DNA from: a virus
IMG/VR virus record: IMGVR_UViG_3300045934_000106
Coordinates: 3,919-67,918 of that record
Strand: one strand, 5' to 3'
DNA length: 64,000 bases
In this document: piece after piece, positions 1-64,000 of the stretch
Position numbering within the stretch: the stretch's first letter is position 1
Layout of the letters: the number at the start of each line of letters is the position of its first letter
The notes under the pieces: model-generated
The model's database searches: none
Told to the model about the DNA's origin: nothing
The model's input: the letters and a program-made list of their open reading frames with translations, nothing else
Made by a program: the position numbers and the translations under genes

Positions 1-210
1 GATGGCCTGCGCGATGTCGCACAGGATATTCTCGCGGCGAGCCTCTCGCCAGATGTCCGCCGCGCTCGTCGCGGTCAACAGCATCCGCCCGTCGACCGTG
101 TGCACTTCCGTGGCGATGGCGCTGCCGAGCATACCGTCGCGCACGCTGACAATGTGCAGCGGGTTCACGGCGCTGCGGCCGCCACCCGTCAATTCAATCC
201 AGATGAACAT
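1..210 (-). CDS. hypothetical protein (partial, runs off the left edge)
   Basis: ATG at 210 after a GGAGG RBS-like sequence; open frame MFIWIELTGGGRSAVNPLHIV... to the window edge. Confidence 0.55.
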   Translation of the reverse strand, partial: MFIWIELTGGGRSAVNPLHIVSVRDGMLGSAIATEVHTVDGRMLLTATSAADIWREARRENILCDIAQAI

Positions 211-214
211 GGGG

Positions 215-421
215 TCAGTCCTCCAGGGATGCGTCCGGGTGAATGATCGTCGCGCCGCCGGAGCGGCACGACAGGCAGGGTTGCAGCCACCGCGGCCCGG
301 CCAGCGAGACCAGATCGTGGTGGCAGTCGAGCGGAGCGCCACACTGCTCACAGCGCGGCGCCACGAGCGGGGGGAACACACGGTCGAGCAGACGGAGATA
401 CCAGCGTCGGATGATGCCCAT
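215..421 (-). CDS. small zinc-finger-like hypothetical protein
   Basis: 68 aa with CEQC and CLSC pairs; tightly packed after the methyltransferase. Confidence 0.55.
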   Translation of the reverse strand: MGIIRRWYLRLLDRVFPPLVAPRCEQCGAPLDCHHDLVSLAGPRWLQPCLSCRSGGATIIHPDASLED

Positions 422-427
422 GGGGGG

Positions 428-3304
428 TTAGGCCGCCTTCCGTGCGCGGTGTCCGAGGTTGGCCGCCAGCAGCGCAGCCGCGACGTGCGGCGGCACGGAG
501 TTGCCACACATCCGAGTCTGCGCCTTCTTCGAGAGCTTCGTGGGCACGGGCAAGCCGAGGTCAGTGACCGTGACGACGTGTTCGATTTCGTAGTCGTGCT
601 CAACGACTAGGCGGATCAAGAGTGAGCTCGCGCTTGACGTTGGCGCGAGAGTGGACCCACCGATGGCATCGAGCACAAAGGAGCACAAGGTTGTCCAGTG
701 CGAGGCGAAGCTCTGGGAAGGTTGCCCATCCGCCGATATGGTGCACTGCGTATCCGGGACCGCGGCGAACCCGGTCCAGGCATCGCCGGCAACAGCCACC
801 GTCTCGCTGGAAGACGGCGCGGCAGGCCCTGAGCCATGGCTTTGATGCGTAGAAAGCAAGCTGCTCTGGCGTACAGCCGCCCTTCCAGTTTGGCGCGCGT
901 GGACCGGTAAAGAATGCTCGCGAGCAAGCATTCGAGCAAAATCGCCGATGTCGGTAGGTAGGGGAAACGAGACGCCCTCGGCCGCAGAACTCGCAGACGA
1001 GGGTGACTTTTCTGGACTGCGTAGCACCAGAACGTGCTGCCCGCAGTCGATACGCGCATTCACGACTACAGGTGCGACGTTGTGGGCTTGAGGCTCGGAC
1101 GAGATGTGGCCGCGCGCAGACTTCGCACGGTCTCGACTCGCGAGGGTTTGGCGGCCGCCCGCCGCCTGGGTTGCGTGGTCGCGCCATACCTGAATCTCCG
1201 CCTCGGTCTTGAAACTAGGAAAACCCTGGCAGCGGAACAGCTCGCGCGGGGTCAGCATGCGCATCCCGATGTCGACGATGGCGTATTCCTCGCCGGCAAT
1301 CGTGACCGTGACCAGCCCGAAGCGCTCCTTGGTGGTGAGCGTGTCCACCGGCGCGTCGAGCGGACGGCCGGAGACGTTGGTCCCGAAGTACTTGACCAGG
1401 AAGGCCGTGACGAGCGCCTTGTTCTCGCGGCAGACGATGGTGTCGACCGGGCGCTGGAGCTTCTGACCGGTGGCCTCGTGACCGCCGTTGTGCTTCGCCA
1501 GGAACGCGGCGACGAGCCCGAAGCGGTTGGAGGTATGCAGGCTGAAGTCGATGCACTCGGCCGCCGTGCGATAGGGCTGGCGCTTCGGGCCGTGCGTGGG
1601 TTTCGGCCACACGATCGGCTGACCATCGAAGCGGACAATGACGAACAATCGCTTGCGGCGCGTCGGGGCGCCGTGCTCGTCAGCCACCAGCTCGCGATAC
1701 TCCACCACGCCGCCGAGGTTCTGGAGACGCGACACCCAGCGACGGAAACTCTGCCCCTTCTTCGCGGCGTTGGGTCGCCCGTCCTTGCCGAGCGGACACC
1801 AATCGCGGAACTCTTCCACGTTCTCCATGAACAGCATGTCGGGCGGGCGTCCGGTCGCTTTCTTCAGCTCGACGACGCAGCGGACCAGCTCCCACGCGAG
1901 CCCACGAACGCGACGCGCGCGGTTGCGGTCGCGGAACGGTCGACCGCCGCGCGCCTTCGAGTGATAGGTGCAGTTGTGCACGATGATGCCGTCCGCGACG
2001 AAGCTCTCGTCTTGGGCGACGCTCAGGTTGTAGACCGTGAACAACTCGGAGCCGGTATGGATGCGTTCGCGGATGGGCGCCCACAGCAGGCCGTCCTCGA
2101 CCGCAGTGTGCGCGTGCGATTCGGTGATGCTCTCGCGCCATTTCACCGACCAGGCTGGACGCACGTTGACGCGCCGCCCAGCGATCTCGTCGGGCTGATT
2201 GGTCCTCAGCACCACGTGCGCGGCGTGACCCAGCGAGGCGACCAGCGCCTTCAGCCCGAACGCGAGCGCCTTGGAAACGGTCGTCGCGATTGTCAGCGGC
2301 GTGCCGACGCCGTGCGCTACGCACCCGTCTCCGGACAGGTAGCCATCCAGAAACCACTGACGCGACTCGACCGACAGCCCAAGCAACCACCCAGGGATGG
2401 TTTTCTCTGCAGCACCGTGGCCGAAGTGCTCACGGAGCCATTCAACTAATCCCCGATGGCTCGTCGAGAACTGATAGGCGGTCCCTGTCTCCCGCTCAGT
2501 CCACGCCAACTCCCCTGACCGGCTGCGTGTGCCAGCGCGTGGCCACTGCGCCAGCGACTCACGGAGGTCGTCCGCCTCGTGGCGTCCGCAGGTGAGGACG
2601 AGTTCTGCGCGCACGTCTGTGAGCCGCGTCCAGCCGTCGGCGACGTAGCGACCGGCAAGCCAAAGCAGTTTGAAGTCGACCTGTAGTTCACGCTCGCGAT
2701 GCACCGGCACCGCAGGCGCAGCCGCCCCTGGGAATGTCGTCGGCGACGCCCAGTACTGGCCGCGCTCAAGGCTCTTCGCAGGCGCCCAGTACGCCTGGCT
2801 CAGGCGCCTCGCCATTCCGGCGCCGCTCGTGCGGTGCTTCACGAGGAAGGGATGCTCTCCACTGACGAACAGGCCGGGGTGACCGAGCCCACGCACCTGG
2901 AGTAGCGGGCGCTCAGTGCTCATCGTGTTCGTGACGCGGCGCCACCGTTGCTCGTGGGTCAGCACTTCCTCGCCAATTTCGATTTCCTCGATCGGCACGT
3001 AGCCGCGTCGCGCGAGCACCATCGTGCCGGCCGGGAAACAGTCAGGCGAGAACCAGGCGAAGCGGCAGTGCTTGCCCGTGAGCAACGTGCCGTAGTCGAC
3101 CGAGCGGATGTTGGTCTGCACGTGGCGCGTCTTCGGATGGTTCGCGGCGTGCATCGCGAGCGCTTCCGCGTCGTGGTTGATGGCCACGTCGGGCGAGCGG
3201 CCGGTGGCCCACTCGATCCCGACCGAGGCGCCACCACCACCCGCGAACCCGTCGATACAGCCTTCGTCGTCGTAGAGCCGGACTTGCGGAACGCGGGGCT
3301 TCAT
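428..3304 (-). CDS. dcm: DNA (cytosine-5) methyltransferase containing an intein and a second ~206-codon insertion
   Basis: Motif I FAGGGG, AINHD, motif IV SPD|C split by the intein, motif VI ENVEEF, motif VIII PTRRKRLF, C-terminal LTPRELFRCQGFP and RMCGNSVPP. Confidence 0.93.
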   Translation of the reverse strand: MKPRVPQVRLYDDEGCIDGFAGGGGASVGIEWATGRSPDVAINHDAEALAMHAANHPKTRHVQTNIRSVDYGTLLTGKHCRFAWFSPDCFPAGTMVLARRGYVPIEEIEIGEEVLTHEQRWRRVTNTMSTERPLLQVRGLGHPGLFVSGEHPFLVKHRTSGAGMARRLSQAYWAPAKSLERGQYWASPTTFPGAAAPAVPVHRERELQVDFKLLWLAGRYVADGWTRLTDVRAELVLTCGRHEADDLRESLAQWPRAGTRSRSGELAWTERETGTAYQFSTSHRGLVEWLREHFGHGAAEKTIPGWLLGLSVESRQWFLDGYLSGDGCVAHGVGTPLTIATTVSKALAFGLKALVASLGHAAHVVLRTNQPDEIAGRRVNVRPAWSVKWRESITESHAHTAVEDGLLWAPIRERIHTGSELFTVYNLSVAQDESFVADGIIVHNCTYHSKARGGRPFRDRNRARRVRGLAWELVRCVVELKKATGRPPDMLFMENVEEFRDWCPLGKDGRPNAAKKGQSFRRWVSRLQNLGGVVEYRELVADEHGAPTRRKRLFVIVRFDGQPIVWPKPTHGPKRQPYRTAAECIDFSLHTSNRFGLVAAFLAKHNGGHEATGQKLQRPVDTIVCRENKALVTAFLVKYFGTNVSGRPLDAPVDTLTTKERFGLVTVTIAGEEYAIVDIGMRMLTPRELFRCQGFPSFKTEAEIQVWRDHATQAAGGRQTLASRDRAKSARGHISSEPQAHNVAPVVVNARIDCGQHVLVLRSPEKSPSSASSAAEGVSFPLPTDIGDFARMLAREHSLPVHARQTGRAAVRQSSLLSTHQSHGSGPAAPSSSETVAVAGDAWTGFAAVPDTQCTISADGQPSQSFASHWTTLCSFVLDAIGGSTLAPTSSASSLLIRLVVEHDYEIEHVVTVTDLGLPVPTKLSKKAQTRMCGNSVPPHVAAALLAANLGHRARKAA
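600..1187 (-). CDS. HNH endonuclease with zinc-finger repeats, nested out of frame inside dcm
   Basis: CxxC pairs, FCSNAC, NWKGG, VFQRDGGCCRRC, VHHI...NLVLLCARCHRWVH; own ATG with a GGAG RBS. Confidence 0.88.
   Translation of the reverse strand: MARPRNPGGGRPPNPRESRPCEVCARPHLVRASSPQRRTCSRECAYRLRAARSGATQSRKVTLVCEFCGRGRLVSPTYRHRRFCSNACSRAFFTGPRAPNWKGGCTPEQLAFYASKPWLRACRAVFQRDGGCCRRCLDRVRRGPGYAVHHIGGWATFPELRLALDNLVLLCARCHRWVHSRANVKRELTLDPPSR
1973..3040 (-). mobile_element. intein with in-frame LAGLIDADG homing endonuclease, inserted just before the catalytic Cys of the methyltransferase
   Basis: Starts CFPAGTMV; block B SGEHPF; LAGLIDADG motifs LAGRYVADG and FLDGYLSGDG; ends VYNLSVAQDESFVADGIIVHN followed by C; splicing restores SPDCTYHSKA. 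Confidence 0.93.
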
Positions 3305-3756
3305 CGGACCAGCTCCTGAATCTTGTCGGCGATCCGCTCGACGTCGGTCGACGTGCTCGGGATGCCGAGGTTGGCCGATTGCATGACGTCACCGAGGCCG
3401 GATACGAGGTCGGCACCCCATGTCGGATTGGCCGTCCCGATGTTCCAGTCGCGCCCGGCGCCGGCAGACACCTGCAGGAACCCCGGGTATTCGACCGTCG
3501 CGGTGATGCCGCGCTTCGCGAGCGCGGCGACCACGGTCTGAAGGTTGACGGATGGCGCGGGTGTGCCGGTACTGAGCACCGGTTCATCGGCCGCCACGCC
3601 CATGTGCGACGTGCCGATCACGAACGTGCACAGGTTTTCCACAGCCTTGAGTTCGGCCAGGAGTTCGGCGTGCTCGTCAGCGCCGTCCGACGTCTGAATC
3701 ACGACGTGGGCCCGGCTGACGATGTCTTGCAACTGGCGGACAGTGAGCGTGTTCAT
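3301..3756 (-). CDS. hypothetical protein
   Basis: 151-aa ORF; its stop overlaps the dcm start (ATGA). Confidence 0.7.
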   Translation of the reverse strand: MNTLTVRQLQDIVSRAHVVIQTSDGADEHAELLAELKAVENLCTFVIGTSHMGVAADEPVLSTGTPAPSVNLQTVVAALAKRGITATVEYPGFLQVSAGAGRDWNIGTANPTWGADLVSGLGDVMQSANLGIPSTSTDVERIADKIQELVR

Positions 3757-3761
3757 GTGAT

Positions 3762-4022
3762 CTACTCCCAGCCGCGCAAGAAGCCGGCGATGTCGGGGCC
3801 CCAGACGTACCGCTGCGTGACGGTGCGACGGCGCGTGGTGAGTCCGACCTTGGCGCGTTCGAGCGGCGCTGACTCACGCACGAGCATGAGATTGACGAGC
3901 ACCGGGGGGATGCCCTCGGCGATGAGCGCGTCCGGCGTATACGCCTCGCGGTGACGCGCGATGAAGGCCAGCACGTTCCGCACGGCCGGCGTCAAGAGCG
4001 GTTGCACTTCTGAGTGTCTCAT
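3762..4022 (-). CDS. hypothetical protein, probably leaderless, first gene of the dcm operon
   Basis: ATG lies 7 nt downstream of a predicted extended -10 box. Confidence 0.65.
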   Translation of the reverse strand: MRHSEVQPLLTPAVRNVLAFIARHREAYTPDALIAEGIPPVLVNLMLVRESAPLERAKVGLTTRRRTVTQRYVWGPDIAGFLRGWE

Positions 4023-4082
4023 GTTGCCAACGGTAACACGGCAGTGTTGCCATTGTCAACTCTACCTGTTGTCATCGGCAAC
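4023..4082. promoter_or_regulatory. divergent promoter region with three palindromic operators (GTTGYC-N3-GKYAAC)
   Basis: GTTGCC-AAC-GGTAAC at 4023-4037, GTTGCC-ATT-GTCAAC at 4046-4060, GTTGTC-ATC-GGCAAC at 4068-4082; leftward -35 TTGACA (4059-4054) and TGnTACCGT -10 (4035-4030). Confidence 0.8.
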
Positions 4083-4096
4083 TCGGGTATGAGAGA

Positions 4097-4330
4097 ATGG
4101 CGGCTATGACGCTGACGCCCTGGACTCAAGCGCAGTGGACCGCCGCCGCGAAAGCGCTCACGCCGAAACGCCTGCGGGCTCGGCGACTACAGCGCCTGCT
4201 CACCCTCGAACAGGTCGGCGACGCGATCGGGGTGAAGCGGTCCACGGTCTCACGGTGGGAAAACGGGGACCGCGACATTCCGCCCCTGGCCCTGCGGTCC
4301 CTGGTGCAGCTACTCGACATCGACATCTAG
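4097..4330 (+). CDS. XRE-family helix-turn-helix regulator
   Basis: LRARRLQRLLTLEQVGDAIGVKRSTVSRWENG. Confidence 0.88.
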   Translation: MAAMTLTPWTQAQWTAAAKALTPKRLRARRLQRLLTLEQVGDAIGVKRSTVSRWENGDRDIPPLALRSLVQLLDIDI

Positions 4331-4797
4331 CGTTCACACGTGCTCCCTAAGCACTCGAAGAACCTCGGCGACCCCGGGATCACGACGCCCCGCATCACCG
4401 TGAGGTCGCCTCCGGGCGGTTCCGCGTTCAACTGTCGGCGCGGTCCGCCTGATCCGGTAATCCCACGACTCGGCCAGATCGCGTGCTCGCTGTTCTCCTT
4501 GAACGTCTTGAGGCGCACCGGCATCGGTGGACAGTCATTGCCGCAACCCACCGTCAGCGGAACGCGCATCCAGAGGTTGACTTCCTCCCCACGGTCGCCA
4601 TAGAGGATGATGACCGCGTTCCCGGTGTCGCCCGTTTGGTCGATCCCGACGCGATCGATGTAGTCGACGCTCCAGCCCGGTTGCACCTCCACGCTGTTGC
4701 GGCCGGCCTGGAACGCGATGATCACGAACGCCGCGAGCGCGACCACGTCGAGAACGATGCGGACCCCTGTTGTTCTCCCTTGCGTTACCTCGTTCAT
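4327..4797 (-). CDS. hypothetical membrane-anchored protein
   Basis: Start MNEVT coupled (ATGA) to the upstream stop; hydrophobic segment IVLDVVALAAFVIIAF. Confidence 0.6.
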   Translation of the reverse strand: MNEVTQGRTTGVRIVLDVVALAAFVIIAFQAGRNSVEVQPGWSVDYIDRVGIDQTGDTGNAVIILYGDRGEEVNLWMRVPLTVGCGNDCPPMPVRLKTFKENSEHAIWPSRGITGSGGPRRQLNAEPPGGDLTVMRGVVIPGSPRFFECLGSTCER

Positions 4798-5240
4798 GAC
4801 TGCTCCTGTGCGTGCTGGTTCTGTGCGTACTCCGGGTGCTTGTCCTTCATGTGCGCGGCGAGCTGCTTGAATGAGCGATGACAGCACGGACAGACGCCGT
4901 GCGCGATGCGCTGCTCCAGACGCTGCTTAGCGGCCTTGGCTTTGCCCGCTTGGATGGCGGCACCTTTCGCGCGTGACTCGGCCCACTGCCGGCTGCTGCG
5001 CTCAGACTCGACGGCTTGGCGCTCGCGCGCGAGCTGCTGTTCTAGCTCGGCGATCCGCTTCTCTTCCTTCGTCTTGTCGAAATAGCCCTGCGAATGCCCG
5101 CTTGGGCAGTAGAACGGCTGATGGTCTTTGCGTCGCTGGTTATCGAAGTCGTTCGGAACGGCGAATATGATCCCGCATCGACAGCACTCCATCACCCACA
5201 GGGCCGGCATCCCGGCCACGTTCGTGATCGTCGATCCCAT
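4794..5240 (-). CDS. zinc-finger/coiled-coil phage protein
   Basis: CCRCGIIF, FYCPSGH, a coiled coil, then CPCC...HMKDKHP; GGAGG RBS. Confidence 0.75.
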   Translation of the reverse strand: MGSTITNVAGMPALWVMECCRCGIIFAVPNDFDNQRRKDHQPFYCPSGHSQGYFDKTKEEKRIAELEQQLARERQAVESERSSRQWAESRAKGAAIQAGKAKAAKQRLEQRIAHGVCPCCHRSFKQLAAHMKDKHPEYAQNQHAQEQS

Positions 5241-5244
5241 GTCC

Positions 5245-5454
5245 CTAGCCTCCAGTCTCCATTTCAAATAAGTTCTGCTGCCCCTTCGGCGGCGCGGCCG
5301 GCACGAGCACCCTGGCGCCCTGGTCGTCACGCAAGCACGGCGGGCCCGGCGAGCTACCCTCCATCCGGATCAACCCCCTGGCGAACGCTTCCATCGTCAG
5401 CTCGCCACGCAGCACGCGATCACGAAACAGGTTCACGCCCGGCTTGTGACTCAC
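5245..5454 (-). CDS. hypothetical protein
   Basis: Fills a tightly packed operon. Confidence 0.45.
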   Translation of the reverse strand: MSHKPGVNLFRDRVLRGELTMEAFARGLIRMEGSSPGPPCLRDDQGARVLVPAAPPKGQQNLFEMETGG

Positions 5455-5460
5455 TGTCGG

Positions 5461-5700
5461 TCACGCCCGATCCTTTCCGCAGCGCGTGCACTGCCAGCGA
5501 CACCGCCGCGTGCGTGGTGGCGCCGACATCAGCGCCACGTAGTGGCCCAACGCCCGGCAGCGCCGCACCCAGGCCGGCGTCTGCCGTTCGATCTCCTCGG
5601 CCCGGCGGTGAAACTCTTCCGCCAGGGCCTCCGGGACGTGGACGGGCTCGTCTTCGTAGTCGTACGCGTCGAGCGCGACGCGGCTCCCGTGGTGACTCAT
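5461..5700 (-). CDS. hypothetical protein with C-terminal CxxC
   Basis: Start coupled to the upstream stop; CRALGH...WQCTRCG. Confidence 0.55.
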   Translation of the reverse strand: MSHHGSRVALDAYDYEDEPVHVPEALAEEFHRRAEEIERQTPAWVRRCRALGHYVALMSAPPRTRRCRWQCTRCGKDRA

Positions 5701-6041
5701 GGCTGGAACCCGCGTTTCGGGCCTTCGGTGTTCGCCCACTCGCGCCAGCTCGTGGCATCGCGCGCCACGTCTGCCGAAGGCGGATCACTGGCCAGGCGAT
5801 ACTCCGCCGTGACGTAGCGACCGCCGCCGAAGCCGTTACGCCCGCGCGAGCAGATATGTACCCATCCGGGCTCCGCCGTGACCTGATACACCGCGATCGT
5901 CTCGTCCGAGCGCGGCGTGTCGGTGAGCTGGTCGAGCGCGTCCCACGTGCCGTCCTTCGCCTGCACCGCCCGTAAGAAGAACGGGGCACGCTTGAGCAGC
6001 AGCGTCACGCCTTCGGCTGGTCCGTCCAAGAAGCGCGTCAT
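5697..6041 (-). CDS. hypothetical protein
   Basis: MTRFLDGPAEG start with ATGA overlap. Confidence 0.7.
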   Translation of the reverse strand: MTRFLDGPAEGVTLLLKRAPFFLRAVQAKDGTWDALDQLTDTPRSDETIAVYQVTAEPGWVHICSRGRNGFGGGRYVTAEYRLASDPPSADVARDATSWREWANTEGPKRGFQP

Positions 6042-6304
6042 TTCCGTCTGAACTCGTCGGCCGCCTGGCAGGTGGCGAAGTGCGACTCCGCGTTCGAGAA
6101 GTAGGCGATGACGCGGTTGGTGCCGGCCTCGCTCTCGCTCTTGCGCGGCACGGCGCCTTTGTCCATCGGCATGCGCTTGCCGTTCAAGGTCTCGTAGTAG
6201 TCGATCTCCGCGCCGCACTTCGTCGACTTGCAGGTGCCAGGCTCTTTGCTGTCCTCGTAGAGCCGAATGAGCACTTCCTTCTTCTGGGGGGTTGCGGTCG
6301 TCAT
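6038..6304 (-). CDS. zinc-binding hypothetical protein
   Basis: CKSTKCGAEI...GKRMPMD...SHFATC; GAGGAGG RBS. Confidence 0.75.
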   Translation of the reverse strand: MTTATPQKKEVLIRLYEDSKEPGTCKSTKCGAEIDYYETLNGKRMPMDKGAVPRKSESEAGTNRVIAYFSNAESHFATCQAADEFRRK

Positions 6305-6462
6305 GTGAGCCTCCTCGTCACGATCCAGCCCGGCGACGAATGCCCGCAGTAGATGCACCGCAGGCAGATGTGTTCGGGTTTAAGGTGGAGCTGCTTGTAG
6401 TGCCCGCCGTTGACGAGCACGCACCAGATCCAACGCCAGCGCTCGCGAAGCCTGGCGATCAC
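6301..6462 (-). CDS. small protein (53 aa, absent from the ORF track)
   Basis: GTG start overlaps the upstream stop and its stop overlaps the next start; ...GGHYKQLH...CLRCIYCGHSSPGW. Confidence 0.6.
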   Translation of the reverse strand: MIARLRERWRWIWCVLVNGGHYKQLHLKPEHICLRCIYCGHSSPGWIVTRRLT

Positions 6463-7301
6463 TTCAGCAGTCCCAGCAGGGCGTCGAGCGCGGCCACCTG
6501 TTTGCGCACGTGCTGCGACTCGTCGACCATCTTCACGGCCGCTTCGCGGATCAACTGCAGACCGGCGACGGTGTCATCGATCAGGCGAATGATGTCGGTG
6601 TCGGGTTCGGGCAGCTCGGTCGTCGGCTCGACCGAGCGGAGAATCGGGGTGGCCTTCGCTGGCATGTCTGTCGTCTCCTGCGCGTCGCCGCGCTCGATGT
6701 CGAGAGCTTTCGTCAGGGTCCGTCGCACCGCCCCCGGCGAGAGCGGTGAGAAGGTGCAGAGCAGGTGTCGGTGTTTCGCCTGTTCGCGCACGTTGTGCGA
6801 CAGGGCGTGTGAGAGCTGGTTCGTGAGCAGGATCGCGCCGACCTCTGCCGGCACAACGCGCGACTGGTCCGAGACCGCCCGCTCCGTGCTCGGCCAGAAG
6901 AGCAGCAGCGGATGCCGCCGCAGCTTGTCGTCAAAGGTGCCGGGCGCAGAGCCCACGATCAGGACGCGGTGCTGCTGGCGCATCACGTCGGCCACTGCGC
7001 ACGCAAACTCGTCGCTCTCGCCGTCCTCTGGGTGCCGATACTTGCCCTCATCGGCGAGGTAGGCCGCGTTCGAGTGATAGCCAGCCGGACGGCGGGTCAA
7101 CTTCTCCGGCCGGCGGACGCCGGACACTAACGCCTCGCTCATCTGGGTGCCACGCCGTGGTTGATTCGCGACGGCCGCCAGCGCGCTCGTGTCGCGCGCT
7201 TCAAGAAACCGGCTCGGCGCGACAACCATAGGCGCATCGGCCGGCGGCTTCGTCATGTCGATCGTGGGCTCGTCGAACAGGCTGGGCGTGTGCTGCTTCA
7301 T
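6459..7301 (-). CDS. hypothetical protein
   Basis: MKQHTPSLF start coupled to the upstream stop. Confidence 0.65.
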   Translation of the reverse strand: MKQHTPSLFDEPTIDMTKPPADAPMVVAPSRFLEARDTSALAAVANQPRRGTQMSEALVSGVRRPEKLTRRPAGYHSNAAYLADEGKYRHPEDGESDEFACAVADVMRQQHRVLIVGSAPGTFDDKLRRHPLLLFWPSTERAVSDQSRVVPAEVGAILLTNQLSHALSHNVREQAKHRHLLCTFSPLSPGAVRRTLTKALDIERGDAQETTDMPAKATPILRSVEPTTELPEPDTDIIRLIDDTVAGLQLIREAAVKMVDESQHVRKQVAALDALLGLLK

Positions 7302-7591
7302 GCCGCCGCCTTCCGTCGCCGCATCCGCTCCATGGCCAGGGTGTAGCCGTTGTGATGGCCGAGCCGGTACGCATCGCCGAGCGTCTTGCAGCTCTTGAGC
7401 GTCACGCGCAGACGTTCGATGAAGCGCTGCCGATTCGTGGCCCATCCTTTCGCGAACGCGCGGCGTGCGCCGTCAGGGTGCATCGCGTGCCAGTGCGTCT
7501 TCGCGCACGACCGGCTGCAATACGTCTTGCGACGCATGATCTGCTTCGCTGAGAGCGGCGCGGTGCACCAGCGGCAAGCCGTGCGCGTCAT
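7298..7591 (-). CDS. zinc-finger hypothetical protein
   Basis: CRWC...YCSRSC; coupled at both ends. Confidence 0.65.
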   Translation of the reverse strand: MTRTACRWCTAPLSAKQIMRRKTYCSRSCAKTHWHAMHPDGARRAFAKGWATNRQRFIERLRVTLKSCKTLGDAYRLGHHNGYTLAMERMRRRKAAA

Positions 7592-7953
7592 CCGTCCTCT
7601 CCCTGTTCGCGGTCGCGATCATTCGCCGCACGCTGCCCGTAATCGAGCGGCACGGCCGTCGTCGCTTTGGTGAGGATGTCGGTGAGTGATTGCTTCGCCA
7701 GCTCCGACACGTTCGATGTGAACGCCTTGGCCGGTGTCGGCTTGGGCACGATGGTGAGGCGCTTCGTAATCGACAGCGCGGGGAGGTTGGCCGGCGGCTC
7801 TTCGCCGAGGGCCTCGTTCGCGCACAGCGCGCAGTAGACGTGCTTGCCGTTCGACACCCACCGGAACGGTTCCCCGGCGCCGATCGTCGTCGTGCAGACG
7901 CTGCGCTGGCACTTCAGGGGCCCGCGCGCGATGTCCCACTTGTGGGGGCTCAT
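7588..7953 (-). CDS. zinc-binding hypothetical protein
   Basis: CQRSVC...YCALCA; coupled at both ends. Confidence 0.65.
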   Translation of the reverse strand: MSPHKWDIARGPLKCQRSVCTTTIGAGEPFRWVSNGKHVYCALCANEALGEEPPANLPALSITKRLTIVPKPTPAKAFTSNVSELAKQSLTDILTKATTAVPLDYGQRAANDRDREQGEDG

Positions 7954-8555
7954 GAGGCAAACGCCTTTCGTTGGGCTTCACGCCTCGACATGCCTTTCGC
8001 AATCAGCTCATTCATGCGGGCGGTGCGTTCCTGCTGACCCCATGGGTCAGGGTTTTGATGACGGCGCCGTCGGGAAACCCCCTTCTCTGAAGGGGGTATG
8101 GGGGTAGTACCTGATCCGCAGATCGCAGACGAAGACGAAGAGCTTTTTTTGGGTTCTGGTTTGGGTTTCGCCAAAGGAAACCCAGAAATAACGCCTGGGT
8201 TTTTCCGAGGCCGTCCACCGAGCGCCCCGTTCTTCCTTTGTTTTCTACGAAATAGCGTCTGCTTCCGTCGCTCAATTTCCATGCGACGGTTTCTGTACTC
8301 TCCGTTGGAGTTTTCAAACTTGTGCTTAATGCGTGACCAGACGGACACCGCGAGTGCACCATCTGGGATCATCATTAGACGAGCTATAAGCTCATCGTCA
8401 TCGCCAGGGAGAAAGCCGCGATCCCACTGCTGAAACAGCATGGTCCAGTAGGCGCCGCGCTCTTCCAGTGTCATCGTCAGCATGCCCGTCAATGCGTCCT
8501 TGGCGTAGAGTTGGAACGCCGGCGGCTTCCCTTTTTTCTTCCGCTTCTTCGCCAA
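7950..8555 (-). CDS. YdaU/DUF1376-family phage replication protein
   Basis: PAFQLYAKD...MTLEERGAYWTML...WDRGFLP...NRRMEIE...NGALGGRPRK. Confidence 0.82.
   Translation of the reverse strand: MAKKRKKKGKPPAFQLYAKDALTGMLTMTLEERGAYWTMLFQQWDRGFLPGDDDELIARLMMIPDGALAVSVWSRIKHKFENSNGEYRNRRMEIERRKQTLFRRKQRKNGALGGRPRKNPGVISGFPLAKPKPEPKKSSSSSSAICGSGTTPIPPSEKGVSRRRRHQNPDPWGQQERTARMNELIAKGMSRREAQRKAFAS
8145..8206. repeat. TGGGTT/AACCCA repeats, possible replication-origin iterons inside the initiator gene
   Basis: Several TGGGTT(T) copies plus an inverted AAACCCA in an AT-richer stretch; position analogous to the lambda O origin. Confidence 0.35.
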
Positions 8556-8825
8556 CGTGTGTGTCGTCCTTATGAGTTAGGTGCGACTGCCGTGAGCACG
8601 CGCCGTCGCCGCGCGTCTTACTGTCTAGTTGGCCGCCACTACCTCGAACCGGGCTCACGTCGCTGATCACGAACTCGCTTCATCGACCCCCCACTGACCA
8701 GCGTGCAGGGGCTTCCGCCGATTACTGGCCGCCGCGCGAATCTCAATCGAGCCGGTTTCTCTCCCACCGGCAAAGTCACGCCTCGCTCGCCCGGCGTTCA
8801 GCAGCGCGCGTGGTGTCTTCTAGTA

Positions 8826-8978
8826 CTAGGTGCCGGCGCCGACCTCGGCGGCCTGCTCCTGCGTGGCGCCATCACCCTGATCGGATGTGGCCGGCGTGGC
8901 GTCGGTGGTCGCGGGCGGTGCCGTGGTGTTCTGCGGCTCGCTCGTCTCAGTGATCGTGTTGCTCTGTTCGTCGTTCAT
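8826..8978 (-). CDS. small acidic, low-complexity protein (50 aa)
   Basis: GGAGG RBS; MNDEQSNTITETSEPQ... Confidence 0.5.
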   Translation of the reverse strand: MNDEQSNTITETSEPQNTTAPPATTDATPATSDQGDGATQEQAAEVGAGT

Positions 8979-9420
8979 ACGGGGGCGTCCTCCGTGCTAC
9001 GTCTCCGCGTTCATCGCGAAGCCGATGTTCATGTGACTGGTTGGCGTTCCCGAACCGGCGCTCCGTGTGCGAGGCGAGCGCGGTCCACTTGAACGCGAGC
9101 GGTTTATTGGCGTCGGTGCCGATGATGGCGATGCGCTTGTTCTTGAGCAGCCCATTGCAATCGCGGCACACGTGCGTCACGTTGGCCGACGTGTGCTTCA
9201 CAGCGCGTTTCGCCGTCGAGCGCGGCTGCATATGGTCGTGCGTGCAGCCGCCGCCGAGTTCGCAGCGCCGGCCGCAACAGCGACAGGTGCGCGTGCCGTC
9301 CCGCAGATCGACGACGGCGTAGGTCGCGCGCATCTCGCGGTCCTCGTCACGCTTCCGCTGCCGCTTAGTGAAGTGCAGCCGGACCGGTTTCGGACAGGCC
9401 ACACTGCCTTTGCCGGGCAT
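8947..9420 (-). CDS. HNH endonuclease (free-standing)
   Basis: RDGTRTCRCCG...THDHMQPRS...NVTHVCRDCN. Confidence 0.75.
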   Translation of the reverse strand: MPGKGSVACPKPVRLHFTKRQRKRDEDREMRATYAVVDLRDGTRTCRCCGRRCELGGGCTHDHMQPRSTAKRAVKHTSANVTHVCRDCNGLLKNKRIAIIGTDANKPLAFKWTALASHTERRFGNANQSHEHRLRDERGDVARRTPPYERRTEQHDH

Positions 9421-9687
9421 CTACCTGGCGCCTCCCGATTCGATCGCCGCCCACTGACTGGCGGGGATCGCCTCGACGATGCAGGTCTCACACTCGTCGG
9501 CGATGATCGGGCGCACGCGGATCGTGTTGCCGCGGTTGCGCTCCCAGAGGTCGAAGTGGCCGAGGTCGCGCAGCTCGTCGTAGTGCTTGCGACAGGTCGT
9601 CTGGTCGAACACGGTCCGCCCGTGCTTCACGTAGGCGACGTAGATAAACGGGGTGTCCGGGGTGATCCGGGATTCGTCGACGGCCAT
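9421..9687 (-). CDS. hypothetical protein
   Basis: GGAGG RBS; abuts both neighbours. Confidence 0.65.
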   Translation of the reverse strand: MAVDESRITPDTPFIYVAYVKHGRTVFDQTTCRKHYDELRDLGHFDLWERNRGNTIRVRPIIADECETCIVEAIPASQWAAIESGGAR

Positions 9688-10620
9688 TTACGTCCTCCGG
9701 CCTTTGGCGCCAACGCTGCCCTCGTCGAAGAACTGCACGCCGGGGATCTTGATGGTGTCTTTGTCGGCCTTCGCCCGCGCACGCAGATACACGTCGTGCG
9801 GCAGTAGCGCCTCGTGGCTCACCTTCCCCTCCGCGACGGCCTTAATGAGCGCCATCTTGTCGGTGACACGGAACGTCCACTTTTCCGCCCCCCGATTCTT
9901 CGTGGGGCCGGCCTCGGCGAGCGCGGACGACTGGTGATGGATGACCGGTGCCGGCGCGGTCGCGGCGTCGAGGGCGAGCTGCTGCGCCTGCGCCTGTGTC
10001 TCCTGGGCCTGCGCTTCGAGTTCGAGCGCGGCGTCGCGCGTGTCCGCGCGCATCGCCTCCGCCTCGAGTCGCGCGGCCTCCGCGGCGGCGGCCTCGGCTT
10101 CCTTCTTCAGCCGCTCGCGTTCGCGCTCCTGCGCCTCGCGTTCGAGCCGCGCCTGTTCCTCGGCGGCTTTCCGTTCCTCGGCCGTCTTGAACGCGTACCA
10201 GCGCTTCCCAAGGATCTCCAGCGCGGCCTTGATCGGATCGAGATATGACTTCCGCTTTTTTGTCAGCCCATCCCAGGCGGCGTGGGCGCGTTTGATGTCG
10301 TCCTCGAAGAACCCTTCGATGGCTTTGGCTTGCGCCTTCAGCGACGCGATGACCTCGTCCGCTTGCGCGAATGATTTGGCGTCCACGACCTGCAGCGCTT
10401 GCGCGGCAGCGACGATCCGGTCCGCCCGGTGCGCGAGTTCCTCTTCGCGCGTCTGCACGTGCGGCGTGAGTGCTGATGGCATGTCCACCACGACCCCACT
10501 GACCACGGGTGGCGGCGGGTCGGGCGGTTCCGGCGGGTCGAGCACCGCCGTCGGGGCCGGCGGCTCGGGCGGATCCCAGGTGTTTGGATCCCAGGTTGGT
10601 TCAGGCGGCTCGAAGTTCAT
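9688..10620 (-). CDS. coiled-coil phage protein of the recombination module
   Basis: Pro-rich N-terminus, long E/A/R coiled coil, C-terminal KWTFRVTD...IPGVQFF. Confidence 0.75.
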   Translation of the reverse strand: MNFEPPEPTWDPNTWDPPEPPAPTAVLDPPEPPDPPPPVVSGVVVDMPSALTPHVQTREEELAHRADRIVAAAQALQVVDAKSFAQADEVIASLKAQAKAIEGFFEDDIKRAHAAWDGLTKKRKSYLDPIKAALEILGKRWYAFKTAEERKAAEEQARLEREAQERERERLKKEAEAAAAEAARLEAEAMRADTRDAALELEAQAQETQAQAQQLALDAATAPAPVIHHQSSALAEAGPTKNRGAEKWTFRVTDKMALIKAVAEGKVSHEALLPHDVYLRARAKADKDTIKIPGVQFFDEGSVGAKGRRT

Positions 10621-11290
10621 GGGACCTCCAGGTGTGGCCCATCGCGGCGTGTGACCACGTCACATCCAGGGCGGCACGGAAGATGCGGAAATCGCGCGGG
10701 TTGGTGAACTCGTGCACCGTGTAGGGAATGCGGCGCTCTGGGTGGAGCACGACAGACCACCGGCCGAGCACTTCGCTGTTGCCGGTCTCGTCGCGATAGA
10801 GATCGAGATAGCCGGCGAGCTGCAGTTCCACGCCGGTCTGGTCGCCCGTCTTGAGGTCGAGTACGACCTTGCCGCGGCGCCGGCCGAGATCGACGAGGGC
10901 GATACGATCGAGCGTGCCGGCGTACTTCAAGCGGCTGTGCACGCGCCGCTTCTCCATCTCTAGGATCTCGACCTTGCGCGCCAGCTTGAACGCGCGCCAG
11001 GCGAGCACGTAGGGCCAGATCGCCGTGCTGACGGTCGCGTCGTCCAGCGTGCCCTCGTCGTCGTAGTGCGTGGCCAGGTGGACGGCGGTGCCGCGCTGTC
11101 GGGCGTACTCAAGGTGATCGGGCCGGACGTATTCGGTGATGTGCTGCCAGAGCCCGGTCTTGGGGTCTTGCCTCCAGCTCCGATACCGGTTGAACTCCAG
11201 GTTCTGCGTGACCGACGGGATCACTTCGCCGTTGAAGCGATATTCGTGATTCAGCTCACCGAAGAACAGGCCGGGGGCGGTGGCGATCAT
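10601..11290 (-). CDS. PD-(D/E)XK (Cas4/RecB-like) exonuclease
   Basis: HEY...PSVTQ, RGTAVH, YAGTLDRI, VLDLKTG, QLAGY. Confidence 0.85.
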   Translation of the reverse strand: MIATAPGLFFGELNHEYRFNGEVIPSVTQNLEFNRYRSWRQDPKTGLWQHITEYVRPDHLEYARQRGTAVHLATHYDDEGTLDDATVSTAIWPYVLAWRAFKLARKVEILEMEKRRVHSRLKYAGTLDRIALVDLGRRRGKVVLDLKTGDQTGVELQLAGYLDLYRDETGNSEVLGRWSVVLHPERRIPYTVHEFTNPRDFRIFRAALDVTWSHAAMGHTWRSHELRAA

Positions 11291-11378
11291 GACGCTTGTC
11301 CCCGCTTGCCGACATGGCAGATGGACCACGCGAAGGCCGCGAACGCGAGCCAGATCAGGACGGCCACGATGAGGACCC

Positions 11379-11693
11379 TCACCAGCCACCTCCCTGCGCT
11401 TCGTGCAAGCCCTCGCGGCGGCCGTCGGCGAACGCATCGCGCGCGTCGCGCTGCGCGCCCCGTTGCTCCTCGAACAGCTCTTTGCGGTGCCTCGCGGCCG
11501 TGACGGCGCGGTGTCTCAGCACGTAGGCGACACCGTCGAGCGCGTCGCAGAACTGCGCGAGTGTGAAGGCGCGCTCCCCGTAGGCGAAGGACGTCGCCGT
11601 CACGAGCGCGCCGAGTGACGCCATCCACTGGCAGCGCGCGCAGAGGGTGTCACCGGCCAGGATGTAGCCGCCGCAGTGCGTGCAGCGCGTCAC
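11379..11693 (-). CDS. hypothetical protein with N-terminal zinc ribbon
   Basis: CTHCGG...LCARC. Confidence 0.6.
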   Translation of the reverse strand: MTRCTHCGGYILAGDTLCARCQWMASLGALVTATSFAYGERAFTLAQFCDALDGVAYVLRHRAVTAARHRKELFEEQRGAQRDARDAFADGRREGLHEAQGGGW

Positions 11694-12859
11694 AGCCGCA
11701 CCAGTTCGGAGTATTCGGCCATGCCGGATCCGTCCTTCGGCTTGGCGAGGATCTCGACCGGGACCTTCTTGTCGCGGAACTCTTTCGCCTGGATGACGCG
11801 GGCGTCCACGTCATCCCAGGCGTAGTAGACGTTGTCCAAATCGTCGACGACGAGCGCGAAGTAGCGACGGCGCAGCGCATGCGCGGCAACGTACTCCTCG
11901 CTCTTGCCGCGCGTGCCATTCGACTCCATCTTCTCGACGGTCTTGATGTAGCGCGCGTTGACCGCTGGCTCGGGCGGCGTGGGCGGTTCGGGGATGCCGG
12001 CGGGCGGTTCTCCCTTACGCTGCGGCATCTGGATCTCGGCCTGCGCCTCGATCACTTCGGCGTCGTCAATCGGCGTGGCCGTCTCGGTCTCGCTGGCCAG
12101 TAAGCCCAGATCCTGCGGCAATGCCACTTCGGCGCGATCGTCGAGCGAGAGCGCCCGCTGTGTCTCGACCGACGTCGGCAGCAGCTTGCACAGCTGCTTG
12201 AGCGCCGTCTTCTTGAACATCCACTCGCGATCGGTGTCCCACGGTGACGAGCGCTTGGCCTTCACCGAAGCGGAGCGCGCCTTGATCTTCTCGACCTCGC
12301 GCGCGGTCATCACGACGATCTGGAAACTGCCGTCCTTTAACCGCGCTGCCGCCCACACGTGCGTGATCGGGCCCGGGTCTTCTTGTCCGTCGTACGGGAC
12401 GTGCTCCAGCATCGGCGACGTGCCACGCGAGTAGCGGAATTGGTCCTTGGCGTGCACGACCTCGGCGTCAATCGTCGACAGGTCCCCGGAACGACGGACC
12501 AGCGTCACCAGCCCGCGATAGCCGGGGATGAACTGCACCTCTTTGCGGTCCTTCTTGCTGTTCCAGAACGGCACGAGGTACGCCTGACCGAGGACGCCAT
12601 CGGGCACGAGCCCCAGCTGCGCGGCCTGGAACACGGCGCCCAAGAGCGTGATGTGGTCACACTCGAGGAGTTCTGGGTTGCGCTGCACCGCCGTGAGGAC
12701 GACGCGGATCATGTAGCTGACCGGAATGCCCTGCGGCAGGGCGGTCGCCAGGCTCTTCTCGGCCTGCTGCAGGAGGGTCCGGACGTTGGTGAACCGGTCC
12801 CTGGCCAGCGCCTGTTGAGGCTGCACCGGAACCGGCGCAGGAGTCGTTACGGTCGCCAT
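11690..12859 (-). CDS. recT: RecT-family single-strand annealing recombinase
   Basis: AAQLGLVPDGVLGQAYLVPF, QFIPGYRGL, PWDTDREWMFKKTALKQLCKLLP; GGAGG RBS. Confidence 0.93.
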   Translation of the reverse strand: MATVTTPAPVPVQPQQALARDRFTNVRTLLQQAEKSLATALPQGIPVSYMIRVVLTAVQRNPELLECDHITLLGAVFQAAQLGLVPDGVLGQAYLVPFWNSKKDRKEVQFIPGYRGLVTLVRRSGDLSTIDAEVVHAKDQFRYSRGTSPMLEHVPYDGQEDPGPITHVWAAARLKDGSFQIVVMTAREVEKIKARSASVKAKRSSPWDTDREWMFKKTALKQLCKLLPTSVETQRALSLDDRAEVALPQDLGLLASETETATPIDDAEVIEAQAEIQMPQRKGEPPAGIPEPPTPPEPAVNARYIKTVEKMESNGTRGKSEEYVAAHALRRRYFALVVDDLDNVYYAWDDVDARVIQAKEFRDKKVPVEILAKPKDGSGMAEYSELVRL

Positions 12860-12926
12860 GGCAGGACCTCCACTTGTCGGACGTGAGTGAAATCGGGGAT
12901 AATCATGGGCACTCGTCTCCATCTCA

Positions 12927-12962
12927 ACGCCTGCGGCCTAGCCACCGCAGGCGTCTGTTTTT
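12927..12962 (+). terminator. GC hairpin with T-tract, antisense to the operon
   Basis: ACGCCTGCGG/CCGCAGGCGT stem followed by CTGTTTTT on the + strand. Confidence 0.5.
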
Positions 12963-12966
12963 GGGG

Positions 12967-13698
12967 TTAGCCTTCCGCGACGGCGGTTGGCGCTTCCTTC
13001 TCACGCAGCAGGCGCGCGCGCTCTTCCGCGATCAGATTGCTGGTGGCCTCGGCCGGCGGCTCCACGGCCGGCGGCTCCGCCGCCTTGGCCGCCCGTGCGG
13101 CGTCCTCGATCAGGCGCTTTTCTTCGGCGAGCCGTGCGGCCGCTTGACCGCGCTCGATGTTCACGCGCTCCCACCGCTCGTCGCGTTGCGCGGTCGTCTC
13201 GTAATGCAGCGCGCGAATGTAGTCGACCGACCGGGTGTCCTTGCCGCAGTGCTCGCACACCGTGTCGCCCGCGATGTGATAGACGATCTGCTCCTTCGTG
13301 GTGGCCTCGTCGATCAGATGCTCGACGATCTCGTCCTTGATGTCCGCCCACGCACAGCGGAACAGAAACTCCGCATTTGACCTCATCGCCAGGACGGCCA
13401 CGTTGGTGTTCGGCAGGCGATACGTCGTGCCCGCGTACTTCCCGAAGACGACCACATCGCCGACTTCCACTTCGACCGGCAGCACCTGCCGCCGCTCGGC
13501 GTCATAGAGCCCCGGGCCAATGGCGAGGACGATGCCCATGTGGCTCACCTCCTTGGCCTCATCGGGGATCTCGATGCCGCCCGCGGTGCGGGTGGCGTCG
13601 ACAAACCGGAGCACCGAGATGATGTCGTTGCGCGCCTGCCAGCGCGTCACGCGCGTCGTCGTCTGGAAATCCTTCAGGTGTTCATGGACGGAAAACAT
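12967..13698 (-). CDS. groES: GroES-like co-chaperonin with C-terminal extension
   Basis: RTAGGIEIPDEAKE...GIVLAIGPG...VEVGDVVVFGKYAGT. Confidence 0.85.
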   Translation of the reverse strand: MFSVHEHLKDFQTTTRVTRWQARNDIISVLRFVDATRTAGGIEIPDEAKEVSHMGIVLAIGPGLYDAERRQVLPVEVEVGDVVVFGKYAGTTYRLPNTNVAVLAMRSNAEFLFRCAWADIKDEIVEHLIDEATTKEQIVYHIAGDTVCEHCGKDTRSVDYIRALHYETTAQRDERWERVNIERGQAAARLAEEKRLIEDAARAAKAAEPPAVEPPAEATSNLIAEERARLLREKEAPTAVAEG

Positions 13699-13712
13699 GC
13701 GGCTCCTTTGTC

Positions 13713-14096
13713 TTAGTTGGTGCGACCGTTGGCGCTCCGCGGCAGTCGCGTGCCGTGTGGCGCGTCAATCTTGGCGGTGATGTCCCCGTTCGCCTTCTTC
13801 GCGACGGCGACGCCCAGCTGCAGCGTGACGGCGATGTCGAACACTTGCGACGCGGGGGTGACGATCAGTTGATTCTCCCGATACCCGTGCTCCAGCAGCG
13901 TCGCCAGGTACGAGCACGTGAGCAGGTTGCGCTGATTCTCCGAGTGCTGCAGACGCACCAGCAGCGCCTTCAGGTGATCGAGGTGTGCCATCTTCCGGCT
14001 CGTGCCGGTGACGATCGCGAGGGCCTCCTGAAACGCCTCCTGAAACGGATCCGATGGGGCGTTGGGGCTCGTGGCGGCGTTCTGATCCTGATCCAT
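13713..14096 (-). CDS. hypothetical protein
   Basis: GAGG RBS; 127-aa ORF. Confidence 0.7.
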   Translation of the reverse strand: MDQDQNAATSPNAPSDPFQEAFQEALAIVTGTSRKMAHLDHLKALLVRLQHSENQRNLLTCSYLATLLEHGYRENQLIVTPASQVFDIAVTLQLGVAVAKKANGDITAKIDAPHGTRLPRSANGRTN

Positions 14097-14433
14097 GGGT
14101 ACGTCCTCGTCGCTTCCTCACGCCGGCCAGCCGGCCAATTTTCTGCACCGTGCTCTTACTCAGCTGGTGCCGCCGAATCACGAACACTTGCGTTTCCGTC
14201 TGCAGGTCGCGCACGATCGCGGCCCACCGCTCGGGGCTCATCGACTTGACGATGCTGTACGGCCGTGGCACCGATGTCGCCACACGCGCCGTCGACTTCA
14301 CTCCCTGCACCCCTGGCGTCCACACGTCGGTGTGGATCACCACGTCGCGTCGCTGCGCTTGCAACGCCGCGGCCTCGTCTAACGTCGCCACCCGGCGACT
14401 GCAGCCATCTGGAAAGACGGCCAGGATGACCAC
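13765..14433 (-). CDS. hypothetical protein with a possible HTH; 3' part overlaps the next gene
   Basis: ...RHQLSKSTVQKIGRLAGV; true 3' end uncertain. Confidence 0.4.
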   Translation of the reverse strand: MVILAVFPDGCSRRVATLDEAAALQAQRRDVVIHTDVWTPGVQGVKSTARVATSVPRPYSIVKSMSPERWAAIVRDLQTETQVFVIRRHQLSKSTVQKIGRLAGVRKRRGRTHGSGSERRHEPQRPIGSVSGGVSGGPRDRHRHEPEDGTPRSPEGAAGASAALGESAQPAHVLVPGDAAGARVSGESTDRHPRVASVRHRRHAAAGRRRREEGERGHHRQD

Positions 14434-14832
14434 CTACGCCCGCCTCCGCTCCGCCGCGACACTGCGCAGCGCCGCCTTCGCCGCCCGCGATCGAACCGCT
14501 CGCAAGCGCATCGTCGCGACCACGCGCTTCACCGCCACGAGCACGTCCGCATCAATCTCCGCCGCGGAGATGAACCGCACGCGAAACCCGCGCGCCCGTC
14601 CGTAGCGCCGGAGGAAGTTCTTGAGCAGGTCGTCGTCGAGCGCATCGAGCCGATCGACACCGAACGCCTGTGACCCTCCCCGCATCTTCGAGAGCGTCTG
14701 TTCACTCACGCCGAGGTCGATCGCGACGACCTTCGCTTGTCCGTGCTGCGCCAGGGCGTCGTCCAGGCACCGCAACGCGACCGAGTTGCCGTTAGTTGCC
14801 GCCGCCTGGTTCGACTTGCTGTCCGTTGCCAT
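14434..14832 (-). CDS. HTH regulator (cII-like position)
   Basis: AKVVAIDLGVSEQTLSKMRGG; lies downstream of the cro-like gene. Confidence 0.65.
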   Translation of the reverse strand: MATDSKSNQAAATNGNSVALRCLDDALAQHGQAKVVAIDLGVSEQTLSKMRGGSQAFGVDRLDALDDDLLKNFLRRYGRARGFRVRFISAAEIDADVLVAVKRVVATMRLRAVRSRAAKAALRSVAAERRRA

Positions 14833-14890
14833 CGCCCCACCTATCTGCACGTCAGGGGAAACGTGAGGAAACGCATTTCCGTGGTCTTGC

Positions 14891-15325
14891 CTACGCACTC
14901 CGTTCGAGACTGTCGACATGTCGACACACGCGCATGTCTTGCGTGACGCGCACGCCGAATACCTTGCCGCCGTCGATCACGAGGTCGACGTGTTGGCGAC
15001 GCACGAGCCATCGCCGGCCGGTCCAACCACGGGGGAGTCCATGACGTTTCACGAACTTGCGCGCCGCTTCGGTGGCGCGTTGGCCGCGAAAGCGCAGCAG
15101 CGCCGCGAGGTCCGCCGAGCACAGATAGACCCCCGCGTGGAGCTGCAGTTGCGTTTGCGTCAGGTGCGTCGGCTCGAGACCCGCTTGCGCGCGGCGACGG
15201 CGGCGCTCCACGGTTTGGCGGAGCCGCGCCGGGTCCGTCAGATCGGCCGCCTGCAGTGGCGGCTTCGGCGGGCGCTGGCGGCCGCTGAGGGCGTGACGAG
15301 TCGGCTGTACGAGTGAGCGCGCCAT
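14891..15325 (-). CDS. excisionase-like winged-HTH protein (start uncertain)
   Basis: YLCSADLAALLRF...ARKFVKRHGLP...GRRWLVRRQHVD. Confidence 0.5.
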   Translation of the reverse strand: MARSLVQPTRHALSGRQRPPKPPLQAADLTDPARLRQTVERRRRRAQAGLEPTHLTQTQLQLHAGVYLCSADLAALLRFRGQRATEAARKFVKRHGLPRGWTGRRWLVRRQHVDLVIDGGKVFGVRVTQDMRVCRHVDSLERSA

Positions 15326-15496
15326 GTCAGACACCCGTTGTCCTGATCCGAGGTGCCACACGGTGCTCGACGCGATTGTGTTGAGCGAGGACCTGCGCGA
15401 CGCGCCGATCCCGCCCCGCATCACGGCGGCCGCGCAGCGCGTGCGCGCGGCACGTGTGGCCCTGATTGAGGCCATCCGCGAGTTGCGCGCGGCGTG

Positions 15497-15718
15497 TCAC
15501 GACGGGACCACCTCGTCGTGAGTCGTCGCTTCGATGGCTGCGGCGATGTCGTCGCTGCCAACGTTGAGCGCCCGCGCCAGCGCCCGAACGGTGATGTAGG
15601 TGGGCTTACGGATCTTGCCGAGTTCGAGCTGGCTGATGGTGGTCTGCTCGATGTCGGCGAGCCGAGCCAGCCGGACCTGACTGAGCCCAGCGGCTTCGCG
15701 AAGTTGGCGTAATGTCAC
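15497..15718 (-). CDS. Cro-like XRE HTH regulator, leaderless
   Basis: LRQLREAAGLSQVRLARLADIEQTTISQLELGKIRKP; GTG 6 nt after the -10 box. Confidence 0.85.
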   Translation of the reverse strand: MTLRQLREAAGLSQVRLARLADIEQTTISQLELGKIRKPTYITVRALARALNVGSDDIAAAIEATTHDEVVPS

Positions 15719-15724
15719 GCGCCC

Positions 15725-15841
15725 AATATAGAAATAAACTCCACGCCAGTCAAGGACAAAATTTCTATATGTGGACAAATGGTCGGTAAATGATTGGGTA
15801 GGCTAAAGTTGCGTGCTCAGCAAGGAGTTATTCCCTACAAT
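15725..15841. promoter_or_regulatory. lysis/lysogeny divergent promoter region
   Basis: Leftward TTGACT(15753-15748)-N17-TATATT(15730-15725); rightward TACAAT at 15836-15841; inverted repeat ATATAGAAAT (15726-15735) / ATTTCTATAT (15761-15770). Confidence 0.8.
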
Positions 15842-15847
15842 GCCGAC

Positions 15848-16252
15848 GTGACGCCAACTGAACTTTGGCGCTCAGTCGGAGAGATCCTGGCGGGGCACCG
15901 GATACGCCGCGAGTGGAATCACAGCGATGTCGAACGACATGGCGGGCCGACGTACAAGACGGTGCAGCAGATCGAGCGGGGCAAGATCGGGACCGTGACC
16001 AACCTCGCGAGGCACTGCGAGGCAATGGGGTTGTCGGTGGTCGACGTGCTGCGCGCGGCCCTGGATCGCACCGCGCAACCGCTCAGCCCGGAGGCCGTGC
16101 AGGTCGTGCGGAAGTTCGAGCGGACCACAGTGGAGGGGCGGCAGGCACTGCTCTTCCTGGCGCGGGCGTTGCCGGAGGCGAAGCCAGAGCCGTCAACGCC
16201 GCATCCACCGCCTGACGTCCTTCCGGGGAAAGGGCCTCGTAACACGCGATAA
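15848..16252 (+). CDS. CI-like repressor (HTH), probably leaderless
   Basis: GEILAGHRIRREWNHSDVERHGGPTYKTVQQIERG; divergent from cro and upstream of the integrase. Confidence 0.78.
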   Translation: MTPTELWRSVGEILAGHRIRREWNHSDVERHGGPTYKTVQQIERGKIGTVTNLARHCEAMGLSVVDVLRAALDRTAQPLSPEAVQVVRKFERTTVEGRQALLFLARALPEAKPEPSTPHPPPDVLPGKGPRNTR

Positions 16253-16301
16253 GCCACTGTTGTTTCTGGATCGAGATGGGGGAGCGACGGCGGTAGGTCA
16301 T
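16083..16301 (-). CDS. small antisense ORF resembling the repressor C-terminal helices
   Basis: WLIACYEALSPEGRQAVDAALTAL compared with the repressor LSPEAVQVVRKFERTTVEGRQALLFLARAL. Confidence 0.4.
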   Translation of the reverse strand: MTYRRRSPISIQKQQWLIACYEALSPEGRQAVDAALTALASPPATPAPGRAVPAAPPLWSARTSARPARPPG

Positions 16302-16400
16302 ACGAGTTGCGATGGAACGAAACGGATGAGTTGTAAGAAGTTTACACTACTCCGGGTAGGGTAATTTTCGTACAACGCGCGGCGCGCGACAAAAAAACAC

Positions 16401-16847
16401 ATGGGCCGACTCGCACGGTCTACTTGTCGACACTTCTGCACGCTGGCGATGGTCGCCGCGCTCGCGTCGACGGTGCGTGCGCAGATCCAGGAAGTCCCCC
16501 CGCCCGCCAAGGTCTATCTCTGGCTCGACCATGGCGACGCCCCCGCGGCGGTCGAGGTGGTGCGGGTCGCGCAAGACGCGCTCCGCCGCTCGCGTCAGGC
16601 GCCGCTCGTCCGGACGCGGGACGAGAGTGACCTGATCGCGACGATCGTGGCGACGACACGCGGCGACGGTGGGGTCCTCCTGGCGGTCGCCTTTGTCGTC
16701 AACACGACGCCCTTGCCTGCGTTCGTGGACCTCCTAGTGGTCGACGTCGCCCCGGACGAGATCGCCGCGCGCGGGCGGTATCTCGCCGAGGAGACCGAGG
16801 CCGTCGTCCGCGAGTTTCACGCCCTCATCCGCACGCGCCGGCGGTGA
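16401..16847 (+). CDS. exported hypothetical protein (possible lysogen-expressed moron)
   Basis: Signal-peptide-like FCTLAMVAALASTVRA|QIQ; stop overlaps the integrase start. Confidence 0.6.
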   Translation: MGRLARSTCRHFCTLAMVAALASTVRAQIQEVPPPAKVYLWLDHGDAPAAVEVVRVAQDALRRSRQAPLVRTRDESDLIATIVATTRGDGGVLLAVAFVVNTTPLPAFVDLLVVDVAPDEIAARGRYLAEETEAVVREFHALIRTRRR

Positions 16848-17915
16848 TCTACGAACGGCCCGACTCACCCTTCTGGTGGATGCTGCTCGAGCGTCCCGGC
16901 CGGAAGCCGCTCCGTCGCTCGACGAAGGTGCTCGTGCTCGCGTCCTCTCCGGAACAGACCAAGGAGAATCGCCGGCTGGCGCACGCCGCGTACGACGCCG
17001 AGATGGGCGATCTCGCGCGACGGCGGTTCAAGCTGCCCAGCACGCAGGGGCGCACGTTCGCCGCACAGGCCGAGTGGTATCTGACGCATCACACGGCGAC
17101 GCACCGCGGCGCGTTTCAAGAGCGCTCCCGCATCGTGCAGCTCGTCGCCGCCTTCGGCGAGGAGGACGTCGCGGAGATTACGCCCACCCGCTGGGCCGAG
17201 TATCGCGCCGCGCGTCTCGAGGCCGGCGTCAGTGAGAGCACGATCGGCAACGATCTCACCGTCGCCAAATTGATTCTGGCGTCCGCCGTGCCGGCCTACC
17301 TCGATGTGTCCGGCCTGGCCACGGTGAAGCGCAAGACGGTGCGCGTCCCGGAGAAGCGGATCATCGCGCGCGCCGACGAGCCCGCGTTTCTCAAGGCGCT
17401 ACTCGCGCTCAATCGCGAGCTCCACGACCTCTACCTCGTGGGCGTGGGCACGCTGCTGCGACAAGAGAACTTGCTGGAGCTGCAACGTCGCGCGCATCTC
17501 GGCGACCCGCTTGACCCTCCTCACGAAGACCGGCGCTCACACGGTGCCGCTCACCGGGCCGACACCGCTCCAGCGACGCGCCGCGAAGGTGCTGCGCGCC
17601 CGTCTGCCGAAGAAACCTCGCGACTACTTTTTTCCGGAGTGGCAGGCGCACTTCGCGCGGTTCACGTATGACCGTGGATCCGGCCGGCGCTATTTCCTCC
17701 GCCTGGTGCGGCGGGCGGCGCGTGATGCCGACATTCCGTGGGGCCTCGCCAATGGCGGGATCGTGTGGCACACGGCGACACGCGCGACCGGCGCGACGCG
17801 GATGATCCGCGAGTACCAGGTGGACGTGCGCACCGTGCAGCGCATCGGCGGGTGGGCGTCGTTGGACCAGATGATGGCCTATCTGGGCGTGGAAACGACG
17901 AAATCAATCACGTGA
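16844..17915 (+). pseudogene. int: tyrosine integrase split by a +1 frameshift near 17507
   Basis: Frame 1 carries the N-terminus and TLLRQENL (catalytic R); frame 2 carries TKTG, HTATR, GGW and MMAYL; removing one C from GACCCGC joins the two. Confidence 0.85.
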
Positions 17916-18135
17916 CAATCACGTGGGATTACGATGCGGCGATAACAGGCTGACAGGTCAGCAACTTGCACGGAAATGCCCTCGGCCTTCTAAGCCGAGG
18001 GTCGCAGGTTCGAGTCCTGCCGGGCGCGCTTCACTTTCATAGAGGAAAACGCCACAAACCGGCCAGCCCGGCCGCCCCGTACACCCCCGTACGCCCCCTC
18101 TGTCAATCACGTGACAATCACGTGGCCTCACGTGG
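17904..18135 (+). repeat. integrase arm-type sites flanking the attP core
   Basis: Identical TCAATCACGTGACAATCACGTGG at 17904-17926 and 18103-18125, plus a further TCACGTGG ending at 18135. Confidence 0.8.
17981..18029 (+). other. attP core: 3' half of tRNA-Arg (TCT anticodon)
   Basis: Anticodon arm TCGGC-CTTCTAA-GCCGA, T-arm GCAGG-TTCGAGT-CCTGC, acceptor 3' strand CGGGCGCG; no 5' half upstream; directly after the integrase. Confidence 0.85.
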
Positions 18136-18327
18136 CCCGAAGCACGGTTTGGCGAACCGGACCCCGCCGCGTGGGTGCTCGGACCGACCGTCCCAGCGCT
18201 CCGAGCCGCACACGGGACAGCGCTGATGATGGGGGAGTGGCGCCGGATCGCGTGGGATCTCCGTCTCGCCGCGCTGGTGCGCCAGCCACAGCGCCGTCAG
18301 GGCGCCGAGACCGTTACCTGGGATCAC
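18118..18327 (-). CDS. hypothetical protein with CxxC
   Basis: Coupled to the upstream stop; RCPVCGS. Confidence 0.4.
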   Translation of the reverse strand: MIPGNGLGALTALWLAHQRGETEIPRDPAPLPHHQRCPVCGSERWDGRSEHPRGGVRFAKPCFGPREAT

Positions 18328-18587
18328 TCGTCCACGCGCACGATGATCGTGACGTGCTGGCCACGGAGTTGACGCAGGCGCAGCCAGCCGGCGGAGTCGG
18401 GCTTGACCATGATCGCGCTCGCTTGCCCGACCGCGAACATCCCGTCCGCTAGTTCGTGGTCGCTTGAGGTGAGCTGGCCCATGCTGACCGTGTAGGACTC
18501 GCCGAACGCCGCCGCGGGCGCCCCGCAGGCGCGCAGCCCCGTGATCGCCACAATGAGCACGAACAGCCAGAGGCCCGCACGGCTCAT
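18324..18587 (-). CDS. exported or membrane hypothetical protein
   Basis: Hydrophobic N-terminus LWLFVLIVAITGLRAC. Confidence 0.6.
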   Translation of the reverse strand: MSRAGLWLFVLIVAITGLRACGAPAAAFGESYTVSMGQLTSSDHELADGMFAVGQASAIMVKPDSAGWLRLRQLRGQHVTIIVRVDE

Positions 18588-18835
18588 TTACTCCACGTCG
18601 CCGTGACGCGCCAATTCGCGCTCTTCTGATCGCGGAGCTTCTCGAGCTCGCCGGAGAACATCCACGTGCCGACCTTCGTATCGAAGGCGGCCGTGCCGGT
18701 CACGCTGATGCCGCTTTGGTTCGCCACGGCGATCACGGCGACCGTCTTGCCTTGCTGCTGAAGGATGCGCGCTTCGCGCTCCGCCAGCTCCAGGCCGGAC
18801 CGGAGAATCCCGGGCGGGCTAGTACTGAATTCCAT
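18584..18835 (-). CDS. hypothetical protein with beta-strand-rich C-terminus
   Basis: MEFSTSPPG...SANWRVTATWSK. Confidence 0.5.
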   Translation of the reverse strand: MEFSTSPPGILRSGLELAEREARILQQQGKTVAVIAVANQSGISVTGTAAFDTKVGTWMFSGELEKLRDQKSANWRVTATWSK

Positions 18836-19463
18836 GGTGCTTCCTGATGGTGTCGAGGATCCAGCTCCACGGCGCGAACCATTTCGCGTCGTGCAGCACG
18901 CCGCTATGGCCGGCGTCCGGCAAATGGTGATTGCAGCCCGCGCTGCCGACGAGGGGATGCGGCCGGCGCACGCCGAAGAACCCATCACCGAGGCCGCCGA
19001 GCCACTGCATAGAATCGCTGCCGTCGCTGTGCAGGTGAATCCAGTAGCCGATGTTTTTGCGCGCCGCCTCGCCGTACTCCTGGATGATGTCCGCGCGCAC
19101 GGGCCCACAGATGTCGACCAGCGTGTGAATGTACAGGCCGTTGGCGGCGGCAATCAGCGCCGGCTGGAGGCCGTGCGAATGCGTAATGACATGCGTCCAC
19201 AAGGGCGGGATCCGCATCGTGGGCGCCCGTGGCGGCACAATCCGATCGCGCAGGTGCAGGCCGGCGGCGTGCCATGTCGCCCGCTTACGCCAGGGCCAGA
19301 AGCCATCGAGGTTCGTCGACCAGATGAACGTGTCGACGTCGAACCCCTCGGAATCCATCAGGGCCCGCCAGGGCGATCCCTCCTGATACCACTGCGCTTT
19401 GAGATCCTTGGGCGCCCAGCCGTGGGTACCCGGGACGACCGTCACGGGGATGCGTTCGTTCAC
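18819..19463 (-). CDS. alpha/beta-hydrolase-like (lipase/esterase) protein
   Basis: VVPGTHG oxyanion-like motif, HVITHSHG nucleophile elbow, C-terminal GHS. Confidence 0.7.
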   Translation of the reverse strand: MNERIPVTVVPGTHGWAPKDLKAQWYQEGSPWRALMDSEGFDVDTFIWSTNLDGFWPWRKRATWHAAGLHLRDRIVPPRAPTMRIPPLWTHVITHSHGLQPALIAAANGLYIHTLVDICGPVRADIIQEYGEAARKNIGYWIHLHSDGSDSMQWLGGLGDGFFGVRRPHPLVGSAGCNHHLPDAGHSGVLHDAKWFAPWSWILDTIRKHHGIQY

Positions 19464-19474
19464 TCAGCACCTGG

Positions 19475-20881
19475 CTATCTGACCTGTCCCATCACGACAC
19501 TGCCAATCCGCCCGCTGTAGACCGTCTCGACGTGCGCCGCGCGCTCCGCCGGCAAGGACGGGACGCCGCGCTCGCCGTAGAGCACGTAGACAAACCGCCC
19601 GTCGCGGTGTTGCACGCCGTCACAGCGCTCGTGATCGTTCGCCACGAAGACGCGCGTCCCGCGCCAGCGCTCGCCGGAGTGGTGAATCGTGTGCCAGCGC
19701 ATCAGATCGAACGGCAGCGACTCGACCAGGGAGACCGTTTCGTGAAACCCGGGCTGCTCCTCGATCGGGCTGTCCCAGAACACGCCCGGCGACGACATAT
19801 AGGTGTAGGCTTGGCCCGCGACGAGGCTGATCGCCGCCAGCAGGGCAAGCATCTCGGGGTCGTTCTCCTGGCCCACCGTGACGCCGCTCCCTGGTCCGAT
19901 GGGCTCCGTCATCCATCCGGGCTTACCGATCGCTTGGCACGCGCCGTAGCCGTCGGTGAAGTAGTGCTCGAGCATCCGCTTGCGGTTGCGGTCACGCAGC
20001 GGATGGATCGTGACGACGGTCGCCGGGTGCTGCGACCACGCCCGCAGCGGTTCGAGTTCTTCCTGTTCGGCGGGTGCGGAGAGCCCACGAATCGCCGGCA
20101 GGCCGCCGGCGCCCTGCTCGAACGCGTGCAGCATGCCGATCGCCTCGTCCGGCGTGTCCACGCCGTTCTGCCAGGACTCATTACAGGCCCACAGGCCGGC
20201 CAGGACGTCGTGTCCCATCGCGCCGAGACTCTTATAGAGCGCGCCCACGTCGCGCAGGTGGGCGCGCTTCTGGGAGATCGACCACGAATTGAGGTCGCCG
20301 CGGTCATGCATCACTTTCAACTGGCGGTCGTGGCAGGCGTGCAGGAACGCCGCGAGGTGGTCGTAATACGAGGGGGTCGCCGGCACGTGCGCGTTGGCGC
20401 GCGACGGAAACGCAATCGGCGTCACCTCGCGGCCGCGCCACGCGGCATCGTAGTAGCCGAGCACGTCCCAGAAGCGGATCCCGTGATACCCGCCGTTCGC
20501 AATCGCGTCGAGCTGTCGCCGGACGTCATCCGGCCGGCGCACGAACGCCGAGAACGCTTCGCCGAAGTGGCAGAAAAGCGGGAGCACGGGGCCGCTGTTG
20601 TCGACGTAGACGCGTCCCTCGAGCCGCAGCGGGCCAATGAGTGGCCCCGGGTGCGCCTGCGGGGTGTCAGGGTCTGTCGTCAGGCCGAGCGCGCGATCCA
20701 GCTCGCGCAGGTGCTTCGCGCGGGCCGCCTCTAGTGACATCCCGTCCTTGATGTCGTTGCACATCCGGATCGGCCAGATCGGATACAGGTGATCGGGCTC
20801 ACGCCCCGCGCGCGCGTAGCGCTCGCGCACCGTGTCGAGGACGGGGTACCAGAAGTCAGGTTCAGAGGGATACGGGATCAT
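19475..20881 (-). CDS. clan GH-A (GH5-like) TIM-barrel glycoside hydrolase
   Basis: GYHGIRFW, WACNES (acid/base NE), IHPLR, WMTEP (nucleophile E). Confidence 0.6.
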   Translation of the reverse strand: MIPYPSEPDFWYPVLDTVRERYARAGREPDHLYPIWPIRMCNDIKDGMSLEAARAKHLRELDRALGLTTDPDTPQAHPGPLIGPLRLEGRVYVDNSGPVLPLFCHFGEAFSAFVRRPDDVRRQLDAIANGGYHGIRFWDVLGYYDAAWRGREVTPIAFPSRANAHVPATPSYYDHLAAFLHACHDRQLKVMHDRGDLNSWSISQKRAHLRDVGALYKSLGAMGHDVLAGLWACNESWQNGVDTPDEAIGMLHAFEQGAGGLPAIRGLSAPAEQEELEPLRAWSQHPATVVTIHPLRDRNRKRMLEHYFTDGYGACQAIGKPGWMTEPIGPGSGVTVGQENDPEMLALLAAISLVAGQAYTYMSSPGVFWDSPIEEQPGFHETVSLVESLPFDLMRWHTIHHSGERWRGTRVFVANDHERCDGVQHRDGRFVYVLYGERGVPSLPAERAAHVETVYSGRIGSVVMGQVR

Positions 20882-21417
20882 GGCGTCCGCCATTCCGGCA
20901 GAGGGATCTGCCCGGTGAGTGCCTTCACGGCGCGATCGATGTCGCGCCGCATCCACTTGTAGGCCGGGAACGTGTATTTCATTTGCGCCAGGTACGGCGC
21001 CGCCACGCGTTCGGCCGTCTTCGAGTGATAGAACTTCTGCACGCCCACGCCGACCATCTCGGCGAAGAGCTGCCCGAACATCTTGGTTTGCTCGTCAATC
21101 GTGGGCGGCTGCAGGAAATGCCCGGCTTCGTGCGCGAGCACTTCGAAGCGGGCATTGACCGAGAGCCAGGGCTGCAGGTAGATGGTGCGCGTGTGCGCTT
21201 CCGCATAGCCCAGATACGAGACCTTGGGATGGAGGTCCACGAGCCGGACTCCCCACGCCTTTAGCCGCTGCTCGAGGTCCGCGAGCCCGGCGGCCATCTC
21301 GTCGCCCGGTGTCGGCTCATACTTCGCGCCGAAGTGTGAGATCTCTTCGGCGAGGCGCAGCGTCGTTGGCGCACACGCCACCATCGAGAGAGCGACCACG
21401 CACAGCACCGCGCGCAT
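20878..21417 (-). CDS. lipoprotein with HEXXH zinc metallopeptidase motif
   Basis: Lipobox-like LSMVAC; EVLAHEAGH. Confidence 0.7.
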   Translation of the reverse strand: MRAVLCVVALSMVACAPTTLRLAEEISHFGAKYEPTPGDEMAAGLADLEQRLKAWGVRLVDLHPKVSYLGYAEAHTRTIYLQPWLSVNARFEVLAHEAGHFLQPPTIDEQTKMFGQLFAEMVGVGVQKFYHSKTAERVAAPYLAQMKYTFPAYKWMRRDIDRAVKALTGQIPLPEWRTP

Positions 21418-21434
21418 TCCCACCGCCTTTCGTC

Positions 21435-21977
21435 CTACACCGTCCGGATGTCTCGTCCGGGCTCCAGCTCCAGCAACGTCGTCGTCCGTGCGATCCAGCC
21501 TTCGAGGTGTTCGAGTTGTGATGGGTGCTGGGCGACGACCTTCGCGAGAAACCGCTGGCGATACGCGATCATGTCGCGCCGGATCTGCTCCGGGTCCGCC
21601 GTGTTCGCTGCGCGCGCCGTGATCGGACCGAGCACGCCGTCATAGGGCGGGCCCGGCAGCGCCGCATACTGCAGGCTGCGCACGCCCCGCGCCGCCCCGG
21701 AGTGGATCGCGAAGTCAATCGCGCACAGCCGCACGAGGCGATCGAACACGTGATAGAACTTCGGTTTGAAACAGAACTCGCTATGCAGCACGTCGATCGC
21801 GAGATCGAGCGTGAGTGCCTTCATCTCGTCCTTCGTCACCGGCCGCCCCATGAACGCACTCAGCAGCGCCTGCGTCACGCCGTAGCGCGTGGGTCCGCCG
21901 CGGTCGTTCGGACGATCGGTGTAGCGATGCCCTTCGAAATGGTCGATGATGAACCGGCAGAGGTCCCGGTCCGTCAT
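21435..21977 (-). CDS. endolysin, glycoside hydrolase family 108 with peptidoglycan-binding domain
   Basis: FEG...DRPNDRGGPTRYGVT, DFAIHSG, LQ...DGVLGPIT, GWIAR. Confidence 0.92.
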   Translation of the reverse strand: MTDRDLCRFIIDHFEGHRYTDRPNDRGGPTRYGVTQALLSAFMGRPVTKDEMKALTLDLAIDVLHSEFCFKPKFYHVFDRLVRLCAIDFAIHSGAARGVRSLQYAALPGPPYDGVLGPITARAANTADPEQIRRDMIAYRQRFLAKVVAQHPSQLEHLEGWIARTTTLLELEPGRDIRTV

Positions 21978-22372
21978 CCGCGAAACCCCTTCTCGAACAG
22001 CAGCCAGATCAGCCCGACGCCAATCCCGCCACCGAGCAAGCCCCAGATCACTTTGCCGAAGCGCACGGCGCCCCGCACGTCGCGTGCGAGGTCGACGAGC
22101 TCTTTGACTTCGGCTTCGTTGCTGGCGGGTGTCTTGGCGCGCTGGTGCTTCAGATCGCGCATTTCGCGATCGAGCGAGTCGAGCCGTGGACCAAACGCGG
22201 CGCTGATCGTGGCGTTGCGAGCGGTCTGCGTGCGCAGGTCGCGCACCTCCCCCCGCAGTTCCGACAGCTCGGTCCGTGATTCCGTCCGGTGCTCAGCCAG
22301 CTCGCCGTCTATCCGCGTGAGTAGACGGTGCACTTCTCCAAGCGTGGGCTCGGAGTTCGGGATCTCCCCCAT
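21974..22372 (-). CDS. holin-like or membrane coiled-coil protein
   Basis: Coiled coil plus a C-terminal TM segment IWGLLGGGIGVGLIWLLF; directly upstream of the endolysin. Confidence 0.55.
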   Translation of the reverse strand: MGEIPNSEPTLGEVHRLLTRIDGELAEHRTESRTELSELRGEVRDLRTQTARNATISAAFGPRLDSLDREMRDLKHQRAKTPASNEAEVKELVDLARDVRGAVRFGKVIWGLLGGGIGVGLIWLLFEKGFRG

Positions 22373-22429
22373 TCGGAGTGCCTACCTTTTTGGCCCGGCT
22401 GGCATCTCTGTTGTAGCAAAAGCACTGGA

Positions 22430-25400
22430 CTACCGCCCAACGGGCAAGCGATGGCGCGGCATGCCCTGCAGGCCGGCCTTCCCGGTCGCGAGGCGCGCGG
22501 TGTGCACCAACTCCTCGAGCGCCCGATCGAGGGCGGCGCGTTTCTGCTCCGGCGTCATCGCCTCCGGCGACGCGGCGTAAATCTCATCGATCCCGTCCCG
22601 AATCTCGTCAATCCGCCGCTTGCCGGCCCGGAGCCGATTGGCGCGGTCCCCGGTAAAGCCGGCGACGCCCCGCTGCCGGGTATCCGCCCGTTCGCCCCAG
22701 CGGCCCAGGTCCTGGTGCTCGGCCGCCAGCTCGCGGCCGCGGGTGGCATCATTCACCCTGGCCGCACGGCGCATCGCCTGCTCGGCGCCCGTCATCTCGG
22801 TATAGGCGTCGTAGAACGCCTCGATCGAGACCGACTGCGACGAGAACGCCGCATCACGATGGAAGACATCGGCCAGCGGTTTCACCACGAACGGTACGTC
22901 GTGGCGGTCCCGCGGCGCCCGTTCCTTGACCGCCGGCAGCAGCCCCAGCTTGCCCAGCACCGGATCGGCGATGTAGATGACCGCGATCCGGCCCATGCCG
23001 GCCGTGTAGCCGTAGAACAGGTGTTCAATCTTGGCCGGCGACCACTTCATCAGGCGTCCGAGCGCCTTCGCCGTCTCGCTGGTGAAGTCGTTATGCTGGT
23101 CCTCCTCGGGCAGGTCCAGGTCGAACGGTGACACGATATTCCGGTCGCGGAACGTGCTGTAGTTCGCCATCACTTCGAGAATCGGCAGCACCACGGTCGG
23201 CATCACCGAGACGACCGTTTGTCCCATGTCCGAGTCGCTCGGCCGCAGCCGCTTCCAGTGCTCGGCGTTCCCCATCACCTCGTGTGCCGCGGCCTCGGCG
23301 AGGTCCGCCGCATAGCCCCACTCGAACGGTTTCGGGATGCGGATGAAGTAGTCGGCGCCGTGGAATCTCAGGTGCCAGTAGGTGCGCTTCTCCCACGCCG
23401 GCAGTTCTTGATACTCGTCGTCGTCGTGGTTCCACCAGGCGAGGATGGCGGAGAACAGCATCATCGCGGCGACCTTCTCAAGCGTGCCGACCGGATCCCG
23501 GGCCACCGTCTCACCGATGCGGACGTAGCCCTGCACCCGCGCATTGAAGAACGCCGAATAGCGGTTCAACTCCCGGGTCCACCGGCCGCCGCGGCTGAAG
23601 TCCGTCGTGACATCCCGTGCCGCGAGCGCCGCCCGGGTCAGCGTTTCCTCGTTGATCGTGAACTGCTTGGCGCCGAACAGCCGTTTCAGGACGCCCTGCT
23701 CCACGCCGCCGGCTTCGAGCGCCAGCTTGAACTCGCCCATGCGCGTCGCCATCTCCAGCTGTGAGGACACCATTTGCATGAACTGCAGCGGGTGCATCGG
23801 CCAGTAGCGCAGCAGCGCCTTGGCGTCCTGGCGGTTCAACCGGCCGAGGGTTTCGCGGATGCGTTGGCGGTCCTGGCCCACCATCGCCGTCTGATCGATG
23901 CCGGAGGCGAAGAACTGTTTGGCCACCTCTGTGCCGCGCACCAGCTCAATGAGCCCGCGGGCGGTGTCATAGCCCGGGATGAACCCGTAGCGCGACTGCA
24001 GGAAGGCGACGAGCGCATCACGGGCCGGGTTGCGCGCGATGAAGTGTGGCGTGAGCGTGGCGCCCGCCCGCAGCACGCGCGTGAACGGCTCGACGAACGT
24101 CGCCAGCACGCTGCTCTTCAGGTTCGCCCCAATGCGCGTGATCGCCTCGTAGAGCTCGGGATTGTGGACGTCGTAGAACTCGCGGCGGCCGTCCCGGATC
24201 ACCGTCACGAGGGTCTGGCCGGGCGTGACGAACGTGGCCGGCGTGAACAGCGTCACCAGATCCCGATCGGTCAGGCCGGTCGCCTGGATAAAGTCCGCGA
24301 TCGCGGGGTCCTGGCCGGCGAACGCCTCGAGGATCGCCATCACGTTCACCGTGTCGGGGATCTGCGGGGCGGGGATCTTCTCCAGTCCGCCGAGCCGCGA
24401 GGACGCTTTCGAGCGGTCCGCCTGGTTGGCGAGCGCCATCATCGCGCGGTTCTTCTCGACCATATCGACGATGGCGTGCGTGTTGACGATGATCGACTCG
24501 AACGGGTTGACGATGTCGAGCCCGGATCCTTTGATCCGCTTCACGGGCACGGTGCGGTTGCCGATGCGCATCGCGCCGCTCATGCGCGCCTCGACCTCCT
24601 CCATCACCCGCTTGAACGGGATGTAGAACTCGTTCAGCTTCTTGATCTTGGCGATCTGCTCGTCGCTCATCGCGCCGTACTGGCGCGCGTACTCGAGCAG
24701 CGCATCCTGATAGGCGTAGACCGCGTCCCGGGCCTGCTCGAACGCGGTGAAGTCGGCCCGTTGCTTGGTGACCTTGATCGTCTCGATCGCCTCGGTGAGC
24801 GAGATGCCGGTTTCGACCGGCAGCGTGCGCTTCTTGGTGTCCTTCAGCTCCACCACGCGCAGCGCGACGAGGTAATTGCCGAATTTCTTCAACGTCTCGT
24901 CGTTCTTGGAGACAGGCTTGAGGGCGTCGGCGAGACTGCCGCTGATGAACTTCCCATTGCGCGCCCGCACGCCCCATTCGAGGAAGGCTTGGGCTTTGCC
25001 GGCCGCCCCACGCGCCAGGCGCGCGAGCACGTAGGCGTTCTGGCGGAAGGCCACCGCGGCGCCGTCACGCATCGCGTCGACCGCGCGCTTGATCGGCTGC
25101 AGGTCGTCGACGAGGTTCGTGGCCGCGTGGCGCAGCGCCGCCTTCGGGTCGGTCGCGGCGAGCCGGAGCCCGGTCGCCGGGCCCTTACCGGTGTAGTCGA
25201 TCCGCGCTTCGAGCCGCTCCGGGTAGGACATGCCGAGATAGCCCTGCACGTTCGTACGGGCCTCGTGCAGCGCCTGCTCGAGATCGGGCTTGGTCGCGAG
25301 CTGCTTCGTGAACTCGGCGAAATAGTTCGGCGCGGCCGCCTGCACCGCCGAGGGGTCTAGTAGCCACTCGCGGAAGAAGTTCGCGGCGCCCTCCCGGCGC

Positions 25401-28400
25401 ACCTCGCCGGCCGTATAGGACGGGCGGGACGTGGGCACACCCAGCGCATGCAGTTCCGCTTTCCACCGTTTGTCGTTGCGCTTAATGCCGAGGATGGAGA
25501 TGTCGAGCCCGTGGCCAGCCTCGTGGAAGATGGTCATCAGGTCGTTGGCGACCTTCACGCGGATCGACTCGACGTCGTCTTTGTAGATGCCGCGCGCGCG
25601 CTGGCGGAAGTGCTTTTCGCGCACCGGCACACCGCCCAACGCCTGGCGGATCTGGTTCACGATCGCGCTCGGGCGGAGGTTGGCCGAGACGGGGAGCCCG
25701 GAGCCCTTCGGCGGCGGCATTGGTATTGGGCGCGGCGGCACACTGACCGGCAGGGACGAGACGGATCCGGACGGCGTGTCGTCGTCGCTGTCCTCGTCGG
25801 TGTCCGCGGCCGCCGGCGCCGGCTCGGGTGCGGGCTGCAGCGCCGTCATCCGCTCGCGCACGCGCGATTCGAGGTCCCGCTTTTTCACCGCCTCCCAGAG
25901 GTCGTCTTGTCCCGTGCCAAGATCGGCCGCGCTCAGTAGGCGCCGGGCGTAAATCTCGACGGCCTTGTCATCGCTGGCGGACTCGGCGCGCTCCATGCCG
26001 AGCTCGGCGCGCAGTTGGAACAGTTCCGCTTCCTTCGCTTCGAGTTCGGCCAGCTGCTTAAATGGCGCGTCCAGTAACTTGCGATTGGTCTCGACCTCCT
26101 GCTGGTAGCGCTCGGTCCACTTCTCGCTGTCGGCGATCTCGCTGGCCAGTCGCTGCACCCCGAAGTACGCGTCGAGACTGCGCGTGTAGCTCGGGATCGT
26201 GCCCTGCAGCTTGGAGTGCGGCGAATAGCCGGGCGACGTGCCAACGGGGTCCTTCTCCAGGCGCACGGAGATTGCGGGCGTGTAGAACTGGACCCCCTCA
26301 TCGTTGTGCGCCTGCGTCCCGCGCGTGTACTCCAGCGTGAACGGCCCGGCGGTCCCCATCGCCATCTCGTCGGCGCCGACATATGCGGCGTCGAGCTTCA
26401 TCACGGCCTCGACGTCGGCCTGGAATTGCTTGCGCGCCTCCGGATCTTTCCAGTCGTAGGTGCGCGGCTCGGAGCGCTGGATGGAGTCCATCCCCCACTG
26501 CTTGCCGGCCTTCACTGTCAGCGTGACGGTGGGCTTCTCGTGCCACGCCTTCAGTTCTTCGAGCTTCGCCTTCAGCTTCTCAATGCGCGGATGCGCGCGA
26601 CCGAGGAACTCGACGGTCCGATCGATCTCGCCCTGCGCCGCCTGGCGCTTGCGCGACCAGTTCGTATACCGCGCCCGAAGCCCCTTCAGGTCGCGCTCGA
26701 TATTGAGCATCTTGAGCGTGCGCGGATCGCCGCTGGCGAGCGCGGCGGCCACCTCCATGTCGAGCTGCGACGGGTCGACGTCGTCCATCTTGTTCACTTC
26801 GCCACGGAGCATCTTGTAGATGAATCCCTGCTTGATGGCGAGCAGCGACCAGCGGTATTCGTCGAACGAGCCTTCGGTGACGTAGCGCAGGACCTCGATT
26901 TCCTCGTTCGTGTTGCCCTGGCGACGGATGCGTCCCTCGCGTTGCTCCATGTCGGCCGGGCGCCACGGCACGTCGAGATGGTGGAGTGCCACGAGCCGCT
27001 TCTGCACGTTCATGCCGACGCCACCCTTGGCGGTGGAGGCGATCATGATGCGTACGCGCCCGTCGTTCATCGCAGCAAAGAGGCGGCCCTGTTCTCCTGG
27101 CGTCTGCGCCTGCTGAATGAACGCGATCTCGTCGGCCGGGATCTTGTGCTCTCTCACGAGGACGCGCTTCAGCTCCTCATAGAGGTTGCGCATGTGGCCA
27201 GCGGCGGCGATGTCCCGCATCGCTTCGTCGAACTCGGCCTCTTCGTCAACGATGTCGTCTTTGGCCTCGTCGTCCGTTTCGTCGTCAGCGGCCGCCTCCT
27301 CCTGGACCGGCGCCGCGGCGGCCTGCCCGCCCACGACTGACGGCGGGAGCGGGGGCATTTCCTTGGCCGGCGGCACGCCCACGTCGAGGAACACGAGCTG
27401 TGTGCCCTTGGTGGCGGCGTGCTCGGTGTAGCGCTTCGCCAGTTCGCGGGCGGCGGTGCGAATACGCCCGTTCGGATCGTCTTCGGCCTCTGGCTTCACG
27501 AGCCGCATATCGATCGCGGCGAGGCCCGCCTGCGTCGTGATCAGGAGGTGGTTGTCGTCCTTCGGATCGACGCGGCCCGTTTTCAGCGCCTCAATGCGGT
27601 CGTCGAGTTCGTGCATGAACTTGGGCATCAGCGGGTGCGGCTTGAGTGCGACAACTGTTGGGCGCCCGCCTTTGAGCTTCGGCAGCTTCAGCACGCCGCT
27701 CTGCTCGAGGTCATCGGTCGTCAGCACGTCGGTGAAGCGGCGGAACAGTTTCGACAGTTCGCGCAAGTTGCTCCACTCGCGCAGCCGGATCCGTTCCTTG
27801 TAGCCGGTGCCCGCGGCCTTCTCCATGGCCGGCGACGCCTCGGCGTAGCCACTCATCCACGAGTCGAAGCCAGCCATGCCGAACCGGTCTAGCGTGTGCT
27901 GCGCCAGATACCGGAACATCGTGTAGAGCTCGGAAATAGCGTTACTGACTGGCGTGCCGGTCGCGAACATCAGGTTGCGGTAGTTGCTGGCCTGATTGAT
28001 CAGCCGCGCCTTCAGGAACATATCCATCGCGCGGTCGGAGTCTGATCCGCGCAGCCCGACGATCTTGTTGTGGCGGCTGGAGAAATAGAGATTCTTGAAC
28101 AGGTGCGCTTCGTCGATCAGGAGCGCATCGACGCCGAGCTTCTCGAACTCGACCGGCGCGTCTTTCGCTTGCTGGTCGAGCCGCTTCTGCATGCGCGTGC
28201 GCAGGCGAATGAGCGCCCGGACAATATCCTTCGTGCTCTCCTCGACGCCGCGGCCCATCACGCGCTGCTTCGCTCGCTTGTCTCCGTCGGCGGCCTCGGT
28301 GACGGCTTGGTCGAACTCCTCGACCGTCATATCGAGGCTGTCGGCACCCTCAGCCAGAAGCTGCGCCTCCTGCTCCTCGACGAACGCCCTAAGCGTGTCG

Positions 28401-31400
28401 AGCGTGACGCCGACGCGCACGTACTGCGACATCGGGAGGATCACGGCGTCCCAATCGTTGTTCGCAATGCGCGCGATGAGTCGCTGACGGTTCTTCTTCT
28501 CGAAGTCGGCTTTCGCCGGCACGATCACGCGGGCGCCGGGATAGAACAGCAGATAATCGCGCCGCCACTGTTCGATCAGGTGGTTCGGCACCACGATCAT
28601 GGGCTTGCGCGCCAGGCCGAGACGCTTCATCTCGCCGGACGTCGCGATCATCGCGAACGTCTTGCCGGCGCCGACGGCGTGCGCCAGGAGCGTATTGCCA
28701 GCTTGCAGGGCCCGCCACACGGCATTCTTCTGCCAGGGCCGCAGCTGGATCTCAGGGTTGCTGTTCGGGATGATCAGCTTCGACCCGTCGAATTGCCGTG
28801 GCGCCTCGCGGTTAAACTGCGCGTTATAGAGCTTGGTGAGCTGGTCCGCGACCTGCGCATCCGCGCGCCACCACGTGCTCCACTCTTCGCGCAGCTGCTT
28901 CAGCGACTGCCGGTACTGCTCGGTGGCCTGCGTGTCGACGTAGGTCGACCCGTCCGGGTTCTCACGCTTCACCGTCGGCAGTTTGCCGTTGAGAGCCTCC
29001 GCCAACCACTCGGAGTACACGAGGTTGGGCGGCATGAGGTCGTCGCGGCCCCACCCTGTGACGTAGTACTGCACCCGGTGCGCGTTGTTCACGAGCTTGA
29101 TGTCGAGGTCGCTGTTGGCGCCGCGCGACTTGAAGAACTTATCGAATGCCGTGATCGGCACCCACGTTGCGCCGAACGGTGCGTCGAAGTCTTCGGGCGT
29201 GAGCGGCGCCGGCTGCACCTTGTTCAGCGCTTCGACGTTCCGCCGGTAGGTGTGATCCTGCAGCGCGGCGGCTTCCGCCGCGGCGAGCTTCGTGACGACG
29301 TCACCGGACAGATACTCCTCGGTCGTCACCCATCCCTTCGTCGCCGGATCGCGGTAGACCTCGGCGCCGAGTTCCTCGGTCAGCTGCTCAGCGGTCTTGC
29401 CCGTGAGCTGCGTCATGTAGGGCAGGTCGACCTGCCCCTTCCATGCGAGGCTCTGCACGAGCGCGTCCTGCGCGCTGGCGGCGGTCGTCGGCTCTTCGAC
29501 CGGCTGAATCGTGCGCTTGGTGAAGAACGGCGCCAACCCCTTGAACTGCAGGACGGCGGGCTTGCCCTTCGTCTCCTTGATAAACTCGACATCTTCGAGC
29601 GCCAGGATGCGCGCCCCGTTGGGATCGAGGTTGATGACGCGCGCGTTCTCGCGCGTGTTGACGTGGCCGAGCGCCGACACGAAGCGGTCGTAGTGCTTCC
29701 GTAGATCCGCCTGGGCGGCGGCGAGGGCCTCATCCGAGGCGCGCGATACCATCGCGTCGAGCACCTGCTGATAGGCGTCGCGGAGTGGGACGAAATACTT
29801 GGCGCGGTCGAGCGCCTTGCCCTTCAGCTCGAGCGGCTTCATCGTGCCCTTGTCAAACACGTAGGCTTTGCCCTTGTCGATCAGGAGGGTGCCTTGTTTG
29901 GCATCGGCCGGCGCGTCCTTCGCCACCTTGCGCGGCGGCGTCTTCGACGGCTTATAGGCGCCGGTCTCGAACTGCGCGACCGCGGACGCAAGGCGCTCCG
30001 GCGTCAGGTCCCCGACGACGTTGTATTGCGCGTCGCGCGTGCGTTGCATCTTGCCGGATCCGTCCGCCGTGCCCAGCACCATCTCGGGATGCTTCGCGAA
30101 ATACTGATTGACCGGGAACTTCACCTTGTCCTTCGCCCAGAACTCCCCCTTGGTGGCTTTCTTGGCATCCCGCACGACCTGAATGGTCTCGGTGTAGAGC
30201 CACTGTTGTGCGGCAACGCCCTTGACGTTCGGATCTTTGCGTCGCAACACGATCACGTCCGTTACCACTTCGGTGCCGGCGGTGGACTGGAAGGATGTGT
30301 CCGGCAGGCGGAACGCGCCGAGGAAGTCCGCGCGTGCGTCGAGATACTTGCGCACCACGTCACTCTGGCTGTCCATGGTGTAGCGCGACGTGACGAACAC
30401 GACGAGCCCGCCCGGACGAACCAGATCGAGCGCCTTGCCAAAGAAGTAGTTATGCAGCGACCGCGACATCACCTGCTTCTCGGAACCGCTGAACGCCGGG
30501 TCAAAGACCGGGAGCCTCCCGAACGGCACATTCGAGATGACGAGGTCGAAATAGTGCTCCGGCAATCGCGCTTCCTGCAGGGGCGACGTCTGGATATGGG
30601 CGCCTTGATAGAGCTGACGCGCAATGGCCGAGGCAATCGGCTCCATGTCGACGCCGTAGAGCGTCGTGCGCGTGTTGGTGCGGATGCTGGCCGGCATCGT
30701 GCCGAAGAAGTGGCCCGTGCCGATGGCCGGCTCGAGGATCGATCCGCCCTTGAACCCCAGACGCTCGACCAGATTCCACATCGCGCGCGGCAGCTCGTTG
30801 AAGGAATAGTGCGCGTTGACGGTGGAGTCTCCCATCGCGCTCAGTTCCGCCTTCGTGAGGAGGCGATCCAGCTCCTGGCGCGCGAGCTTGTGCCGAGGAT
30901 CTGTGACGTGGTCGACGCCACGCGGGTCAACGACGGGCGCCAGGTTGGTGTGCCCCCAGCCGATATAGCGCGCGAGCACGGCCTGCTCCGCATCGGTGGC
31001 CATGCGGTTGTTCTCGGCCCGCAGCGCTTTCAGCAGGCGCAACGCCGCCATGTTGTCGTCGAGTTTCTTCGTCCATCCGCCTTCGGTGAGGACCTCGGCG
31101 TTGTCGATGACGAAGTGTCGCGGGGCTTGCCCGCGCGCGTGACCGGCCGCTACTTCGGGGTCTGTGGCACTGTCGGCGGTGTCCACATGAGCGGGGCTGC
31201 TTGCTCCCGCGCTTCGTGGAGCGGGAGCCCCTGAGCCCTCAACAGCAGCTCGTGCTCGTGTGCCGCGTTGACCGCGTTTCTGACCGCCTGTTCGACGTCC
31301 CTCGGGTTGGCTCGGTGTGCTCGTCTGGTCGGCGGGCTGTGCTCCAGCCACACCCGCAGCACCTCCGTCTCGATCCCCTCCAGCGGCGTCTTCGTCACGG

Positions 31401-34400
31401 GCTCCGACGGCGTCCCCACGACGTGTATCGTCTTGTCCATCGGCCGTCTCCTGAGTGGTATTCTGCGCCTCTTCCGGCAGGTCTGCAACTCGGCGGTCTT
31501 CGTTCCGCAACCGGCGCCAGGCAATCTCAAAATGCCGCTGGAGCAGGGCCGCCAGCGGTGGGTAGTCCTCCTTGAACGTCAGCCACGCCAACTTGAATTC
31601 GACGACGCCATCATCAATGTAGGTGCGGACGATCCCCACCATATCGACGACATCCTGCGGATCGATGCCGGCGGTGAGCGTGGTGCCGTGGCGGGCGGCG
31701 AGTTTCTTCGCCAGCTCGTCGCGCTTCGCCTTGTTGGCCGCCTTGCGCGCGTCGAGCTCGGCGCGTTGCGTGTCGACGACGGGCGCCGATGGCTTCGCGT
31801 GCGGCGCCGTGACGAACGACGGCAGCACGTACTTCCATTCGGGCTCGACCTGCGGTGTCTTCGGCTTCACCGGCACGCCCGGCAACTCCACCGGAGGCGC
31901 CGGTTTCTCTGCCTTCGGTCCGATCTTCCGCTTCAGGACGATCTTCTCTGCGTCGGCGATGGCCTGATTCTTCTGAGGGTGTAGTGACTCCAGACGCGCC
32001 GCCGTGGGTACCGGCGACAAGACCTGAACTCTGACGGCCCACCGTTTACCGATGCCCGTATCTTCGAGGTCGACGGTGACCCTCACCTCTTCCCCGTTGG
32101 GGGTCCAGCCCTTGAAGCCTCCGACCGTATCAAGGTCGCGCTCGAATTGCGTAGTGTGCTCGCCGCCCGCGGTGAGTGGTGCCAGTCGCACGCGATCAAC
32201 CGGGATCCACTTCGACAGCTCGCCGTTCGGTTCGAGTGCGATCTTGACGTTGCGTGTCGCGCCGTCGAACGCATGCACGGTGCCCATGCCTTCGTCGGCG
32301 ATGACGCGTTCACCCACTTTGATGCCATTGGCGCTCGTCGACATCGCCTCGCCACGGCCCATCGGCTCTGAGCTGTCGGCCTTCGGCGTGACGGGCAGAT
32401 CCGGCGGCTTCGCCTGTTGAGCACCGAAGTCCAGTGACGGCAGCGTCATGCCGGCCTTGGTGCCGTGCCGCGTCATGAACGCCTTGATGGGCGCCATCGT
32501 CGCTTGCACCTGTTCGACGGTGGCCGTGGGCAACTGCGGATACGCACCCATCCCCGCGCGCAGGTGTCCGTGGATGAGGCCCTGGAGCTTGCCGGCCGCC
32601 TGCCCTGGCGCCTTCCAATACGGCCATCCGTCGCTATGGCTGTCGACTTCCTGCTGGAACGCTTGCAGGAAGCGCGACGCCGGACCGAGGACGGAATGCC
32701 GATCGAAGCGCGAGACCGCCTCCTCAATCTCGCTTCGGTTCATCCACACGGACGGCGCATCGGCCGGCTTGTCAGCCGCCGCGGGTGTCGCTTTCTGCTC
32801 CGCCTTTGCCGGGCCCAGCCCAGGATTGATGGTGCGCGCGTCGACAAACGTGACGGTCTCGTCGCCTTCCCACTGCACGCGGAGGTAATCACCCTTCGGC
32901 CCGGGCTCCTGTGCCGGCGACGCGACGTGGCCGATCTTCCACTCCATCGGATCGACGCTACGTTGGTCTGTGACCTGCTGGCCGGCGGTGTAACGCGCAG
33001 CCGCTGCGCCCATGCTTTCGATCACCTCGACCTTTGGCCCGGCGGCCGGTGTCGGCTTCTTCTCCTGCACTGGCGGTGCGGTTTTCTTCGAGGCGGCTGC
33101 CTTCGGCGCAGGCGCCGCGGCCTCTGGTGCGTGGGCGACGACGTCCATGCCCTTGAGCATGAGACTGTCGTTGGGGACCGTCCCTTCGCTGGTGGCGGTC
33201 TTGCCTTTGCCCTTGTTCGCGATCTTGAGTAGGCTCCACTTGTTGGCGCCGATCTTCGTGGCGGCCCAGGCGCCGGATTGGCGGCGCGTGCCGATGGGAT
33301 CGTCTTGTGGAAGTGATTTTTGACTTCCACGTTTCACTTCCACCGCCGGAGGTTGACTTCCAGCCGCCGCCTGCTCCGCTTCGTATTCCTTGAGGATCTC
33401 TGCGGCCAGTTCCTCGTCGGACATCTCCGCGGCGGCCTTCGGTGTCGCGGCGACAGGCGGTGGCGCCTTCTCCTCCGCCTTCGGCGTGACCGGTGCCGAT
33501 CGCTTCGGCACGCGGAACTTCATCTCACTGGCGGTCGTCGTGCGTTTCTTCGGGTTGCGCACGTGCATCGTGACTTCGTAGTCGATGGTGACGACGTCGC
33601 CGTCGCGCGTGACGCGAGTCACCTTAAACGTCGAGTCTTTCTCCTGCGGACTGTCTTGGATCCCAAGGATGTTCTTCGCGGCGGTGCGGCGCCGCGCGTC
33701 GTTCATCGACTCCCATTCGCCGCGGCCCATCGACGCCTTGATGTGCACCTCCGTCGCGTCCATGACCGCGTCGTAGGCTTTGCGCGTGATCGGGTCGGCT
33801 TTCTCGGCGATGTTCTCGGCGAAGCGGGGTGCGGCTGGCGTGTCCGCGAGCGCCGCGTCCGCTGCCGCGAGCACGGATTCAGGTGTCGGCGCGGTACCGC
33901 CCAACGGGATCTCAACCTGCTCGCCGTTGCGGTCGGAGAACACGAGCCGATCGAGCGTGACGGACTGTCCAGCGATCGACGTGTCGCCGTCGTACTTCTT
34001 GCCCAAGCCAGGCTTGACGTACGCCACGGTCGCATGCGGCTTGTAGTCGGGATGCGTGTCGGTGTGCGGCAGCGCATCGGCGATCTTCTTGTTCAGTCGA
34101 TGCAGGTCGTCGGAGTCGATGTCGACCTTGACGGCGTCGGCGGTGCCGTCCTCTACGTCCGGGAAGTGCGACGTCTTGCCGAACGTGACGCGGATCGGTG
34201 GCTCATCCGCCAGCAACGCGCGCACTTCATCGACGTAGTCGCCGTGCAGACCATACTTGACCGTGATATGCGGCTGCTCTTCGCGGCCGTGCTCAGGCGC
34301 CAGGTCCTCGTCGGGGATCTTCGCGGAGAGCGTACTGATCTGTTTCGCCGCATCCGGCGGCAGGTTCGCCTGCGTCGACGCGAACTTGTATTTGGTCTCG

Positions 34401-36526
34401 CGCTCCGGCTCTTCCTCGACGTCCTCCTCGACGTCGGCCATCGGATCGGGGAACGTCTCGCCGCGCTCTTTGGCGGCCGTCTCGCGGGACGTCTCGAGCT
34501 GAGACTGCTGCTCGCCCATCGCCCGCAGTTCCTTCGATCCGAGTTCTTCGCCGCGCGCGAGCTTCTCGCGGATGCGGGTATACGCCGCGTCCTGTTCCGG
34601 CGTGCTGATGCGATCCGCGCCTCGACGCTCTGGGCCGGTGTACAGGGTCCGGACGGGCGCCCGGTCCCGGCCCCCTGTACGGGCTGGGGGCGTCTCCGCC
34701 AGCGCGGCATCGACCGCCGCCAGCATCTCCTCCGGCGTTCGTTCGAGCGTCACGCCGCGCGCGTCAAGGATCGACTGCCAGTGTCGGACGTTCGCCTCGG
34801 CCTGCTGTAGCACCTCCGGCGAGGCACGCATGCCGCCCTTCTTCTTCGTGAGCTGGTCGAGCGTGCCCTGTGCGTGCAGCAGCTCCATCCGGATCTGATC
34901 GTCCGGCCACGCGGCGACATCGGCCGGCAGCTCGTCGCCCGGCTGCATGTCCTCCGGCGTCGGCACCGACAGCGTCGCGTCAATCTGCGCGAGCAGGTCT
35001 TCGGCCGCCGGGGCCTCAAGCGGGAGGTCCTGTCCGGTCTGTCCGGTCTGTCCGATCGCGGTCTGTCCGGCCGGATCGACGCGGGCGGCGGCCTGTGCGG
35101 GCGTCATGCCCGCCATCTCCGCCTCGGAGAGGCCGAGCGCTTCGAGCGGCCCGCGCATCTGTTGCGCGAGCTGGGACGGCGTCACCGTCTCCGGCGGTGG
35201 CGGCGGGACCGGCGGACGACCGAGCTGTGACACCGCGCCCGCGCCCCCGCCCATCACGGCGCCCGCGAACGCGCCCAGCACCGCGGCATCGTCGACGTTC
35301 TCGTGAAGCGGCCGGCCCGTGGCGAGGTTCTGCGCCACCTGCTCTTGTACGGACTGCGGCAGTTCTTCGAGGACCCCTTCGTTGAACGCCGCGAAGCCGA
35401 CCTCAAGGACAGCCCGCGTGAAGCCTTTACGGGCGTTCGGGTTGAGCGCGGCGGCGGCCAGCAACGTATCGACGTCGGCGACCCCCAGCGTCTCGGCGAC
35501 CTTGCCGCCGACGAACCCCAGCATCCCCGTCAACGCGCCGGACGAGATGGCGATCCCCGCTTGGCCAGGGCCGAGCACGCCGCCGGAGTCGTGCCGGATC
35601 TGTTCGGCGGTCTGCCCGCCCGCCACGGCACCCTCGCCGATGGCACCCGCGGTGACCGGCGACAGTGCTGGCGCCGCTTTGAGCAGCGGACGCGCCACGC
35701 CGAGCCCGCCCATCATCGACGGGGCGGATTCGAGCGCGGTATGGCCGATCACCGATGGATTCGACAGCGCCGCCATCGCCTTGTCGAGGAACCCGGAGGC
35801 GTCCTGCACGGTGGCGAACGCCTGTTTCTGCGGGTCCGAGTAGTAGCGCGACAGGATCTCCTTGGCGAGCGCCGGCTGATACCCCGCGGCTTCGGCCGCG
35901 CGCATGAACGCGCCGCCTTCGTAGCCGAGATCGCCCGGTCCGGCAGCATCCACCGCGCCGAGATACGCGGCCACGACGGCATCGGCCAGCCCAATCCCGG
36001 CTTCCGGCAGACCCACGACCCCCTTCGCGAGCGAGATGGCGGGGTCCTGTGCGTAGCGTTCAAACGGCGTGGCCGGTGAGAACGGCGCCGGCGGTGCCGG
36101 TGGCGGCGGCGACGGGAGCGCCTGCCCACTCAGGTTGACGACAGGACGGCCGATCCCCGCGCGCTGCTCGCCCGCGGACGGCGAGATCGGCACATGACTG
36201 CGCGCCATCGTCGCCCCGGTCGCTTGACGCTTCGCGGCCTGGACTTGCGCCACGGATGGCCCTGGCTGCATCGAAGCGGCCCCTGGCTGCATCAAACCTG
36301 GCCCCGGCTGCATACGTGCCCGGCTCGACATCGGTGCCAAGGGCGCCATCGTGGTTGACAGGGCGGGCACCGTAGGCGGCGTCGAGTCATCCGCCAGCGT
36401 AGAGTCGATGTCGGCGAGCAACGACGACAGGTCCGGCGTCTTCGTCCGGATGGTCTGGGACTCTTGCAGCGTCGCGTCGATGTCGGCCAGCAGCGACTGG
36501 AGGGAAGAACCGGGCTGCTGTGCCAC
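22430..36526 (-). CDS. giant polyvalent DarB-like protein: 2H phosphoesterase, N6-adenine methyltransferase, SNF2 helicase, zincin and LPD38 domains
   Basis: HITV/HATV 2H motifs; LEPAIGTG and NVPFG; HAVGAGKT, DEAH, ATGTP, QREGRIRRQGN; FHEAGH; YQELPAWEK...RIPKPFEWG. Confidence 0.9.
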   Translation of the reverse strand: MAQQPGSSLQSLLADIDATLQESQTIRTKTPDLSSLLADIDSTLADDSTPPTVPALSTTMAPLAPMSSRARMQPGPGLMQPGAASMQPGPSVAQVQAAKRQATGATMARSHVPISPSAGEQRAGIGRPVVNLSGQALPSPPPPAPPAPFSPATPFERYAQDPAISLAKGVVGLPEAGIGLADAVVAAYLGAVDAAGPGDLGYEGGAFMRAAEAAGYQPALAKEILSRYYSDPQKQAFATVQDASGFLDKAMAALSNPSVIGHTALESAPSMMGGLGVARPLLKAAPALSPVTAGAIGEGAVAGGQTAEQIRHDSGGVLGPGQAGIAISSGALTGMLGFVGGKVAETLGVADVDTLLAAAALNPNARKGFTRAVLEVGFAAFNEGVLEELPQSVQEQVAQNLATGRPLHENVDDAAVLGAFAGAVMGGGAGAVSQLGRPPVPPPPPETVTPSQLAQQMRGPLEALGLSEAEMAGMTPAQAAARVDPAGQTAIGQTGQTGQDLPLEAPAAEDLLAQIDATLSVPTPEDMQPGDELPADVAAWPDDQIRMELLHAQGTLDQLTKKKGGMRASPEVLQQAEANVRHWQSILDARGVTLERTPEEMLAAVDAALAETPPARTGGRDRAPVRTLYTGPERRGADRISTPEQDAAYTRIREKLARGEELGSKELRAMGEQQSQLETSRETAAKERGETFPDPMADVEEDVEEEPERETKYKFASTQANLPPDAAKQISTLSAKIPDEDLAPEHGREEQPHITVKYGLHGDYVDEVRALLADEPPIRVTFGKTSHFPDVEDGTADAVKVDIDSDDLHRLNKKIADALPHTDTHPDYKPHATVAYVKPGLGKKYDGDTSIAGQSVTLDRLVFSDRNGEQVEIPLGGTAPTPESVLAAADAALADTPAAPRFAENIAEKADPITRKAYDAVMDATEVHIKASMGRGEWESMNDARRRTAAKNILGIQDSPQEKDSTFKVTRVTRDGDVVTIDYEVTMHVRNPKKRTTTASEMKFRVPKRSAPVTPKAEEKAPPPVAATPKAAAEMSDEELAAEILKEYEAEQAAAGSQPPAVEVKRGSQKSLPQDDPIGTRRQSGAWAATKIGANKWSLLKIANKGKGKTATSEGTVPNDSLMLKGMDVVAHAPEAAAPAPKAAASKKTAPPVQEKKPTPAAGPKVEVIESMGAAAARYTAGQQVTDQRSVDPMEWKIGHVASPAQEPGPKGDYLRVQWEGDETVTFVDARTINPGLGPAKAEQKATPAAADKPADAPSVWMNRSEIEEAVSRFDRHSVLGPASRFLQAFQQEVDSHSDGWPYWKAPGQAAGKLQGLIHGHLRAGMGAYPQLPTATVEQVQATMAPIKAFMTRHGTKAGMTLPSLDFGAQQAKPPDLPVTPKADSSEPMGRGEAMSTSANGIKVGERVIADEGMGTVHAFDGATRNVKIALEPNGELSKWIPVDRVRLAPLTAGGEHTTQFERDLDTVGGFKGWTPNGEEVRVTVDLEDTGIGKRWAVRVQVLSPVPTAARLESLHPQKNQAIADAEKIVLKRKIGPKAEKPAPPVELPGVPVKPKTPQVEPEWKYVLPSFVTAPHAKPSAPVVDTQRAELDARKAANKAKRDELAKKLAARHGTTLTAGIDPQDVVDMVGIVRTYIDDGVVEFKLAWLTFKEDYPPLAALLQRHFEIAWRRLRNEDRRVADLPEEAQNTTQETADGQDDTRRGDAVGARDEDAAGGDRDGGAAGVAGAQPADQTSTPSQPEGRRTGGQKRGQRGTRARAAVEGSGAPAPRSAGASSPAHVDTADSATDPEVAAGHARGQAPRHFVIDNAEVLTEGGWTKKLDDNMAALRLLKALRAENNRMATDAEQAVLARYIGWGHTNLAPVVDPRGVDHVTDPRHKLARQELDRLLTKAELSAMGDSTVNAHYSFNELPRAMWNLVERLGFKGGSILEPAIGTGHFFGTMPASIRTNTRTTLYGVDMEPIASAIARQLYQGAHIQTSPLQEARLPEHYFDLVISNVPFGRLPVFDPAFSGSEKQVMSRSLHNYFFGKALDLVRPGGLVVFVTSRYTMDSQSDVVRKYLDARADFLGAFRLPDTSFQSTAGTEVVTDVIVLRRKDPNVKGVAAQQWLYTETIQVVRDAKKATKGEFWAKDKVKFPVNQYFAKHPEMVLGTADGSGKMQRTRDAQYNVVGDLTPERLASAVAQFETGAYKPSKTPPRKVAKDAPADAKQGTLLIDKGKAYVFDKGTMKPLELKGKALDRAKYFVPLRDAYQQVLDAMVSRASDEALAAAQADLRKHYDRFVSALGHVNTRENARVINLDPNGARILALEDVEFIKETKGKPAVLQFKGLAPFFTKRTIQPVEEPTTAASAQDALVQSLAWKGQVDLPYMTQLTGKTAEQLTEELGAEVYRDPATKGWVTTEEYLSGDVVTKLAAAEAAALQDHTYRRNVEALNKVQPAPLTPEDFDAPFGATWVPITAFDKFFKSRGANSDLDIKLVNNAHRVQYYVTGWGRDDLMPPNLVYSEWLAEALNGKLPTVKRENPDGSTYVDTQATEQYRQSLKQLREEWSTWWRADAQVADQLTKLYNAQFNREAPRQFDGSKLIIPNSNPEIQLRPWQKNAVWRALQAGNTLLAHAVGAGKTFAMIATSGEMKRLGLARKPMIVVPNHLIEQWRRDYLLFYPGARVIVPAKADFEKKNRQRLIARIANNDWDAVILPMSQYVRVGVTLDTLRAFVEEQEAQLLAEGADSLDMTVEEFDQAVTEAADGDKRAKQRVMGRGVEESTKDIVRALIRLRTRMQKRLDQQAKDAPVEFEKLGVDALLIDEAHLFKNLYFSSRHNKIVGLRGSDSDRAMDMFLKARLINQASNYRNLMFATGTPVSNAISELYTMFRYLAQHTLDRFGMAGFDSWMSGYAEASPAMEKAAGTGYKERIRLREWSNLRELSKLFRRFTDVLTTDDLEQSGVLKLPKLKGGRPTVVALKPHPLMPKFMHELDDRIEALKTGRVDPKDDNHLLITTQAGLAAIDMRLVKPEAEDDPNGRIRTAARELAKRYTEHAATKGTQLVFLDVGVPPAKEMPPLPPSVVGGQAAAAPVQEEAAADDETDDEAKDDIVDEEAEFDEAMRDIAAAGHMRNLYEELKRVLVREHKIPADEIAFIQQAQTPGEQGRLFAAMNDGRVRIMIASTAKGGVGMNVQKRLVALHHLDVPWRPADMEQREGRIRRQGNTNEEIEVLRYVTEGSFDEYRWSLLAIKQGFIYKMLRGEVNKMDDVDPSQLDMEVAAALASGDPRTLKMLNIERDLKGLRARYTNWSRKRQAAQGEIDRTVEFLGRAHPRIEKLKAKLEELKAWHEKPTVTLTVKAGKQWGMDSIQRSEPRTYDWKDPEARKQFQADVEAVMKLDAAYVGADEMAMGTAGPFTLEYTRGTQAHNDEGVQFYTPAISVRLEKDPVGTSPGYSPHSKLQGTIPSYTRSLDAYFGVQRLASEIADSEKWTERYQQEVETNRKLLDAPFKQLAELEAKEAELFQLRAELGMERAESASDDKAVEIYARRLLSAADLGTGQDDLWEAVKKRDLESRVRERMTALQPAPEPAPAAADTDEDSDDDTPSGSVSSLPVSVPPRPIPMPPPKGSGLPVSANLRPSAIVNQIRQALGGVPVREKHFRQRARGIYKDDVESIRVKVANDLMTIFHEAGHGLDISILGIKRNDKRWKAELHALGVPTSRPSYTAGEVRREGAANFFREWLLDPSAVQAAAPNYFAEFTKQLATKPDLEQALHEARTNVQGYLGMSYPERLEARIDYTGKGPATGLRLAATDPKAALRHAATNLVDDLQPIKRAVDAMRDGAAVAFRQNAYVLARLARGAAGKAQAFLEWGVRARNGKFISGSLADALKPVSKNDETLKKFGNYLVALRVVELKDTKKRTLPVETGISLTEAIETIKVTKQRADFTAFEQARDAVYAYQDALLEYARQYGAMSDEQIAKIKKLNEFYIPFKRVMEEVEARMSGAMRIGNRTVPVKRIKGSGLDIVNPFESIIVNTHAIVDMVEKNRAMMALANQADRSKASSRLGGLEKIPAPQIPDTVNVMAILEAFAGQDPAIADFIQATGLTDRDLVTLFTPATFVTPGQTLVTVIRDGRREFYDVHNPELYEAITRIGANLKSSVLATFVEPFTRVLRAGATLTPHFIARNPARDALVAFLQSRYGFIPGYDTARGLIELVRGTEVAKQFFASGIDQTAMVGQDRQRIRETLGRLNRQDAKALLRYWPMHPLQFMQMVSSQLEMATRMGEFKLALEAGGVEQGVLKRLFGAKQFTINEETLTRAALAARDVTTDFSRGGRWTRELNRYSAFFNARVQGYVRIGETVARDPVGTLEKVAAMMLFSAILAWWNHDDDEYQELPAWEKRTYWHLRFHGADYFIRIPKPFEWGYAADLAEAAAHEVMGNAEHWKRLRPSDSDMGQTVVSVMPTVVLPILEVMANYSTFRDRNIVSPFDLDLPEEDQHNDFTSETAKALGRLMKWSPAKIEHLFYGYTAGMGRIAVIYIADPVLGKLGLLPAVKERAPRDRHDVPFVVKPLADVFHRDAAFSSQSVSIEAFYDAYTEMTGAEQAMRRAARVNDATRGRELAAEHQDLGRWGERADTRQRGVAGFTGDRANRLRAGKRRIDEIRDGIDEIYAASPEAMTPEQKRAALDRALEELVHTARLATGKAGLQGMPRHRLPVGR
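31150..31440 (-). CDS. 96-aa protein overprinted in the +1 frame of the giant gene
   Basis: AGGAG RBS 7 nt before the ATG; helical, protein-like sequence while the host frame is a G/R/A/D-rich linker. Confidence 0.6.
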   Translation of the reverse strand: MDKTIHVVGTPSEPVTKTPLEGIETEVLRVWLEHSPPTRRAHRANPRDVEQAVRNAVNAAHEHELLLRAQGLPLHEAREQAAPLMWTPPTVPQTPK

Positions 36527-37453
36527 TTAGATCCCGCCTGCGGGCTTGACGCCCCCTGTAGCCTTCTCGACTTCCTTTCGGAGACGGAGCAGTTCCTGTC
36601 GCGCCGCTTCCTGGGCGGCCGGCGTCGTGGCGTCGCGATAGCGCTTCGTCGCCGCGGCCACCTTCGACGCGAGCTGGGTCAGCTTGTCGTCGGCCGCCTC
36701 AGGCGAGGCGGGCGTGTCCGGGTCCACCGGATCGTTGACGATCTCGGTCTGCGGCGGCACCTGCGGCCGCGGGGCGCCGGTCCTGACGTCCTGCGTCGCG
36801 TTGGGTTCAGCCGGGGGCGGCTCGCCGGCCTGCGGGTTCTCGAGGAAGTTCACGGCGCCCATGCGGTTATTGCGATCCGCCTCGATCCGTTCGCGGCTCT
36901 GTCGGTTCTCTGCGGCCGTCTGGGCGGCGGTGCGTTGGCCTTGCCGGACCGTCTCCTGACTGAGGTTGAAGCGGGTATTGCGGCCCTGCTCGCCGATGGT
37001 GAACCGGTTCTGGCGACCCTGCTCGAGGAATTGCTGGATCGTCTGTCGCGCCGCATTGTTGGCGTCCGCGACGCGCTCGACGGAGCTGCGCGTGTGCAGC
37101 GTGTTCCCCGATGGCCGGTTCCAACGGTAGTTCTGGCCTTCCTGCCCGATGATGGCGCGATCGGTGGCGCCCGTCTGGTTGATGACGGCGACGTCTTCGC
37201 GCGTCTGATTCGTCGCCGCGGTGCGGCGGTCCTGGCCTTCCTGTTGGGCGGTGGTATTGCCCGACGGGCGATCGTAGCGGGCATCCCGCATGGATTCGAG
37301 CAAGATGCGCACTTCGCTCTGCAGGCGGGCGATCTCTTCGCGCGCGTCGATGCCTTCGCGCGCCACACGGGTGCGCTCGTTCTCACGCAGCCCATGCGCG
37401 AGGCCCGTAAGGGCTCCCCCGATGGCGCTGACGGCGGCTTGTCCACGTCCCAT
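36527..37453 (-). CDS. putative internal virion/ejection protein
   Basis: Q/R/T-rich helical repeats (RPSGNT twice); positioned before the giant protein. Confidence 0.55.
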   Translation of the reverse strand: MGRGQAAVSAIGGALTGLAHGLRENERTRVAREGIDAREEIARLQSEVRILLESMRDARYDRPSGNTTAQQEGQDRRTAATNQTREDVAVINQTGATDRAIIGQEGQNYRWNRPSGNTLHTRSSVERVADANNAARQTIQQFLEQGRQNRFTIGEQGRNTRFNLSQETVRQGQRTAAQTAAENRQSRERIEADRNNRMGAVNFLENPQAGEPPPAEPNATQDVRTGAPRPQVPPQTEIVNDPVDPDTPASPEAADDKLTQLASKVAAATKRYRDATTPAAQEAARQELLRLRKEVEKATGGVKPAGGI

Positions 37454-37462
37454 TGAGTCCCC

Positions 37463-39409
37463 TTACAGGCGCACGCGCCACGGCGAGCGTGTCGGCGGCG
37501 GCCCGCTCTGCCCCGGCGGATTGATGCCGATCCCCGGTGCCGTGCGGTCCTCGATCTGCTGTCCCGACCCCGGCACGGTGGTCCGCGTGTTGCGCTCGGG
37601 AATCGTGTAGGGATAGCCGCCACCGCCCGGATAGCTGAATCCCCCCATGCCCGCCGTCTCGCGCCGGAACTCGAGGTCGGCGAGGAACTGGTCGTCTTCC
37701 TGCGACAGCGTTTCGTAGAAGCGCTCTTGCAGGGCCCGCAGTTCTTCCATCCGGAAGGCGAGCTCCTCGTTGAACTCGCGTGACTGCTGTGACAGCTTCT
37801 TGAGATCGATGTCCGCGCCAACGTCGATCCCGTAGCGGTCGGTGAGGTCGTTCATCAGACCGAGCGTGTATTGCAGCTGGAGCTGATCGCCCTGCAGGCC
37901 GAGTTCGGCCGCCTTGGCGTTGACCTGCTCGCGCAGCGCGTAGCGGTCGCCCTTGAGCGCGGCGCCCCGCAGCCCGACATCTGCTGCAAGCGCGACGGCC
38001 TCTTTGCGCATCCCCGCCTCTTGCAAGGCGAGCGTGCGCTGCTGGCCGGCGACTCCGGCGCCGAGCTCCGCCGCCGCGCGACGGTCCTGCATGTTCGTCG
38101 AGGCCGCGGCGATGTCGATGTCGCGTTCCGACTGAATGGTGTTGCGCTTGCGCTGTTCCCGCAGTCCCATGCGCTCGCTGGCGAGCCAGTTCGAGTCGGC
38201 GACGCCGGTATTGTGCGCGAAGCGCATCAGCTCTTGATCGTCGAACTGCCCCATCTCCGCCAGGGTGTCCGCCTCGCGCGACTTCATCAGTTCCACGGTC
38301 CGCGGATCCATGGACTCCGGATTCTGGAGAATCCGCATCACGAGATCCTGCGTCGCGTTGTCGACGGCGCCCGGACCGTTCGGGAGCGGTCCGATCCGGC
38401 CCAGGATGCTGTCCATGGACGAGAACTGATCGAGGTCCTCGGTCCCAATCTCGCCCGGGGTGTAGGTCGGGCCCATGCGTGACCACGCGGGCGCCTGTGG
38501 CGTCGGTCGTCCGGTCGGTCCCGGGGCGCCCTGGCCCCCGCCACCGCCCGAACCGCTGCCGTACTGCCGGAACGCGGCGTCGAGCGCGGCATTCATCATG
38601 TCCCCGTAGACCGGAGAGTTGTCGTCGAGGCCACCGGTAAAGCCCACGGTCTGCGCGACCCAATTCAGCTCCGCCTCGTTGAGCGTGCGACCGATGCCGC
38701 GCTGCATTTCGCTTTGCAGGTGCTGCAAGGCTTCCGCGCGCGTCCCGACACGCGAGGGGTCGACGTAGTTCGGGGTGTAGGACGCCTGCGGGGCGGGGGC
38801 GTCCTGCGCGGTGCCCATCGTCAGCGACGACGTGCCGCCGCCCTGGCGTGTATCCCCGGCGGCGCCGGCCAGCGTGTACGGCCGGCCGTCGATGACGATC
38901 TGATCGCCCTGCCACTTCACGTCGTGGCCATCGGCCTGCAGGCTGCTGTAGATGTTGCGCGCGAGACGATCCTGCTCAATCGCTTGCACCTGCGGATCGG
39001 TCGAACTCCGCATCCGGTTGAGCGAGTCGCGCCACTGCTGGACGGTCGCTTGCGCGTTGGCGTTGCCCTGCTGGACCCCGCCCTTCGGCATCGGGATCGC
39101 GTTCGGACGGTCCGTGATCGGCCCGTACCGTATCTGCTCCAGTGAATCGCCGCCACCGGTCACGCCGGGGAACTGCCCCATCGTGTTCGCGCCGTACTCC
39201 ATCGGCGAGGACACCGCCGGCGGCGTCGCCGGGGTCGGGGCCGGGCCGGTGAGGGATGGCAGCTCGAGCCCGGCGGGCGGCTTCATCGCCCCGCCCGACC
39301 GGGTCAGCGCGTTCGAGGTGCGCGAAATGGACGATCCGTACGTAGGACGCGTCTGTGCCGCGTCTTCCATCGGATCGAGCGAGGACCACGAGAATTGTCC
39401 AAGAGCCAT
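37463..39409 (-). CDS. putative internal virion/ejection protein
   Basis: 648 aa, Gly/Pro-rich then coiled coil; position after the tail genes. Confidence 0.55.
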   Translation of the reverse strand: MALGQFSWSSLDPMEDAAQTRPTYGSSISRTSNALTRSGGAMKPPAGLELPSLTGPAPTPATPPAVSSPMEYGANTMGQFPGVTGGGDSLEQIRYGPITDRPNAIPMPKGGVQQGNANAQATVQQWRDSLNRMRSSTDPQVQAIEQDRLARNIYSSLQADGHDVKWQGDQIVIDGRPYTLAGAAGDTRQGGGTSSLTMGTAQDAPAPQASYTPNYVDPSRVGTRAEALQHLQSEMQRGIGRTLNEAELNWVAQTVGFTGGLDDNSPVYGDMMNAALDAAFRQYGSGSGGGGGQGAPGPTGRPTPQAPAWSRMGPTYTPGEIGTEDLDQFSSMDSILGRIGPLPNGPGAVDNATQDLVMRILQNPESMDPRTVELMKSREADTLAEMGQFDDQELMRFAHNTGVADSNWLASERMGLREQRKRNTIQSERDIDIAAASTNMQDRRAAAELGAGVAGQQRTLALQEAGMRKEAVALAADVGLRGAALKGDRYALREQVNAKAAELGLQGDQLQLQYTLGLMNDLTDRYGIDVGADIDLKKLSQQSREFNEELAFRMEELRALQERFYETLSQEDDQFLADLEFRRETAGMGGFSYPGGGGYPYTIPERNTRTTVPGSGQQIEDRTAPGIGINPPGQSGPPPTRSPWRVRL

Positions 39410-40869
39410 TACCCTCCGTACGACAGCGACATCGGACTCCGCGCCGCCAGCCGTCGACGATTCCGGTTCCGTGAGGCGCCGGTCTGGAGACGGTCCGCCT
39501 CGGGTCCTAACGCCGCACTCATCAGTGGATCTGGTTGCAGGCCCTGACCCATCGAGCTACTCCGGTTGCGCGTCATCGCCGCACGGTCGTTCATGGATGG
39601 CATCGCCATCGGATCCGCGGGCTCCACAAACGGGCCTCCCGGTGCCGGCGGCGGCATCATGGGACTGCTCGGCGGCGCTCCCGGGATCGGCCGTCCCCAG
39701 GGCGACGTGGTCGACCGGGCGCCGCCCACCGGACCGAGGTTGCCGGCTACGGCCGAGGGATCACTGCCGATGGCGGAGAGCAGATCGATCGCCGTAAACC
39801 GTGGCGCGCTCGGATCGGTCGCGGTCGGGTTGACCGCGCGTCCACTGGCAATCTGATCGCGCATGGTGCCGGCAGCGGAGCGCATCTCCGGCGTGTAGGC
39901 GCCGGGCGTCTCCCGCTGATAGCGCGTGCCGGCGGCCACGGTGCGCGGCCCGCCGTTGATAATCCGGTCCAGTAGCGCCATCGCCTGCATCTGCGCCATG
40001 ACGTGGCTGTACGGGTCGCGGCCGCCTTCTTCGGTCAACGTGTCGAGCAGCGCGAGGTCGCGTTCCCGCGCGTCGCGGCTCTGCTCAATCTCCAGACTGT
40101 GCTCGCGGTTGGCGTCGCCTTCGCGGGCATTCGACCACGCGTTCAACCCGAAGCCCGCGGCCTCGAGCGCCGGCATCACCCAGGGCGATGACAACATTCC
40201 CCCTCCTGTCGCACTTCCTGCGGCGGTCGTGCCGGCCGCAGCGCCACCGCCCGCCGCCGACGTGCCAAACGTCGGGCCCAGCCCGCGGCTCACATTCGAG
40301 GCCAGCACCGGAGAGATGCCGGCACCGCCCGCCACTGCGCCACCTCCGGCTGCGGCCGCGCCGGGCACCAGGCCGGAGGCCACGGGAGCGGCATAGCCCG
40401 CCATCGGGGCCGTCCATCCGGTGGAGGCGAGGAGTCCGGTGCCGCCCGCTGCGGCGCCGCCGCCACCCGCCGCGCCGCCGGCCGCCGCGCCACCCGCCGC
40501 GCCACCGCCGCCACCACTGAAGGCACTCATCAGGGCCGGCCCGCCAAAGTACGCGCCCGCGCCGATCGCGGCCCCGATGCCGATGTTGCGGAGCAAGGTG
40601 TTGTGCTGGTTGATGTTCCCGGCGCCGTCGATGTGCATGCCGTCCGGCAAGCGGATGCCTTGACTGCCGAGCCACCGTTCAAATTCCGCCTGGTGCCGAT
40701 CGGACATGCGGATCCCGCGCCCGGTGTCGACCATGCCGCGCTGCGCCTTCCATTCCTGCACCTGCGGCAGAGACCCCAGCCAGCGATTGAACTGATCGAG
40801 CTGTCGTTCATCCGTGTCCCGGTCGGGCACCTGGCGGCCGTCCGGGGTGTAGTACCGCTGTCTCGGCAT
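39409..40869 (-). CDS. putative DNA pilot/ejection protein, Gly/Ala-rich
   Basis: Hydrophobic IGIGAAIGAGAYFGG segment and Gly-Ala tracts. Confidence 0.55.
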   Translation of the reverse strand: MPRQRYYTPDGRQVPDRDTDERQLDQFNRWLGSLPQVQEWKAQRGMVDTGRGIRMSDRHQAEFERWLGSQGIRLPDGMHIDGAGNINQHNTLLRNIGIGAAIGAGAYFGGPALMSAFSGGGGGAAGGAAAGGAAGGGGAAAGGTGLLASTGWTAPMAGYAAPVASGLVPGAAAAGGGAVAGGAGISPVLASNVSRGLGPTFGTSAAGGGAAAGTTAAGSATGGGMLSSPWVMPALEAAGFGLNAWSNAREGDANREHSLEIEQSRDARERDLALLDTLTEEGGRDPYSHVMAQMQAMALLDRIINGGPRTVAAGTRYQRETPGAYTPEMRSAAGTMRDQIASGRAVNPTATDPSAPRFTAIDLLSAIGSDPSAVAGNLGPVGGARSTTSPWGRPIPGAPPSSPMMPPPAPGGPFVEPADPMAMPSMNDRAAMTRNRSSSMGQGLQPDPLMSAALGPEADRLQTGASRNRNRRRLAARSPMSLSYGG

Positions 40870-41148
40870 TTACCCTCCCGCCTGTTCCGCTTCCACCGTT
40901 TCGAGCGCTTCGCGCATGGTCGTCATTTGCGCGTCGCCGCTGACGTTGCGCGGATCGTTGGCCGTCCGCCACGCGGCTTGGGTCCGCACGTTCAGCCGAT
41001 CCGCCCATTTCGTCATTGCGATCGCGACTTCGGACATCCCGCCCGCCGTGAGGACCTGCGTCGCCGTCAGGCCCCGCGAAGCGGCATACTCCTCGAGCGC
41101 GAGCTGCTGGTTGACGGTGAGCACAAAGTTGACTGCGGTGGTCGCCAT
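40870..41148 (-). CDS. hypothetical protein
   Basis: AAAGGA RBS; MATTAVNF start. Confidence 0.65.
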   Translation of the reverse strand: MATTAVNFVLTVNQQLALEEYAASRGLTATQVLTAGGMSEVAIAMTKWADRLNVRTQAAWRTANDPRNVSGDAQMTTMREALETVEAEQAGG

Positions 41149-41158
41149 GAGTCGTCCT

Positions 41159-42058
41159 TTACGGCGCAAACGTGTCCGACGTGAGGCAGATGTGAATGGT
41201 GTAGCCGCCGCCGCTGGAGACGCTGCACCCGGTGCCGCGCTGCGTGCCGAGATACCGGATGACCACGCAGCCCGTCATGCCATTCCCGCCGGCGCCGGTT
41301 CCGCCACCGCCGCCGCCACCGGCCCCGCACAGCGTCGCATTGCCGCCCGCGGCGTTGGCGCCCGATCCGCCCGTGCCGGCCCCTGTCCCGCCCGCGCCGC
41401 CCACGACGACGCCCGACCCCCCGCCGCCGCTGCCGTAGACGAACGTCGCGCCCGCGTAATCATTACTGTCGCCTTCGGCCCCGGCGCCACCCGTGCCGCC
41501 GCCCGCGGTCGTGCCATTGCTGCCCGTGCCGTTCGCGCCGCCCCCGCCACCGCCCGCGCTGTCTGCGCCCGCCGTGGAGACACCGTTGCCGCCGTTGTGG
41601 CCGTCGTCGCCCACGCCACCAGTTACCGTGCCGCCGCCCGCGTCGCGCGAGCCACCGCCACCACCACCCGCCCCGCCGTCGCCGCCGCCCGCGCTATTCG
41701 CCGTGCCGCCGCGTCCGCCGAACCCGCCACCATCGGCCGTGACGCTGATGGTGCCGCCGATGAGCGTCGTGTCAGCGCCGGCCGTGCCGCTATTCCCACT
41801 GCTCCCGCCCGCGCCAGCCGCCCCAATCGTGACGGTCAGGGCCGCGCCGCCGCGCACGACCGTGGAGCTCCCGGTCAGCGCCTCGCCACCGCCCCCGCCA
41901 CCGCCGGTCGCCGTGACGCCGTCGGTCGAATTGCCGCCGCCGCCGCCCGCACCCACCACGAGGTACTCGATGACGTACGTCTTGTTCACGCCGAGCAGGC
42001 GCATCAGTTGCGCCTCGCTCGAGGTCAGCGTCAGCGCGAGAAGCAGGAGCCAGCGCAT
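41159..42058 (-). CDS. glycine-rich domain tail-associated protein with signal peptide
   Basis: IEYLVVGAGGGGG...GCVVIRY; N-terminus MRWLLLLALTLTSSEA|Q. Confidence 0.75.
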   Translation of the reverse strand: MRWLLLLALTLTSSEAQLMRLLGVNKTYVIEYLVVGAGGGGGNSTDGVTATGGGGGGGEALTGSSTVVRGGAALTVTIGAAGAGGSSGNSGTAGADTTLIGGTISVTADGGGFGGRGGTANSAGGGDGGAGGGGGGSRDAGGGTVTGGVGDDGHNGGNGVSTAGADSAGGGGGGANGTGSNGTTAGGGTGGAGAEGDSNDYAGATFVYGSGGGGSGVVVGGAGGTGAGTGGSGANAAGGNATLCGAGGGGGGGTGAGGNGMTGCVVIRYLGTQRGTGCSVSSGGGYTIHICLTSDTFAP

Positions 42059-43048
42059 TTAGAAGTTCTGCCCCGCCGTGAAGCAATACCAGTTCGTCCC
42101 GGCGTTGTAGGTAAGGCAGGTGAAGAAGTCCTTTTTGCCGTTGGTGCTCGTCATTGTCGGTGCGGCCGCGCCCGCCCACGCGACGCTCGCTGGCCAGGTG
42201 ACCGTCCGCAGCGTGCCATCCGCCGTGAAGACCAGCGTGAACGAGCCCGCCTTCCCGGTCGTCGGCGCGTTCGAAATCGTCAGCGTCGTGATGTTCGCGG
42301 TGAGCGCGACATCGAAGTGCGTCGCCGTCGACAGGTCCAGCGTCAGGGCATTCGCGCTGATCGTCGGCGCCGTGCGCGTTTCGGTGTAGGTCAGCAGGTC
42401 GTTGCGCGCGGTGAACGCGTTGGCCGTGCCGAGCATCGCCACGCCCGTGAGGTTCGTGCCCGACAGTGACGCGAAGTAGGTCGAGCTGATGGCGGGAATC
42501 TGGCCGGTGGCGCTGACAATACCGACGTTGCCGGAGCCGGCGTTGATGCCGCCCGCCACATCGAGCGCGTTGATGCCGGCGCCGAAGATGTTGGCCGTGG
42601 ACCCCACGAAGAGGTCGGTGTTCGTGGCAATCGCGCCGGAGGCGTTGAAGGACCCCGCCACCACCGTGTTCCCGGTCGCCGCGGCGATCGTGACGTTCCC
42701 GCTGCCGATGTTGACGTCGCCGGCAATATCCACGGTCGAACCCGCGGTGAGTGCCCCTGAGAAATTGCCGAGGACGCTGTAGAAGGCCGCCCAGCGTGTT
42801 CCGCTGGCGCCCAGATCGCGCGTGTTGTTGCCGTCGGCGACGATGGCCCGGGTCGTCAGGGTGCCGGTCATGGTGCCGCCCGTGCGGTTCAGGGCGTTCG
42901 CGTAGACGGCATTGACGATGGTGTTCACCTCGTCGGGCGAAATAATCGTGCCGGCCGTGAAGGTGAACGGTGGGGAGCCGAGCTGCGCCGAGGCGACTCC
43001 GGTCGCCAGCAGCAGCGCAAGAGCGATTCCGAGCAGTCGGTTACGCAT
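42059..43048 (-). CDS. tail fibre-like protein with signal peptide
   Basis: FTAGTIISPDEVN, LNRTGGTMTGTL, C-terminal TVTWPASVAWAGAAAPT...KKDFFT; N-terminus MRNRLLGIALALLLATGVASA|Q. Confidence 0.75.
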   Translation of the reverse strand: MRNRLLGIALALLLATGVASAQLGSPPFTFTAGTIISPDEVNTIVNAVYANALNRTGGTMTGTLTTRAIVADGNNTRDLGASGTRWAAFYSVLGNFSGALTAGSTVDIAGDVNIGSGNVTIAAATGNTVVAGSFNASGAIATNTDLFVGSTANIFGAGINALDVAGGINAGSGNVGIVSATGQIPAISSTYFASLSGTNLTGVAMLGTANAFTARNDLLTYTETRTAPTISANALTLDLSTATHFDVALTANITTLTISNAPTTGKAGSFTLVFTADGTLRTVTWPASVAWAGAAAPTMTSTNGKKDFFTCLTYNAGTNWYCFTAGQNF

Positions 43049-43358
43049 CGACGGTGTTCTCCCTGGCGGTGACGAAGACGAGGAGGGCACGCGTCCCATT
43101 CGCGCTCGCCAGCAGATAGGCGACGTCCTTCGTCCACAGATTCCCGACGGGCGTGTAGACGATGCCGCCCACTTGACTCAATACAACCATGCCGATGGGT
43201 ATTTCGCCCATACCGTGGGCCACGTCGACGACCGTGCTGTTCGAGGGGAAGTACACCTCGAAGATCTTTGAACACGCCGCGAACGGCCATTCAAAGGGCT
43301 GTCGGCGGTCCACCGCCACCAGGGCATCGGACGTCGGACGATCAACGGGCCGCGGCAT
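43041..43358 (-). CDS. hypothetical virion protein
   Basis: VAHGMGEIPIG motif typical of small tail-associated proteins. Confidence 0.6.
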   Translation of the reverse strand: MPRPVDRPTSDALVAVDRRQPFEWPFAACSKIFEVYFPSNSTVVDVAHGMGEIPIGMVVLSQVGGIVYTPVGNLWTKDVAYLLASANGTRALLVFVTARENTVDA

Positions 43359-43361
43359 TCG

Positions 43362-45476
43362 TTACCCGTTCACGCTCGGGACGAGCCGCTTCGAGAGCGG
43401 ATCGCAGGTGACGCCGAACTGCTTGAGTCGCACTTCGGACGAGGGATAGAAGTTCCAGAACTGGATCTGGAGCGTCACGAACGTGCGTTCAAACCGCTGT
43501 TTCTTCAGGGACTGCCCCGGCCCGCCGGACCATTCCGACTCGCCCCAGATGGCTTGACCCCAGATCGCGCCGGCCTGCTCGATCGGGAACGCGAGATCGT
43601 TGATGGCGGTGACGTGCCCGTCGTCATCGTTGAACCGGATGCGCGCGAACAGGCTCTGGTCGTCGGCGCTGGAGCTTGCCGCCACGAACAGGAAGCGCGA
43701 TTGCTTCGCGTGCGTCGGGACCTTGAAATCGAGGAACGAGGTATTCCAGAACCACCGGATCCCGCCGACGATCACCTCCCAGCCGTCGCCGGACGGCACG
43801 GGCGACAGCTCCGGCCCGTTGGTCGTGTCCAGGGTGATCACCGTGCCGGTATTTGAGGCCGCCCGGACCCACTGCCAGATGCCGGCCGGACTTTTCACGG
43901 CAATGGGCATGCCCGCCAGCCCGCCGCCGGTCGTGTAGAACGTCGCCCCGCTCGCGGTAATCGTGCTGACCGTGGCGCCCGTGATGGTCTCTTCCGTCGT
44001 GCCACTCGGCGGCCCGTCGTGCGCGCCGTCGAACATCTGGTAGACGCGGCCCCAATGGTCGCCCATATACAGGCCGAGATCGCCGTTGGTGTCGGTGAAC
44101 TGCGCGAACGATCCGTACTCGTGCCCGGTGATCGGGGGAAGCCAGGCACCGAGCAGGTAGTGATACGCGAGCAGCGTCCGCACGCGCGTCGTCGACGTGG
44201 TCGGGACGCTCCAGATCACGAGGTTGTTGACTTCGTCGTGGACGCAGCGAATGAGCGCGAGCGCTTGTTTGTTGACCGTCGCGATGAAATTCGAGATCCG
44301 GCTGTTGCCAATCGACCGCCACGCCGAGAGGTTCGTCACATACGGGCCGCGAATCCGGTCCCAGCCGTACAGTTCGCTGTCCACCTCGACGCACGACTCG
44401 GCGCTGACGTTGCCGTACGTCTGGTGGAGGCGCTTCGGCTTGAACGGTACCCGGTCGCCCACGAGCTCCCACGTCGCATGGGCCGTGCCGATGATGCGCC
44501 GCTCCGAGAACTCGAGGCCCCACGTCAGCGCGTCGCCCGTGGCGCGCGAGATCGGGAAGTTATCGCGCGGATGCCAGCTTTGCAGGTCGCCGAGCTTGCT
44601 GATGTCGACGGCGTCGGTGTTCGCGCGGATGCCGAACCCGTAGCCGTTCATTTCAAACAGGTGGATGAAGTTCCCCGGCGGCGGATCGTTCACGCTCGTC
44701 TTGTCGGCGATCTGGTTCGCCCGGCGCGTCGTGTCGGTGACGGTCTCGGTGGCGCTGCCCGTGGCGACGGTCCAACTCCCGGCGAGGTAGTAATTCAGCT
44801 CGTTCGTATCGGTGCGTCGCACCCACGCGCGCCAGTGGGTCGCCGCAGACGGAACGCTGCCACCGGGTTTGGTGTGCGTCCGGCCCTGCGCCGCCAGGGC
44901 CTGCGTAGCCGTCGCATCGGAGATGGAACTGTCGTGGTCCATCGCCGAGTCGTACCAGGTATAGACGGCCTCATAGGTGCCGGTGAGCGTGCCGGCGCCC
45001 GCCGACATATTCGTGACCGACGACGGCCGCGCGAAGCCGATGTCATAGAGCGCCGAGCCGTCATAGCGCTTCTGCGCCGAGCCATCGTAGATGAACGCGT
45101 TGCTCTTGAACGGCGTCATCCGGGCCTGATTCCCCGCCGTGCCGAACGCGCTGCCGATGGTCGACGTGGACCCATTGACCGGGTCCACTTCGGAGAGCTG
45201 GCCGTTGCACATCGCGAGCAGCTCGGCCGCCGCGGCCGGCCGACGGAAATCAAACAGGCCGTCGACGCGCTTCGCTGACGCCATCACCGTCGGGTTGATC
45301 AGCCGGACGCCCGGACGGACCCCCATTTCGCACTGCCGCGAATCGAGGTTCGCTTCGTAGAGAAAGGCGTTGGCCGCGTCGGGCGTCGCGAACGGCGGCA
45401 GCGTGCTCGGGGTGTCGAGGAAGCCGGCCGAGAAGTTATCCACCCAGATGTCGGAGATCGGTTGCTGGGCACTCAT
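43362..45476 (-). CDS. tail tubular/nozzle (P22 gp10 / T7 gp12-like) protein
   Basis: DNFSAG...DAAN...RPG N-terminus, beta-propeller-like body, position after the adaptor. Confidence 0.65.
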   Translation of the reverse strand: MSAQQPISDIWVDNFSAGFLDTPSTLPPFATPDAANAFLYEANLDSRQCEMGVRPGVRLINPTVMASAKRVDGLFDFRRPAAAAELLAMCNGQLSEVDPVNGSTSTIGSAFGTAGNQARMTPFKSNAFIYDGSAQKRYDGSALYDIGFARPSSVTNMSAGAGTLTGTYEAVYTWYDSAMDHDSSISDATATQALAAQGRTHTKPGGSVPSAATHWRAWVRRTDTNELNYYLAGSWTVATGSATETVTDTTRRANQIADKTSVNDPPPGNFIHLFEMNGYGFGIRANTDAVDISKLGDLQSWHPRDNFPISRATGDALTWGLEFSERRIIGTAHATWELVGDRVPFKPKRLHQTYGNVSAESCVEVDSELYGWDRIRGPYVTNLSAWRSIGNSRISNFIATVNKQALALIRCVHDEVNNLVIWSVPTTSTTRVRTLLAYHYLLGAWLPPITGHEYGSFAQFTDTNGDLGLYMGDHWGRVYQMFDGAHDGPPSGTTEETITGATVSTITASGATFYTTGGGLAGMPIAVKSPAGIWQWVRAASNTGTVITLDTTNGPELSPVPSGDGWEVIVGGIRWFWNTSFLDFKVPTHAKQSRFLFVAASSSADDQSLFARIRFNDDDGHVTAINDLAFPIEQAGAIWGQAIWGESEWSGGPGQSLKKQRFERTFVTLQIQFWNFYPSSEVRLKQFGVTCDPLSKRLVPSVNG

Positions 45477-46435
45477 CCCATGAACGGCCGAATCCGCGGC
45501 CGTGCCGGTTGAATCGTGTTGTCGTGACCGACCAGCGCGATGAGCGACGCGTTCGATCCCTGATCGACGTCAGTCAGCTCGCCGCGATTGACCTTGAAGT
45601 AATTCCCCATGCGCTCGAGGAGCGCAGAGACCCAGAACTGCGGCACCGTATCGGCGTCATAGAGCAGGCGTTTCGGCAGACGGAGACACGGCACGCCGAT
45701 GATCTGGCCCGCCGTGATCGGCTTCGGGTGCAACACGATCGTCGGAATCTCCACCTGACTCTGTTCCGGTAAGAGTTTCTGGAGCGTCGCGCCGGCGGAG
45801 TCCAGGCGCAGCGTCACCGTGCCGCGCGAGCTGGTGTGCTCGGTGTCCGGGGTGTCCGCCTCGGTGTACGCCTTCGTGAACCCGGTGATCGGCGGGAACC
45901 ACGTGCCGGCCGCGACCGGCGTCGTGCCATTGAGCGTCAGCTGCGCCTCGTCGACGACGCCGTCACTGTTGATGCCCTGCACGACGACGGCAATATCGGT
46001 GTCGCTGGCGTGGGACGAGACCAGTTCGAGCGCTTGGCCCGCCGTGTCCGGCTGCGTCGTCACCGCCGACACGCCGCCGAGCGAGTACCGCTCTGGCACG
46101 CTGGCCACTTCGAGGTCCGTGCCCGCCTCCGGAAACTCCATCCACAACGCGTCAAGGTCGTAGGGCACGAGATCGCGCCCGGTCGTGAGGTTCCGCACCC
46201 GCAGGTGCGGCGGAATGCGCCCGAAATACGGCGGGAGCGCATAGGTGCGCTGGTCCGCGACGGTCGTGACCTGCACGGGATCGGGCATCCGGTGATCTTT
46301 GAACGGATGGCGCAGCCAGATGTCGAGATAGGAGACGTTCAGGAGCCGTTCGGCGAGATCGCGCGACCGGGTATCGCCGTACTCGCCGTGCATGTGCAGA
46401 AACGTGTCGAGCAGCTCGCGGCGTGAGTTGTTCAT
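45473..46435 (-). CDS. head-tail adaptor protein
   Basis: LLNVSYLDIW...TVADQRTYALP motif; position. Confidence 0.65.
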   Translation of the reverse strand: MNNSRRELLDTFLHMHGEYGDTRSRDLAERLLNVSYLDIWLRHPFKDHRMPDPVQVTTVADQRTYALPPYFGRIPPHLRVRNLTTGRDLVPYDLDALWMEFPEAGTDLEVASVPERYSLGGVSAVTTQPDTAGQALELVSSHASDTDIAVVVQGINSDGVVDEAQLTLNGTTPVAAGTWFPPITGFTKAYTEADTPDTEHTSSRGTVTLRLDSAGATLQKLLPEQSQVEIPTIVLHPKPITAGQIIGVPCLRLPKRLLYDADTVPQFWVSALLERMGNYFKVNRGELTDVDQGSNASLIALVGHDNTIQPARPRIRPFMG

Positions 46436-46605
46436 TGACAGGTGATCCGGTACTTCTGCTGCAAGGGCGGCGACGCGCAGATCACGTCAATCGTCACCGC
46501 CTTGACGAACTCGAACTCTTGGGCATGGCGATACGCCAGGGCCGCGAGGCCGAGCACGAGCAGCCCCGCGAGCGTGCCGCCGAAGGCCAGGGCGAACGTC
46601 CGCAT
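46432..46605 (-). CDS. small membrane protein
   Basis: MRTFALAFGGTLAGLLVLGLAAL. Confidence 0.55.
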   Translation of the reverse strand: MRTFALAFGGTLAGLLVLGLAALAYRHAQEFEFVKAVTIDVICASPPLQQKYRITCQ

Positions 46606-48749
46606 CACTTCAACAACAGCCGGAGCAGGGGCTTCAGGTAGCTGATGATTTCCGGCGGCAGCTCTGGCTCGGTGCGGGGATCGGGAAACTCGCTCGGGGT
46701 GTAGTAGAGGACCCACGCCGAACCGTTCCAGCGATAGAGCTGGCCATCAGGCGTCGCGCCGTTCGTGGTGTTCCACTCGCCGACATCCGTCGCCCAGAAG
46801 GCGACATTGACGAGCGTCGGCGTGATGGTGTTCATCTGCGCGAAGGTGCCGACGCCGACCCCATGGCCCGACTGCGCCGCGGCGGCGCTCCCGTCGAACC
46901 CGGCGGAGGCGTGGCCGTGCGGGTAGCCGTCGTGATCGAACTTATGCGTCCCAGAGCGGACCGGGTGATTCTGATTGTGCGTCCCGCCCCACGGCAGATT
47001 GGTGTTGTTGACGCCGACTGTGTTCAACCACTGGTAGCACCCTTCGACCACCTGATCGTACGGAATGACCGGGACGTGATCGCTCTGTGCATTGTTCGCC
47101 GTGCCGGTGTAGTTCGGCCGGTGGAGGTTGAACGAGAAATTGTTCGCCGTCGGCGCCGGGTCCGCGAGGATGTCATACGTGCCTTCGATGTCCCCCTTGG
47201 TCGAGCCGAGGTGAATGTAGTCGTCCGCGTCCAACCCGTGATTGGTCCGCGTGGCCGTCACGAGGCTGTTGGTGTAGCTGTAGTTGAACGTGCGCGACGA
47301 AATCCGCGTGCCCTGACCGGCGCACGAGTTATCGAAGAGCTGATTCACGCGGTTGATCTCGACGACGAGGGGCGGATCGTTGTCCGTGAACCGGTGCGGC
47401 TCGTTCGCCTGTTCCGCGGCGAGGTCGACGGTCAGCACGCCGATCCCATCCGTGACGCCGTTATTCGACCGGATGCGCCCATGGCACATCGGCGACGCCG
47501 GGACGGTGGATCCGTTCCCGCCGTTGGAAAAGCACCCCTGGACCTTCAGCACCATGTCGACGTAGTCGTCTTCGATCCACGTCACATTGCCCGCTGTCGT
47601 GATTTCCCATTCGTGCCCGTTCGCGTGCGGTGTGATGGTGCCAATCGTGAACACTTTGAACGGATTGCCGGCGTCGTTGAGGTCCCAGATGCACTCGCCA
47701 TCGGCGGAACAGAAATGCCGCCCCTCGTGTGAGTCCCAGCGGTTCGTCTCGAACTGGCCGACGCTATCGTTGTTGGCGAGGTCCTCGTAGTCGTTCATGA
47801 ACGCGATCCAGGACCCAGAGCGGAGCTGCCCCTGGTTGCTCACGCCGACGAAGGTGTTGCCGTAGTATTCGCCGCACCGGCTGCCACGGAGACGCCCGCC
47901 GCTCTCGGTGCCGTGCGCGTTGATGTTGCCGTTCTGGACGTAGTTATACCGAAACACGTAGCTCGTGCCGCCCCACGAGTCGGTGACCGGAATGCCGCTC
48001 GTCAACGAACCCGTCTTGACGATGTAGTTCGACTCCATGAGGACGGTCGTCGTGGTCCCGCGTGGACACGGATCCGCCCACCTCTGATCGGGATAGGCAA
48101 AGCTGTTCGCGGTCGTCCCGACGTTCTGCATAAAGTCGGTGCCGGAGGTGCGCGAGAAATAGTTGTGGTCAATGAGGCCGTTCCCCGTGAACGGCTCGAA
48201 GAACTGATCCGGGTCACTGGTGGTCGTGAAGCGGATATGGTCGTACCGGAACATCCGATCATCGAGCGGATCGCCCGTGGTCTGTCCGTTGACTTGCAGC
48301 AACCCGGCGCCCGTGCCGAGGTTCGTCGCGCCATCGAGAAAGGCGACATGCGCGAGACGCGCCGTGGTGCCGGTCGCCGTCGTGATCACAAACAGCGACG
48401 ACGTGCTGCCGGCTGGGAGGTCGTTCGTGATGATCGTGGTGCACGCTGACGGGATGCCTTCGATGCCGCCCATCGTCTCGAGCGTGCAATCCTCCTCGCC
48501 CCGGACGGTGATGTCGTGGGCCTGCGGCTGCAACGTGACCTGCGCCGTCCACGAGCACGAGCCCGTCTTGATATAGACCGTGTCAATTTCGCCGGCCGAG
48601 GCTTCCGCCTCGTCGATCACTTTCTGCACGTCTCCCTCTTCGCACGAGGCCGACGTGACCGAGTCGCGCAGGGTGAGCGTCTTCAGTTCTCCGGCGGTGG
48701 TGACGATCAGAATGATGATGGATGTCGCAACGCTGGCGGCTAACTTCAT
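46605..48749 (-). CDS. beta-helix (pectate-lyase-like) tailspike/depolymerase-like protein with signal peptide
   Basis: SCEEGDVQKVID...DTVYIKTGSCSW, GLIDHNYF, YVFRYN, EYYGNTF; hydrophobic N-terminus; many Cys. Confidence 0.65.
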   Translation of the reverse strand: MKLAASVATSIIILIVTTAGELKTLTLRDSVTSASCEEGDVQKVIDEAEASAGEIDTVYIKTGSCSWTAQVTLQPQAHDITVRGEEDCTLETMGGIEGIPSACTTIITNDLPAGSTSSLFVITTATGTTARLAHVAFLDGATNLGTGAGLLQVNGQTTGDPLDDRMFRYDHIRFTTTSDPDQFFEPFTGNGLIDHNYFSRTSGTDFMQNVGTTANSFAYPDQRWADPCPRGTTTTVLMESNYIVKTGSLTSGIPVTDSWGGTSYVFRYNYVQNGNINAHGTESGGRLRGSRCGEYYGNTFVGVSNQGQLRSGSWIAFMNDYEDLANNDSVGQFETNRWDSHEGRHFCSADGECIWDLNDAGNPFKVFTIGTITPHANGHEWEITTAGNVTWIEDDYVDMVLKVQGCFSNGGNGSTVPASPMCHGRIRSNNGVTDGIGVLTVDLAAEQANEPHRFTDNDPPLVVEINRVNQLFDNSCAGQGTRISSRTFNYSYTNSLVTATRTNHGLDADDYIHLGSTKGDIEGTYDILADPAPTANNFSFNLHRPNYTGTANNAQSDHVPVIPYDQVVEGCYQWLNTVGVNNTNLPWGGTHNQNHPVRSGTHKFDHDGYPHGHASAGFDGSAAAAQSGHGVGVGTFAQMNTITPTLVNVAFWATDVGEWNTTNGATPDGQLYRWNGSAWVLYYTPSEFPDPRTEPELPPEIISYLKPLLRLLLK

Positions 48750-49576
48750 TCCCCTCCTTGGTTCCGCAAGTGCTCGAAGAACTCACCGACGTGGAGCAAC
48801 AGGCCACGTCCGGTCGACGTGGCGGTATCAGCCGCCGCGATCTCGGCCGCGAGACCGGCCGTGTTCACGCTCGACGCGGCATCGCAGACCACGCTCGTGT
48901 CGTTGTCGGTCCGGTACGAGAGCTGAAACCCGCGCGTGGGCGACGTGCCCGTGTTGTCATCCAGCTCGGTAAAGCCCGTCTCGTCGTTGAAGAGCGTGCC
49001 GGCCTGCGCGCCGCAGAACTTCACCGCCCCGTTGAACGCCGAGCTAAAGGCCGAGAGCGAAATGGTCACATTCGACGGCGTGTCTGCCGAGTTCCCATTC
49101 GACTGCACAACGGCACCCGCGCCATTCGTCCCCGTCGTGACCACGCCGGTGAACTCGATCATGTTGATCGTCACCGCGGAGGTCGTCTCACCGAAGTTGA
49201 CCGTATACGTGCCCGATCCGGGCGCCGCGTTCAGGCACCGAAAGAGCGTGACGCGGAACGTCGGCGAGGCTTCGGTGTTGAATTGCCGGGAGACGACGGG
49301 ATCCCAGGTGCACGTCAAACTGCCGTTGGACGAGGCCGTTGGCGTGGCCGGGGTGCCCGAATCGCGGGCACTCAGCACCGCCAAGAGCACGAGCGCGTTC
49401 GCGGTGGGAGACGCCGACGAGGCACTCGTGAAACTCGTGTTGTCTGCGTTGGTTTCCAGCGCACCGTTCGTGACGAGCGCCGCCGCCAGCGCGCGCCGCG
49501 CCTCGATCTGCACGACGTGCCACGGCAGCAGCGAGAGGAGCGCCAGGACGATCAGCCAGATCGGCGGTCGGCGCAT
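48746..49576 (-). CDS. Ser/Thr-rich beta protein with signal peptide, tail/surface module
   Basis: MRRPPIWLIVLALLSLLPW...; S/T/A-rich mature region. Confidence 0.65.
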   Translation of the reverse strand: MRRPPIWLIVLALLSLLPWHVVQIEARRALAAALVTNGALETNADNTSFTSASSASPTANALVLLAVLSARDSGTPATPTASSNGSLTCTWDPVVSRQFNTEASPTFRVTLFRCLNAAPGSGTYTVNFGETTSAVTINMIEFTGVVTTGTNGAGAVVQSNGNSADTPSNVTISLSAFSSAFNGAVKFCGAQAGTLFNDETGFTELDDNTGTSPTRGFQLSYRTDNDTSVVCDAASSVNTAGLAAEIAAADTATSTGRGLLLHVGEFFEHLRNQGGE

Positions 49577-50662
49577 TTACTGCTCGGTAATGACGCCGTA
49601 GATCCCCACGGCAGCATTCGTGTTATCCGTGCTCGTCGGACCGCCCGTGATGCAATAGCCCAGGCCCGTGCCGAACGCGATGCCCTTCGTCCCGAACGAG
49701 AACGCAAAGCCAGCGCCCGATGTGCTCGCCGGAATCGCGAGCGAGAAGGTGAACCCGGTCGCGGAGCTGCACGTCGGCGACGTCGCGAGGTTGTAGAACC
49801 GGATGTAATAGATCGTCGAGGTCGTGTTGACCAAATAGACGCCCATCAACCGGCCGGCTTGGTTGTTCAGCAGCGTCGCGTTGTTCGATGCCGCGCTCAC
49901 GACGGGGTTGCCCTGCGATCCGGTGTGTAGCGGATCGTCCGTCGACGTCACGACGCGCGTGGTCGTGCTATCGATGACGCCCGCGCCCGCCGAGCTCGTG
50001 CTGATGGCATTGCCCGACGCGTCATAGACGGTGACGCGCAAGCTGTTCGCCGTGGTGTTCGTGATCGCGTCACCGCCCGCGGCATCCTTCAACACGCCGT
50101 CGTAGGGCAGATCGTCGTTGACGACCTCGCTGCCGGTGGAGTCGACGAGCATCACGCGCAGCGCATCGGCGCCGGCCTGCGTGACCGCATCGCCCCCTGG
50201 CGCATCCTGCAAGACGCCGTCAAAGGACGCGGCCGCCGCGACGCTCGACGCACCGCCCGCCGGACTGCCGCGCAGGAATACCTCAACCTCGCCGGTCGAC
50301 CATCCCGACGAGATCACGCGAATCGCGTTCTTCCCCGCCGTCGGACAGTCCCAAATCCCGTTGGCAGACGATCCGGTGACGGTGACGGTCTCGTCCGGCG
50401 CGAGACAGTTCACGGTCTGATAGTTTTCGAGGTCGATCGAGACCTGAAACTCCAGCGTGCCCGTCCACGTCCCGGTCAGCTGCACGCCGACGGTCGCCCA
50501 GCCGCCGGTCGGCAAACCGATACCGCCGGTCAGTAGCTGGACGGGTTCGTCGACGGCGTCGATCGTGCCCGTCGGCACAATCTGCGCGTCGACCCGTGAC
50601 GGCGCCAGGAGAGCACCCGCCGCCAGGACGGCGCTCAGCCACCGACACATCCACATCTTCAT
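49577..50662 (-). CDS. virion-associated beta protein with signal peptide
   Basis: MKMWMCRWLSAVLAAGALLAPSRVDA|Q; VQLTGTWTGTLEFQVSID; C-terminal YIRFYN...GIAFGTGL. Confidence 0.7.
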   Translation of the reverse strand: MKMWMCRWLSAVLAAGALLAPSRVDAQIVPTGTIDAVDEPVQLLTGGIGLPTGGWATVGVQLTGTWTGTLEFQVSIDLENYQTVNCLAPDETVTVTGSSANGIWDCPTAGKNAIRVISSGWSTGEVEVFLRGSPAGGASSVAAAASFDGVLQDAPGGDAVTQAGADALRVMLVDSTGSEVVNDDLPYDGVLKDAAGGDAITNTTANSLRVTVYDASGNAISTSSAGAGVIDSTTTRVVTSTDDPLHTGSQGNPVVSAASNNATLLNNQAGRLMGVYLVNTTSTIYYIRFYNLATSPTCSSATGFTFSLAIPASTSGAGFAFSFGTKGIAFGTGLGYCITGGPTSTDNTNAAVGIYGVITEQ

Positions 50663-50902
50663 TGCTCTCTCGCCTTTTTGGCCCGGCTTCGGAGCAGGTG
50701 AATCTCGACGCACGGCGGGTGGATCAACTCAATCCCTGCCCCGCCGTACGCCGTGGGTGCTTACGCTTCCTTCGCCCAGGTGCCGACGATGAACTCGATG
50801 CGCCAGGCCGAGGTCCTCGAGGAAGCGCGCCAGCGGTTCGTTGGTGAGATAGGACATTCAGGATCTCCCTTTGTCGAAAATGAGTCACACGGACTCGGTT
50901 GC

Positions 50903-51286
50903 TTACGTGGCCACCGTGTAGGTGTGACCGACCGCAAGACCGACCACGAGCCACTTGTAGGTGGTGTCGGCCGTGCGAATACACGTCGCCCGGATGAGCG
51001 CGCCGATCTTCTGGCCAGAGGTCGATGCCGCGAGCGAGTTCGCCGCCGCATCGTTGAACGTGACGACGTCGCCCGCTGTCGCGCCGGCCACGACGATGTT
51101 CTGATCGGCCACGCCGAGGAACTCGTAGCGGTCGCCGAGGTAGCTGATGTTCGGGGTCGGCAACGTGAACGTCACCGATCCGGAGGCGCCGCGGTTGGTA
51201 AAGAGCGTGCCGCTGCGATCGGCCATGCGGGTCACGCTGTAGGCGGCCGTCTTGTCGACGACACGCTGTTTCGGAACGAGTGGCAT
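50903..51286 (-). CDS. capsid decoration/cement protein
   Basis: KTAAYSVT...DRSGTLFTNRGASGSVTFTLP motif; close to the capsid gene. Confidence 0.65.
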   Translation of the reverse strand: MPLVPKQRVVDKTAAYSVTRMADRSGTLFTNRGASGSVTFTLPTPNISYLGDRYEFLGVADQNIVVAGATAGDVVTFNDAAANSLAASTSGQKIGALIRATCIRTADTTYKWLVVGLAVGHTYTVAT

Positions 51287-51301
51287 TGAGGATCTCCCCC
51301 T

Positions 51302-51778
51302 TTACGCGGTCGGCATGCCGGCGTTCGAGATCCGCGAGCCCGCCAGCCGTTCCAGCGGGTCATACGCGTCGACCGCAATGTCTCGATACAGCCCTCGGCG
51401 GCGGCGCCGTCGCGACTCGTGCGCCCACGCCTCTTCGTACTCGAGTTCGTCCGAGAGCTTCGCCGCCCCTCGCACGAACAGGTCTTCGCCTTCCTCACGC
51501 AACTCGCGGAGGATGTTCCACGGCCGCGTCAACCATTGCCAATGCACGATCGACACGTGGATGTAGCCGTCCCGCGCCTGGATATGCAGATCGGAGTGAT
51601 CGCCGAGGCCCGCGTTGCACGCCGGCACGCGCCGCGCGCGCCGCTCGAGCACGTAGTAGCCGTCGCGCTCCGCGCTCTTGCGCAGCCGCAGCGCGGGGTC
51701 GGCCAGGGCGAGGTACTCCGGCACATGCGCGGCCCACGGGTCGAGCCGCAGATGTGGAGGCACCGGGACATGGATCAT
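51302..51778 (-). CDS. hypothetical protein
   Basis: GGAGG RBS; 158-aa ORF in the head operon. Confidence 0.7.
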   Translation of the reverse strand: MIHVPVPPHLRLDPWAAHVPEYLALADPALRLRKSAERDGYYVLERRARRVPACNAGLGDHSDLHIQARDGYIHVSIVHWQWLTRPWNILRELREEGEDLFVRGAAKLSDELEYEEAWAHESRRRRRRGLYRDIAVDAYDPLERLAGSRISNAGMPTA

Positions 51779-51786
51779 CGGGTCGC

Positions 51787-52467
51787 TTACCTCCGACGGC
51801 TCGTGCGACGGATTTCGTCCGGCGTGGGGGCGCTATGCACCGTCAGGTCCGCCTCCTGCGGTTTCTCCCAGCCTGCCGCTTCGTTGCGCGCGAATTCGGC
51901 TTTAGCGTCACTGCCCTCGACCGGTGCGAGCGCCGCTGCAACGGCGTTGTCACTGCCGATCACCTGCTGCTGCGGCTTGGCGATGCCACCGCTCGGCGCC
52001 AGGCCGAGACCAGGCAACCCGCGGGCGAGATCGCCCGTGCGGCGGATCTGCACGTCGCGATCGACCGGCGAGAGCCCTTCACGGTTGAGGCCCTCCGACT
52101 TCCCGGCATACCGATCGAGAAAGTCTTCGTCGAACGGCACACACTGATCGTCCGGGTCGACGCCGCGAATGCCGATCCAGCTCACGAACTGCGGGACCGA
52201 GGCGTCATACGGGTTCGGGTTGCGCGTGCCGGGCACGATCAACCGCTTCTGGAGGTGCTGCGCCGTCGCGTACGAGACCTGGAAGACCGCGCTGGGCGGC
52301 ACCACGTACGGATCGGCGTTGTGCATGTCCCGCAGCTCGAACGGCCCGCGGTTGATACAAAACACGGGCGTCTCCGGCGAGAGTTCCTGCTTCTGCTTGT
52401 GCGCCGGCAGCAACGTGATGACCTGCGAGAGGTCGATGTCCGTCGGCGGCGTATAGGTGCGTGCCAT
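51787..52467 (-). CDS. hypothetical protein
   Basis: GAGGAG RBS before MARTYT. Confidence 0.7.
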   Translation of the reverse strand: MARTYTPPTDIDLSQVITLLPAHKQKQELSPETPVFCINRGPFELRDMHNADPYVVPPSAVFQVSYATAQHLQKRLIVPGTRNPNPYDASVPQFVSWIGIRGVDPDDQCVPFDEDFLDRYAGKSEGLNREGLSPVDRDVQIRRTGDLARGLPGLGLAPSGGIAKPQQQVIGSDNAVAAALAPVEGSDAKAEFARNEAAGWEKPQEADLTVHSAPTPDEIRRTSRRR

Positions 52468-52500
52468 GGGTCGAAAGCTCCTCACTGCCGCGTGCCACGA

Positions 52501-52530
52501 GCGCGGGTGATGGTGATGCATCACCCGCGC
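52501..52530 (-). terminator. perfect 12-bp hairpin downstream of the capsid gene (stabiliser/attenuator)
   Basis: GCGCGGGTGATG / CATCACCCGCGC; no U-tract. Confidence 0.5.
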
Positions 52531-52565
52531 TATACGCGGCTCCGCGTGCTCTGGTCAGACGGGGC

Positions 52566-53909
52566 TTAGGCCGCCTTCACCGCGAGCTGGTTGACGTCGA
52601 TCCCTTCCCCGCGCGCGTTCACGTTCGGACGCTGGCAGTGGAAGTTGTCCTGAATGAGGTAGTAAGCGGTGAACTCGTCGTACTCCGCCACCCACTTCAG
52701 GACGTGACCCTCATCGGCCGCCCACTCGCCTTCGTTCTCGACGTAGCGGGTCCACGAGGCTTTGTTGATGCCGAAGAGCATGCGATAGGGCGCATCGCGG
52801 TCCACGAAGAGCGGGATGTCGCCGTAGGTGATGGCGCGGCCCGCGGGCTTCTTGGCCGCGACGGTGCCGCCGTCCGGACGCGAGAGATCCGCGCCCGTGT
52901 AGCGCCGGTCGGCCTCGAGCAACGTCAGATAGGCGCGGCGGACGGCATGCTCACACGCGAACATGTCGAACTGCTTGCCCGTCTTGATGTTGACCGCATC
53001 GACCATCTGCTGGATGGCGTCCAGCGAGAGCGCGCCGATGCTGGTGGCGACGTAGGCGTTGAGAATGGGATAGGTCGTGCGGCTCAACCCGTGGTAGGTC
53101 GCGACGTAGGTGCCGTCGTCGATCCCCGCGAGCAAGCCTTCCGGCTCCTGGTTGAGCGAGGTCTGCGTGGCCGACTGCGCGATGACGATCTTCGCGTTGT
53201 CGTCGCAGGTGATCGCTGTGTCGACCGTCACGGACGTCAGGGCGGTGGCGACCGCGGTAACGGTGGCGGTGCCCTGAATGTTGTTCGACGAGTCGAGGAA
53301 CGCGAGGAACATGCCCGACGTCGCGTCGCCGTCGATGAAGCGCGCGCCGCCGGCCGAGCCCGCCACGTTGGCCGGGGAGTCGACTTCAATGGTGGTGTCG
53401 GCGGTCTGCGCGCCGTTGACCAGCGCGAGAATGCCCGACCCATAGCCCCACACGACGCGATTGCGATGGAACGCCATCGCCTCGGTGAGCGCTTCCATTT
53501 CCGCCGGGATGACCTGCTGCCAAGACCCCTTCTTGTTGCGCGACTGTGCGATGACGTTCCGCTCGAACCCGACGCGCCCATACGTGTTGCGCATCGGAAC
53601 TTCGAAGTTCTCGTACACCGAACGGCCGGCCTGCGGCAGACGGCCGCGATTCGGGATCGAGCCAATCGACCGGTTGCGGCCGATCATGATCGGGACCACC
53701 TTCTGGCGGCCGACCCATGAATCGTCCTTGACCTCTGACTCCATCCACTTCGTCATGAGGTTCTCTTCGTTCACTTGGCTGTGGATCACGGGACCGTAGT
53801 CGTCTTTGAACAACGGATCCCACTGCGTGGTGTCGGACCCCGGCATCCACTGACGGTCATGCAGGCCGTCGAATCGAAGGTCCGAGCACGCGTGAAAACT
53901 GAATTTCAT
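52566..53909 (-). CDS. major capsid protein
   Basis: LFKDDYGPVIHSQVN...GRNRSIG...LPQAG, WGYGSGILA, EPEGLLAGID, C-terminal RPNVNAR; follows the scaffold; AGGAG RBS. Confidence 0.8.
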   Translation of the reverse strand: MKFSFHACSDLRFDGLHDRQWMPGSDTTQWDPLFKDDYGPVIHSQVNEENLMTKWMESEVKDDSWVGRQKVVPIMIGRNRSIGSIPNRGRLPQAGRSVYENFEVPMRNTYGRVGFERNVIAQSRNKKGSWQQVIPAEMEALTEAMAFHRNRVVWGYGSGILALVNGAQTADTTIEVDSPANVAGSAGGARFIDGDATSGMFLAFLDSSNNIQGTATVTAVATALTSVTVDTAITCDDNAKIVIAQSATQTSLNQEPEGLLAGIDDGTYVATYHGLSRTTYPILNAYVATSIGALSLDAIQQMVDAVNIKTGKQFDMFACEHAVRRAYLTLLEADRRYTGADLSRPDGGTVAAKKPAGRAITYGDIPLFVDRDAPYRMLFGINKASWTRYVENEGEWAADEGHVLKWVAEYDEFTAYYLIQDNFHCQRPNVNARGEGIDVNQLAVKAA

Positions 53910-53928
53910 TCGCGAGACTCCTGCCCCC

Positions 53929-54990
53929 CTAGCCGATCTGGCGAATGCGGCGCGACACGTCCGCGACCGTGCGTTCTTTCGTCGCACGGGCGGGCGTGGG
54001 CGCACCGGGACCGCCAGCCTGATGCCGGGGGAGCGATTGATTGCGTTGGGCCATACGCTGCGCAGCAGCTCCGGCGGCAATGCGTTGCGTGGTCGGGTTC
54101 ACACCCGCCTTCTTCAGGTAGTGCTTGATGGTGGCGTTCGGATCGAGGGTCTTCCCGTTCATCCGGGCGTAGTGGTAGCTGCCCTTGACACTGTCGAGAA
54201 ACAGGTCGCGGATGTTCGGGTCCTTGATCTGCTTGGCGGCAGCGTCGATGCCCGCCGCCCAGCGTGATTCGATCGCGGACTGGCGATCGCGCTGCACGCC
54301 ACCTTCAAGCGAATCGATCCGTTTCAACGCCCGTTGGTGATCCGCGAGCATGGTGCGAAGCTGGCCCCGAAGTTGATGGACCGTGCGCGCCTGCTCGAGG
54401 AAGTACTTGCCGGATTCGTCCGCTGTGTTCCAGGGGACCTGTTCGTTGAACGGCTCGTCCTGCTGCGGGACTGCCGGGCGACGTGTCGTGGCGGGGGTGC
54501 CGCCGTCCTCGTCATCCGCGTCGTCGCGCCCCTCGATGAGGAGGCGCCGCAACCTGGCATTGTTCTGGAGACGCTGTTGAAGCGCCTGATATTGACTGGC
54601 CGCGTGCATCAGACCGTCGAGATCGACGCCCTTCAATCGCGCGTTCACGGCGACGTTCTTGGCAACCTTGCGCTTCAGGCGTCTGTTGTCCTTCAGCAGC
54701 TTGCGAAACGTCTTTTCGTCGAGCGGGCGTGTGTCGTCGTCGTCGTCGTCGTCCCTGCCTGCGACAAGGTCTACGTCGTCGTCCTCGCCCTCTCCCTCGG
54801 ATCCGGCGTGACGCTCAGCGGCGTCATCGCCTGCCTCACCGAGGGCAGGGTCGTCGGTGCCGTCGTCCAATCCGGGCTCATAGCCGGGATCGCCTGCGTC
54901 GGCGCCTTCTCCGCCAGCGCCGGCCGCGCCATCTTCTGGAGCCAGAAGGGGCATGGCGACCGTGCTGCGGAACATGCGAAAGAGGTGCAT
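53929..54990 (-). CDS. capsid scaffolding protein
   Basis: Very acidic N-terminus then coiled coils; lies between portal and capsid genes. Confidence 0.7.
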   Translation of the reverse strand: MHLFRMFRSTVAMPLLAPEDGAAGAGGEGADAGDPGYEPGLDDGTDDPALGEAGDDAAERHAGSEGEGEDDDVDLVAGRDDDDDDDTRPLDEKTFRKLLKDNRRLKRKVAKNVAVNARLKGVDLDGLMHAASQYQALQQRLQNNARLRRLLIEGRDDADDEDGGTPATTRRPAVPQQDEPFNEQVPWNTADESGKYFLEQARTVHQLRGQLRTMLADHQRALKRIDSLEGGVQRDRQSAIESRWAAGIDAAAKQIKDPNIRDLFLDSVKGSYHYARMNGKTLDPNATIKHYLKKAGVNPTTQRIAAGAAAQRMAQRNQSLPRHQAGGPGAPTPARATKERTVADVSRRIRQIG

Positions 54991-55019
54991 GGTCTGCTCT
55001 CCTCGAAAATGAGCGGGCA

Positions 55020-55515
55020 AATGAAAAGGGCGGAACACCGACGCAGCGCTTGCGGCGCTGTCGCGTCAGGTCCCGCCCTCGGAACTCACCCGCCCTTGTT
55101 GATCGCTGAACAGCGTGCGGTGGGCTACCGCAGGCCCGTCGGCCTGTGCTGTTCAGACGTGCCGTGACGCGCGTACCGCGTCACTCTTGGTTGCGGGTCG
55201 CTGAGTCGAACAGCGCTGTGAGAGGTAATGAGCCTCTCTAGGACCCACGCCCACCCGCGACAACTCTTGTCGTTCTTCAGCGTGCACGAAGCACGGTCAA
55301 ACCGCCCATACCCCCGTCAGGTTGTGCGACCGGGCCCGTCGTCCGCTGGCACCGTCGACCGACGGTGGAGACGCCCTCCGCAGATAACAGCCCGGTCGGC
55401 ACCTTGTGCACGATCGCGAGAAGGACCCCGGTCCACCGAGCGGACGGCCGGGCCAATTCGAACGTCGCGAGCTGGGGTGTGACAGCTCTGCACCCGGGTC
55501 CGAGATCCTTCACGT
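55020..55515 (-). ncRNA. candidate large structured RNA between portal and scaffold
   Basis: No credible ORF; many nested perfect stems (see findings). Confidence 0.5.
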
Positions 55516-55519
55516 GACC

Positions 55520-57976
55520 TCACATCGGCGGCGGCGGTGGTTCCTCCTCCCTCACCGGCCGCAGCATGCCGGCCTCCAACAGGTCATCGACCGACGGGCC
55601 CTGCATCGGCGTCGGCACGCCTGGCGACAACACCCCAGCCGAGACCGCTCCGTCGAGCGCTTGCGGCGGCTGTTCCTGTGCCGGCTGCAGCGCCCCCGAC
55701 TCGATCGCGCCTTCGAGCGCGCCGCCGGATCCGGGCGGTGGGGCCTCTTCCTTCGCCGGCGGCTGCGGACCAGCGGCGACCGCGGCCTGCTGCATCTGCT
55801 TCATCACCAGCGTCTGTTCGAGCATCTTCACGCTCTGCACCATGGCCATATAGACCGGCGCGTTCGCCGTGCGCATCTCTTCGGCCTCCTCGGTCTTGAG
55901 GAACTGCTTTTTGAGGTAGATGTGAACGGGCAACTCGATCATCTCGGGGTCGGGCGCTGCGGCCAGGACCTCGTCCGGCGTGCGGGCGGCCTTCCACCGA
56001 TCCAGCTCGCGCGCCACCTGCTTGCGGTCGTTGTCGAGCGACTTCTTGAAGTGCGCCAGGTTCATCTCGACGAGCAACTTGCCACTCACTTCGGGATCCA
56101 TCTGCGGCATCAGCACGCCCATCGACACGGCTTCCTTCAGCCGGAGCTGCTGCATCAGCGGGGACTTCGGCCAGGCGCTGGCGCGGTCGACCTGAATGTC
56201 AATCTGGCCGGAGAGGTCGGCGGCGGCGAACTGCTTGATCTCCCATTGCTGGTTTTCGCCCCGGATGCGGCGGAAGCGCGGCGACCACGCGCACTGCCGA
56301 GCGATGTCGAGCAGCATGAACGACAGATCGATCTCGAACTGGATCAACCCGTCGAGCGGGTTACGGAACTTCGCTTGCCCGCGCTCCTCGAGGATCTGCA
56401 CTTCGCCCAGCGTCGGATCGCCCTCCGGCCGCGAGCCGGCCAGCACAGAGTTGAGCCCGCTGACCTCCTGCATGTTGGCCTTGATGCGATCGAGGTAGTT
56501 GAACAGCGCCTCCGGCGGATTGATGCCGCGCGTCTCGGTGGGCTTCTGGCCGTCCATTGAGCGGTAGCGCACGTGCTGGCCCGGGACGCCGGTCGGCTCG
56601 TCGATGAACGTGACCGTTTCGGGCACGTAGGTCGTCGGCGCCGAGTTGTGCATGATGATCAACTGCACCAGCGCGTCGACCATGTTGTAGCTCACCTGCA
56701 ACGGCGCGAGGTCGTCGGCCGGCGGATGGCCGAACTGTGTCGCCATGCCTTCGGTCCACGAGCGGATGAGGATGTTCTTGTAGCGCCGGCCCTCGGAATC
56801 CTGGAACGGCAGCGGGCCTGGCGTCTGGGCCGTCTGGTCCTCGATCAGCTGCTCGCCGATCATCACGCCGTAGAACCCGTCCGGAAAGTAGAACTCCCCG
56901 TCATCGATCGGGTCGTGCTGCAGGCGATAGACGACCACGCCATCGAACTCGCCACTGCCGCCGGACTGACTGGTGGCGTTACCGGATTGCGGGCTCGCGA
57001 GCGACTGGAGCTGGTCCGCATAGGCGCGGGTGAGCGCGCCGTCCGCCTTGGCGCCTTTGTCCTTCACGAGGTCACGCGCCGACGGCCACATCCGGACGAT
57101 GTCCTCGGGCGCCATGCGCGTGTGCGTGAGCACCCACGGCGTGGCCTTCGCGTTCGCCCGCCGGCAGGAGGACGGCAGCGAGTATTCGACGCTGGGGATC
57201 GGCTGCGCGCAGATCCGGCCAATCGGCAGGTTCACCGACATGGGCGCCGGCACGCCGAGCTCGTCCGCCTGCGTCGCCAGCTCGAACGCCTCGGTGTCCG
57301 TGTTCTCGCACTCCGGGTTCGGACACTTGCCGAGTTCGTCGATCTCAACCGGCGTGGCCATCTCGCCGCACACGGTGCACGTGTAGACGTCGACGGGCGC
57401 CTCGCCGTACTTCGGATCGTTGTCGTAGTAGAGGCAGTAGGCGACGCCGTTGGTGAGCGCCGAGAGACGATTCAACAGGTGACGATGCCCCTGGCTGTCA
57501 TAGCCGCACTCTTCGCGGAGCACCGGGACCGCATCAATCGCCACTTCGGACGTGGCGCGGTCCTCGTCGGCGTCGGTCTTCGGGGCGAAGAGCTGCGCGG
57601 GCTCTGCCTGGTCGAGGATGGCGGTGATCCCGTCGATGTGCGCCGTAAAGAGGTTCGTGACTGGCCGTGGCACCCACTCGGGCAGGCCGCCCTTGTCCGG
57701 GTCGCTCCCGCGCTCGACGTAGCGCTGCGCGGACGGATCCCAGATCGACCAATGGTTCGCTTGGCCGCCGCGATCGAGCTTGTGATGCCAGATGTCCGCC
57801 CGATCGCGCAGCAGGCGGGCGGTGTGGCTCTTGGCGTCGCGAACGCAGCGCTCCATGAGCATCTTGCCCTGGCCCTGGTAGTCGACCGTGCGGGCCTCCG
57901 GCTCGGCGCCCGCGGCGTCCGGCAGGGGGACAGCGGCATCCTGTGCCGCGGGATCATCAGGAGGCGGTACGTGCAC
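55520..57976 (-). CDS. portal protein
   Basis: 818 aa; RPVTNLF...TDADEDRATSEVA, DDLAPLQVSYN, QEVSGLNSVLAG; lies between terminase and scaffold. Confidence 0.82.
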   Translation of the reverse strand: MHVPPPDDPAAQDAAVPLPDAAGAEPEARTVDYQGQGKMLMERCVRDAKSHTARLLRDRADIWHHKLDRGGQANHWSIWDPSAQRYVERGSDPDKGGLPEWVPRPVTNLFTAHIDGITAILDQAEPAQLFAPKTDADEDRATSEVAIDAVPVLREECGYDSQGHRHLLNRLSALTNGVAYCLYYDNDPKYGEAPVDVYTCTVCGEMATPVEIDELGKCPNPECENTDTEAFELATQADELGVPAPMSVNLPIGRICAQPIPSVEYSLPSSCRRANAKATPWVLTHTRMAPEDIVRMWPSARDLVKDKGAKADGALTRAYADQLQSLASPQSGNATSQSGGSGEFDGVVVYRLQHDPIDDGEFYFPDGFYGVMIGEQLIEDQTAQTPGPLPFQDSEGRRYKNILIRSWTEGMATQFGHPPADDLAPLQVSYNMVDALVQLIIMHNSAPTTYVPETVTFIDEPTGVPGQHVRYRSMDGQKPTETRGINPPEALFNYLDRIKANMQEVSGLNSVLAGSRPEGDPTLGEVQILEERGQAKFRNPLDGLIQFEIDLSFMLLDIARQCAWSPRFRRIRGENQQWEIKQFAAADLSGQIDIQVDRASAWPKSPLMQQLRLKEAVSMGVLMPQMDPEVSGKLLVEMNLAHFKKSLDNDRKQVARELDRWKAARTPDEVLAAAPDPEMIELPVHIYLKKQFLKTEEAEEMRTANAPVYMAMVQSVKMLEQTLVMKQMQQAAVAAGPQPPAKEEAPPPGSGGALEGAIESGALQPAQEQPPQALDGAVSAGVLSPGVPTPMQGPSVDDLLEAGMLRPVREEEPPPPPM

Positions 57977-58271
57977 TCGTCATCGCTTCCTGGCCCGGCG
58001 GCGGTGACGGCATCTCGGTCATTTGCATCGCGCGGAAGGCGCGATGAATAGCGGGTTCGGAGGCCGAACGTGGGGCGGTGGCTACTCCGGAGACTTGTTT
58101 GACTTCGAGCAGACGGTCGAGGGTGCGTTCTTCGCGCTCACGCCAGTACTGCGCCTCGTATTTCAGGTTCGCCACGTCGCGCTCGAGGACCTCGCAGCGT
58201 GCGCACGGCGGCGGCGACGCGACGCCGCGCAAGAGACGCCAGGCGAGCGAGAGGCGCGCGACCCACGTCAT
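57957..58271 (-). CDS. hypothetical coiled-coil protein
   Basis: CARCEVLERDVANL; coupled to neighbours. Confidence 0.65.
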   Translation of the reverse strand: MTWVARLSLAWRLLRGVASPPPCARCEVLERDVANLKYEAQYWREREERTLDRLLEVKQVSGVATAPRSASEPAIHRAFRAMQMTEMPSPPPGQEAMTSARTAS

Positions 58272-58468
58272 CGCGGGGTCAGCACCTTGTCGATGAGCAC
58301 GTTACCGTCACGGAACAGCGAGGCCACGAGGATGCGACGCTGGCCGCCGGCCGTGCGGACGTATTCGACCTTGTTGTCATCGAGCCACTTGTACATCGTG
58401 CGACGGCACACCCCGGCGATGACGCAGGCTTGATTGATGTTCACGTGCTGACGCCGCTCGTCCATCAC
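58268..58468 (-). CDS. excisionase-family (HTH_17/MerR-like) DNA-binding protein
   Basis: NINQACVIAGVCRRTMYKWLDDNKVEYVRTAGGQRRI. Confidence 0.85.
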   Translation of the reverse strand: MMDERRQHVNINQACVIAGVCRRTMYKWLDDNKVEYVRTAGGQRRILVASLFRDGNVLIDKVLTPR

Positions 58469-58507
58469 AGACTCCGTTGTAGCACTCCGACCGCGAAACC
58501 GCCCAGA

Positions 58508-59008
58508 TCAGGCCGGGTCGGGGATGAACTCGTTGCCCCGGACCTGTCCGGACAACTGTCCGGTCTGGTTGATGCTCGAGATGCGCAGGTGCACCGGCCC
58601 GCCGTCACGCGGCACCTGAACGACGGTCGGCAGCTTCATCGGGGTCGCCGAGCTCGCGAGGGCACGCAGGAACATTTCGAGGCGTGGGGCGTACGACAGT
58701 TCCGGCAGCTTCGGCTCGGGGTTCGGTGCGGGCGCGTCGACGAGCGGGGTATAGCCGCTCTCGAACGCCTCGGCCGGACTGAACGACAAATAGCCGTCCG
58801 CGTAGGCCACGAAGTAGCCGCCCGGTTGCGGCGTGTGCTTCTTCATGTAGGCGGCGTCGACGTCGGCCTGGAAGGCGATTTCTGCCGCCCCGATCGGCGC
58901 GAGCGTGAGGCGCCCGGCGCCGTCCTGCTCGATCACCTCGACCGCCACGATCTTCGCGGCGTGGACGACCTTGTGTGACTGGTACTGCGGTAACAGCTTG
59001 ACGTTCAT
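58508..59008 (-). CDS. conserved phage protein (GYxVxYxDGYxSxSP family)
   Basis: LPQYQSHKVVHAAKI...PQPGGYFVAYADGYLSFSPAEAFESGYT. Confidence 0.75.
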   Translation of the reverse strand: MNVKLLPQYQSHKVVHAAKIVAVEVIEQDGAGRLTLAPIGAAEIAFQADVDAAYMKKHTPQPGGYFVAYADGYLSFSPAEAFESGYTPLVDAPAPNPEPKLPELSYAPRLEMFLRALASSATPMKLPTVVQVPRDGGPVHLRISSINQTGQLSGQVRGNEFIPDPA

Positions 59009-59301
59009 CTCGGCGGCGGCTCCTTGGCCGGCGGCGGTGGCGCGGGCTTTGGTGCAGGTGGCGGCGCGGGCGTCGCGGCGATCACCGTGCGCGCGTTGTC
59101 GCACACCGCCCGATCCAGCGTGATACGAGACTGCGCGTTGTCCTTGTAGACGAGGCGCAGATAGCACGTGCCCGCTTCATCGTAGAGCACGGCCGTTTGC
59201 AGGTAGGCATTGAGGCTCGTCGTCGACGGCCGTGTGTAGTAGCCGACACTGGCGCAGCCACACAGCGACGCCGTCGCGATGAGCAGGGCCATCGTCTTCA
59301 C
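59005..59301 (-). CDS. lipoprotein with Pro-rich tail
   Basis: Lipobox SLCGC after a hydrophobic stretch; C-terminal PAPPPAPKPAPPP. Confidence 0.65.
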   Translation of the reverse strand: MKTMALLIATASLCGCASVGYYTRPSTTSLNAYLQTAVLYDEAGTCYLRLVYKDNAQSRITLDRAVCDNARTVIAATPAPPPAPKPAPPPPAKEPPPR

Positions 59302-59302
59302 G

Positions 59303-59527
59303 TTAGAACTGGCCCTTGAGCGCAATCGAGCCGTTGGCGATGTGCACGCACTCGCGCAGCTTGCGCACGGCGACGGTCTGGTCCGCAGACTGCGGCGTGT
59401 TCGCGACGAGGATCTTCGCAAACACTTTGGCGCCCGCGCGAATGGCCTCGTATTTCGGGATCTGGTCCGGTGTCGGAGCGTGATACGTGAACAGGTCCTC
59501 AATCGCGTCGTCGTCGAGCTTCTTCAT
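59303..59527 (-). CDS. Acb2/Tad1-like helical-hairpin protein (candidate immune-signal sponge)
   Basis: FTYHAPTPDQIPKYEAIR...TPQSADQTVAVRKLRECVHIANGSIA. Confidence 0.65.
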   Translation of the reverse strand: MKKLDDDAIEDLFTYHAPTPDQIPKYEAIRAGAKVFAKILVANTPQSADQTVAVRKLRECVHIANGSIALKGQF

Positions 59528-59721
59528 TGGCTCCTTTCACGCTTGCACTCAGGGCAAGCGATCTCGCCGTCGCCGTGCATGCACTCGCCTGCGCCGCGAC
59601 ACATATCGTCGATGCAGACGACGATGAAGCCCGCGCCCATGCAGGCGTTACAGCCGTCGTCGTATGGGTATTCGTCGTCGTGGCCGTACTCGTCTTCGTC
59701 GAAGTCGCCGCGCATAGTCAT
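59524..59721 (-). CDS. small Cys-rich zinc-finger protein
   Basis: CNACMGAG...CIDDMC...CMHGDG...CPEC. Confidence 0.7.
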   Translation of the reverse strand: MTMRGDFDEDEYGHDDEYPYDDGCNACMGAGFIVVCIDDMCRGAGECMHGDGEIACPECKRERSQ

Positions 59722-59733
59722 CGACCTTTCGTC

Positions 59734-60015
59734 TTACGCCAGGTTCGCCAGTACTGACGGTGCTCGGCGCCGCGGCTGGCGCCCGAAATAGGTCTCGAAG
59801 CCATACCGGCGTTCGGTGCCGCAGACCTCGCAGACCGCGAGGTCATGGCCGGAGGCGCGATGGGGCGTGTGCTGCAACGCGCGCAGGCGCACGACGAGAT
59901 CGTCCGGCACTGGGTAGACCGTGGCCACGGACGATTCATGCTCGCGATACTCGGTGACGGCCGCGTCGACGTCAGCGACCCTCGGGTTACACCGTCCTTC
60001 GCAGATCAGCTCCAT
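59734..60015 (-). CDS. hypothetical zinc-binding protein
   Basis: LICEGRCN...HTPH...CEVCGTERRYG. Confidence 0.65.
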   Translation of the reverse strand: MELICEGRCNPRVADVDAAVTEYREHESSVATVYPVPDDLVVRLRALQHTPHRASGHDLAVCEVCGTERRYGFETYFGRQPRRRAPSVLANLA

Positions 60016-60030
60016 CGTGGCTCCAAGGAT

Positions 60031-60480
60031 TTACTTCGGCCATCCGAACAGGGCCCACCGCAGGCGGCGGACGAACGACATCCCGCGAAAGTCGATGAGC
60101 GCGGCGACCGCCAGGTGATGCGCGCCGAGCGTGGGCACGTCGTCCCGCATCTTGTGATACGCGGCCGCCGCCGACTCGTTGAACGCCACGACCTGGTTCT
60201 CGGCCCGCGTCACGCTCTCGCTGATCACGTGCTGACGCTGCTCGAGGGCCATCACCATCTTGCCTTGCGCGTCGAGGCGGCGCGTCAGCTCCGCTCGCGT
60301 CGCTTCCAGCGTGCGCTCGAACTCCTGCACCTGCTTGGCGACGCGTTGGGACACGTCCGTCGCGTGATTGGCGCTGGTAATGCACTCGTTCGTGCGGAGG
60401 ACGGCTTCGTCGTGGATACGGGCGGCCTCTTCGACCACGTCAGCGACGGTCGCGAAGTTCCGCTTTTGTTCTCGGCCCAT
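60031..60480 (-). CDS. coiled-coil hypothetical protein
   Basis: Heptad-rich; ends FVRRLRWALFG. Confidence 0.65.
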   Translation of the reverse strand: MGREQKRNFATVADVVEEAARIHDEAVLRTNECITSANHATDVSQRVAKQVQEFERTLEATRAELTRRLDAQGKMVMALEQRQHVISESVTRAENQVVAFNESAAAAYHKMRDDVPTLGAHHLAVAALIDFRGMSFVRRLRWALFGWPK

Positions 60481-60643
60481 AGAGTGGTCCCGGCGTCACG
60501 GGGATCGAGCGCTCTACCGGCTCCCCGGATCGTGGGTGCCGGGCTTCCACCTTCACCCACAATCCGGCTCCCGGGGATGCAGTCGCTGCTAGAGGCTCAT
60601 AACGAGCACCAGCCTGACAAAAGGCTGCGGTGGAGCGCAAGAG

Positions 60644-63208
60644 CTAGCGGCGGACCAGACTCCCCATCACGCCGCCCGGGCGTTTCTTGTGGCGCTTGTC
60701 GAGCGTTTCGTAGTGCTGCCGCTCGAGCGCCGGCAGGTGCGCGTAGGGGTCGACGATGAGCGTGCGGTCTTGGAACGGACGCGCCTCGAAGAACCGGCCG
60801 ATGTCCTCGTAGCAGTTATGAACCAGGAGGCCGTTGGCGAAGAACTCGTGCGCGTCTTCGACGGTTAGGTCATACACCGCGGCGCGCCCGCTTGGCCGCA
60901 CGGTAGTAACACTTCGGGTCACCGCAGAAGCGCTTGTTCGGTCGCTTCGTGGCGAATCGAGCGCCGCACCCATCGCACCGGACAAAGCGCGTCGGCTTCG
61001 ACTCTCGCTGTCGTTCCTCGAACGAACGATTGATGCACTTGGCGGAACAATAATTGACGTCGCGCAGCTGGTCACCGGCGATGTCAGCGGGTCCCCCACA
61101 CATCGCGCAGGTCGTGAGGACACGAGGGATTGCCAGCCGCGCTTCAGAAGCGTATCCAGCGTTCTCGCGACGCGCAGCGCGCTGGCGAGGAGTCGGATTC
61201 CTACTATGGAGCGAGAGATGCTGCTTTCGAGGCAAGAGTTCGAGATTGTCGGGATGGTTGTTTGCACGGTTCCCATCCTTGTGGTGCACATGACAGCCAA
61301 ACGGCAGACGCCCGTGCGTGTCTCGCCACACGCGGCGGTGAAGGCGACCGTAGCCACGGCGCGCAAAGTAGCGACCGCATTTGTAATAGACCACGTCCCG
61401 CCACACCTGCGCTGTCTCTGACAGCACGATTGGAGCTTCGACCACAAGGAAACCTCTGTCGCGTAATACGGTATGAAGTCGTTGGATATTTCGTCGACAC
61501 GGATGAATCCACGCGTTTTGTCAAAGATTCCATGGTTCCCAGTGGCGCGCACGGCGCCGCCAGGTGTCACGACCTCGAACACCTCGGCATCTGGCGATGT
61601 CTGCCAGGCACGCAACACCCGCCGATAGCCTCGGCGCGTCAGGAGCCTGTCACCGGCCAGAATCCGCTCGATCGGCGTCAGTCCTTCGTCGGTGTGCACC
61701 AGCGTGCCCTCGGCGATGCAGTGGTTCTCGGAGTCTTCGTCCTCCACGTCGGGATCTTCCTCGTCCCATGGGATGTCCGGGACCGTGCGGATCGCCTCCG
61801 GGCACGCAGTCGTGATCGTCCAGTTCGGCAACCCGTCGACGTTGGTCTGCAGGGCATCGAGCCAGCGCTGCGGCCGCGACTCCCGGGCCGGCCGGCCCGC
61901 GGCACCGAGCCGCACGTTGCAGAGGTGCAGCAGCTCGTCGCAGTAGACCTCGTAGATCGATTTCGCGCGGCCGAGTTCCTCCCGTGACGCCTTCATCGAG
62001 GGGTCGATCACGATCCACTCGGGCTTGTAGTTCCGGTGTTCGAGCAGCTGGCGAATCATCTGCGCCTGTTCCACGTCGCGCTTGCGGGGCATGTAGAACT
62101 CGAAGAAGGTCCGCACGTGGCCACCGGGCAGGCCGGCATGCAGGTGAAACGACCACGGCACGCCATAGCCGTAGTCGACCGAGCCCCAGATCGGGGCGCC
62201 TGCCGGCGGCTTCCAATGCGCGTTGGGGATCACGTGCCAGGGGATCACCTGACCGACCGACAGCGCCGCCGAGAGCGCCAGCAGATCCTCGTCGGTCTCG
62301 TGGATCATCTTCTTCTCGCGCCAGAACGGGCCGACGATCATCTGATCGTAGGCGTCCCAATCGCCCTCCGCCAGTTGCTTCGCCTTGTCGCCCCCCAGCG
62401 CGTAGACCTTGGCCAGGTAGTGCGGATCGGCGTTGGCCAGCGCCATGTTGTCGTGGAACCACGCCGGGATGAACTGCCGCGTGGGCACGAACTCTGGTTT
62501 GCTCGGATCGCCGGGGAGCGGCAACGGGCGCCACACCTCGAAGGGCTGCGGCGGCAGGCGCCCCGGGCCAAGCTCCTCGGGCCGAGGCCGCAAGAACCAG
62601 CGTTTGAGCCATCCATGGCCGACACCGCCCGGGTTCGACATCAGGCGGATGCGCTTGCGCATGCCGAGACGCGCCGAGCGCACGCGCGTCATCAGGTATT
62701 TCACCTGGAACTCGGTGAAGTGGGACGCCTCGTCGATGAACAGCGCCACCCACTGCGCCGACTGGTAGCTGTAGACATCTTTCTCGTGCTGTGCGTGGCA
62801 GAACCAGAGCTGTGAGCCGTTCCAGAACGTCGCCACCAAATCCGAGGCATTGAACTTGGCGATGTAATCCGGCACGAGCAGCAGGAAGCGGCTGATGATC
62901 TCCTGCTTCAGTTCCTTCAACTTGCGGCGGAAGAACGCGACTTTGACGTTCGGGTTCTCGATGCAGATCGTGATCGCCTCGACCAGGCCGAACTCGGACT
63001 TGCCGCCACCGACGGCGCCGCCGTAGAACAGGACCTCGGCGACGGAGGCGTGCGCGAACGCCTGTTTCGGCTGCGGAACGCAGCGATCACGGCGGGGATG
63101 GCAGGGGGGATCGTGCACGCACTCGCCGGACGGATCGGTGTAGCCCCAATTCCAGCCGGCGCGCAGGGACGCGAGGCGGCGCGCTTCCTTCGAGCGCTTA
63201 CCGCTCAT
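60644..63208 (-). CDS. terL: terminase large subunit with intein
   Basis: YGGAVGGGKS Walker A, FIDEASHF Walker B, SNPGGVGHGWLKRWF, nuclease VDYG...IDPS, and ENH|CYED split by the intein. Confidence 0.95.
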   Translation of the reverse strand: MSGKRSKEARRLASLRAGWNWGYTDPSGECVHDPPCHPRRDRCVPQPKQAFAHASVAEVLFYGGAVGGGKSEFGLVEAITICIENPNVKVAFFRRKLKELKQEIISRFLLLVPDYIAKFNASDLVATFWNGSQLWFCHAQHEKDVYSYQSAQWVALFIDEASHFTEFQVKYLMTRVRSARLGMRKRIRLMSNPGGVGHGWLKRWFLRPRPEELGPGRLPPQPFEVWRPLPLPGDPSKPEFVPTRQFIPAWFHDNMALANADPHYLAKVYALGGDKAKQLAEGDWDAYDQMIVGPFWREKKMIHETDEDLLALSAALSVGQVIPWHVIPNAHWKPPAGAPIWGSVDYGYGVPWSFHLHAGLPGGHVRTFFEFYMPRKRDVEQAQMIRQLLEHRNYKPEWIVIDPSMKASREELGRAKSIYEVYCDELLHLCNVRLGAAGRPARESRPQRWLDALQTNVDGLPNWTITTACPEAIRTVPDIPWDEEDPDVEDEDSENHCIAEGTLVHTDEGLTPIERILAGDRLLTRRGYRRVLRAWQTSPDAEVFEVVTPGGAVRATGNHGIFDKTRGFIRVDEISNDFIPYYATEVSLWSKLQSCCQRQRRCGGTWSITNAVATLRAVATVAFTAACGETRTGVCRLAVMCTTRMGTVQTTIPTISNSCLESSISRSIVGIRLLASALRVARTLDTLLKRGWQSLVSSRPARCVGDPLTSPVTSCATSIIVPPSASIVRSRNDSESRSRRALSGAMGAALDSPRSDRTSASAVTRSVTTVRPSGRAAVYDLTVEDAHEFFANGLLVHNCYEDIGRFFEARPFQDRTLIVDPYAHLPALERQHYETLDKRHKKRPGGVMGSLVRR
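60815..61720 (-). mobile_element. intein in the terminase nuclease domain, with no in-frame endonuclease
   Basis: Starts CIAEGTLVHTDEG; block B RATGNHGIF; ends VYDLTVEDAHEFFANGLLVHN followed by C. Confidence 0.93.
60870..61445 (-). CDS. HNH endonuclease nested out of frame inside the terminase intein
   Basis: RLHRRVW...HVHHKDGNRANNHPDNLELL...H, then CAMC/YCSAKC and CDGC/FCGDPKC; GAGGT RBS before the GTG. Confidence 0.9.
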   Translation of the reverse strand: MVEAPIVLSETAQVWRDVVYYKCGRYFARRGYGRLHRRVWRDTHGRLPFGCHVHHKDGNRANNHPDNLELLPRKQHLSLHSRNPTPRQRAARRENAGYASEARLAIPRVLTTCAMCGGPADIAGDQLRDVNYCSAKCINRSFEERQRESKPTRFVRCDGCGARFATKRPNKRFCGDPKCYYRAAKRARRGV

Positions 63209-63846
63209 TCATCATCAGGCGTCGGATCTCCCGAAACTCCTGGCTTCTCTTCGGTGTCGCCCATCACGCGCACGACGCTGCGATGATGCGTGAAGGTCGC
63301 GGTGTAGGCGTCGTCGACATCGCCCAGGTCGACGCCGGAGAGGAACCGGCCCTCCTCGTTGGTCGTCCAGTCCCCCTCACGGTACTGGCGCGCGACCTCG
63401 GCCTCGATACGCAGCTGCTCGAACGTGGGTTCGTCATAGAACCCCTGCGGCCGGTGCACGCGCTCGAGGACGTTCAGCGCGTAGAGCTTGTGGAGATACG
63501 TCGCATTCGCCGCGATCGGCGGCCACGTCCAAGGCGGCTCATCATCGAGCAGGAAGACGACGCGCGGTTCCTGGCGATAGAGCGTGACCTGCGTATCGCG
63601 TGGCGCACCCCACCGCAGACTGCCGCCGATCAGGCAGCTCCCCAGCTCCATCCGATGAAACGTGAGCGCGTTCGGATGATCGGGCGCTCGCACGCCCAGC
63701 TCTTCGAGCGCGACGCGGAAGAGCACCTGTCGCTCCAGAGCGAGAGACTCACTGTCCCGGCGCCCGAAGGTGCGGAGGAACTCGGCAAGCTCCAGCGACG
63801 GCGGCTGCGACTGGCGCAGCACGCGGAACCATTCACGGACCGTCAT
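63205..63846 (-). CDS. hypothetical protein upstream of the terminase
   Basis: Coupled by ATGA overlaps on both sides. Confidence 0.6.
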   Translation of the reverse strand: MTVREWFRVLRQSQPPSLELAEFLRTFGRRDSESLALERQVLFRVALEELGVRAPDHPNALTFHRMELGSCLIGGSLRWGAPRDTQVTLYRQEPRVVFLLDDEPPWTWPPIAANATYLHKLYALNVLERVHRPQGFYDEPTFEQLRIEAEVARQYREGDWTTNEEGRFLSGVDLGDVDDAYTATFTHHRSVVRVMGDTEEKPGVSGDPTPDDE

Positions 63847-64000
63847 TCGGGGTTCTCCCTCGGCTGGAGCACGCCGCGCCAATACCGCGGCAAATCGGCC
63901 TGCGCCTCGACGAGGTAGCGGTCACAGCACGGATCACAGTCGGCGATCCGCACGTGCAGCGTCGTCCAATTGTTCTTGTTGAACAGCCGCAGATGCCCCA
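63843..64000 (-). CDS. hypothetical protein (partial, 5' end outside the window)
   Basis: Open frame ...GHLRLFNKNNWTTLHV...RENPE, with its stop overlapping the next ATG. Confidence 0.45.
   Translation of the reverse strand, partial: GHLRLFNKNNWTTLHVRIADCDPCCDRYLVEAQADLPRYWRGVLQPRENPE

What the first reader, a model, noticed from the sequence alone, without database searches (positions are those of the whole stretch)
41159..50662. Five tail/fibre-module proteins carry N-terminal export signal peptides
Seen: MRWLLLLALTLTSSEA|Q (42058), MRNRLLGIALALLLATGVASA|Q (43048), MKLAASVATSIIILIVTTAG (48749), MRRPPIWLIVLALLSLLPW (49576) and MKMWMCRWLSAVLAAGALLAPSRVDA|Q (50662). Their mature regions resemble tail fibre, glycine-rich and beta-helix spike proteins, and several are rich in Cys. 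The adaptor, nozzle, capsid and portal proteins lack such leaders. Established: tailed-phage virions normally assemble in the cytoplasm without Sec export. Inference: receptor-binding appendages are exported, folded (possibly with disulfides) in the periplasm and attached at or after lysis. Alternatively they act as host-surface or receptor-blocking proteins. Either would be an unusual morphogenesis route.
Basis: partly seen in the sequence, partly recalled or inferred. Interest (0 to 1): 0.8.

Follow-up and report, generated by a model that had tools for sequence, protein, structure and literature searches.

The report
Phage tail fibre with export signal
An uncultured short-tailed phage, like a whole group of its relatives, puts export signals on its tail fibre and on several neighbouring late proteins, so these parts appear to leave the cytoplasm in which the rest of the virus particle is built.

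Summary
The five hydrophobic leaders are at the stated coordinates, in a 67.9-kb podovirus-like IMG/VR genome. They cluster in the tail module: 5 of 10 ORFs there against 2 of 46 elsewhere, p=0.0012. Four starts are well supported. The start of the glycine-rich protein is ambiguous.

Relatives settle the "wrong start" objection:
- The fibre sits directly after adaptor-nozzle-g105 in related phages, and 12 of 13 IMG/VR fibres carry a leader ending A|Q or G|Q.
- Leaderless homologues begin exactly at the predicted cleavage site.
- 75 of 81 homologues of the 361-aa protein have leaders. Its first domain matches XepA/YomS (Z 14), and XepA is reported as exported and absent from particles.
- All 3 homologues of the 714-aa beta-helix-like protein have signal peptides.
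- 6 of 8 homologues of the 276-aa protein are leaderless.

Export is therefore well supported by inference. What happens afterwards is untested. My leading reading (about 0.4) is that the fibre rejoins virions when lysis merges the compartments, because I found no leaderless fibre-like candidate. The main rival (0.35) is that all five act on the cell envelope and never join the virion. Cysteine richness is not supported. Six literature searches listed no Sec-exported tail fibre of a tailed phage. Interest is high, but the phage is uncultured.

The parts
49577..50662 (-). SP361. A 361-aa precursor: leader MKMWMCRWLSAVLAAGALLAPSRVDA|Q (about 50585-50662), a YomS/XepA-like beta-sandwich (residues 25-134), a disordered linker (138-245), and a conserved C-terminal beta-sandwich (250-360) with two near-invariant Cys.
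   Evidence: start context. 81 homologues, 75 with leaders. Alignment A1 shows C298 and C337 at 90% or more. AF2 model with mean pLDDT 74.7. Foldseek: YomS E 2.8e-5. VIA: XepA Z 14.0 and YomS Z 13.6.
48746..49576 (-). SP276. A 276-aa protein with an N-terminal hydrophobic segment (MRRPPIWLIVLALLSLLPW..., most likely an uncleaved signal anchor) followed by a beta-sandwich domain with no clear solved-structure match.
   Evidence: TAAATG coupling; the only alternative start is a GTG at codon 22 with no SD. 8 homologues: 6 leaderless, starting where SP276 residue ~31 aligns, and 2 with leaders. AF2 pLDDT 79.7. Best VIA-wide Z 5.6.
46605..48749 (-). SP714. A 714-aa protein with the leader MKLAASVATSIIILIVTTAG (signal peptide or anchor), followed directly by a right-handed beta-helix-like body with 12 Cys.
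   Evidence: strong SD AAGGAGGGG, ATGA overlap. All 3 of 3 distant homologues have classical signal peptides at the same place. Atlas: the nearest clusters are bacterial, with beta-helix families, and are aligned from residue ~19-27. No Pfam, PHROG or NCBIfam hit.
46432..46605 (-). A small 57-aa membrane protein (MRTFALAFGGTLAGLLVLGLAALAY...). It is wedged between SP714 and the adaptor gene with overlapping stop and start codons, making a sixth membrane-targeted product of the module.
   Evidence: A similar small TM protein is present in relative L007.
45473..46435 (-). Adaptor-like protein, 320 aa, without a leader.
   Evidence: PF24175 SU10_adaptor at E 2.5e-4, which is below the curated cut-off. 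Conserved in relatives. KD10 0.51.
43362..45476 (-). Nozzle-like tail protein, 704 aa, without a leader.
   Evidence: Weak PHROG hits. 23-45% identical homologues lie directly upstream of the fibre in the loci examined. KD10 0.70.
43041..43358 (-). g105. A small, conserved, leaderless protein between nozzle and fibre.
   Evidence: alignment A3, 7 sequences, 12 invariant columns. No family hit.
42059..43048 (-). Tail-fibre precursor, 329 aa: leader MRNRLLGIALALLLATGVASA|Q (42986-43048), a conserved N-domain (QLGSPPFTF...ALNRTGGTMTG), a shaft, and a C-terminal tip domain (~200-329).
   Evidence: PHROG tail-fibre families (phrog_9017, 1.7e-16, residues 230-326). 6,309 hits to the tip domain. tblastn to annotated fibre proteins of Caulobacter, Roseobacter and Synechococcus phages. 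Leaders in relatives. Alignment with leaderless forms. Synteny. Tree.
41159..42058 (-). SPgly299. A glycine-rich protein of 299 aa, with a possible short leader MRWLLLLALTLTSSEA|Q. Its start is ambiguous between codon 1 and codon 19.
   Evidence: PF21722 Gly_rich_2 at E 1.3e-11 and 45.4 bits (cut-off 24.3), covering residues 28-269. phrog_2295 at 1.2e-14. Start contexts. No relatives found.
50903..51286 (-). g127. A conserved small head-proximal protein that marks the upstream border of the variable island. It has no leader here.
   Evidence: Relatives L004, L005 and L006 carry a second copy with an N-terminal hydrophobic extension.
52566..53855 (-). Major capsid protein, without a leader. It was used to find the related phages.
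   Evidence: phrog_14242 at 2.1e-42. Six IMG/VR relatives at 73-87% identity.

Best explanation
The leaders are real Sec-type export signals, and they are a stable, clade-wide trait of an uncultured group of podovirus-like phages.

The genes sit in one tightly packed late operon with the capsid, adaptor and nozzle genes, but their products are threaded across the inner membrane.
- The fibre and the 361-aa protein are cut by signal peptidase I after A-x-A. This leaves an N-terminal glutamine that may be cyclised, as in the 'Q-rule' of Bacteroidetes.
- The 714-aa and 276-aa proteins are either cut or stay anchored.

Two classes are involved.
1. The core tail fibre, encoded right after adaptor-nozzle-g105. 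It has a conserved N-domain and an exchangeable tip domain.
2. A variable island between the head genes and the adaptor gene. Here it holds a YomS/XepA-like two-domain protein, a beta-sandwich protein and a beta-helix protein.

Most likely mechanism. Virions are built without fibres in the cytoplasm. The fibres mature in the periplasm. The two meet when holin lesions and lysis merge the compartments, and the processed fibre N-terminus then docks on the tail. The island proteins act on the cell envelope (as XepA is said to do) or are added to particles in the same way.

Basis of each step:
- Shown: the leaders, their conservation, the synteny, and the register with leaderless homologues.
- Inferred: export and cleavage.
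- Weakly inferred: attachment of the fibre after export.
For: 1. Leaders cluster in the module: 5 of 10 ORFs against 2 of 46 elsewhere, p=0.0012.

2. Fibre relatives. Homologues in G001, G003 and G004 have leaders of different sequence, all ending A|Q, followed by a conserved mature N-terminus, and SD-like motifs precede their starts. In a scan of IMG/VR with the N-domain alignment, 12 of 13 loci have a leader and 1 of 13 (L026) is leaderless.

3. Register. Leaderless homologues (6 proteins plus L026) start M-A-[LIF]-[ST]-[IV]-P, exactly on the -1/+1 positions of the leader-bearing forms.

4. No escape by a downstream start. There is no alternative start codon between leader and mature N-terminus in G004, L017 and L020.

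5. Synteny. adaptor-nozzle-g105-fibre is seen in L006, L015, L016, L017, L020 and L021. nozzle-fibre is seen in the more distant L019, L023, L024, L025 and L026, where nozzle identity is 23-28%.

6. The state is heritable. On a tree of 34 N-domains (26 with leader, 7 leaderless, 1 truncated) the leaderless label needs 2 changes against a shuffled mean of 6.6, and 0 of 500 shuffles were as low.

7. No leaderless fibre was found. The own genome has no second copy. In G000, G003 and G004 nearly every accessory ORF between g127 and the adaptor gene has a leader or TM segment, and none of the few leaderless ones (a 137-aa ORF in G003) looks like a fibre.

8. The tip domain is a widespread fibre-tip domain.

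9. Homologues of the other proteins. For SP361, 75 of 81 homologues have leaders and 58 of those 75 have a candidate AXA|Q site, against 2.7% Q overall. For SP714, 3 of 3 homologues have signal peptides.

10. The mature parts of all five proteins have an even number of Cys, and SP361 has two near-invariant Cys.

11. No promoter-like site, and only one terminator-like site (inside the nozzle gene), was found across 40.5-52.8 kb, and stop and start codons overlap, so the genes are expressed with the virion genes.

12. Phage-fibre-like trimers can mature after Sec export: the Bdellovibrio MAT fibres all have a signal peptide followed by a conserved N-domain (PMC10769870, passages read).
Against: - I know of no tailed phage that exports a tail fibre, and none turned up in what I saw. 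All textbook assembly is cytoplasmic (my knowledge).
- Attachment after export was not tested by any search.
- XepA, the structural relative of SP361, is reported as exported and NOT present in mature particles (PMC6834076, passages).
- SP714's nearest kin are bacterial secreted proteins, and its helix starts right after the leader with no particle-binding domain.
- 6 of 8 homologues of SP276 are leaderless, as is the SP361 relative in cultured Caulobacter phage S2B. The leader is therefore not essential to these families.
- SPgly299 may start at codon 19.
- Cys content is not higher than in other proteins.
- My hydropathy heuristic gives false positives. It flagged upstream extensions of the MCP ORF in L006 and L020 and an internal start in the window.
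- SignalP was not run.
- The host is unknown, so a periplasm is inferred only from a lipoprotein-like ORF and the A|Q sites.
- Mixing after lysis is brief, so efficient docking would need the interval between holin triggering and outer-membrane rupture. That is my inference.
Confidence: 0.4

Rival explanations
1. The proteins are exported but never join the virion. All five, the fibre-like one included, are late accessory proteins that act on the infected cell's envelope. Possible roles: masking or destroying the phage's own receptor (exclusion of superinfection, protection of progeny from debris), helping lysis as XepA is proposed to do, or display on the cell surface like the Bdellovibrio MAT fibres. 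Host recognition by the virion would then rest on the nozzle or on a protein not yet recognised.
For: - XepA is exported and absent from particles (PMC6834076), and SP361's first domain matches it at Z 14.0.
- P. gingivalis phages encode five signal-peptide proteins obeying the Q-rule, which the authors read as able to modify the host outer membrane (PMC10367356, passages).
- SP714's kin are secreted bacterial proteins without a particle-binding domain.
- The island between g127 and the adaptor gene is hypervariable among relatives, like a moron region.
- MAT fibres show that fibre-like does not imply virion.
- Lom, Bor, Llp and Cor are exported products of phage genes. This is recalled from memory and comes from no call.
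Against: - The fibre is not in the variable island. It is a core syntenic gene after nozzle-g105 in all 11 loci examined.
- Its N-domain is conserved to the first mature residue with leaderless forms, which is hard to explain if it no longer docks on a tail.
- This reading leaves complete genomes (G000; G003 with terminal repeats; G004) without any recognisable leaderless receptor-binding protein.
- Sec export alone delivers a protein to the periplasm, not to surface receptors.
Confidence: 0.35
2. Dual fate. Export is partial. One fraction of the fibre folds in the cytoplasm and is built into virions with or without its leader. The exported fraction blocks or cleaves receptors.
For: - It reconciles the need for a virion receptor-binding protein with a real signal peptide.
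- Both leaderless and leader-bearing forms exist in the same families, so both compartments are compatible with folding.
Against: - The A-x-A|Q site is conserved in the SP-bearing fibres, and the exact register with leaderless N-termini points to selection for cleavage, which happens only after translocation.
- An uncleaved hydrophobic leader at the docking end would be expected to interfere (inference).
- No internal start is available in several relatives.
Confidence: 0.12
3. The hydrophobic N-termini are not export signals. They are artefacts of start-codon choice, or hydrophobic helices with a cytoplasmic role such as trimerisation or docking.
For: - SPgly299 has a better SD before codon 19.
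- SP276 has a GTG at codon 22, and most of its homologues are leaderless.
- Longest-ORF calling produced a false leader on MCP homologues.
Against: - For the fibre, SP361 and SP714 the leader design (basic n-region, 11-18 hydrophobic residues, and A-x-A in the fibre and SP361) recurs in homologues with unrelated leader sequences.
- Several fibres have no downstream start.
- Strong SD and stop-start coupling sit at the upstream starts.
Confidence: 0.05

Closest known systems
XepA (PBSX) and YomS (SPbeta) of Bacillus subtilis prophages, PDB 6I56 / 6I5O
   Same: SP361 residues 25-134 superpose on the XepA C-terminal domain (Z 14.0, rmsd 2.0 A, 103 residues) and on YomS (Z 13.6). The next match is at Z 9.7. 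Foldseek puts YomS first at E 2.8e-5. Both are late phage proteins with two beta-sandwich domains. XepA is described as exported beyond the cytoplasmic membrane and absent from mature particles (PMC6834076, passages).
   Different: - The paper reports no transmembrane domain in XepA; that it lacks a classical Sec leader is recalled. SP361 and 75 of 81 homologues have one.
- XepA lies in the lysis cassette. SP361 lies between the head and tail genes.
- SP361's conserved C-terminal domain is a different, unnamed sandwich.
- No sequence-level family match was obtained.
- Oligomeric state was not tested.
Signal-peptide proteins obeying the Bacteroidetes Q-rule in Porphyromonas gingivalis phages (PMC10367356; Q-rule: PMC5837995)
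   Same: Phage-encoded proteins with SPase-I leaders that expose an N-terminal Gln. Here that holds for 3 of 5 in the window, for 58 of 75 leader-bearing SP361 homologues, and for the SP-bearing fibres.
   Different: Those are five genes of unknown function, read as modifiers of the host surface (passages). Here one of the proteins is the syntenic core tail fibre. The host here is unknown and the genome has 66% G+C. Supplementary Data 4 of that paper, which lists the genes, could not be opened.
Bdellovibrio bacteriovorus MAT (mosaic adhesive trimer) fibres (PMC10769870)
   Same: The architecture is shared: signal peptide, then a conserved beta-rich N-domain, then a fibre with exchangeable tip domains. 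These are phage-tail-fibre-like trimers that mature after export (passages).
   Different: MAT fibres are cellular proteins displayed on a predator's surface. The present fibre is encoded beside the nozzle gene of a phage. Homology of the N-domains was not tested.
Classical podovirus tail fibres such as T7 gp17 (recalled, no call)
   Same: The gene lies next to the tail-tube genes. The N-terminal part is conserved and the distal part variable. Fibre attachment is a late step in assembly.
   Different: Classical fibres have no leader and are assembled in the cytoplasm. No T7-type N-domain or any other Pfam family was detected here.
Exported products of phage genes such as lambda Lom/Bor and T5 Llp / phi80 Cor (recalled, no call)
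   Same: Sec-dependent export of phage-encoded proteins that act at the envelope. Some are encoded inside or beside tail gene clusters.
   Different: Those are small lipoproteins or outer-membrane proteins with no fibre architecture. There are not several per genome, and they are not core structural genes.

Membership tests
Sec / signal peptidase I signal peptide | Basic n-region followed by a 7-15 residue uncharged hydrophobic core at the extreme N-terminus | tested here: met
   All five have K/R in the first 2-7 residues and a hydrophobic core of 9-18 residues. SP714's core (18 residues) is long enough to be an anchor.
Sec / signal peptidase I signal peptide | Small residues at -3 and -1 (A-x-A) after the core | tested here: inconclusive
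   Met for the fibre (ASA|Q), SP361 (VDA|Q) and SPgly299 (SEA|Q). SP276 has only IEA|RR, and SP714 has no clear site (read by eye). No trained predictor was available.
Sec / signal peptidase I signal peptide | The leader recurs in homologues with divergent leader sequence | tested here: met
   Fibre: 12 of 13 loci. SP361: 75 of 81. SP714: 3 of 3. Not met for SP276, with 2 of 8. SPgly299 has no relatives.
Sec / signal peptidase I signal peptide | Actual translocation and cleavage | not testable with these tools
   This needs PhoA or beta-lactamase fusions, or N-terminal proteomics.
Phage tail fibre (receptor-binding protein) | Encoded beside the tail-tube genes, with a conserved N-domain and an exchangeable distal domain | tested here: met
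   Synteny. N-domain conserved while the C-terminal parts differ. Tip domain with 6,309 hits in proteins of many lengths.
Phage tail fibre (receptor-binding protein) | Sequence similarity to proteins annotated as tail fibres | tested here: met
   phrog_9017 at 1.7e-16 and four further PHROG families labelled tail fiber. tblastn to annotated fibre proteins of Caulobacter, Roseobacter and Synechococcus phages, covering the C-terminal 30-78% only. Those annotations are themselves predictions.
Phage tail fibre (receptor-binding protein) | Present on the virion | not testable with these tools
   No cultured relative carries the N-domain.
XepA / YomS family (PF27453) | YomS-type beta-sandwich fold | tested here: met
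   VIA: Z 14.0 and 13.6, well above the next row at 9.7. Foldseek top hit YomS, E 2.8e-5. The model's pLDDT is about 90 in residues 31-130.
XepA / YomS family (PF27453) | Match to the Pfam profile | tested here: inconclusive
   hmmscan found no XepA hit for SP361, or for P0021, which carries a precomputed PF27453 label. The local Pfam copy may lack this model. The Atlas gives XepA only as a minority label.
XepA / YomS family (PF27453) | Pentameric disc; position in the lysis cassette | not tested
   Oligomer state was not modelled. The position here is between head and tail genes, not in the lysis cassette at 20878-22372.
Right-handed parallel beta-helix (pectate-lyase-like) proteins, for SP714 | Beta-helix repeats recognisable by profile or fold | tested here: inconclusive
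   No Pfam hit at E up to 0.01. The Atlas's own model (pLDDT 0.57) aligns to unnamed bacterial clusters (TM 0.54/0.71) and to Beta_helix/NosD clusters at TM 0.32-0.36. I did not fold it myself.
Gly_rich_2 (PF21722), for SPgly299 | Profile match above the curated cut-off | tested here: met
   E 1.3e-11 and 45.4 bits against a cut-off of 24.3, residues 28-269.
Bacteroidetes Q-rule substrates | Gln at +1 of the SPase I site | tested here: met
   3 of 5 in the window. All 12 leader-bearing fibres in the loci. 58 of 75 SP361 homologues have a candidate A-x-A|Q site against 2.7% Q overall. 'Any candidate site' inflates this count somewhat.
Bacteroidetes Q-rule substrates | Host belongs to Bacteroidota and has a glutaminyl cyclase | not testable with these tools
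   The host is unknown. The only prophage-like hit of the SP361 family in species genomes was in an Acidobacteriaceae MAG. The fibre N-domain was found in 1 of 301 Acidobacteriota genomes, and only marginally, at E 9.6e-4.

The most novel reading that the evidence does not exclude
A broad, old group of podoviruses completes its virions outside the cytoplasm. The receptor-binding fibre, and perhaps further appendages, is Sec-exported. It is trimmed by signal peptidase to a defined, possibly pyroglutamate-capped N-terminus and folds in the periplasm. It docks on fibre-less particles only when holin lesions or lysis join the two compartments. That would be a two-compartment morphogenesis route for tailed phages.
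Probability: 0.35. Interest if true: 0.9.

Novelty: new variant of a known kind. Interest (0 to 1): 0.72.

Why it matters
Tailed-phage assembly is taught as a purely cytoplasmic process. A core tail fibre with a conserved, cleavable export signal, kept across phages whose nozzle proteins are only about 25% identical, would break that rule in one of two ways. Either part of the virion matures in the periplasm, or these phages use a fibre-like protein for something other than adsorption and recognise hosts by an unknown part.

Practical consequences:
- Annotation pipelines and receptor-binding-protein predictors would need to expect leaders.
- Recombinant fibres from such phages should be expressed without the leader, or in the periplasm.
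- The A|Q sites offer a sequence-only clue to host phylum.
- The natural pairs of leader-bearing and leaderless homologues that start at the same residue give a clean experimental handle.

Tried and rejected
**No relatives among GenBank phages**
- Megablast of the 9.5-kb region against GenBank phages found no match.
- tblastn of SP714 and SPgly299 found none.
- tblastn of the fibre N-domain and of the leaderless L026 N-domain found none, even at E 1 and 0.1.
- So no cultured relative with virion proteomics could be used.

**Host search**
- One genome-contig scan with the SP361 alignment gave a single locus, in an Acidobacteriaceae MAG next to terminase and portal genes.
- The fibre N-domain profile hit 0 of 1 and then 1 of 301 Acidobacteriota genomes, marginally.
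- The host remains unknown.

**Complex prediction**
- A job with the mature fibre N-terminus (3 copies) and g105 (3 copies) returned 'no answer', score 0.00.
- It says nothing either way. The adaptor and nozzle were not tried.

**Fold and family searches**
- SP276's best wide-search match was Z 5.6, which is not meaningful.
- PDB sequence searches for the fibre and SP714 gave nothing below E 0.07.
- I considered a T9SS C-terminal sorting domain for the conserved C-terminus of SP361. No NCBIfam hit appeared at E up to 0.05, so I dropped the idea.
- Tat signal: no twin-arginine motif is seen in the five leaders (by eye).
- Pfam on long and leaderless fibre homologues found no known N-terminal anchor domain.
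- PHROG, Pfam and NCBIfam searches on g105, g99, the 486-, 648- and 308-aa proteins, g158 and g245 returned nothing.
- BFVD shows the SP361 fold in many phages, including cultured ones, all uncharacterised.

**Other**
- SPgly299 has no relatives in IMG/VR or in the three related complete genomes.
- Six literature searches listed no paper describing a Sec-exported tail fibre of a tailed phage. I saw only titles and the starts of abstracts of the listed papers, plus passages of six papers. Subscription journals are not in the library.

Full report
**What the window is.** The window is bases 3919-67918 of a 67,918-base IMG/VR virus record rated 100% complete, with about 66% G+C. Nearly all genes between 20 and 64 kb lie on the minus strand. 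In order of transcription they are:
- portal (phrog_156, 1.8e-13)
- a scaffold-like protein
- major capsid protein (phrog_14242, 2.1e-42)
- three small conserved proteins, the last of which is g127
- three proteins with leaders (361, 276 and 714 aa)
- a 57-aa membrane protein
- an adaptor-like protein (weak PF24175 hit, below the cut-off)
- a 704-aa nozzle-like protein
- g105
- the fibre (329 aa)
- a glycine-rich protein (299 aa, PF21722)
- five proteins ending in a 4,698-aa polyvalent protein

No promoter-like site, and only one terminator-like site (inside the nozzle gene), was found between 40.5 and 52.8 kb. Neighbouring genes abut or overlap. This is therefore one late operon of a podovirus-like phage. 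No GenBank phage is close: MCP identity is at most 38.5%.

**The observation.** The five quoted N-termini are there. With a simple hydropathy criterion, 5 of the 10 ORFs in 41159-51286 have an N-terminal hydrophobic leader, against 2 of 46 ORFs elsewhere. Both of those two lie next to the lysis genes. Fisher p is 0.0012. Capsid, portal, adaptor and nozzle proteins have none.

The leaders are not equal in quality. The fibre (ASA|Q) and the 361-aa protein (VDA|Q) are textbook cases. The 714-aa and 276-aa proteins look more like signal anchors. The 16-residue leader of the glycine-rich protein is doubtful, because a second ATG at codon 19 has a better ribosome-binding site. The claim of cysteine richness fails: 1.36% against 1.07%. 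All five mature parts do have an even number of Cys.

**Are the leaders translated and conserved?** Six IMG/VR relatives were found with the MCP, at 73-87% identity.
- In each of them the stretch between the g127 homologue and the adaptor gene has different genes. It is nonetheless again full of ORFs with leaders, many ending A-x-A|Q.
- The fibre homologues of G001, G003 and G004 have leaders of unrelated sequence but the same design, all cut before Q. A conserved mature N-terminus follows.
- An exhaustive profile search gave 6,309 hits to the fibre, mostly to its tip domain.
- Among the best 150 hits, the ones sharing the N-domain mostly carry leaders. Six begin M-A-[LIF]-[ST]-[IV]-P with no leader.
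- When aligned, that Met-Ala falls exactly on the -1/+1 positions of the leader-bearing forms.

A scan of IMG/VR with this alignment returned 13 loci: 12 with a leader and 1 (L026) without. Three leader-bearing fibres have no possible start codon between the leader and the conserved N-terminus. The 'true start downstream' objection therefore fails for the fibre. On a tree of 34 N-domains the leaderless state needs two changes, against 6.6 in shuffles (0 of 500 as low). The state is inherited, not noise.

**Is it really the tail fibre?** Several lines agree:
- The order adaptor-nozzle-g105-fibre holds in L006, L015, L016, L017, L020 and L021.
- In more distant loci (nozzle identity 23-28%) the fibre still directly follows the nozzle gene. 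This includes the leaderless L026.
- The C-terminal ~130 residues match PHROG families labelled tail fibre.
- They also match annotated fibre proteins of cultured Caulobacter, Roseobacter and Synechococcus phages.
- The genome has no second copy.
- In the complete genomes G000, G003 (with terminal repeats) and G004, nearly every accessory ORF between g127 and the adaptor gene has a leader or TM segment, and none of the few leaderless ones looks like a receptor-binding protein.

**The island proteins.**
- *SP361* has 81 homologues that share a ~100-residue C-terminal domain with two near-invariant Cys. 75 of the 81 have leaders, and 58 of those 75 have a candidate A-x-A|Q site, against 2.7% Q overall. 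Its AF2 model (pLDDT 74.7) shows a leader helix, a sandwich (27-134), a disordered linker and a second sandwich. The first sandwich matches XepA (Z 14.0, rmsd 2.0 A, 103 residues) and YomS (Z 13.6), with the next row at 9.7. Foldseek ranks YomS first. [quoted passage not shown] A leaderless relative exists in cultured Caulobacter phage S2B, between small lysis-like genes and the terminase gene. The fold is common among uncharacterised phage proteins.
- *SP714* has three distant homologues, all with classical signal peptides. One lies on a 291-kb contig. The Atlas places it among bacterial beta-helix proteins, aligned from just after the leader.
- *SP276* has 8 homologues, 6 of them leaderless. 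Its fold matches nothing clearly.

**Comparison with what is known.** Phage-encoded exported proteins are known. Besides XepA, passages of PMC10367356 report five signal-peptide proteins in P. gingivalis phages that obey the Bacteroidetes Q-rule and may modify the host outer membrane. PMC5837995 (passages) gives mean Q-values of 71% in Bacteroidetes and 2-77% elsewhere. The A|Q sites here therefore hint at a host with a high Q-value, but the host was not identified. The Bdellovibrio MAT fibres (PMC10769870, passages) show that fibre-like trimers with a signal peptide and a conserved N-domain can mature after export. I found no report of a tailed-phage tail fibre with a Sec leader in six searches. 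I saw only the listings, plus passages of six papers. Supplements, including the gene list of the P. gingivalis study, were closed.

**Mechanism.**
- *Shown:* the leaders, their conservation, the synteny, and the register with leaderless forms.
- *Inferred:* Sec export, and SPase I cleavage for the fibre and SP361.
- *Open:* what happens next.

For the fibre I favour re-joining the virion when holin lesions or lysis merge the compartments (0.4). The gene behaves as the clade's core fibre, its docking end is conserved to the first residue, and no leaderless alternative was found. The rival is that all five act at the envelope and never join particles (0.35). It is favoured by XepA, by the secreted bacterial relatives of SP714, and by my finding no precedent for exported fibres. 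Partial export with a dual role (0.12) and non-functional leaders (0.05) remain possible. A complex prediction for the fibre N-terminus with g105 gave no answer and counts neither way.

**Verdict.** It extends to a whole phage clade. The export reading is well supported, and the morphogenesis reading is plausible but untested. I file it as a new variant of a known kind (phage-encoded exported late proteins). It carries a substantial chance (about 0.35) of being a new assembly route. Interest 0.72.

Noticed in passing
window 22430-41169 (minus strand): The five consecutive proteins after the fibre module (99, 486, 648, 308 and 4,698 aa, 6,239 residues in all) contain no cysteine. Other leaderless proteins of the phage have 1.07%. 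The ORFs that follow the fibre in relatives G003 and G004 also have 0 Cys. A Cys-free set of presumably ejected proteins may reflect passage through the oxidising periplasm. That is my inference.
   Followed up: partly
window 22430-36526 (minus strand): A 4,698-aa polyvalent protein with LPD38 (3.8e-33), a 2'-5' RNA ligase-like domain, ResIII/SNF2 and Helicase_C domains, and a weak Eco57I-type methylase match. It lies at the end of the structural operon, so it is probably packaged and injected.
   Followed up: partly
window 50663-50902 (minus strand): The 240-base gap upstream of the 361-aa gene holds a 32-codon ORF (MSYLTNEPLARFLEDLGLAH...). Its start resembles the N-terminus of a 179-aa ORF at the same place in relative L002. 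It looks like a remnant left by recombination at the border of the variable island.
   Followed up: no
L004 12946-13485, L005 13048-13623, L006 13475-14041, L020 4584-5075: Relatives carry a second copy of the small head-proximal protein g127 with an added N-terminal hydrophobic segment and a shared '...LIALG.L...' motif. L002 has a leaderless version of the motif-bearing protein.
   Followed up: no
L015 10900-11268, L016 11017-11388, L017 11167-11520, L020 11035-11364, L006 20754-21200: In five relatives a small ORF (109-148 aa) with a leader and a coiled-coil-like mature part directly follows the fibre gene. In the window that position is taken by the glycine-rich protein. It could be a periplasmic partner or chaperone of the fibre.
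   Followed up: no
window 18324-18587 and 20878-22372 (minus strand): A likely lysis region:
- a 181-aa lipoprotein-like ORF (MGMRAVLCVVALSMVAC...) with a metallo-protease PHROG hit (6.3e-7)
- a 180-aa muramidase-like ORF (NF040573, 7.6e-8, far below the cut-off)
- a 132-aa ORF with a C-terminal TM segment
- further off, an 87-aa ORF with a leader

From. These are the only other leader-bearing ORFs of the window.
   Followed up: partly
L006 9935-11281 and L020 979-2325: Taking the longest ORF gives MCP homologues a false signal-peptide-like extension (for example MKNRMSLAGTLVLLMSGQASA-HMPGSD...). The conserved protein starts at the internal MPGSD. This is a caution for leader calls based on the first start codon.
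   Followed up: partly
window 41159-50662 and homologues: Gln at +1 of the predicted cleavage site is very common: 3 of 5 in the window, all 12 leader-bearing fibres, and 58 of 75 SP361 homologues. This may be usable as a sequence-only hint that the hosts have a high 'Q-value' (Bacteroidota-like). That would be unexpected for a genome with 66% G+C.
   Followed up: partly

Follow-up and report, generated by a model that had tools for sequence, protein, structure and literature searches.

An intein in a phage large terminase gene that houses an HNH endonuclease gene in a second reading frame, and the recurrence of this layout in related loci

Background

Inteins are usually described as single fusions in which a splicing domain and a nuclease share one reading frame. 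Endonucleases that lie in another frame or on the other strand of an intein are already in print (Gorbalenya 1998, as cited by Phillips et al.; Gosselin et al. 2025; Phillips et al. 2026). Gosselin et al. 2025 describe an out-of-frame nuclease in actinophage inteins, call the architecture rare, and propose an origin from a free-standing homing endonuclease gene (HEG), with signs of continued transfer. The preprint of Phillips et al. (bioRxiv 10.64898/2026.09.14.751524) describes a cyanobacterial dnaX intein with an out-of-frame LAGLIDADG homing endonuclease. In their account of fractured genes, Dassa et al. 2009 (PMC2677866) report GIY-YIG and Vsr-like nucleases, give HNH cases as predictions only, and include a terminase case broken at an unusual point.

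The locus analyzed here lies in a 64,000-nucleotide stretch of DNA from a soil phage (IMG/VR record IMGVR_UViG_3300045934_000106, positions 3,919 to 67,918), referred to below as the window. A first-pass annotation of the window, which took in-frame endonucleases as the norm for inteins, had singled out a large terminase (terL) intein as an exception. Its out-of-frame layout was confirmed, but in view of the published cases it is not unprecedented. What is new is that the nuclease belongs to another family and that the layout is spread much more widely than the word "rare" suggests.

Results

Anatomy of the terL intein

The features of the locus are as follows.

60644..63208, minus strand: terL precursor gene, one unbroken frame of 854 codons plus stop (Pfam Terminase_3 and Terminase_6N; PHROG 979 and PHROG 2)
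61721..63208, minus strand: N-extein, residues 1-496, ending ...DEDSENH (GC3 0.885)
60815..61720, minus strand: intein, residues 497-798 (302 aa), with the class-1 features Cys1, TxxH, terminal HN and +1 Cys
61446..61720, minus strand: N-terminal splicing part, blocks A and B (predicted HINT strands, pLDDT 84-98)
61452..61457, minus strand: Shine-Dalgarno (SD)-like AGAGGT, 6 bases 5' of the GTG (duplex -6.5 kcal/mol)
60870..61445, minus strand: HNH_3 homing-endonuclease-like gene, 191 codons plus TGA, GTG start, in the +2 frame relative to terL
60893..61444, minus strand: terL-frame reading of the HNH gene, an S/T/A/R-rich linker of approximately residues 589-772 (no confident fold; constrained only in the absence of stops)
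60815..60892, minus strand: C-terminal splicing part, blocks F and G, VYDLTVEDAHEFFANGLLVHN (pLDDT 93-98)
60644..60814, minus strand: C-extein, from CYEDIGRFF... to the stop

The intein is inserted in the C-terminal nuclease region of TerL. Its limits and intact splicing blocks, as first annotated, were recovered: the Pfam scan of terL gave Intein_splicing (37.4 bits; cut-off 35.8), and the motifs Cys1 (CIAEGT), block B TGNH, block F VYDLTVEDAHEFFANG, block G LLVHN and +1 Cys were all found. The C-terminal end of the intein, VYDLTVEDAHEFFANGLLVHN, comprises blocks F and G with the terminal His-Asn and is followed directly by Cys. Alignment of 50 inteins showed that H63 of block B was invariant and T60 nearly so. 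In an AF2 model of the terL-frame intein, pLDDT was 84-98 over residues 1-90, 93-98 over residues 271-302 and 39-73 in between. Foldseek matched this model to the gp41-1, DnaB and RecA inteins (E down to 2.7e-6), with TM scores by target of 0.60-0.77 for the gp41-1 and DnaB mini-inteins, and in the model the two intein halves together build a HINT fold. The intervening in-frame linker does look like the filler it had been annotated to be, with S+T+A+R making up 50.5% of residues 591-772 versus 23.6% of the exteins. There is no stop after the N-terminal intein part (IntN) in the terL frame of the window, so this is one contiguous intein and not a fractured gene with a split intein. The layout is that of a non-canonical intein, with the endonuclease ORF between blocks B and F at an offset of +2 and 0 stops in the terL frame.

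The HNH gene

The ORF anatomy agreed with the earlier description of a gene at +2 with a GTG start at 61445 behind a GAGGT ribosome-binding site, and its TGA overlaps the TAT-GAC of the block F V-Y-D codons. The product matched Pfam HNH_3 (PF13392; E 6.7e-15, 54.9 bits against a cut-off of 24.8) and, over almost its full length, PHROG 15471 'HNH endonuclease' (E 1.4e-24), while a search of the ORF for the Endonuclease_7 / IPR004211 signature gave no Pfam match at E up to 0.1. The catalytic His and Asn and the metal ligands are conserved: residues H54, H55, D57, N62, N67 and H76 were invariant among 53 aligned sequences. The structure model of the ORF had a mean pLDDT of 94.2, and in a wide structure search its best solved match was the homing nuclease I-HmuI (1u3e; Z 8.4, rmsd 2.4 over 74 residues), with the runner-up at Z 4.2. 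A Foldseek search of the PDB with the same model gave nothing at E 0.001 and placed I-HmuI second at E 0.084, a weak match. The model contains a predicted beta-beta-alpha-metal fold, and the C-terminal half carries Cys-rich repeats (CxxC...CxxxC). A remote His-Me finger kinship with the Endonuclease VII-like nucleases of actinophage inteins is conceivable.

HNH start codons occupy a homologous position across loci, and SD pairing is enriched there: the median duplex energy was -5.05 kcal/mol at 52 loci versus 0.0 kcal/mol in 1040 control windows (Mann-Whitney p 5e-11). The SD-like motif was absent at several loci, including most of the +1 group, TJE1 and L006, and 3 of the 55 loci had no HNH start codon within the search window, so SD pairing cannot be a general route of internal initiation. 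In the window itself, the start codon and the motif before it suggest that the HNH protein would be translated from GTG 61445 as a product of its own.

Selection in the two frames

The first-pass annotation had called for dN/dS to be compared in both frames among homologs. Within the overlap, 14 informative pairs gave a pN/pS of 0.09-0.51 for the HNH frame and 13 pairs gave 0.84-2.37 for the terL frame; values for the terL frame in the flanks were 0.03-0.66. The pairs are not independent, because some loci recur among them (L080 in four pairs, the window and L077 in three each). Purifying selection thus acts on the HNH frame only within the overlap. Together with the confident structure model and the I-HmuI match, this bears out the view that the HNH is a separate gene in another frame.

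Within the window alone, the lack of stops in the terL frame across the HNH ORF says little. At the 66% GC of the window, the frame stayed open in 424 and 345 of 3000 synonymous shuffles (12-14%), which is not significant, and the comparative data are decisive. In phiCDHM19 (30% GC), 0 of 3000 shuffles kept the terL frame open, and the third frame holds 33 stops. Over 55 non-redundant loci the shuffles total 178 stops, and adding up each locus's chance of staying open gives about 7.6. Selection keeps the terL frame free of stops over the HNH gene, and the data support the view that the linker it encodes is unconstrained filler, merely kept stop-free.

Recurrence among relatives

Of at least 360 IMG/VR relatives of the HNH, the best 80 were examined. 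Sixty-four of these 80 were nested, in a different frame, within an intein frame that runs unbroken, five lay between split halves, six had a match to the N part only, five were free-standing, and none was in frame. In total there were 69 contiguous nested loci, including the window, L005, L008 and two phage records, 59 at +2 and 10 at +1; these counts are conditioned on our own HMMs, built from six sequences. The conservation of this layout in 69 loci, with invariant catalytic columns, speaks against the possibility raised at the outset that the HNH frame might not be conserved. No in-frame HNH was found in the 75 loci that had both intein flanks. Pfam was run on 62 of 76 terL-frame ORFs (the 14 omitted were near-duplicates) and matched a terminase family in 47 of the 62 and HNH in none; similarly, none of 100 terL intein proteins had an HNH Pfam entry.

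Among cultured phages, the nested layout was found in phiCDHM19, TJE1, Highwayman and LS06. Hosts of the family range from Clostridioides to Acinetobacter, the carrier terL genes belong to several Pfam types, and HNH identity within the nested family falls to about 26%. A blastn search of the terL region against cultured phages gave no match, a word-index protein search with the HNH returned three proteins, and tblastn with the HNH family (36 and 33 records) recovered no PhagesDB-type actinophage except TJE1. Six relatives were fractured, three of them Vibrio phage isolates, in the order terL-N plus IntN, HNH, IntC plus terL-C, with overlaps. These had 8-17 stops in the old frame, and the C part had an SD and a start codon.

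HNH relatives were free-standing directly after terL in CL2, EauM-23, PAE1 and L003, and in BP10 the relative lay before terS. An origin of the HNH from a free-standing gene fits the relatives sited right after terL. To that extent, and in the behavior of the composite as a mobile unit, the earlier proposal that a free-standing HNH colonized a mini-intein holds, but not as an event in this phage: the composite of intein and HNH is old, common to 69 loci or more, and seems to have arrived in this genome as a single unit. The term "overprinting", used in the same proposal, is loose: the HNH gene was there first, and its reading in the terL frame is the by-product.

Mobility of the intein and HNH gene

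Comparison of the window with its relative L005 showed 0 differences in the 906 bases of the intein, while the exteins differed at 41 of 1221 and 9 of 168 bases (3.4-5.4%).

60771..61882, no strand: 1112-base tract identical to L005, comprising the intein with flanks of 162 bases (N-extein side) and 44 bases (C-extein side)

On the N-extein side the tract covers 61721..61882, and the closest differing base is 61883, at a distance of 163 bases from the intein; on the C-extein side it covers 60771..60814, and the closest differing base is 60770, at a distance of 45 bases. The tract looks like a co-conversion tract. An independent soil contig from run X7 carried 28 substitutions, none within 60771..61882, and no indel. 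Four other close pairs had intein divergences of 1.7-8.3% versus 8.1-18.6% in the exteins; L080 versus L077, a more distant pair, and L042 versus L050 had no deficit of intein divergence.

The nested form is present in Acinetobacter phage Highwayman. Acba_21, which is 99.5% identical to it, lacks exactly 981 bases, and all 11 differences between the two fall close to the site, at most 165 bases away on its upstream side and 8 bases away on its downstream side. The Highwayman insert was present in 1 of 101 records. A free-standing copy occurred in 4 of 136 PAE1-related records, and phages about 97% identical to PAE1 were without it. Judged from these genomes, the HNH gene is dispensable, and precise absence from near-identical relatives with differences clustered at the site is, at the level of sequence, a homing signature. 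These comparisons show recent lateral movement of the whole intein and HNH unit, and the co-conversion-like tracts suggest that the HNH would nick or cleave the empty terL allele. No intein-less allele of this phage was seen in the contigs of four runs, which drop rare variants.

Alternative explanations

The HNH might be made by programmed ribosomal frameshifting (-1 for the +2 layout), as a fusion of N-extein, intein-N and HNH, and not from an internal start. Upstream of the GTG, the HNH frame continues without a stop through 25 codons in the window and about 90 in TJE1, and the loci that lack an SD-like motif would also fit; however, no canonical slippery heptamer was seen by eye in the 75 bases 5' of the GTG, the +1 and +2 layouts would require opposite shifts, the HNH must start by itself in the six fractured loci and the free-standing relatives, and the homologous start position with SD enrichment points to initiation there. 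Frameshifting is considered unlikely. That the HNH is a packaging cofactor of the type encoded beside the terminase genes in many cos phages, here simply housed in terL, and not a homing nuclease, is improbable, even though its relatives adjoin terminase genes in CL2, EauM-23, PAE1, L003 and BP10 and the published description of zinc-ribbon HNH nucleases includes examples beside cos and terminase genes (PMC3592412). The gene is dispensable by the counts from PAE1-related and Highwayman-related records, the intein and HNH unit bears signatures of lateral transfer, and both the nearest fold, the homing nuclease I-HmuI, and the Pfam family, HNH_3, speak against such a role.

Long alternative frames are common at 66% GC, and the 12-14% chance of an open frame in the window leaves some room for an assembly artefact, or for a dead in-frame HNH intein shifted by two compensating indels. 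The first-pass annotation had named such indels as grounds for abandoning its reading, but contigs of four runs, one of them an independent strain, showed zero indels, and an identical 854-residue protein was recorded from 6 contigs. The layout common to 69 loci, the purifying selection on the HNH frame, the catalytic columns invariant in 53 sequences, and the absence of in-frame members from the 75 loci, 62 ORFs and 100 proteins make this explanation very improbable. HNH_3 nucleases such as I-HmuI are typically intron-encoded, so the HNH segment could be conceived as a group I or II RNA intron within the intein-coding region that is excised before translation. An Rfam E-value scan of 60500..62000 found no intron family (its sole match was sX15 at E 0.38), selection for an open terL frame would be needless yet the frame is kept open, and contigs from RNA libraries that span the segment had no joint, a weak point since such contigs do not prove transcription. 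An RNA intron is scarcely credible here.

Discussion

The reading preferred here, with a probability of roughly 0.8, is a non-canonical two-cistron intein in which the terL mRNA is read in two frames. Frame 0 would give a TerL precursor whose class-1 HINT domain is split by about 180 residues of structureless linker, and protein splicing would remove the 302-residue insert and join ...SENH to CYED.... That TerL is spliced is suggested by the essential nature of terL and the selection that keeps the frame open. The internal start at GTG 61445, behind AGAGGT, would yield the 191-residue HNH nuclease, which in co-infection could nick or cut an intein-less terL at the site of insertion or close to it; repair templated by the copy that has the intein would then carry over the intein and its HNH gene along with some of the adjoining extein.

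It is proposed more tentatively, at somewhat less than even odds, that the out-of-frame nuclease is a selected state in a widespread lineage of terL inteins, neither a rare accident nor a transit toward an in-frame domain, since the state is stable over a large divergence (HNH identity as low as about 26%, both the +2 and the +1 form present, and in-frame members not seen). As its own cistron, the HEG may have its dosage and timing uncoupled from TerL, an abundant late protein.

A free-standing homing nuclease gene can inhabit an intein without joining its frame, with the pair moving as a unit, and the "splicing first, nuclease later" view gains support from the window case. Gene callers suppress a nested ORF, so that the HNH is hidden under terL (phiCDHM19, TJE1, Highwayman) or terL is split in the records, and the same out-of-frame type probably accounts for many of the terL inteins of about 300 residues that pass as "endonuclease-less". 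For practical use, the family supplies compact splicing domains with tolerance for a linker of about 180 residues, a set of naturally split versions, and new candidate nickases of the I-HmuI type; empty alleles should show the targets of these nickases, in a conserved motif of terL. If this reading is true, the three states (free-standing after terL, nested, and between split halves) would form a natural series for testing the model of Dassa et al. for nuclease gain by inteins and the origin of split inteins, and the cultured pair Highwayman and Acba_21 suits such a test.

Comparison with known systems

The six fractured relatives share with the genes of Dassa et al. 2009 (PMC2677866), as that paper describes them, a split intein with a free-standing HEG between its halves; the window differs in its uninterrupted frame and single contiguous intein. 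I-HmuI, the nicking HNH of a Bacillus phage group I intron (PDB 1u3e), shares an N-terminal DNA-binding sheet and an HNH core that superpose on the model at 22% identity. It has helical C-terminal modules where the window protein has Cys-rich repeats, and its carrier is an intron and not an intein. The ShiLan-type hidden HNH of phage DNA methylases, in the description of Arsenault et al. 2025 (PMC11855218), is likewise an out-of-frame HNH with a GTG start in an open host frame, but there is no splicing domain and the insert stays in the host protein, whereas intact intein blocks flank the HNH here. A second element that looks like the ShiLan type is present in the same window.

The dnaX intein of Phillips et al. 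shares overlapping frames, dN/dS that is low in the endonuclease frame and raised in the extein frame, a lack of in-frame relatives, and a proposed secondary invasion of a mini-intein. It differs in its LAGLIDADG nuclease, cellular host and dnaX gene, and the preprint's passages on it present no fractured or free-standing series. The closest likeness is to the inteins of Gosselin et al. 2025, which by the published description are contiguous, include terL among their host genes, carry a same-strand nuclease gene "in reading frame 3" between the splicing blocks, and have an in-frame stretch predicted to be unstructured. Their nuclease is described there as IPR004211, with core residues 1-67 matching 1E7D at Z 6.5, while the one described here is an HNH_3 protein with an I-HmuI-like N-terminus (Z 8.4). 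The preprint's description, with our own Pfam and tblastn results, sets the nuclease of the actinophages Angelicase, Affeca, Keitabear and Sedona apart from HNH_3. The architecture is called "rare" in that description, and here it is the rule for an HNH family across terL types and hosts.

The terL intein and its nested HNH gene

The virus record containing the window has 67,918 bases and a GC content of 66%, and near-identical sequence was found in soil metagenome runs. Three nested features lie on one strand:

63208..60644, minus strand: terminase large-subunit gene (terL), a single open frame of 854 codons
61720..60815, minus strand: intein, terL residues 497-798, recognized by its splicing blocks
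61445..60870, minus strand: HNH nuclease ORF, in the +2 frame relative to terL, between intein blocks B and F, 191 codons

The terL protein matched Terminase_3, Terminase_6N and Intein_splicing in Pfam and terminase large subunit families in PHROGs. The first-pass annotation had placed an intein with blocks A, B, F and G at 61720..60815, and this was borne out in every detail: the motifs present are CIAEGT with Cys1, TGNH (block B), VYDLTVEDAHEFFANG (block F) and LLVHN (block G), and the residue after the intein is Cys. It was equally correct about a +2 HNH gene, which starts with GTG at 61445, has a putative ribosome-binding site (AGAGGT, 6 bases upstream) and ends in a TGA that overlaps the block F codons TAT-GAC. 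The ORF matched HNH_3 (E 6.7e-15, 54.9 bits, cut-off 24.8) and, over nearly its full length, a PHROG of free-standing HNH endonucleases (E 1.4e-24). Residues H54, H55, D57, N62, N67 and H76 were invariant in an alignment of 53 HNH sequences, and the structure predicted from this alignment had a mean pLDDT of 94.2. The match to I-HmuI was weak in Foldseek; an exhaustive structure aligner ranked I-HmuI (1u3e) first (Z 8.4, rmsd 2.4, 74 residues, model residues 1-82), followed by I-PpoI (Z 4.2).

Read in the terL frame, the same DNA encodes 50.5% S+T+A+R. In the structure predicted for the intein in this frame, the two ends form HINT strands with high confidence (pLDDT 84-98 and 93-98) and match the gp41-1, DnaB and RecA inteins, and the approximately 180 residues between them have a pLDDT of 39-73. 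GC3 is 0.885 in the extein, 0.71 in the splicing part of the intein and 0.67 in the HNH gene, as if the unit had arrived recently from a less GC-rich donor.

Distribution among related phages

Searching cultured phages with the HNH protein (tblastn) gave matches inside annotated terL genes. Clostridium phage phiCDHM19 (30% GC) and Tetrasphaera phage TJE1 both have an open terL with an intein that contains a homologous HNH ORF at +2; TJE1 was the only PhagesDB-type actinophage among the matches. An IMG/VR search with the HNH alignment found at least 360 relatives, of which the best 80 were retained and classed with three purpose-built HMMs (HNH, intein N part and intein C part). Among these 80, the HNH gene was nested out of frame, with both splicing parts in one uninterrupted frame, in 64, and lay between separate ORFs bearing the two splicing parts in five (the fractured form); six had a match to the N part only, five had no intein, and none had the HNH in frame. 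Two of the six N-part-only loci were cut by the contig end, and of the four with an open frame, three have a block-G-like HN[CS] by eye. With the window, L005 and L008 (further related loci), phiCDHM19 and TJE1 added, the contiguous cases numbered 69, of which 59 were at +2 and 10 at +1, and with Vibrio phage 1.245.O (L002) there were six fractured cases. Thirty further classified loci lacked an intein match: 29 were weak HNH relatives (HMM scores below 60 in a narrower first scan), which were left uncounted, and one was the free-standing locus L003.

Pfam was run on 62 of the 76 terL-frame ORFs, omitting 14 near-duplicates. A terminase family was found in 47 of the 62 (Terminase_3/3C, 6N/6C, GpA_ATPase and T7 RNaseH-like types) and intein or Hint families in most, and none of the 62 had an HNH family. 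Likewise, a protein search returned 100 terL intein proteins, of which several had LAGLIDADG entries in Pfam and none an HNH entry.

Open frames and chance

When synonymous codons of the window HNH ORF were permuted, 424 of 3000 trials kept the terL frame open; when codons were drawn from extein usage, 345 of 3000 did. In this GC-rich window the open terL frame is by itself hardly beyond chance, and the comparative evidence decides. In phiCDHM19, where shuffling would be expected to give 5-10 stops, the terL frame stayed open in 0 of 3000 shuffles; the third frame contains 33 stops. Over 55 non-redundant contiguous loci, a total of 178 terL-frame stops was predicted by shuffling, and the third frame actually contains 755; the frame stayed open in 0/1000 shuffles at 10 loci and in at most 50/1000 at 28, and the per-locus chances sum to approximately 7.6. 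Because the contiguous class presupposes zero stops, the fair comparison is of 55 open with six fractured loci, where chance would leave about eight open.

Selection and translation signals

Fifteen pairs of loci, which share members and so are not independent, were aligned by codon; the window and L005 showed no difference. In the overlap, pN/pS was 0.09-0.51 in the HNH frame (14 informative pairs) and 0.84-2.37 in the terL frame (13 pairs). In the flanking extein and N-splicing part it was 0.03-0.66 in the terL frame and at least 0.9 in shifted frames. Differences in the overlap were concentrated at third positions of HNH codons, which coincide with second positions in terL, and the selected frame therefore switches within the intein. 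GC by codon position in the window is 0.66/0.53/0.67 in the HNH frame, lowest at position 2 as in real genes, and 0.53/0.67/0.65 in the terL frame over the overlap, where position 2 is not lowest.

Shine-Dalgarno (SD)-like pairing at homologous HNH starts had a median of -5.05 kcal/mol, compared with 0.0 in controls (52 loci and 1040 control windows, Mann-Whitney p 5e-11), and reached -6 kcal/mol or lower at 35% of starts and 6% of controls; the window start scored -6.5 kcal/mol. An SD-like motif was absent in most +1 loci, in TJE1 and in the related locus L006, and three loci had no start codon within the search window, so other modes of initiation must exist.

Mobility of the intein unit

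In five pairs of loci the whole intein, not the HNH gene alone, was much less diverged than the host gene.

Divergence of the intein and flanking terL sequence (pair; intein; N-extein; C-extein)
Window and L005; 0/906; 41/1221; 9/168
L080 and L087; 16/942; 13.9%; 8.1%
L080 and L089; 78/942; 18.6%; 17.2%
L077 and L078; 27/942; 11.2%; 11.1%
L077 and L098; 51/942; 13.2%; 11.1%

The tract identical in the window and L005 spans 60771..61882, limits that recur in a contig of sequencing run X7, and at the extein rate an intein of 906 bases without any difference has a probability of 4e-15. The pairs L080/L077 and L042/L050 showed no deficit of intein divergence, and in the nearly identical L080 and L079, whose N-exteins differ at 4 of 827 bases, intein divergence was if anything marginally above that of the exteins.

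For Acinetobacter phage Highwayman, the terL-portal region matched 101 records, and the insert was found in Highwayman only. In phage Acba_21, which is 99.5% identical, exactly 981 bases are missing, and the empty site is ...HYIDA-LRYALEKV where Highwayman has ...HYIDA|C...N|CRYAIEKV. Over 2.7 kb the two phages differ at 11 positions, none of them farther from the site than 165 bases on the upstream side or 8 bases on the downstream side. Presence or absence combined with clustered flank differences is the trace that homing with co-conversion would leave. The insertion site is presumably the conserved terL nuclease motif D-A-x-R-Y, as partly seen in the junctions.

Free-standing and fractured relatives

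Free-standing HNH genes lie between terL and the portal gene in L003, L096, L110, L091 and phages CL2, EauM-23 and PAE1; in L007 the gene is on the opposite strand, in L101 it precedes the portal gene, and in BP10 it precedes terS. The intein interrupts terL approximately 25-55 codons from its 3' end, and only 100-200 bases therefore separate the intein site from the free-standing position. In a single group of Acinetobacter phages, BP10 has the free-standing HNH and a 470-codon terL without an intein, and Highwayman has the HNH nested in its terL intein. In PAE1-like Pseudomonas phages (~97% identical), three states of the junction between terL and the portal gene occur: empty (span 1694), with the HNH (2301), or with a different insert, approximately 400 bases long and annotated as hypothetical protein (2093; e.g. 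PAC5, PSA39 and NEU2024). The junction is apparently an insertion hot spot.

In the six fractured loci the old frame is broken by 8-17 stops, and in most of them the C part has a start codon with an SD sequence. They correspond to the 'fractured gene' arrangement in Dassa et al. 2009. In L002, L054, L056 and L074, terL contains two inteins, an upstream one with an in-frame LAGLIDADG and an HNH-associated one near the 3' end, the latter fractured in L002 and L074.

Proposed mechanism and alternatives

The feature is real, and the first-pass interpretation of an out-of-frame HNH gene within the terL intein is supported. The terL mRNA would be read twice, in two frames: frame 0 would give a precursor from which the 302-residue insert is removed by splicing together with its linker, and the internal start would give the HNH protein. 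The HNH would then attack empty terL alleles in co-infections, and repair would copy the whole unit.

An artefact, or a dead in-frame nuclease, is not likely. Two compensating indels, named in the first-pass annotation as what would refute its reading, fail as an explanation because contigs of four public runs aligned to 60300..62300 had no inserted or missing letters; an independent soil contig (run X7) covers the whole interval with 28 substitutions and 0 gaps. The identical 854-residue terL protein was recorded from six contigs, and L005, from another IMG/VR record, holds an identical intein. Contigs from soil metatranscriptomes (X12 and X20) cover parts of the intein/HNH region in window-type and L005-like variants, with DNA carry-over possible.

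Nor is it likely that the HNH segment is an RNA intron, since an Rfam scan gave no intron family, or that the HNH is made as a frameshift fusion. A role as packaging cofactor is likewise not likely: the PAE1 HNH copy was present in only 4 of 136 related records, and relatives ~97% identical lack approximately 607 bases there, so the gene is dispensable, which argues against such a role.

A second out-of-frame HNH gene in the window

428..3304, minus strand: C-5 cytosine DNA methylase, 958 codons (Pfam DNA_methylase, E 2.5e-15)
600..1187, minus strand: ORF in the methylase insert, +2 frame, 195 codons, Pfam HNH PF01844 (E 6.5e-9), Cys-rich repeats
22433..36526, minus strand: 4698-codon frame open from stop to stop, longer by far than any other in the window

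The methylase carries the in-frame LAGLIDADG intein mentioned in the first-pass annotation (CFPAGTMVL...IIVHN|CTYHS). Its second element is an unalignable insert of approximately 210 residues between the motifs RCQGFPSFK and MCGNSVPP, which contains the +2 ORF; purpose-built intein HMMs found no splicing blocks around this ORF. The insert looks like a ShiLan-type hidden HNH, resembling those of phage methylases in PMC11855218. Together with the terL HNH, the phage has two out-of-frame HNH genes.

Comparison with known systems

An intein with an out-of-frame nuclease is not a new architecture, and the terL case joins a recently described kind. Such inteins are termed rare by Gosselin et al. 2025. 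Phillips et al. (bioRxiv 2026) describe the same architecture in the dnaX intein of cyanobacteria, crediting the idea to Gorbalenya 1998, and Arsenault et al. 2025 (PMC11855218) describe out-of-frame HNH inserts without inteins. The searched passages of Kelley et al. 2016 make no mention of the architecture. No paper describing this HNH_3 family inside terL inteins was found in the literature searches. The window nuclease differs from the published out-of-frame cases in being HNH_3, I-HmuI-like and without the Endonuclease_7 signature. The family is further set apart by its broad spread, the occurrence of +1 and +2 forms together, the absence of in-frame members and the presence of three states within it.
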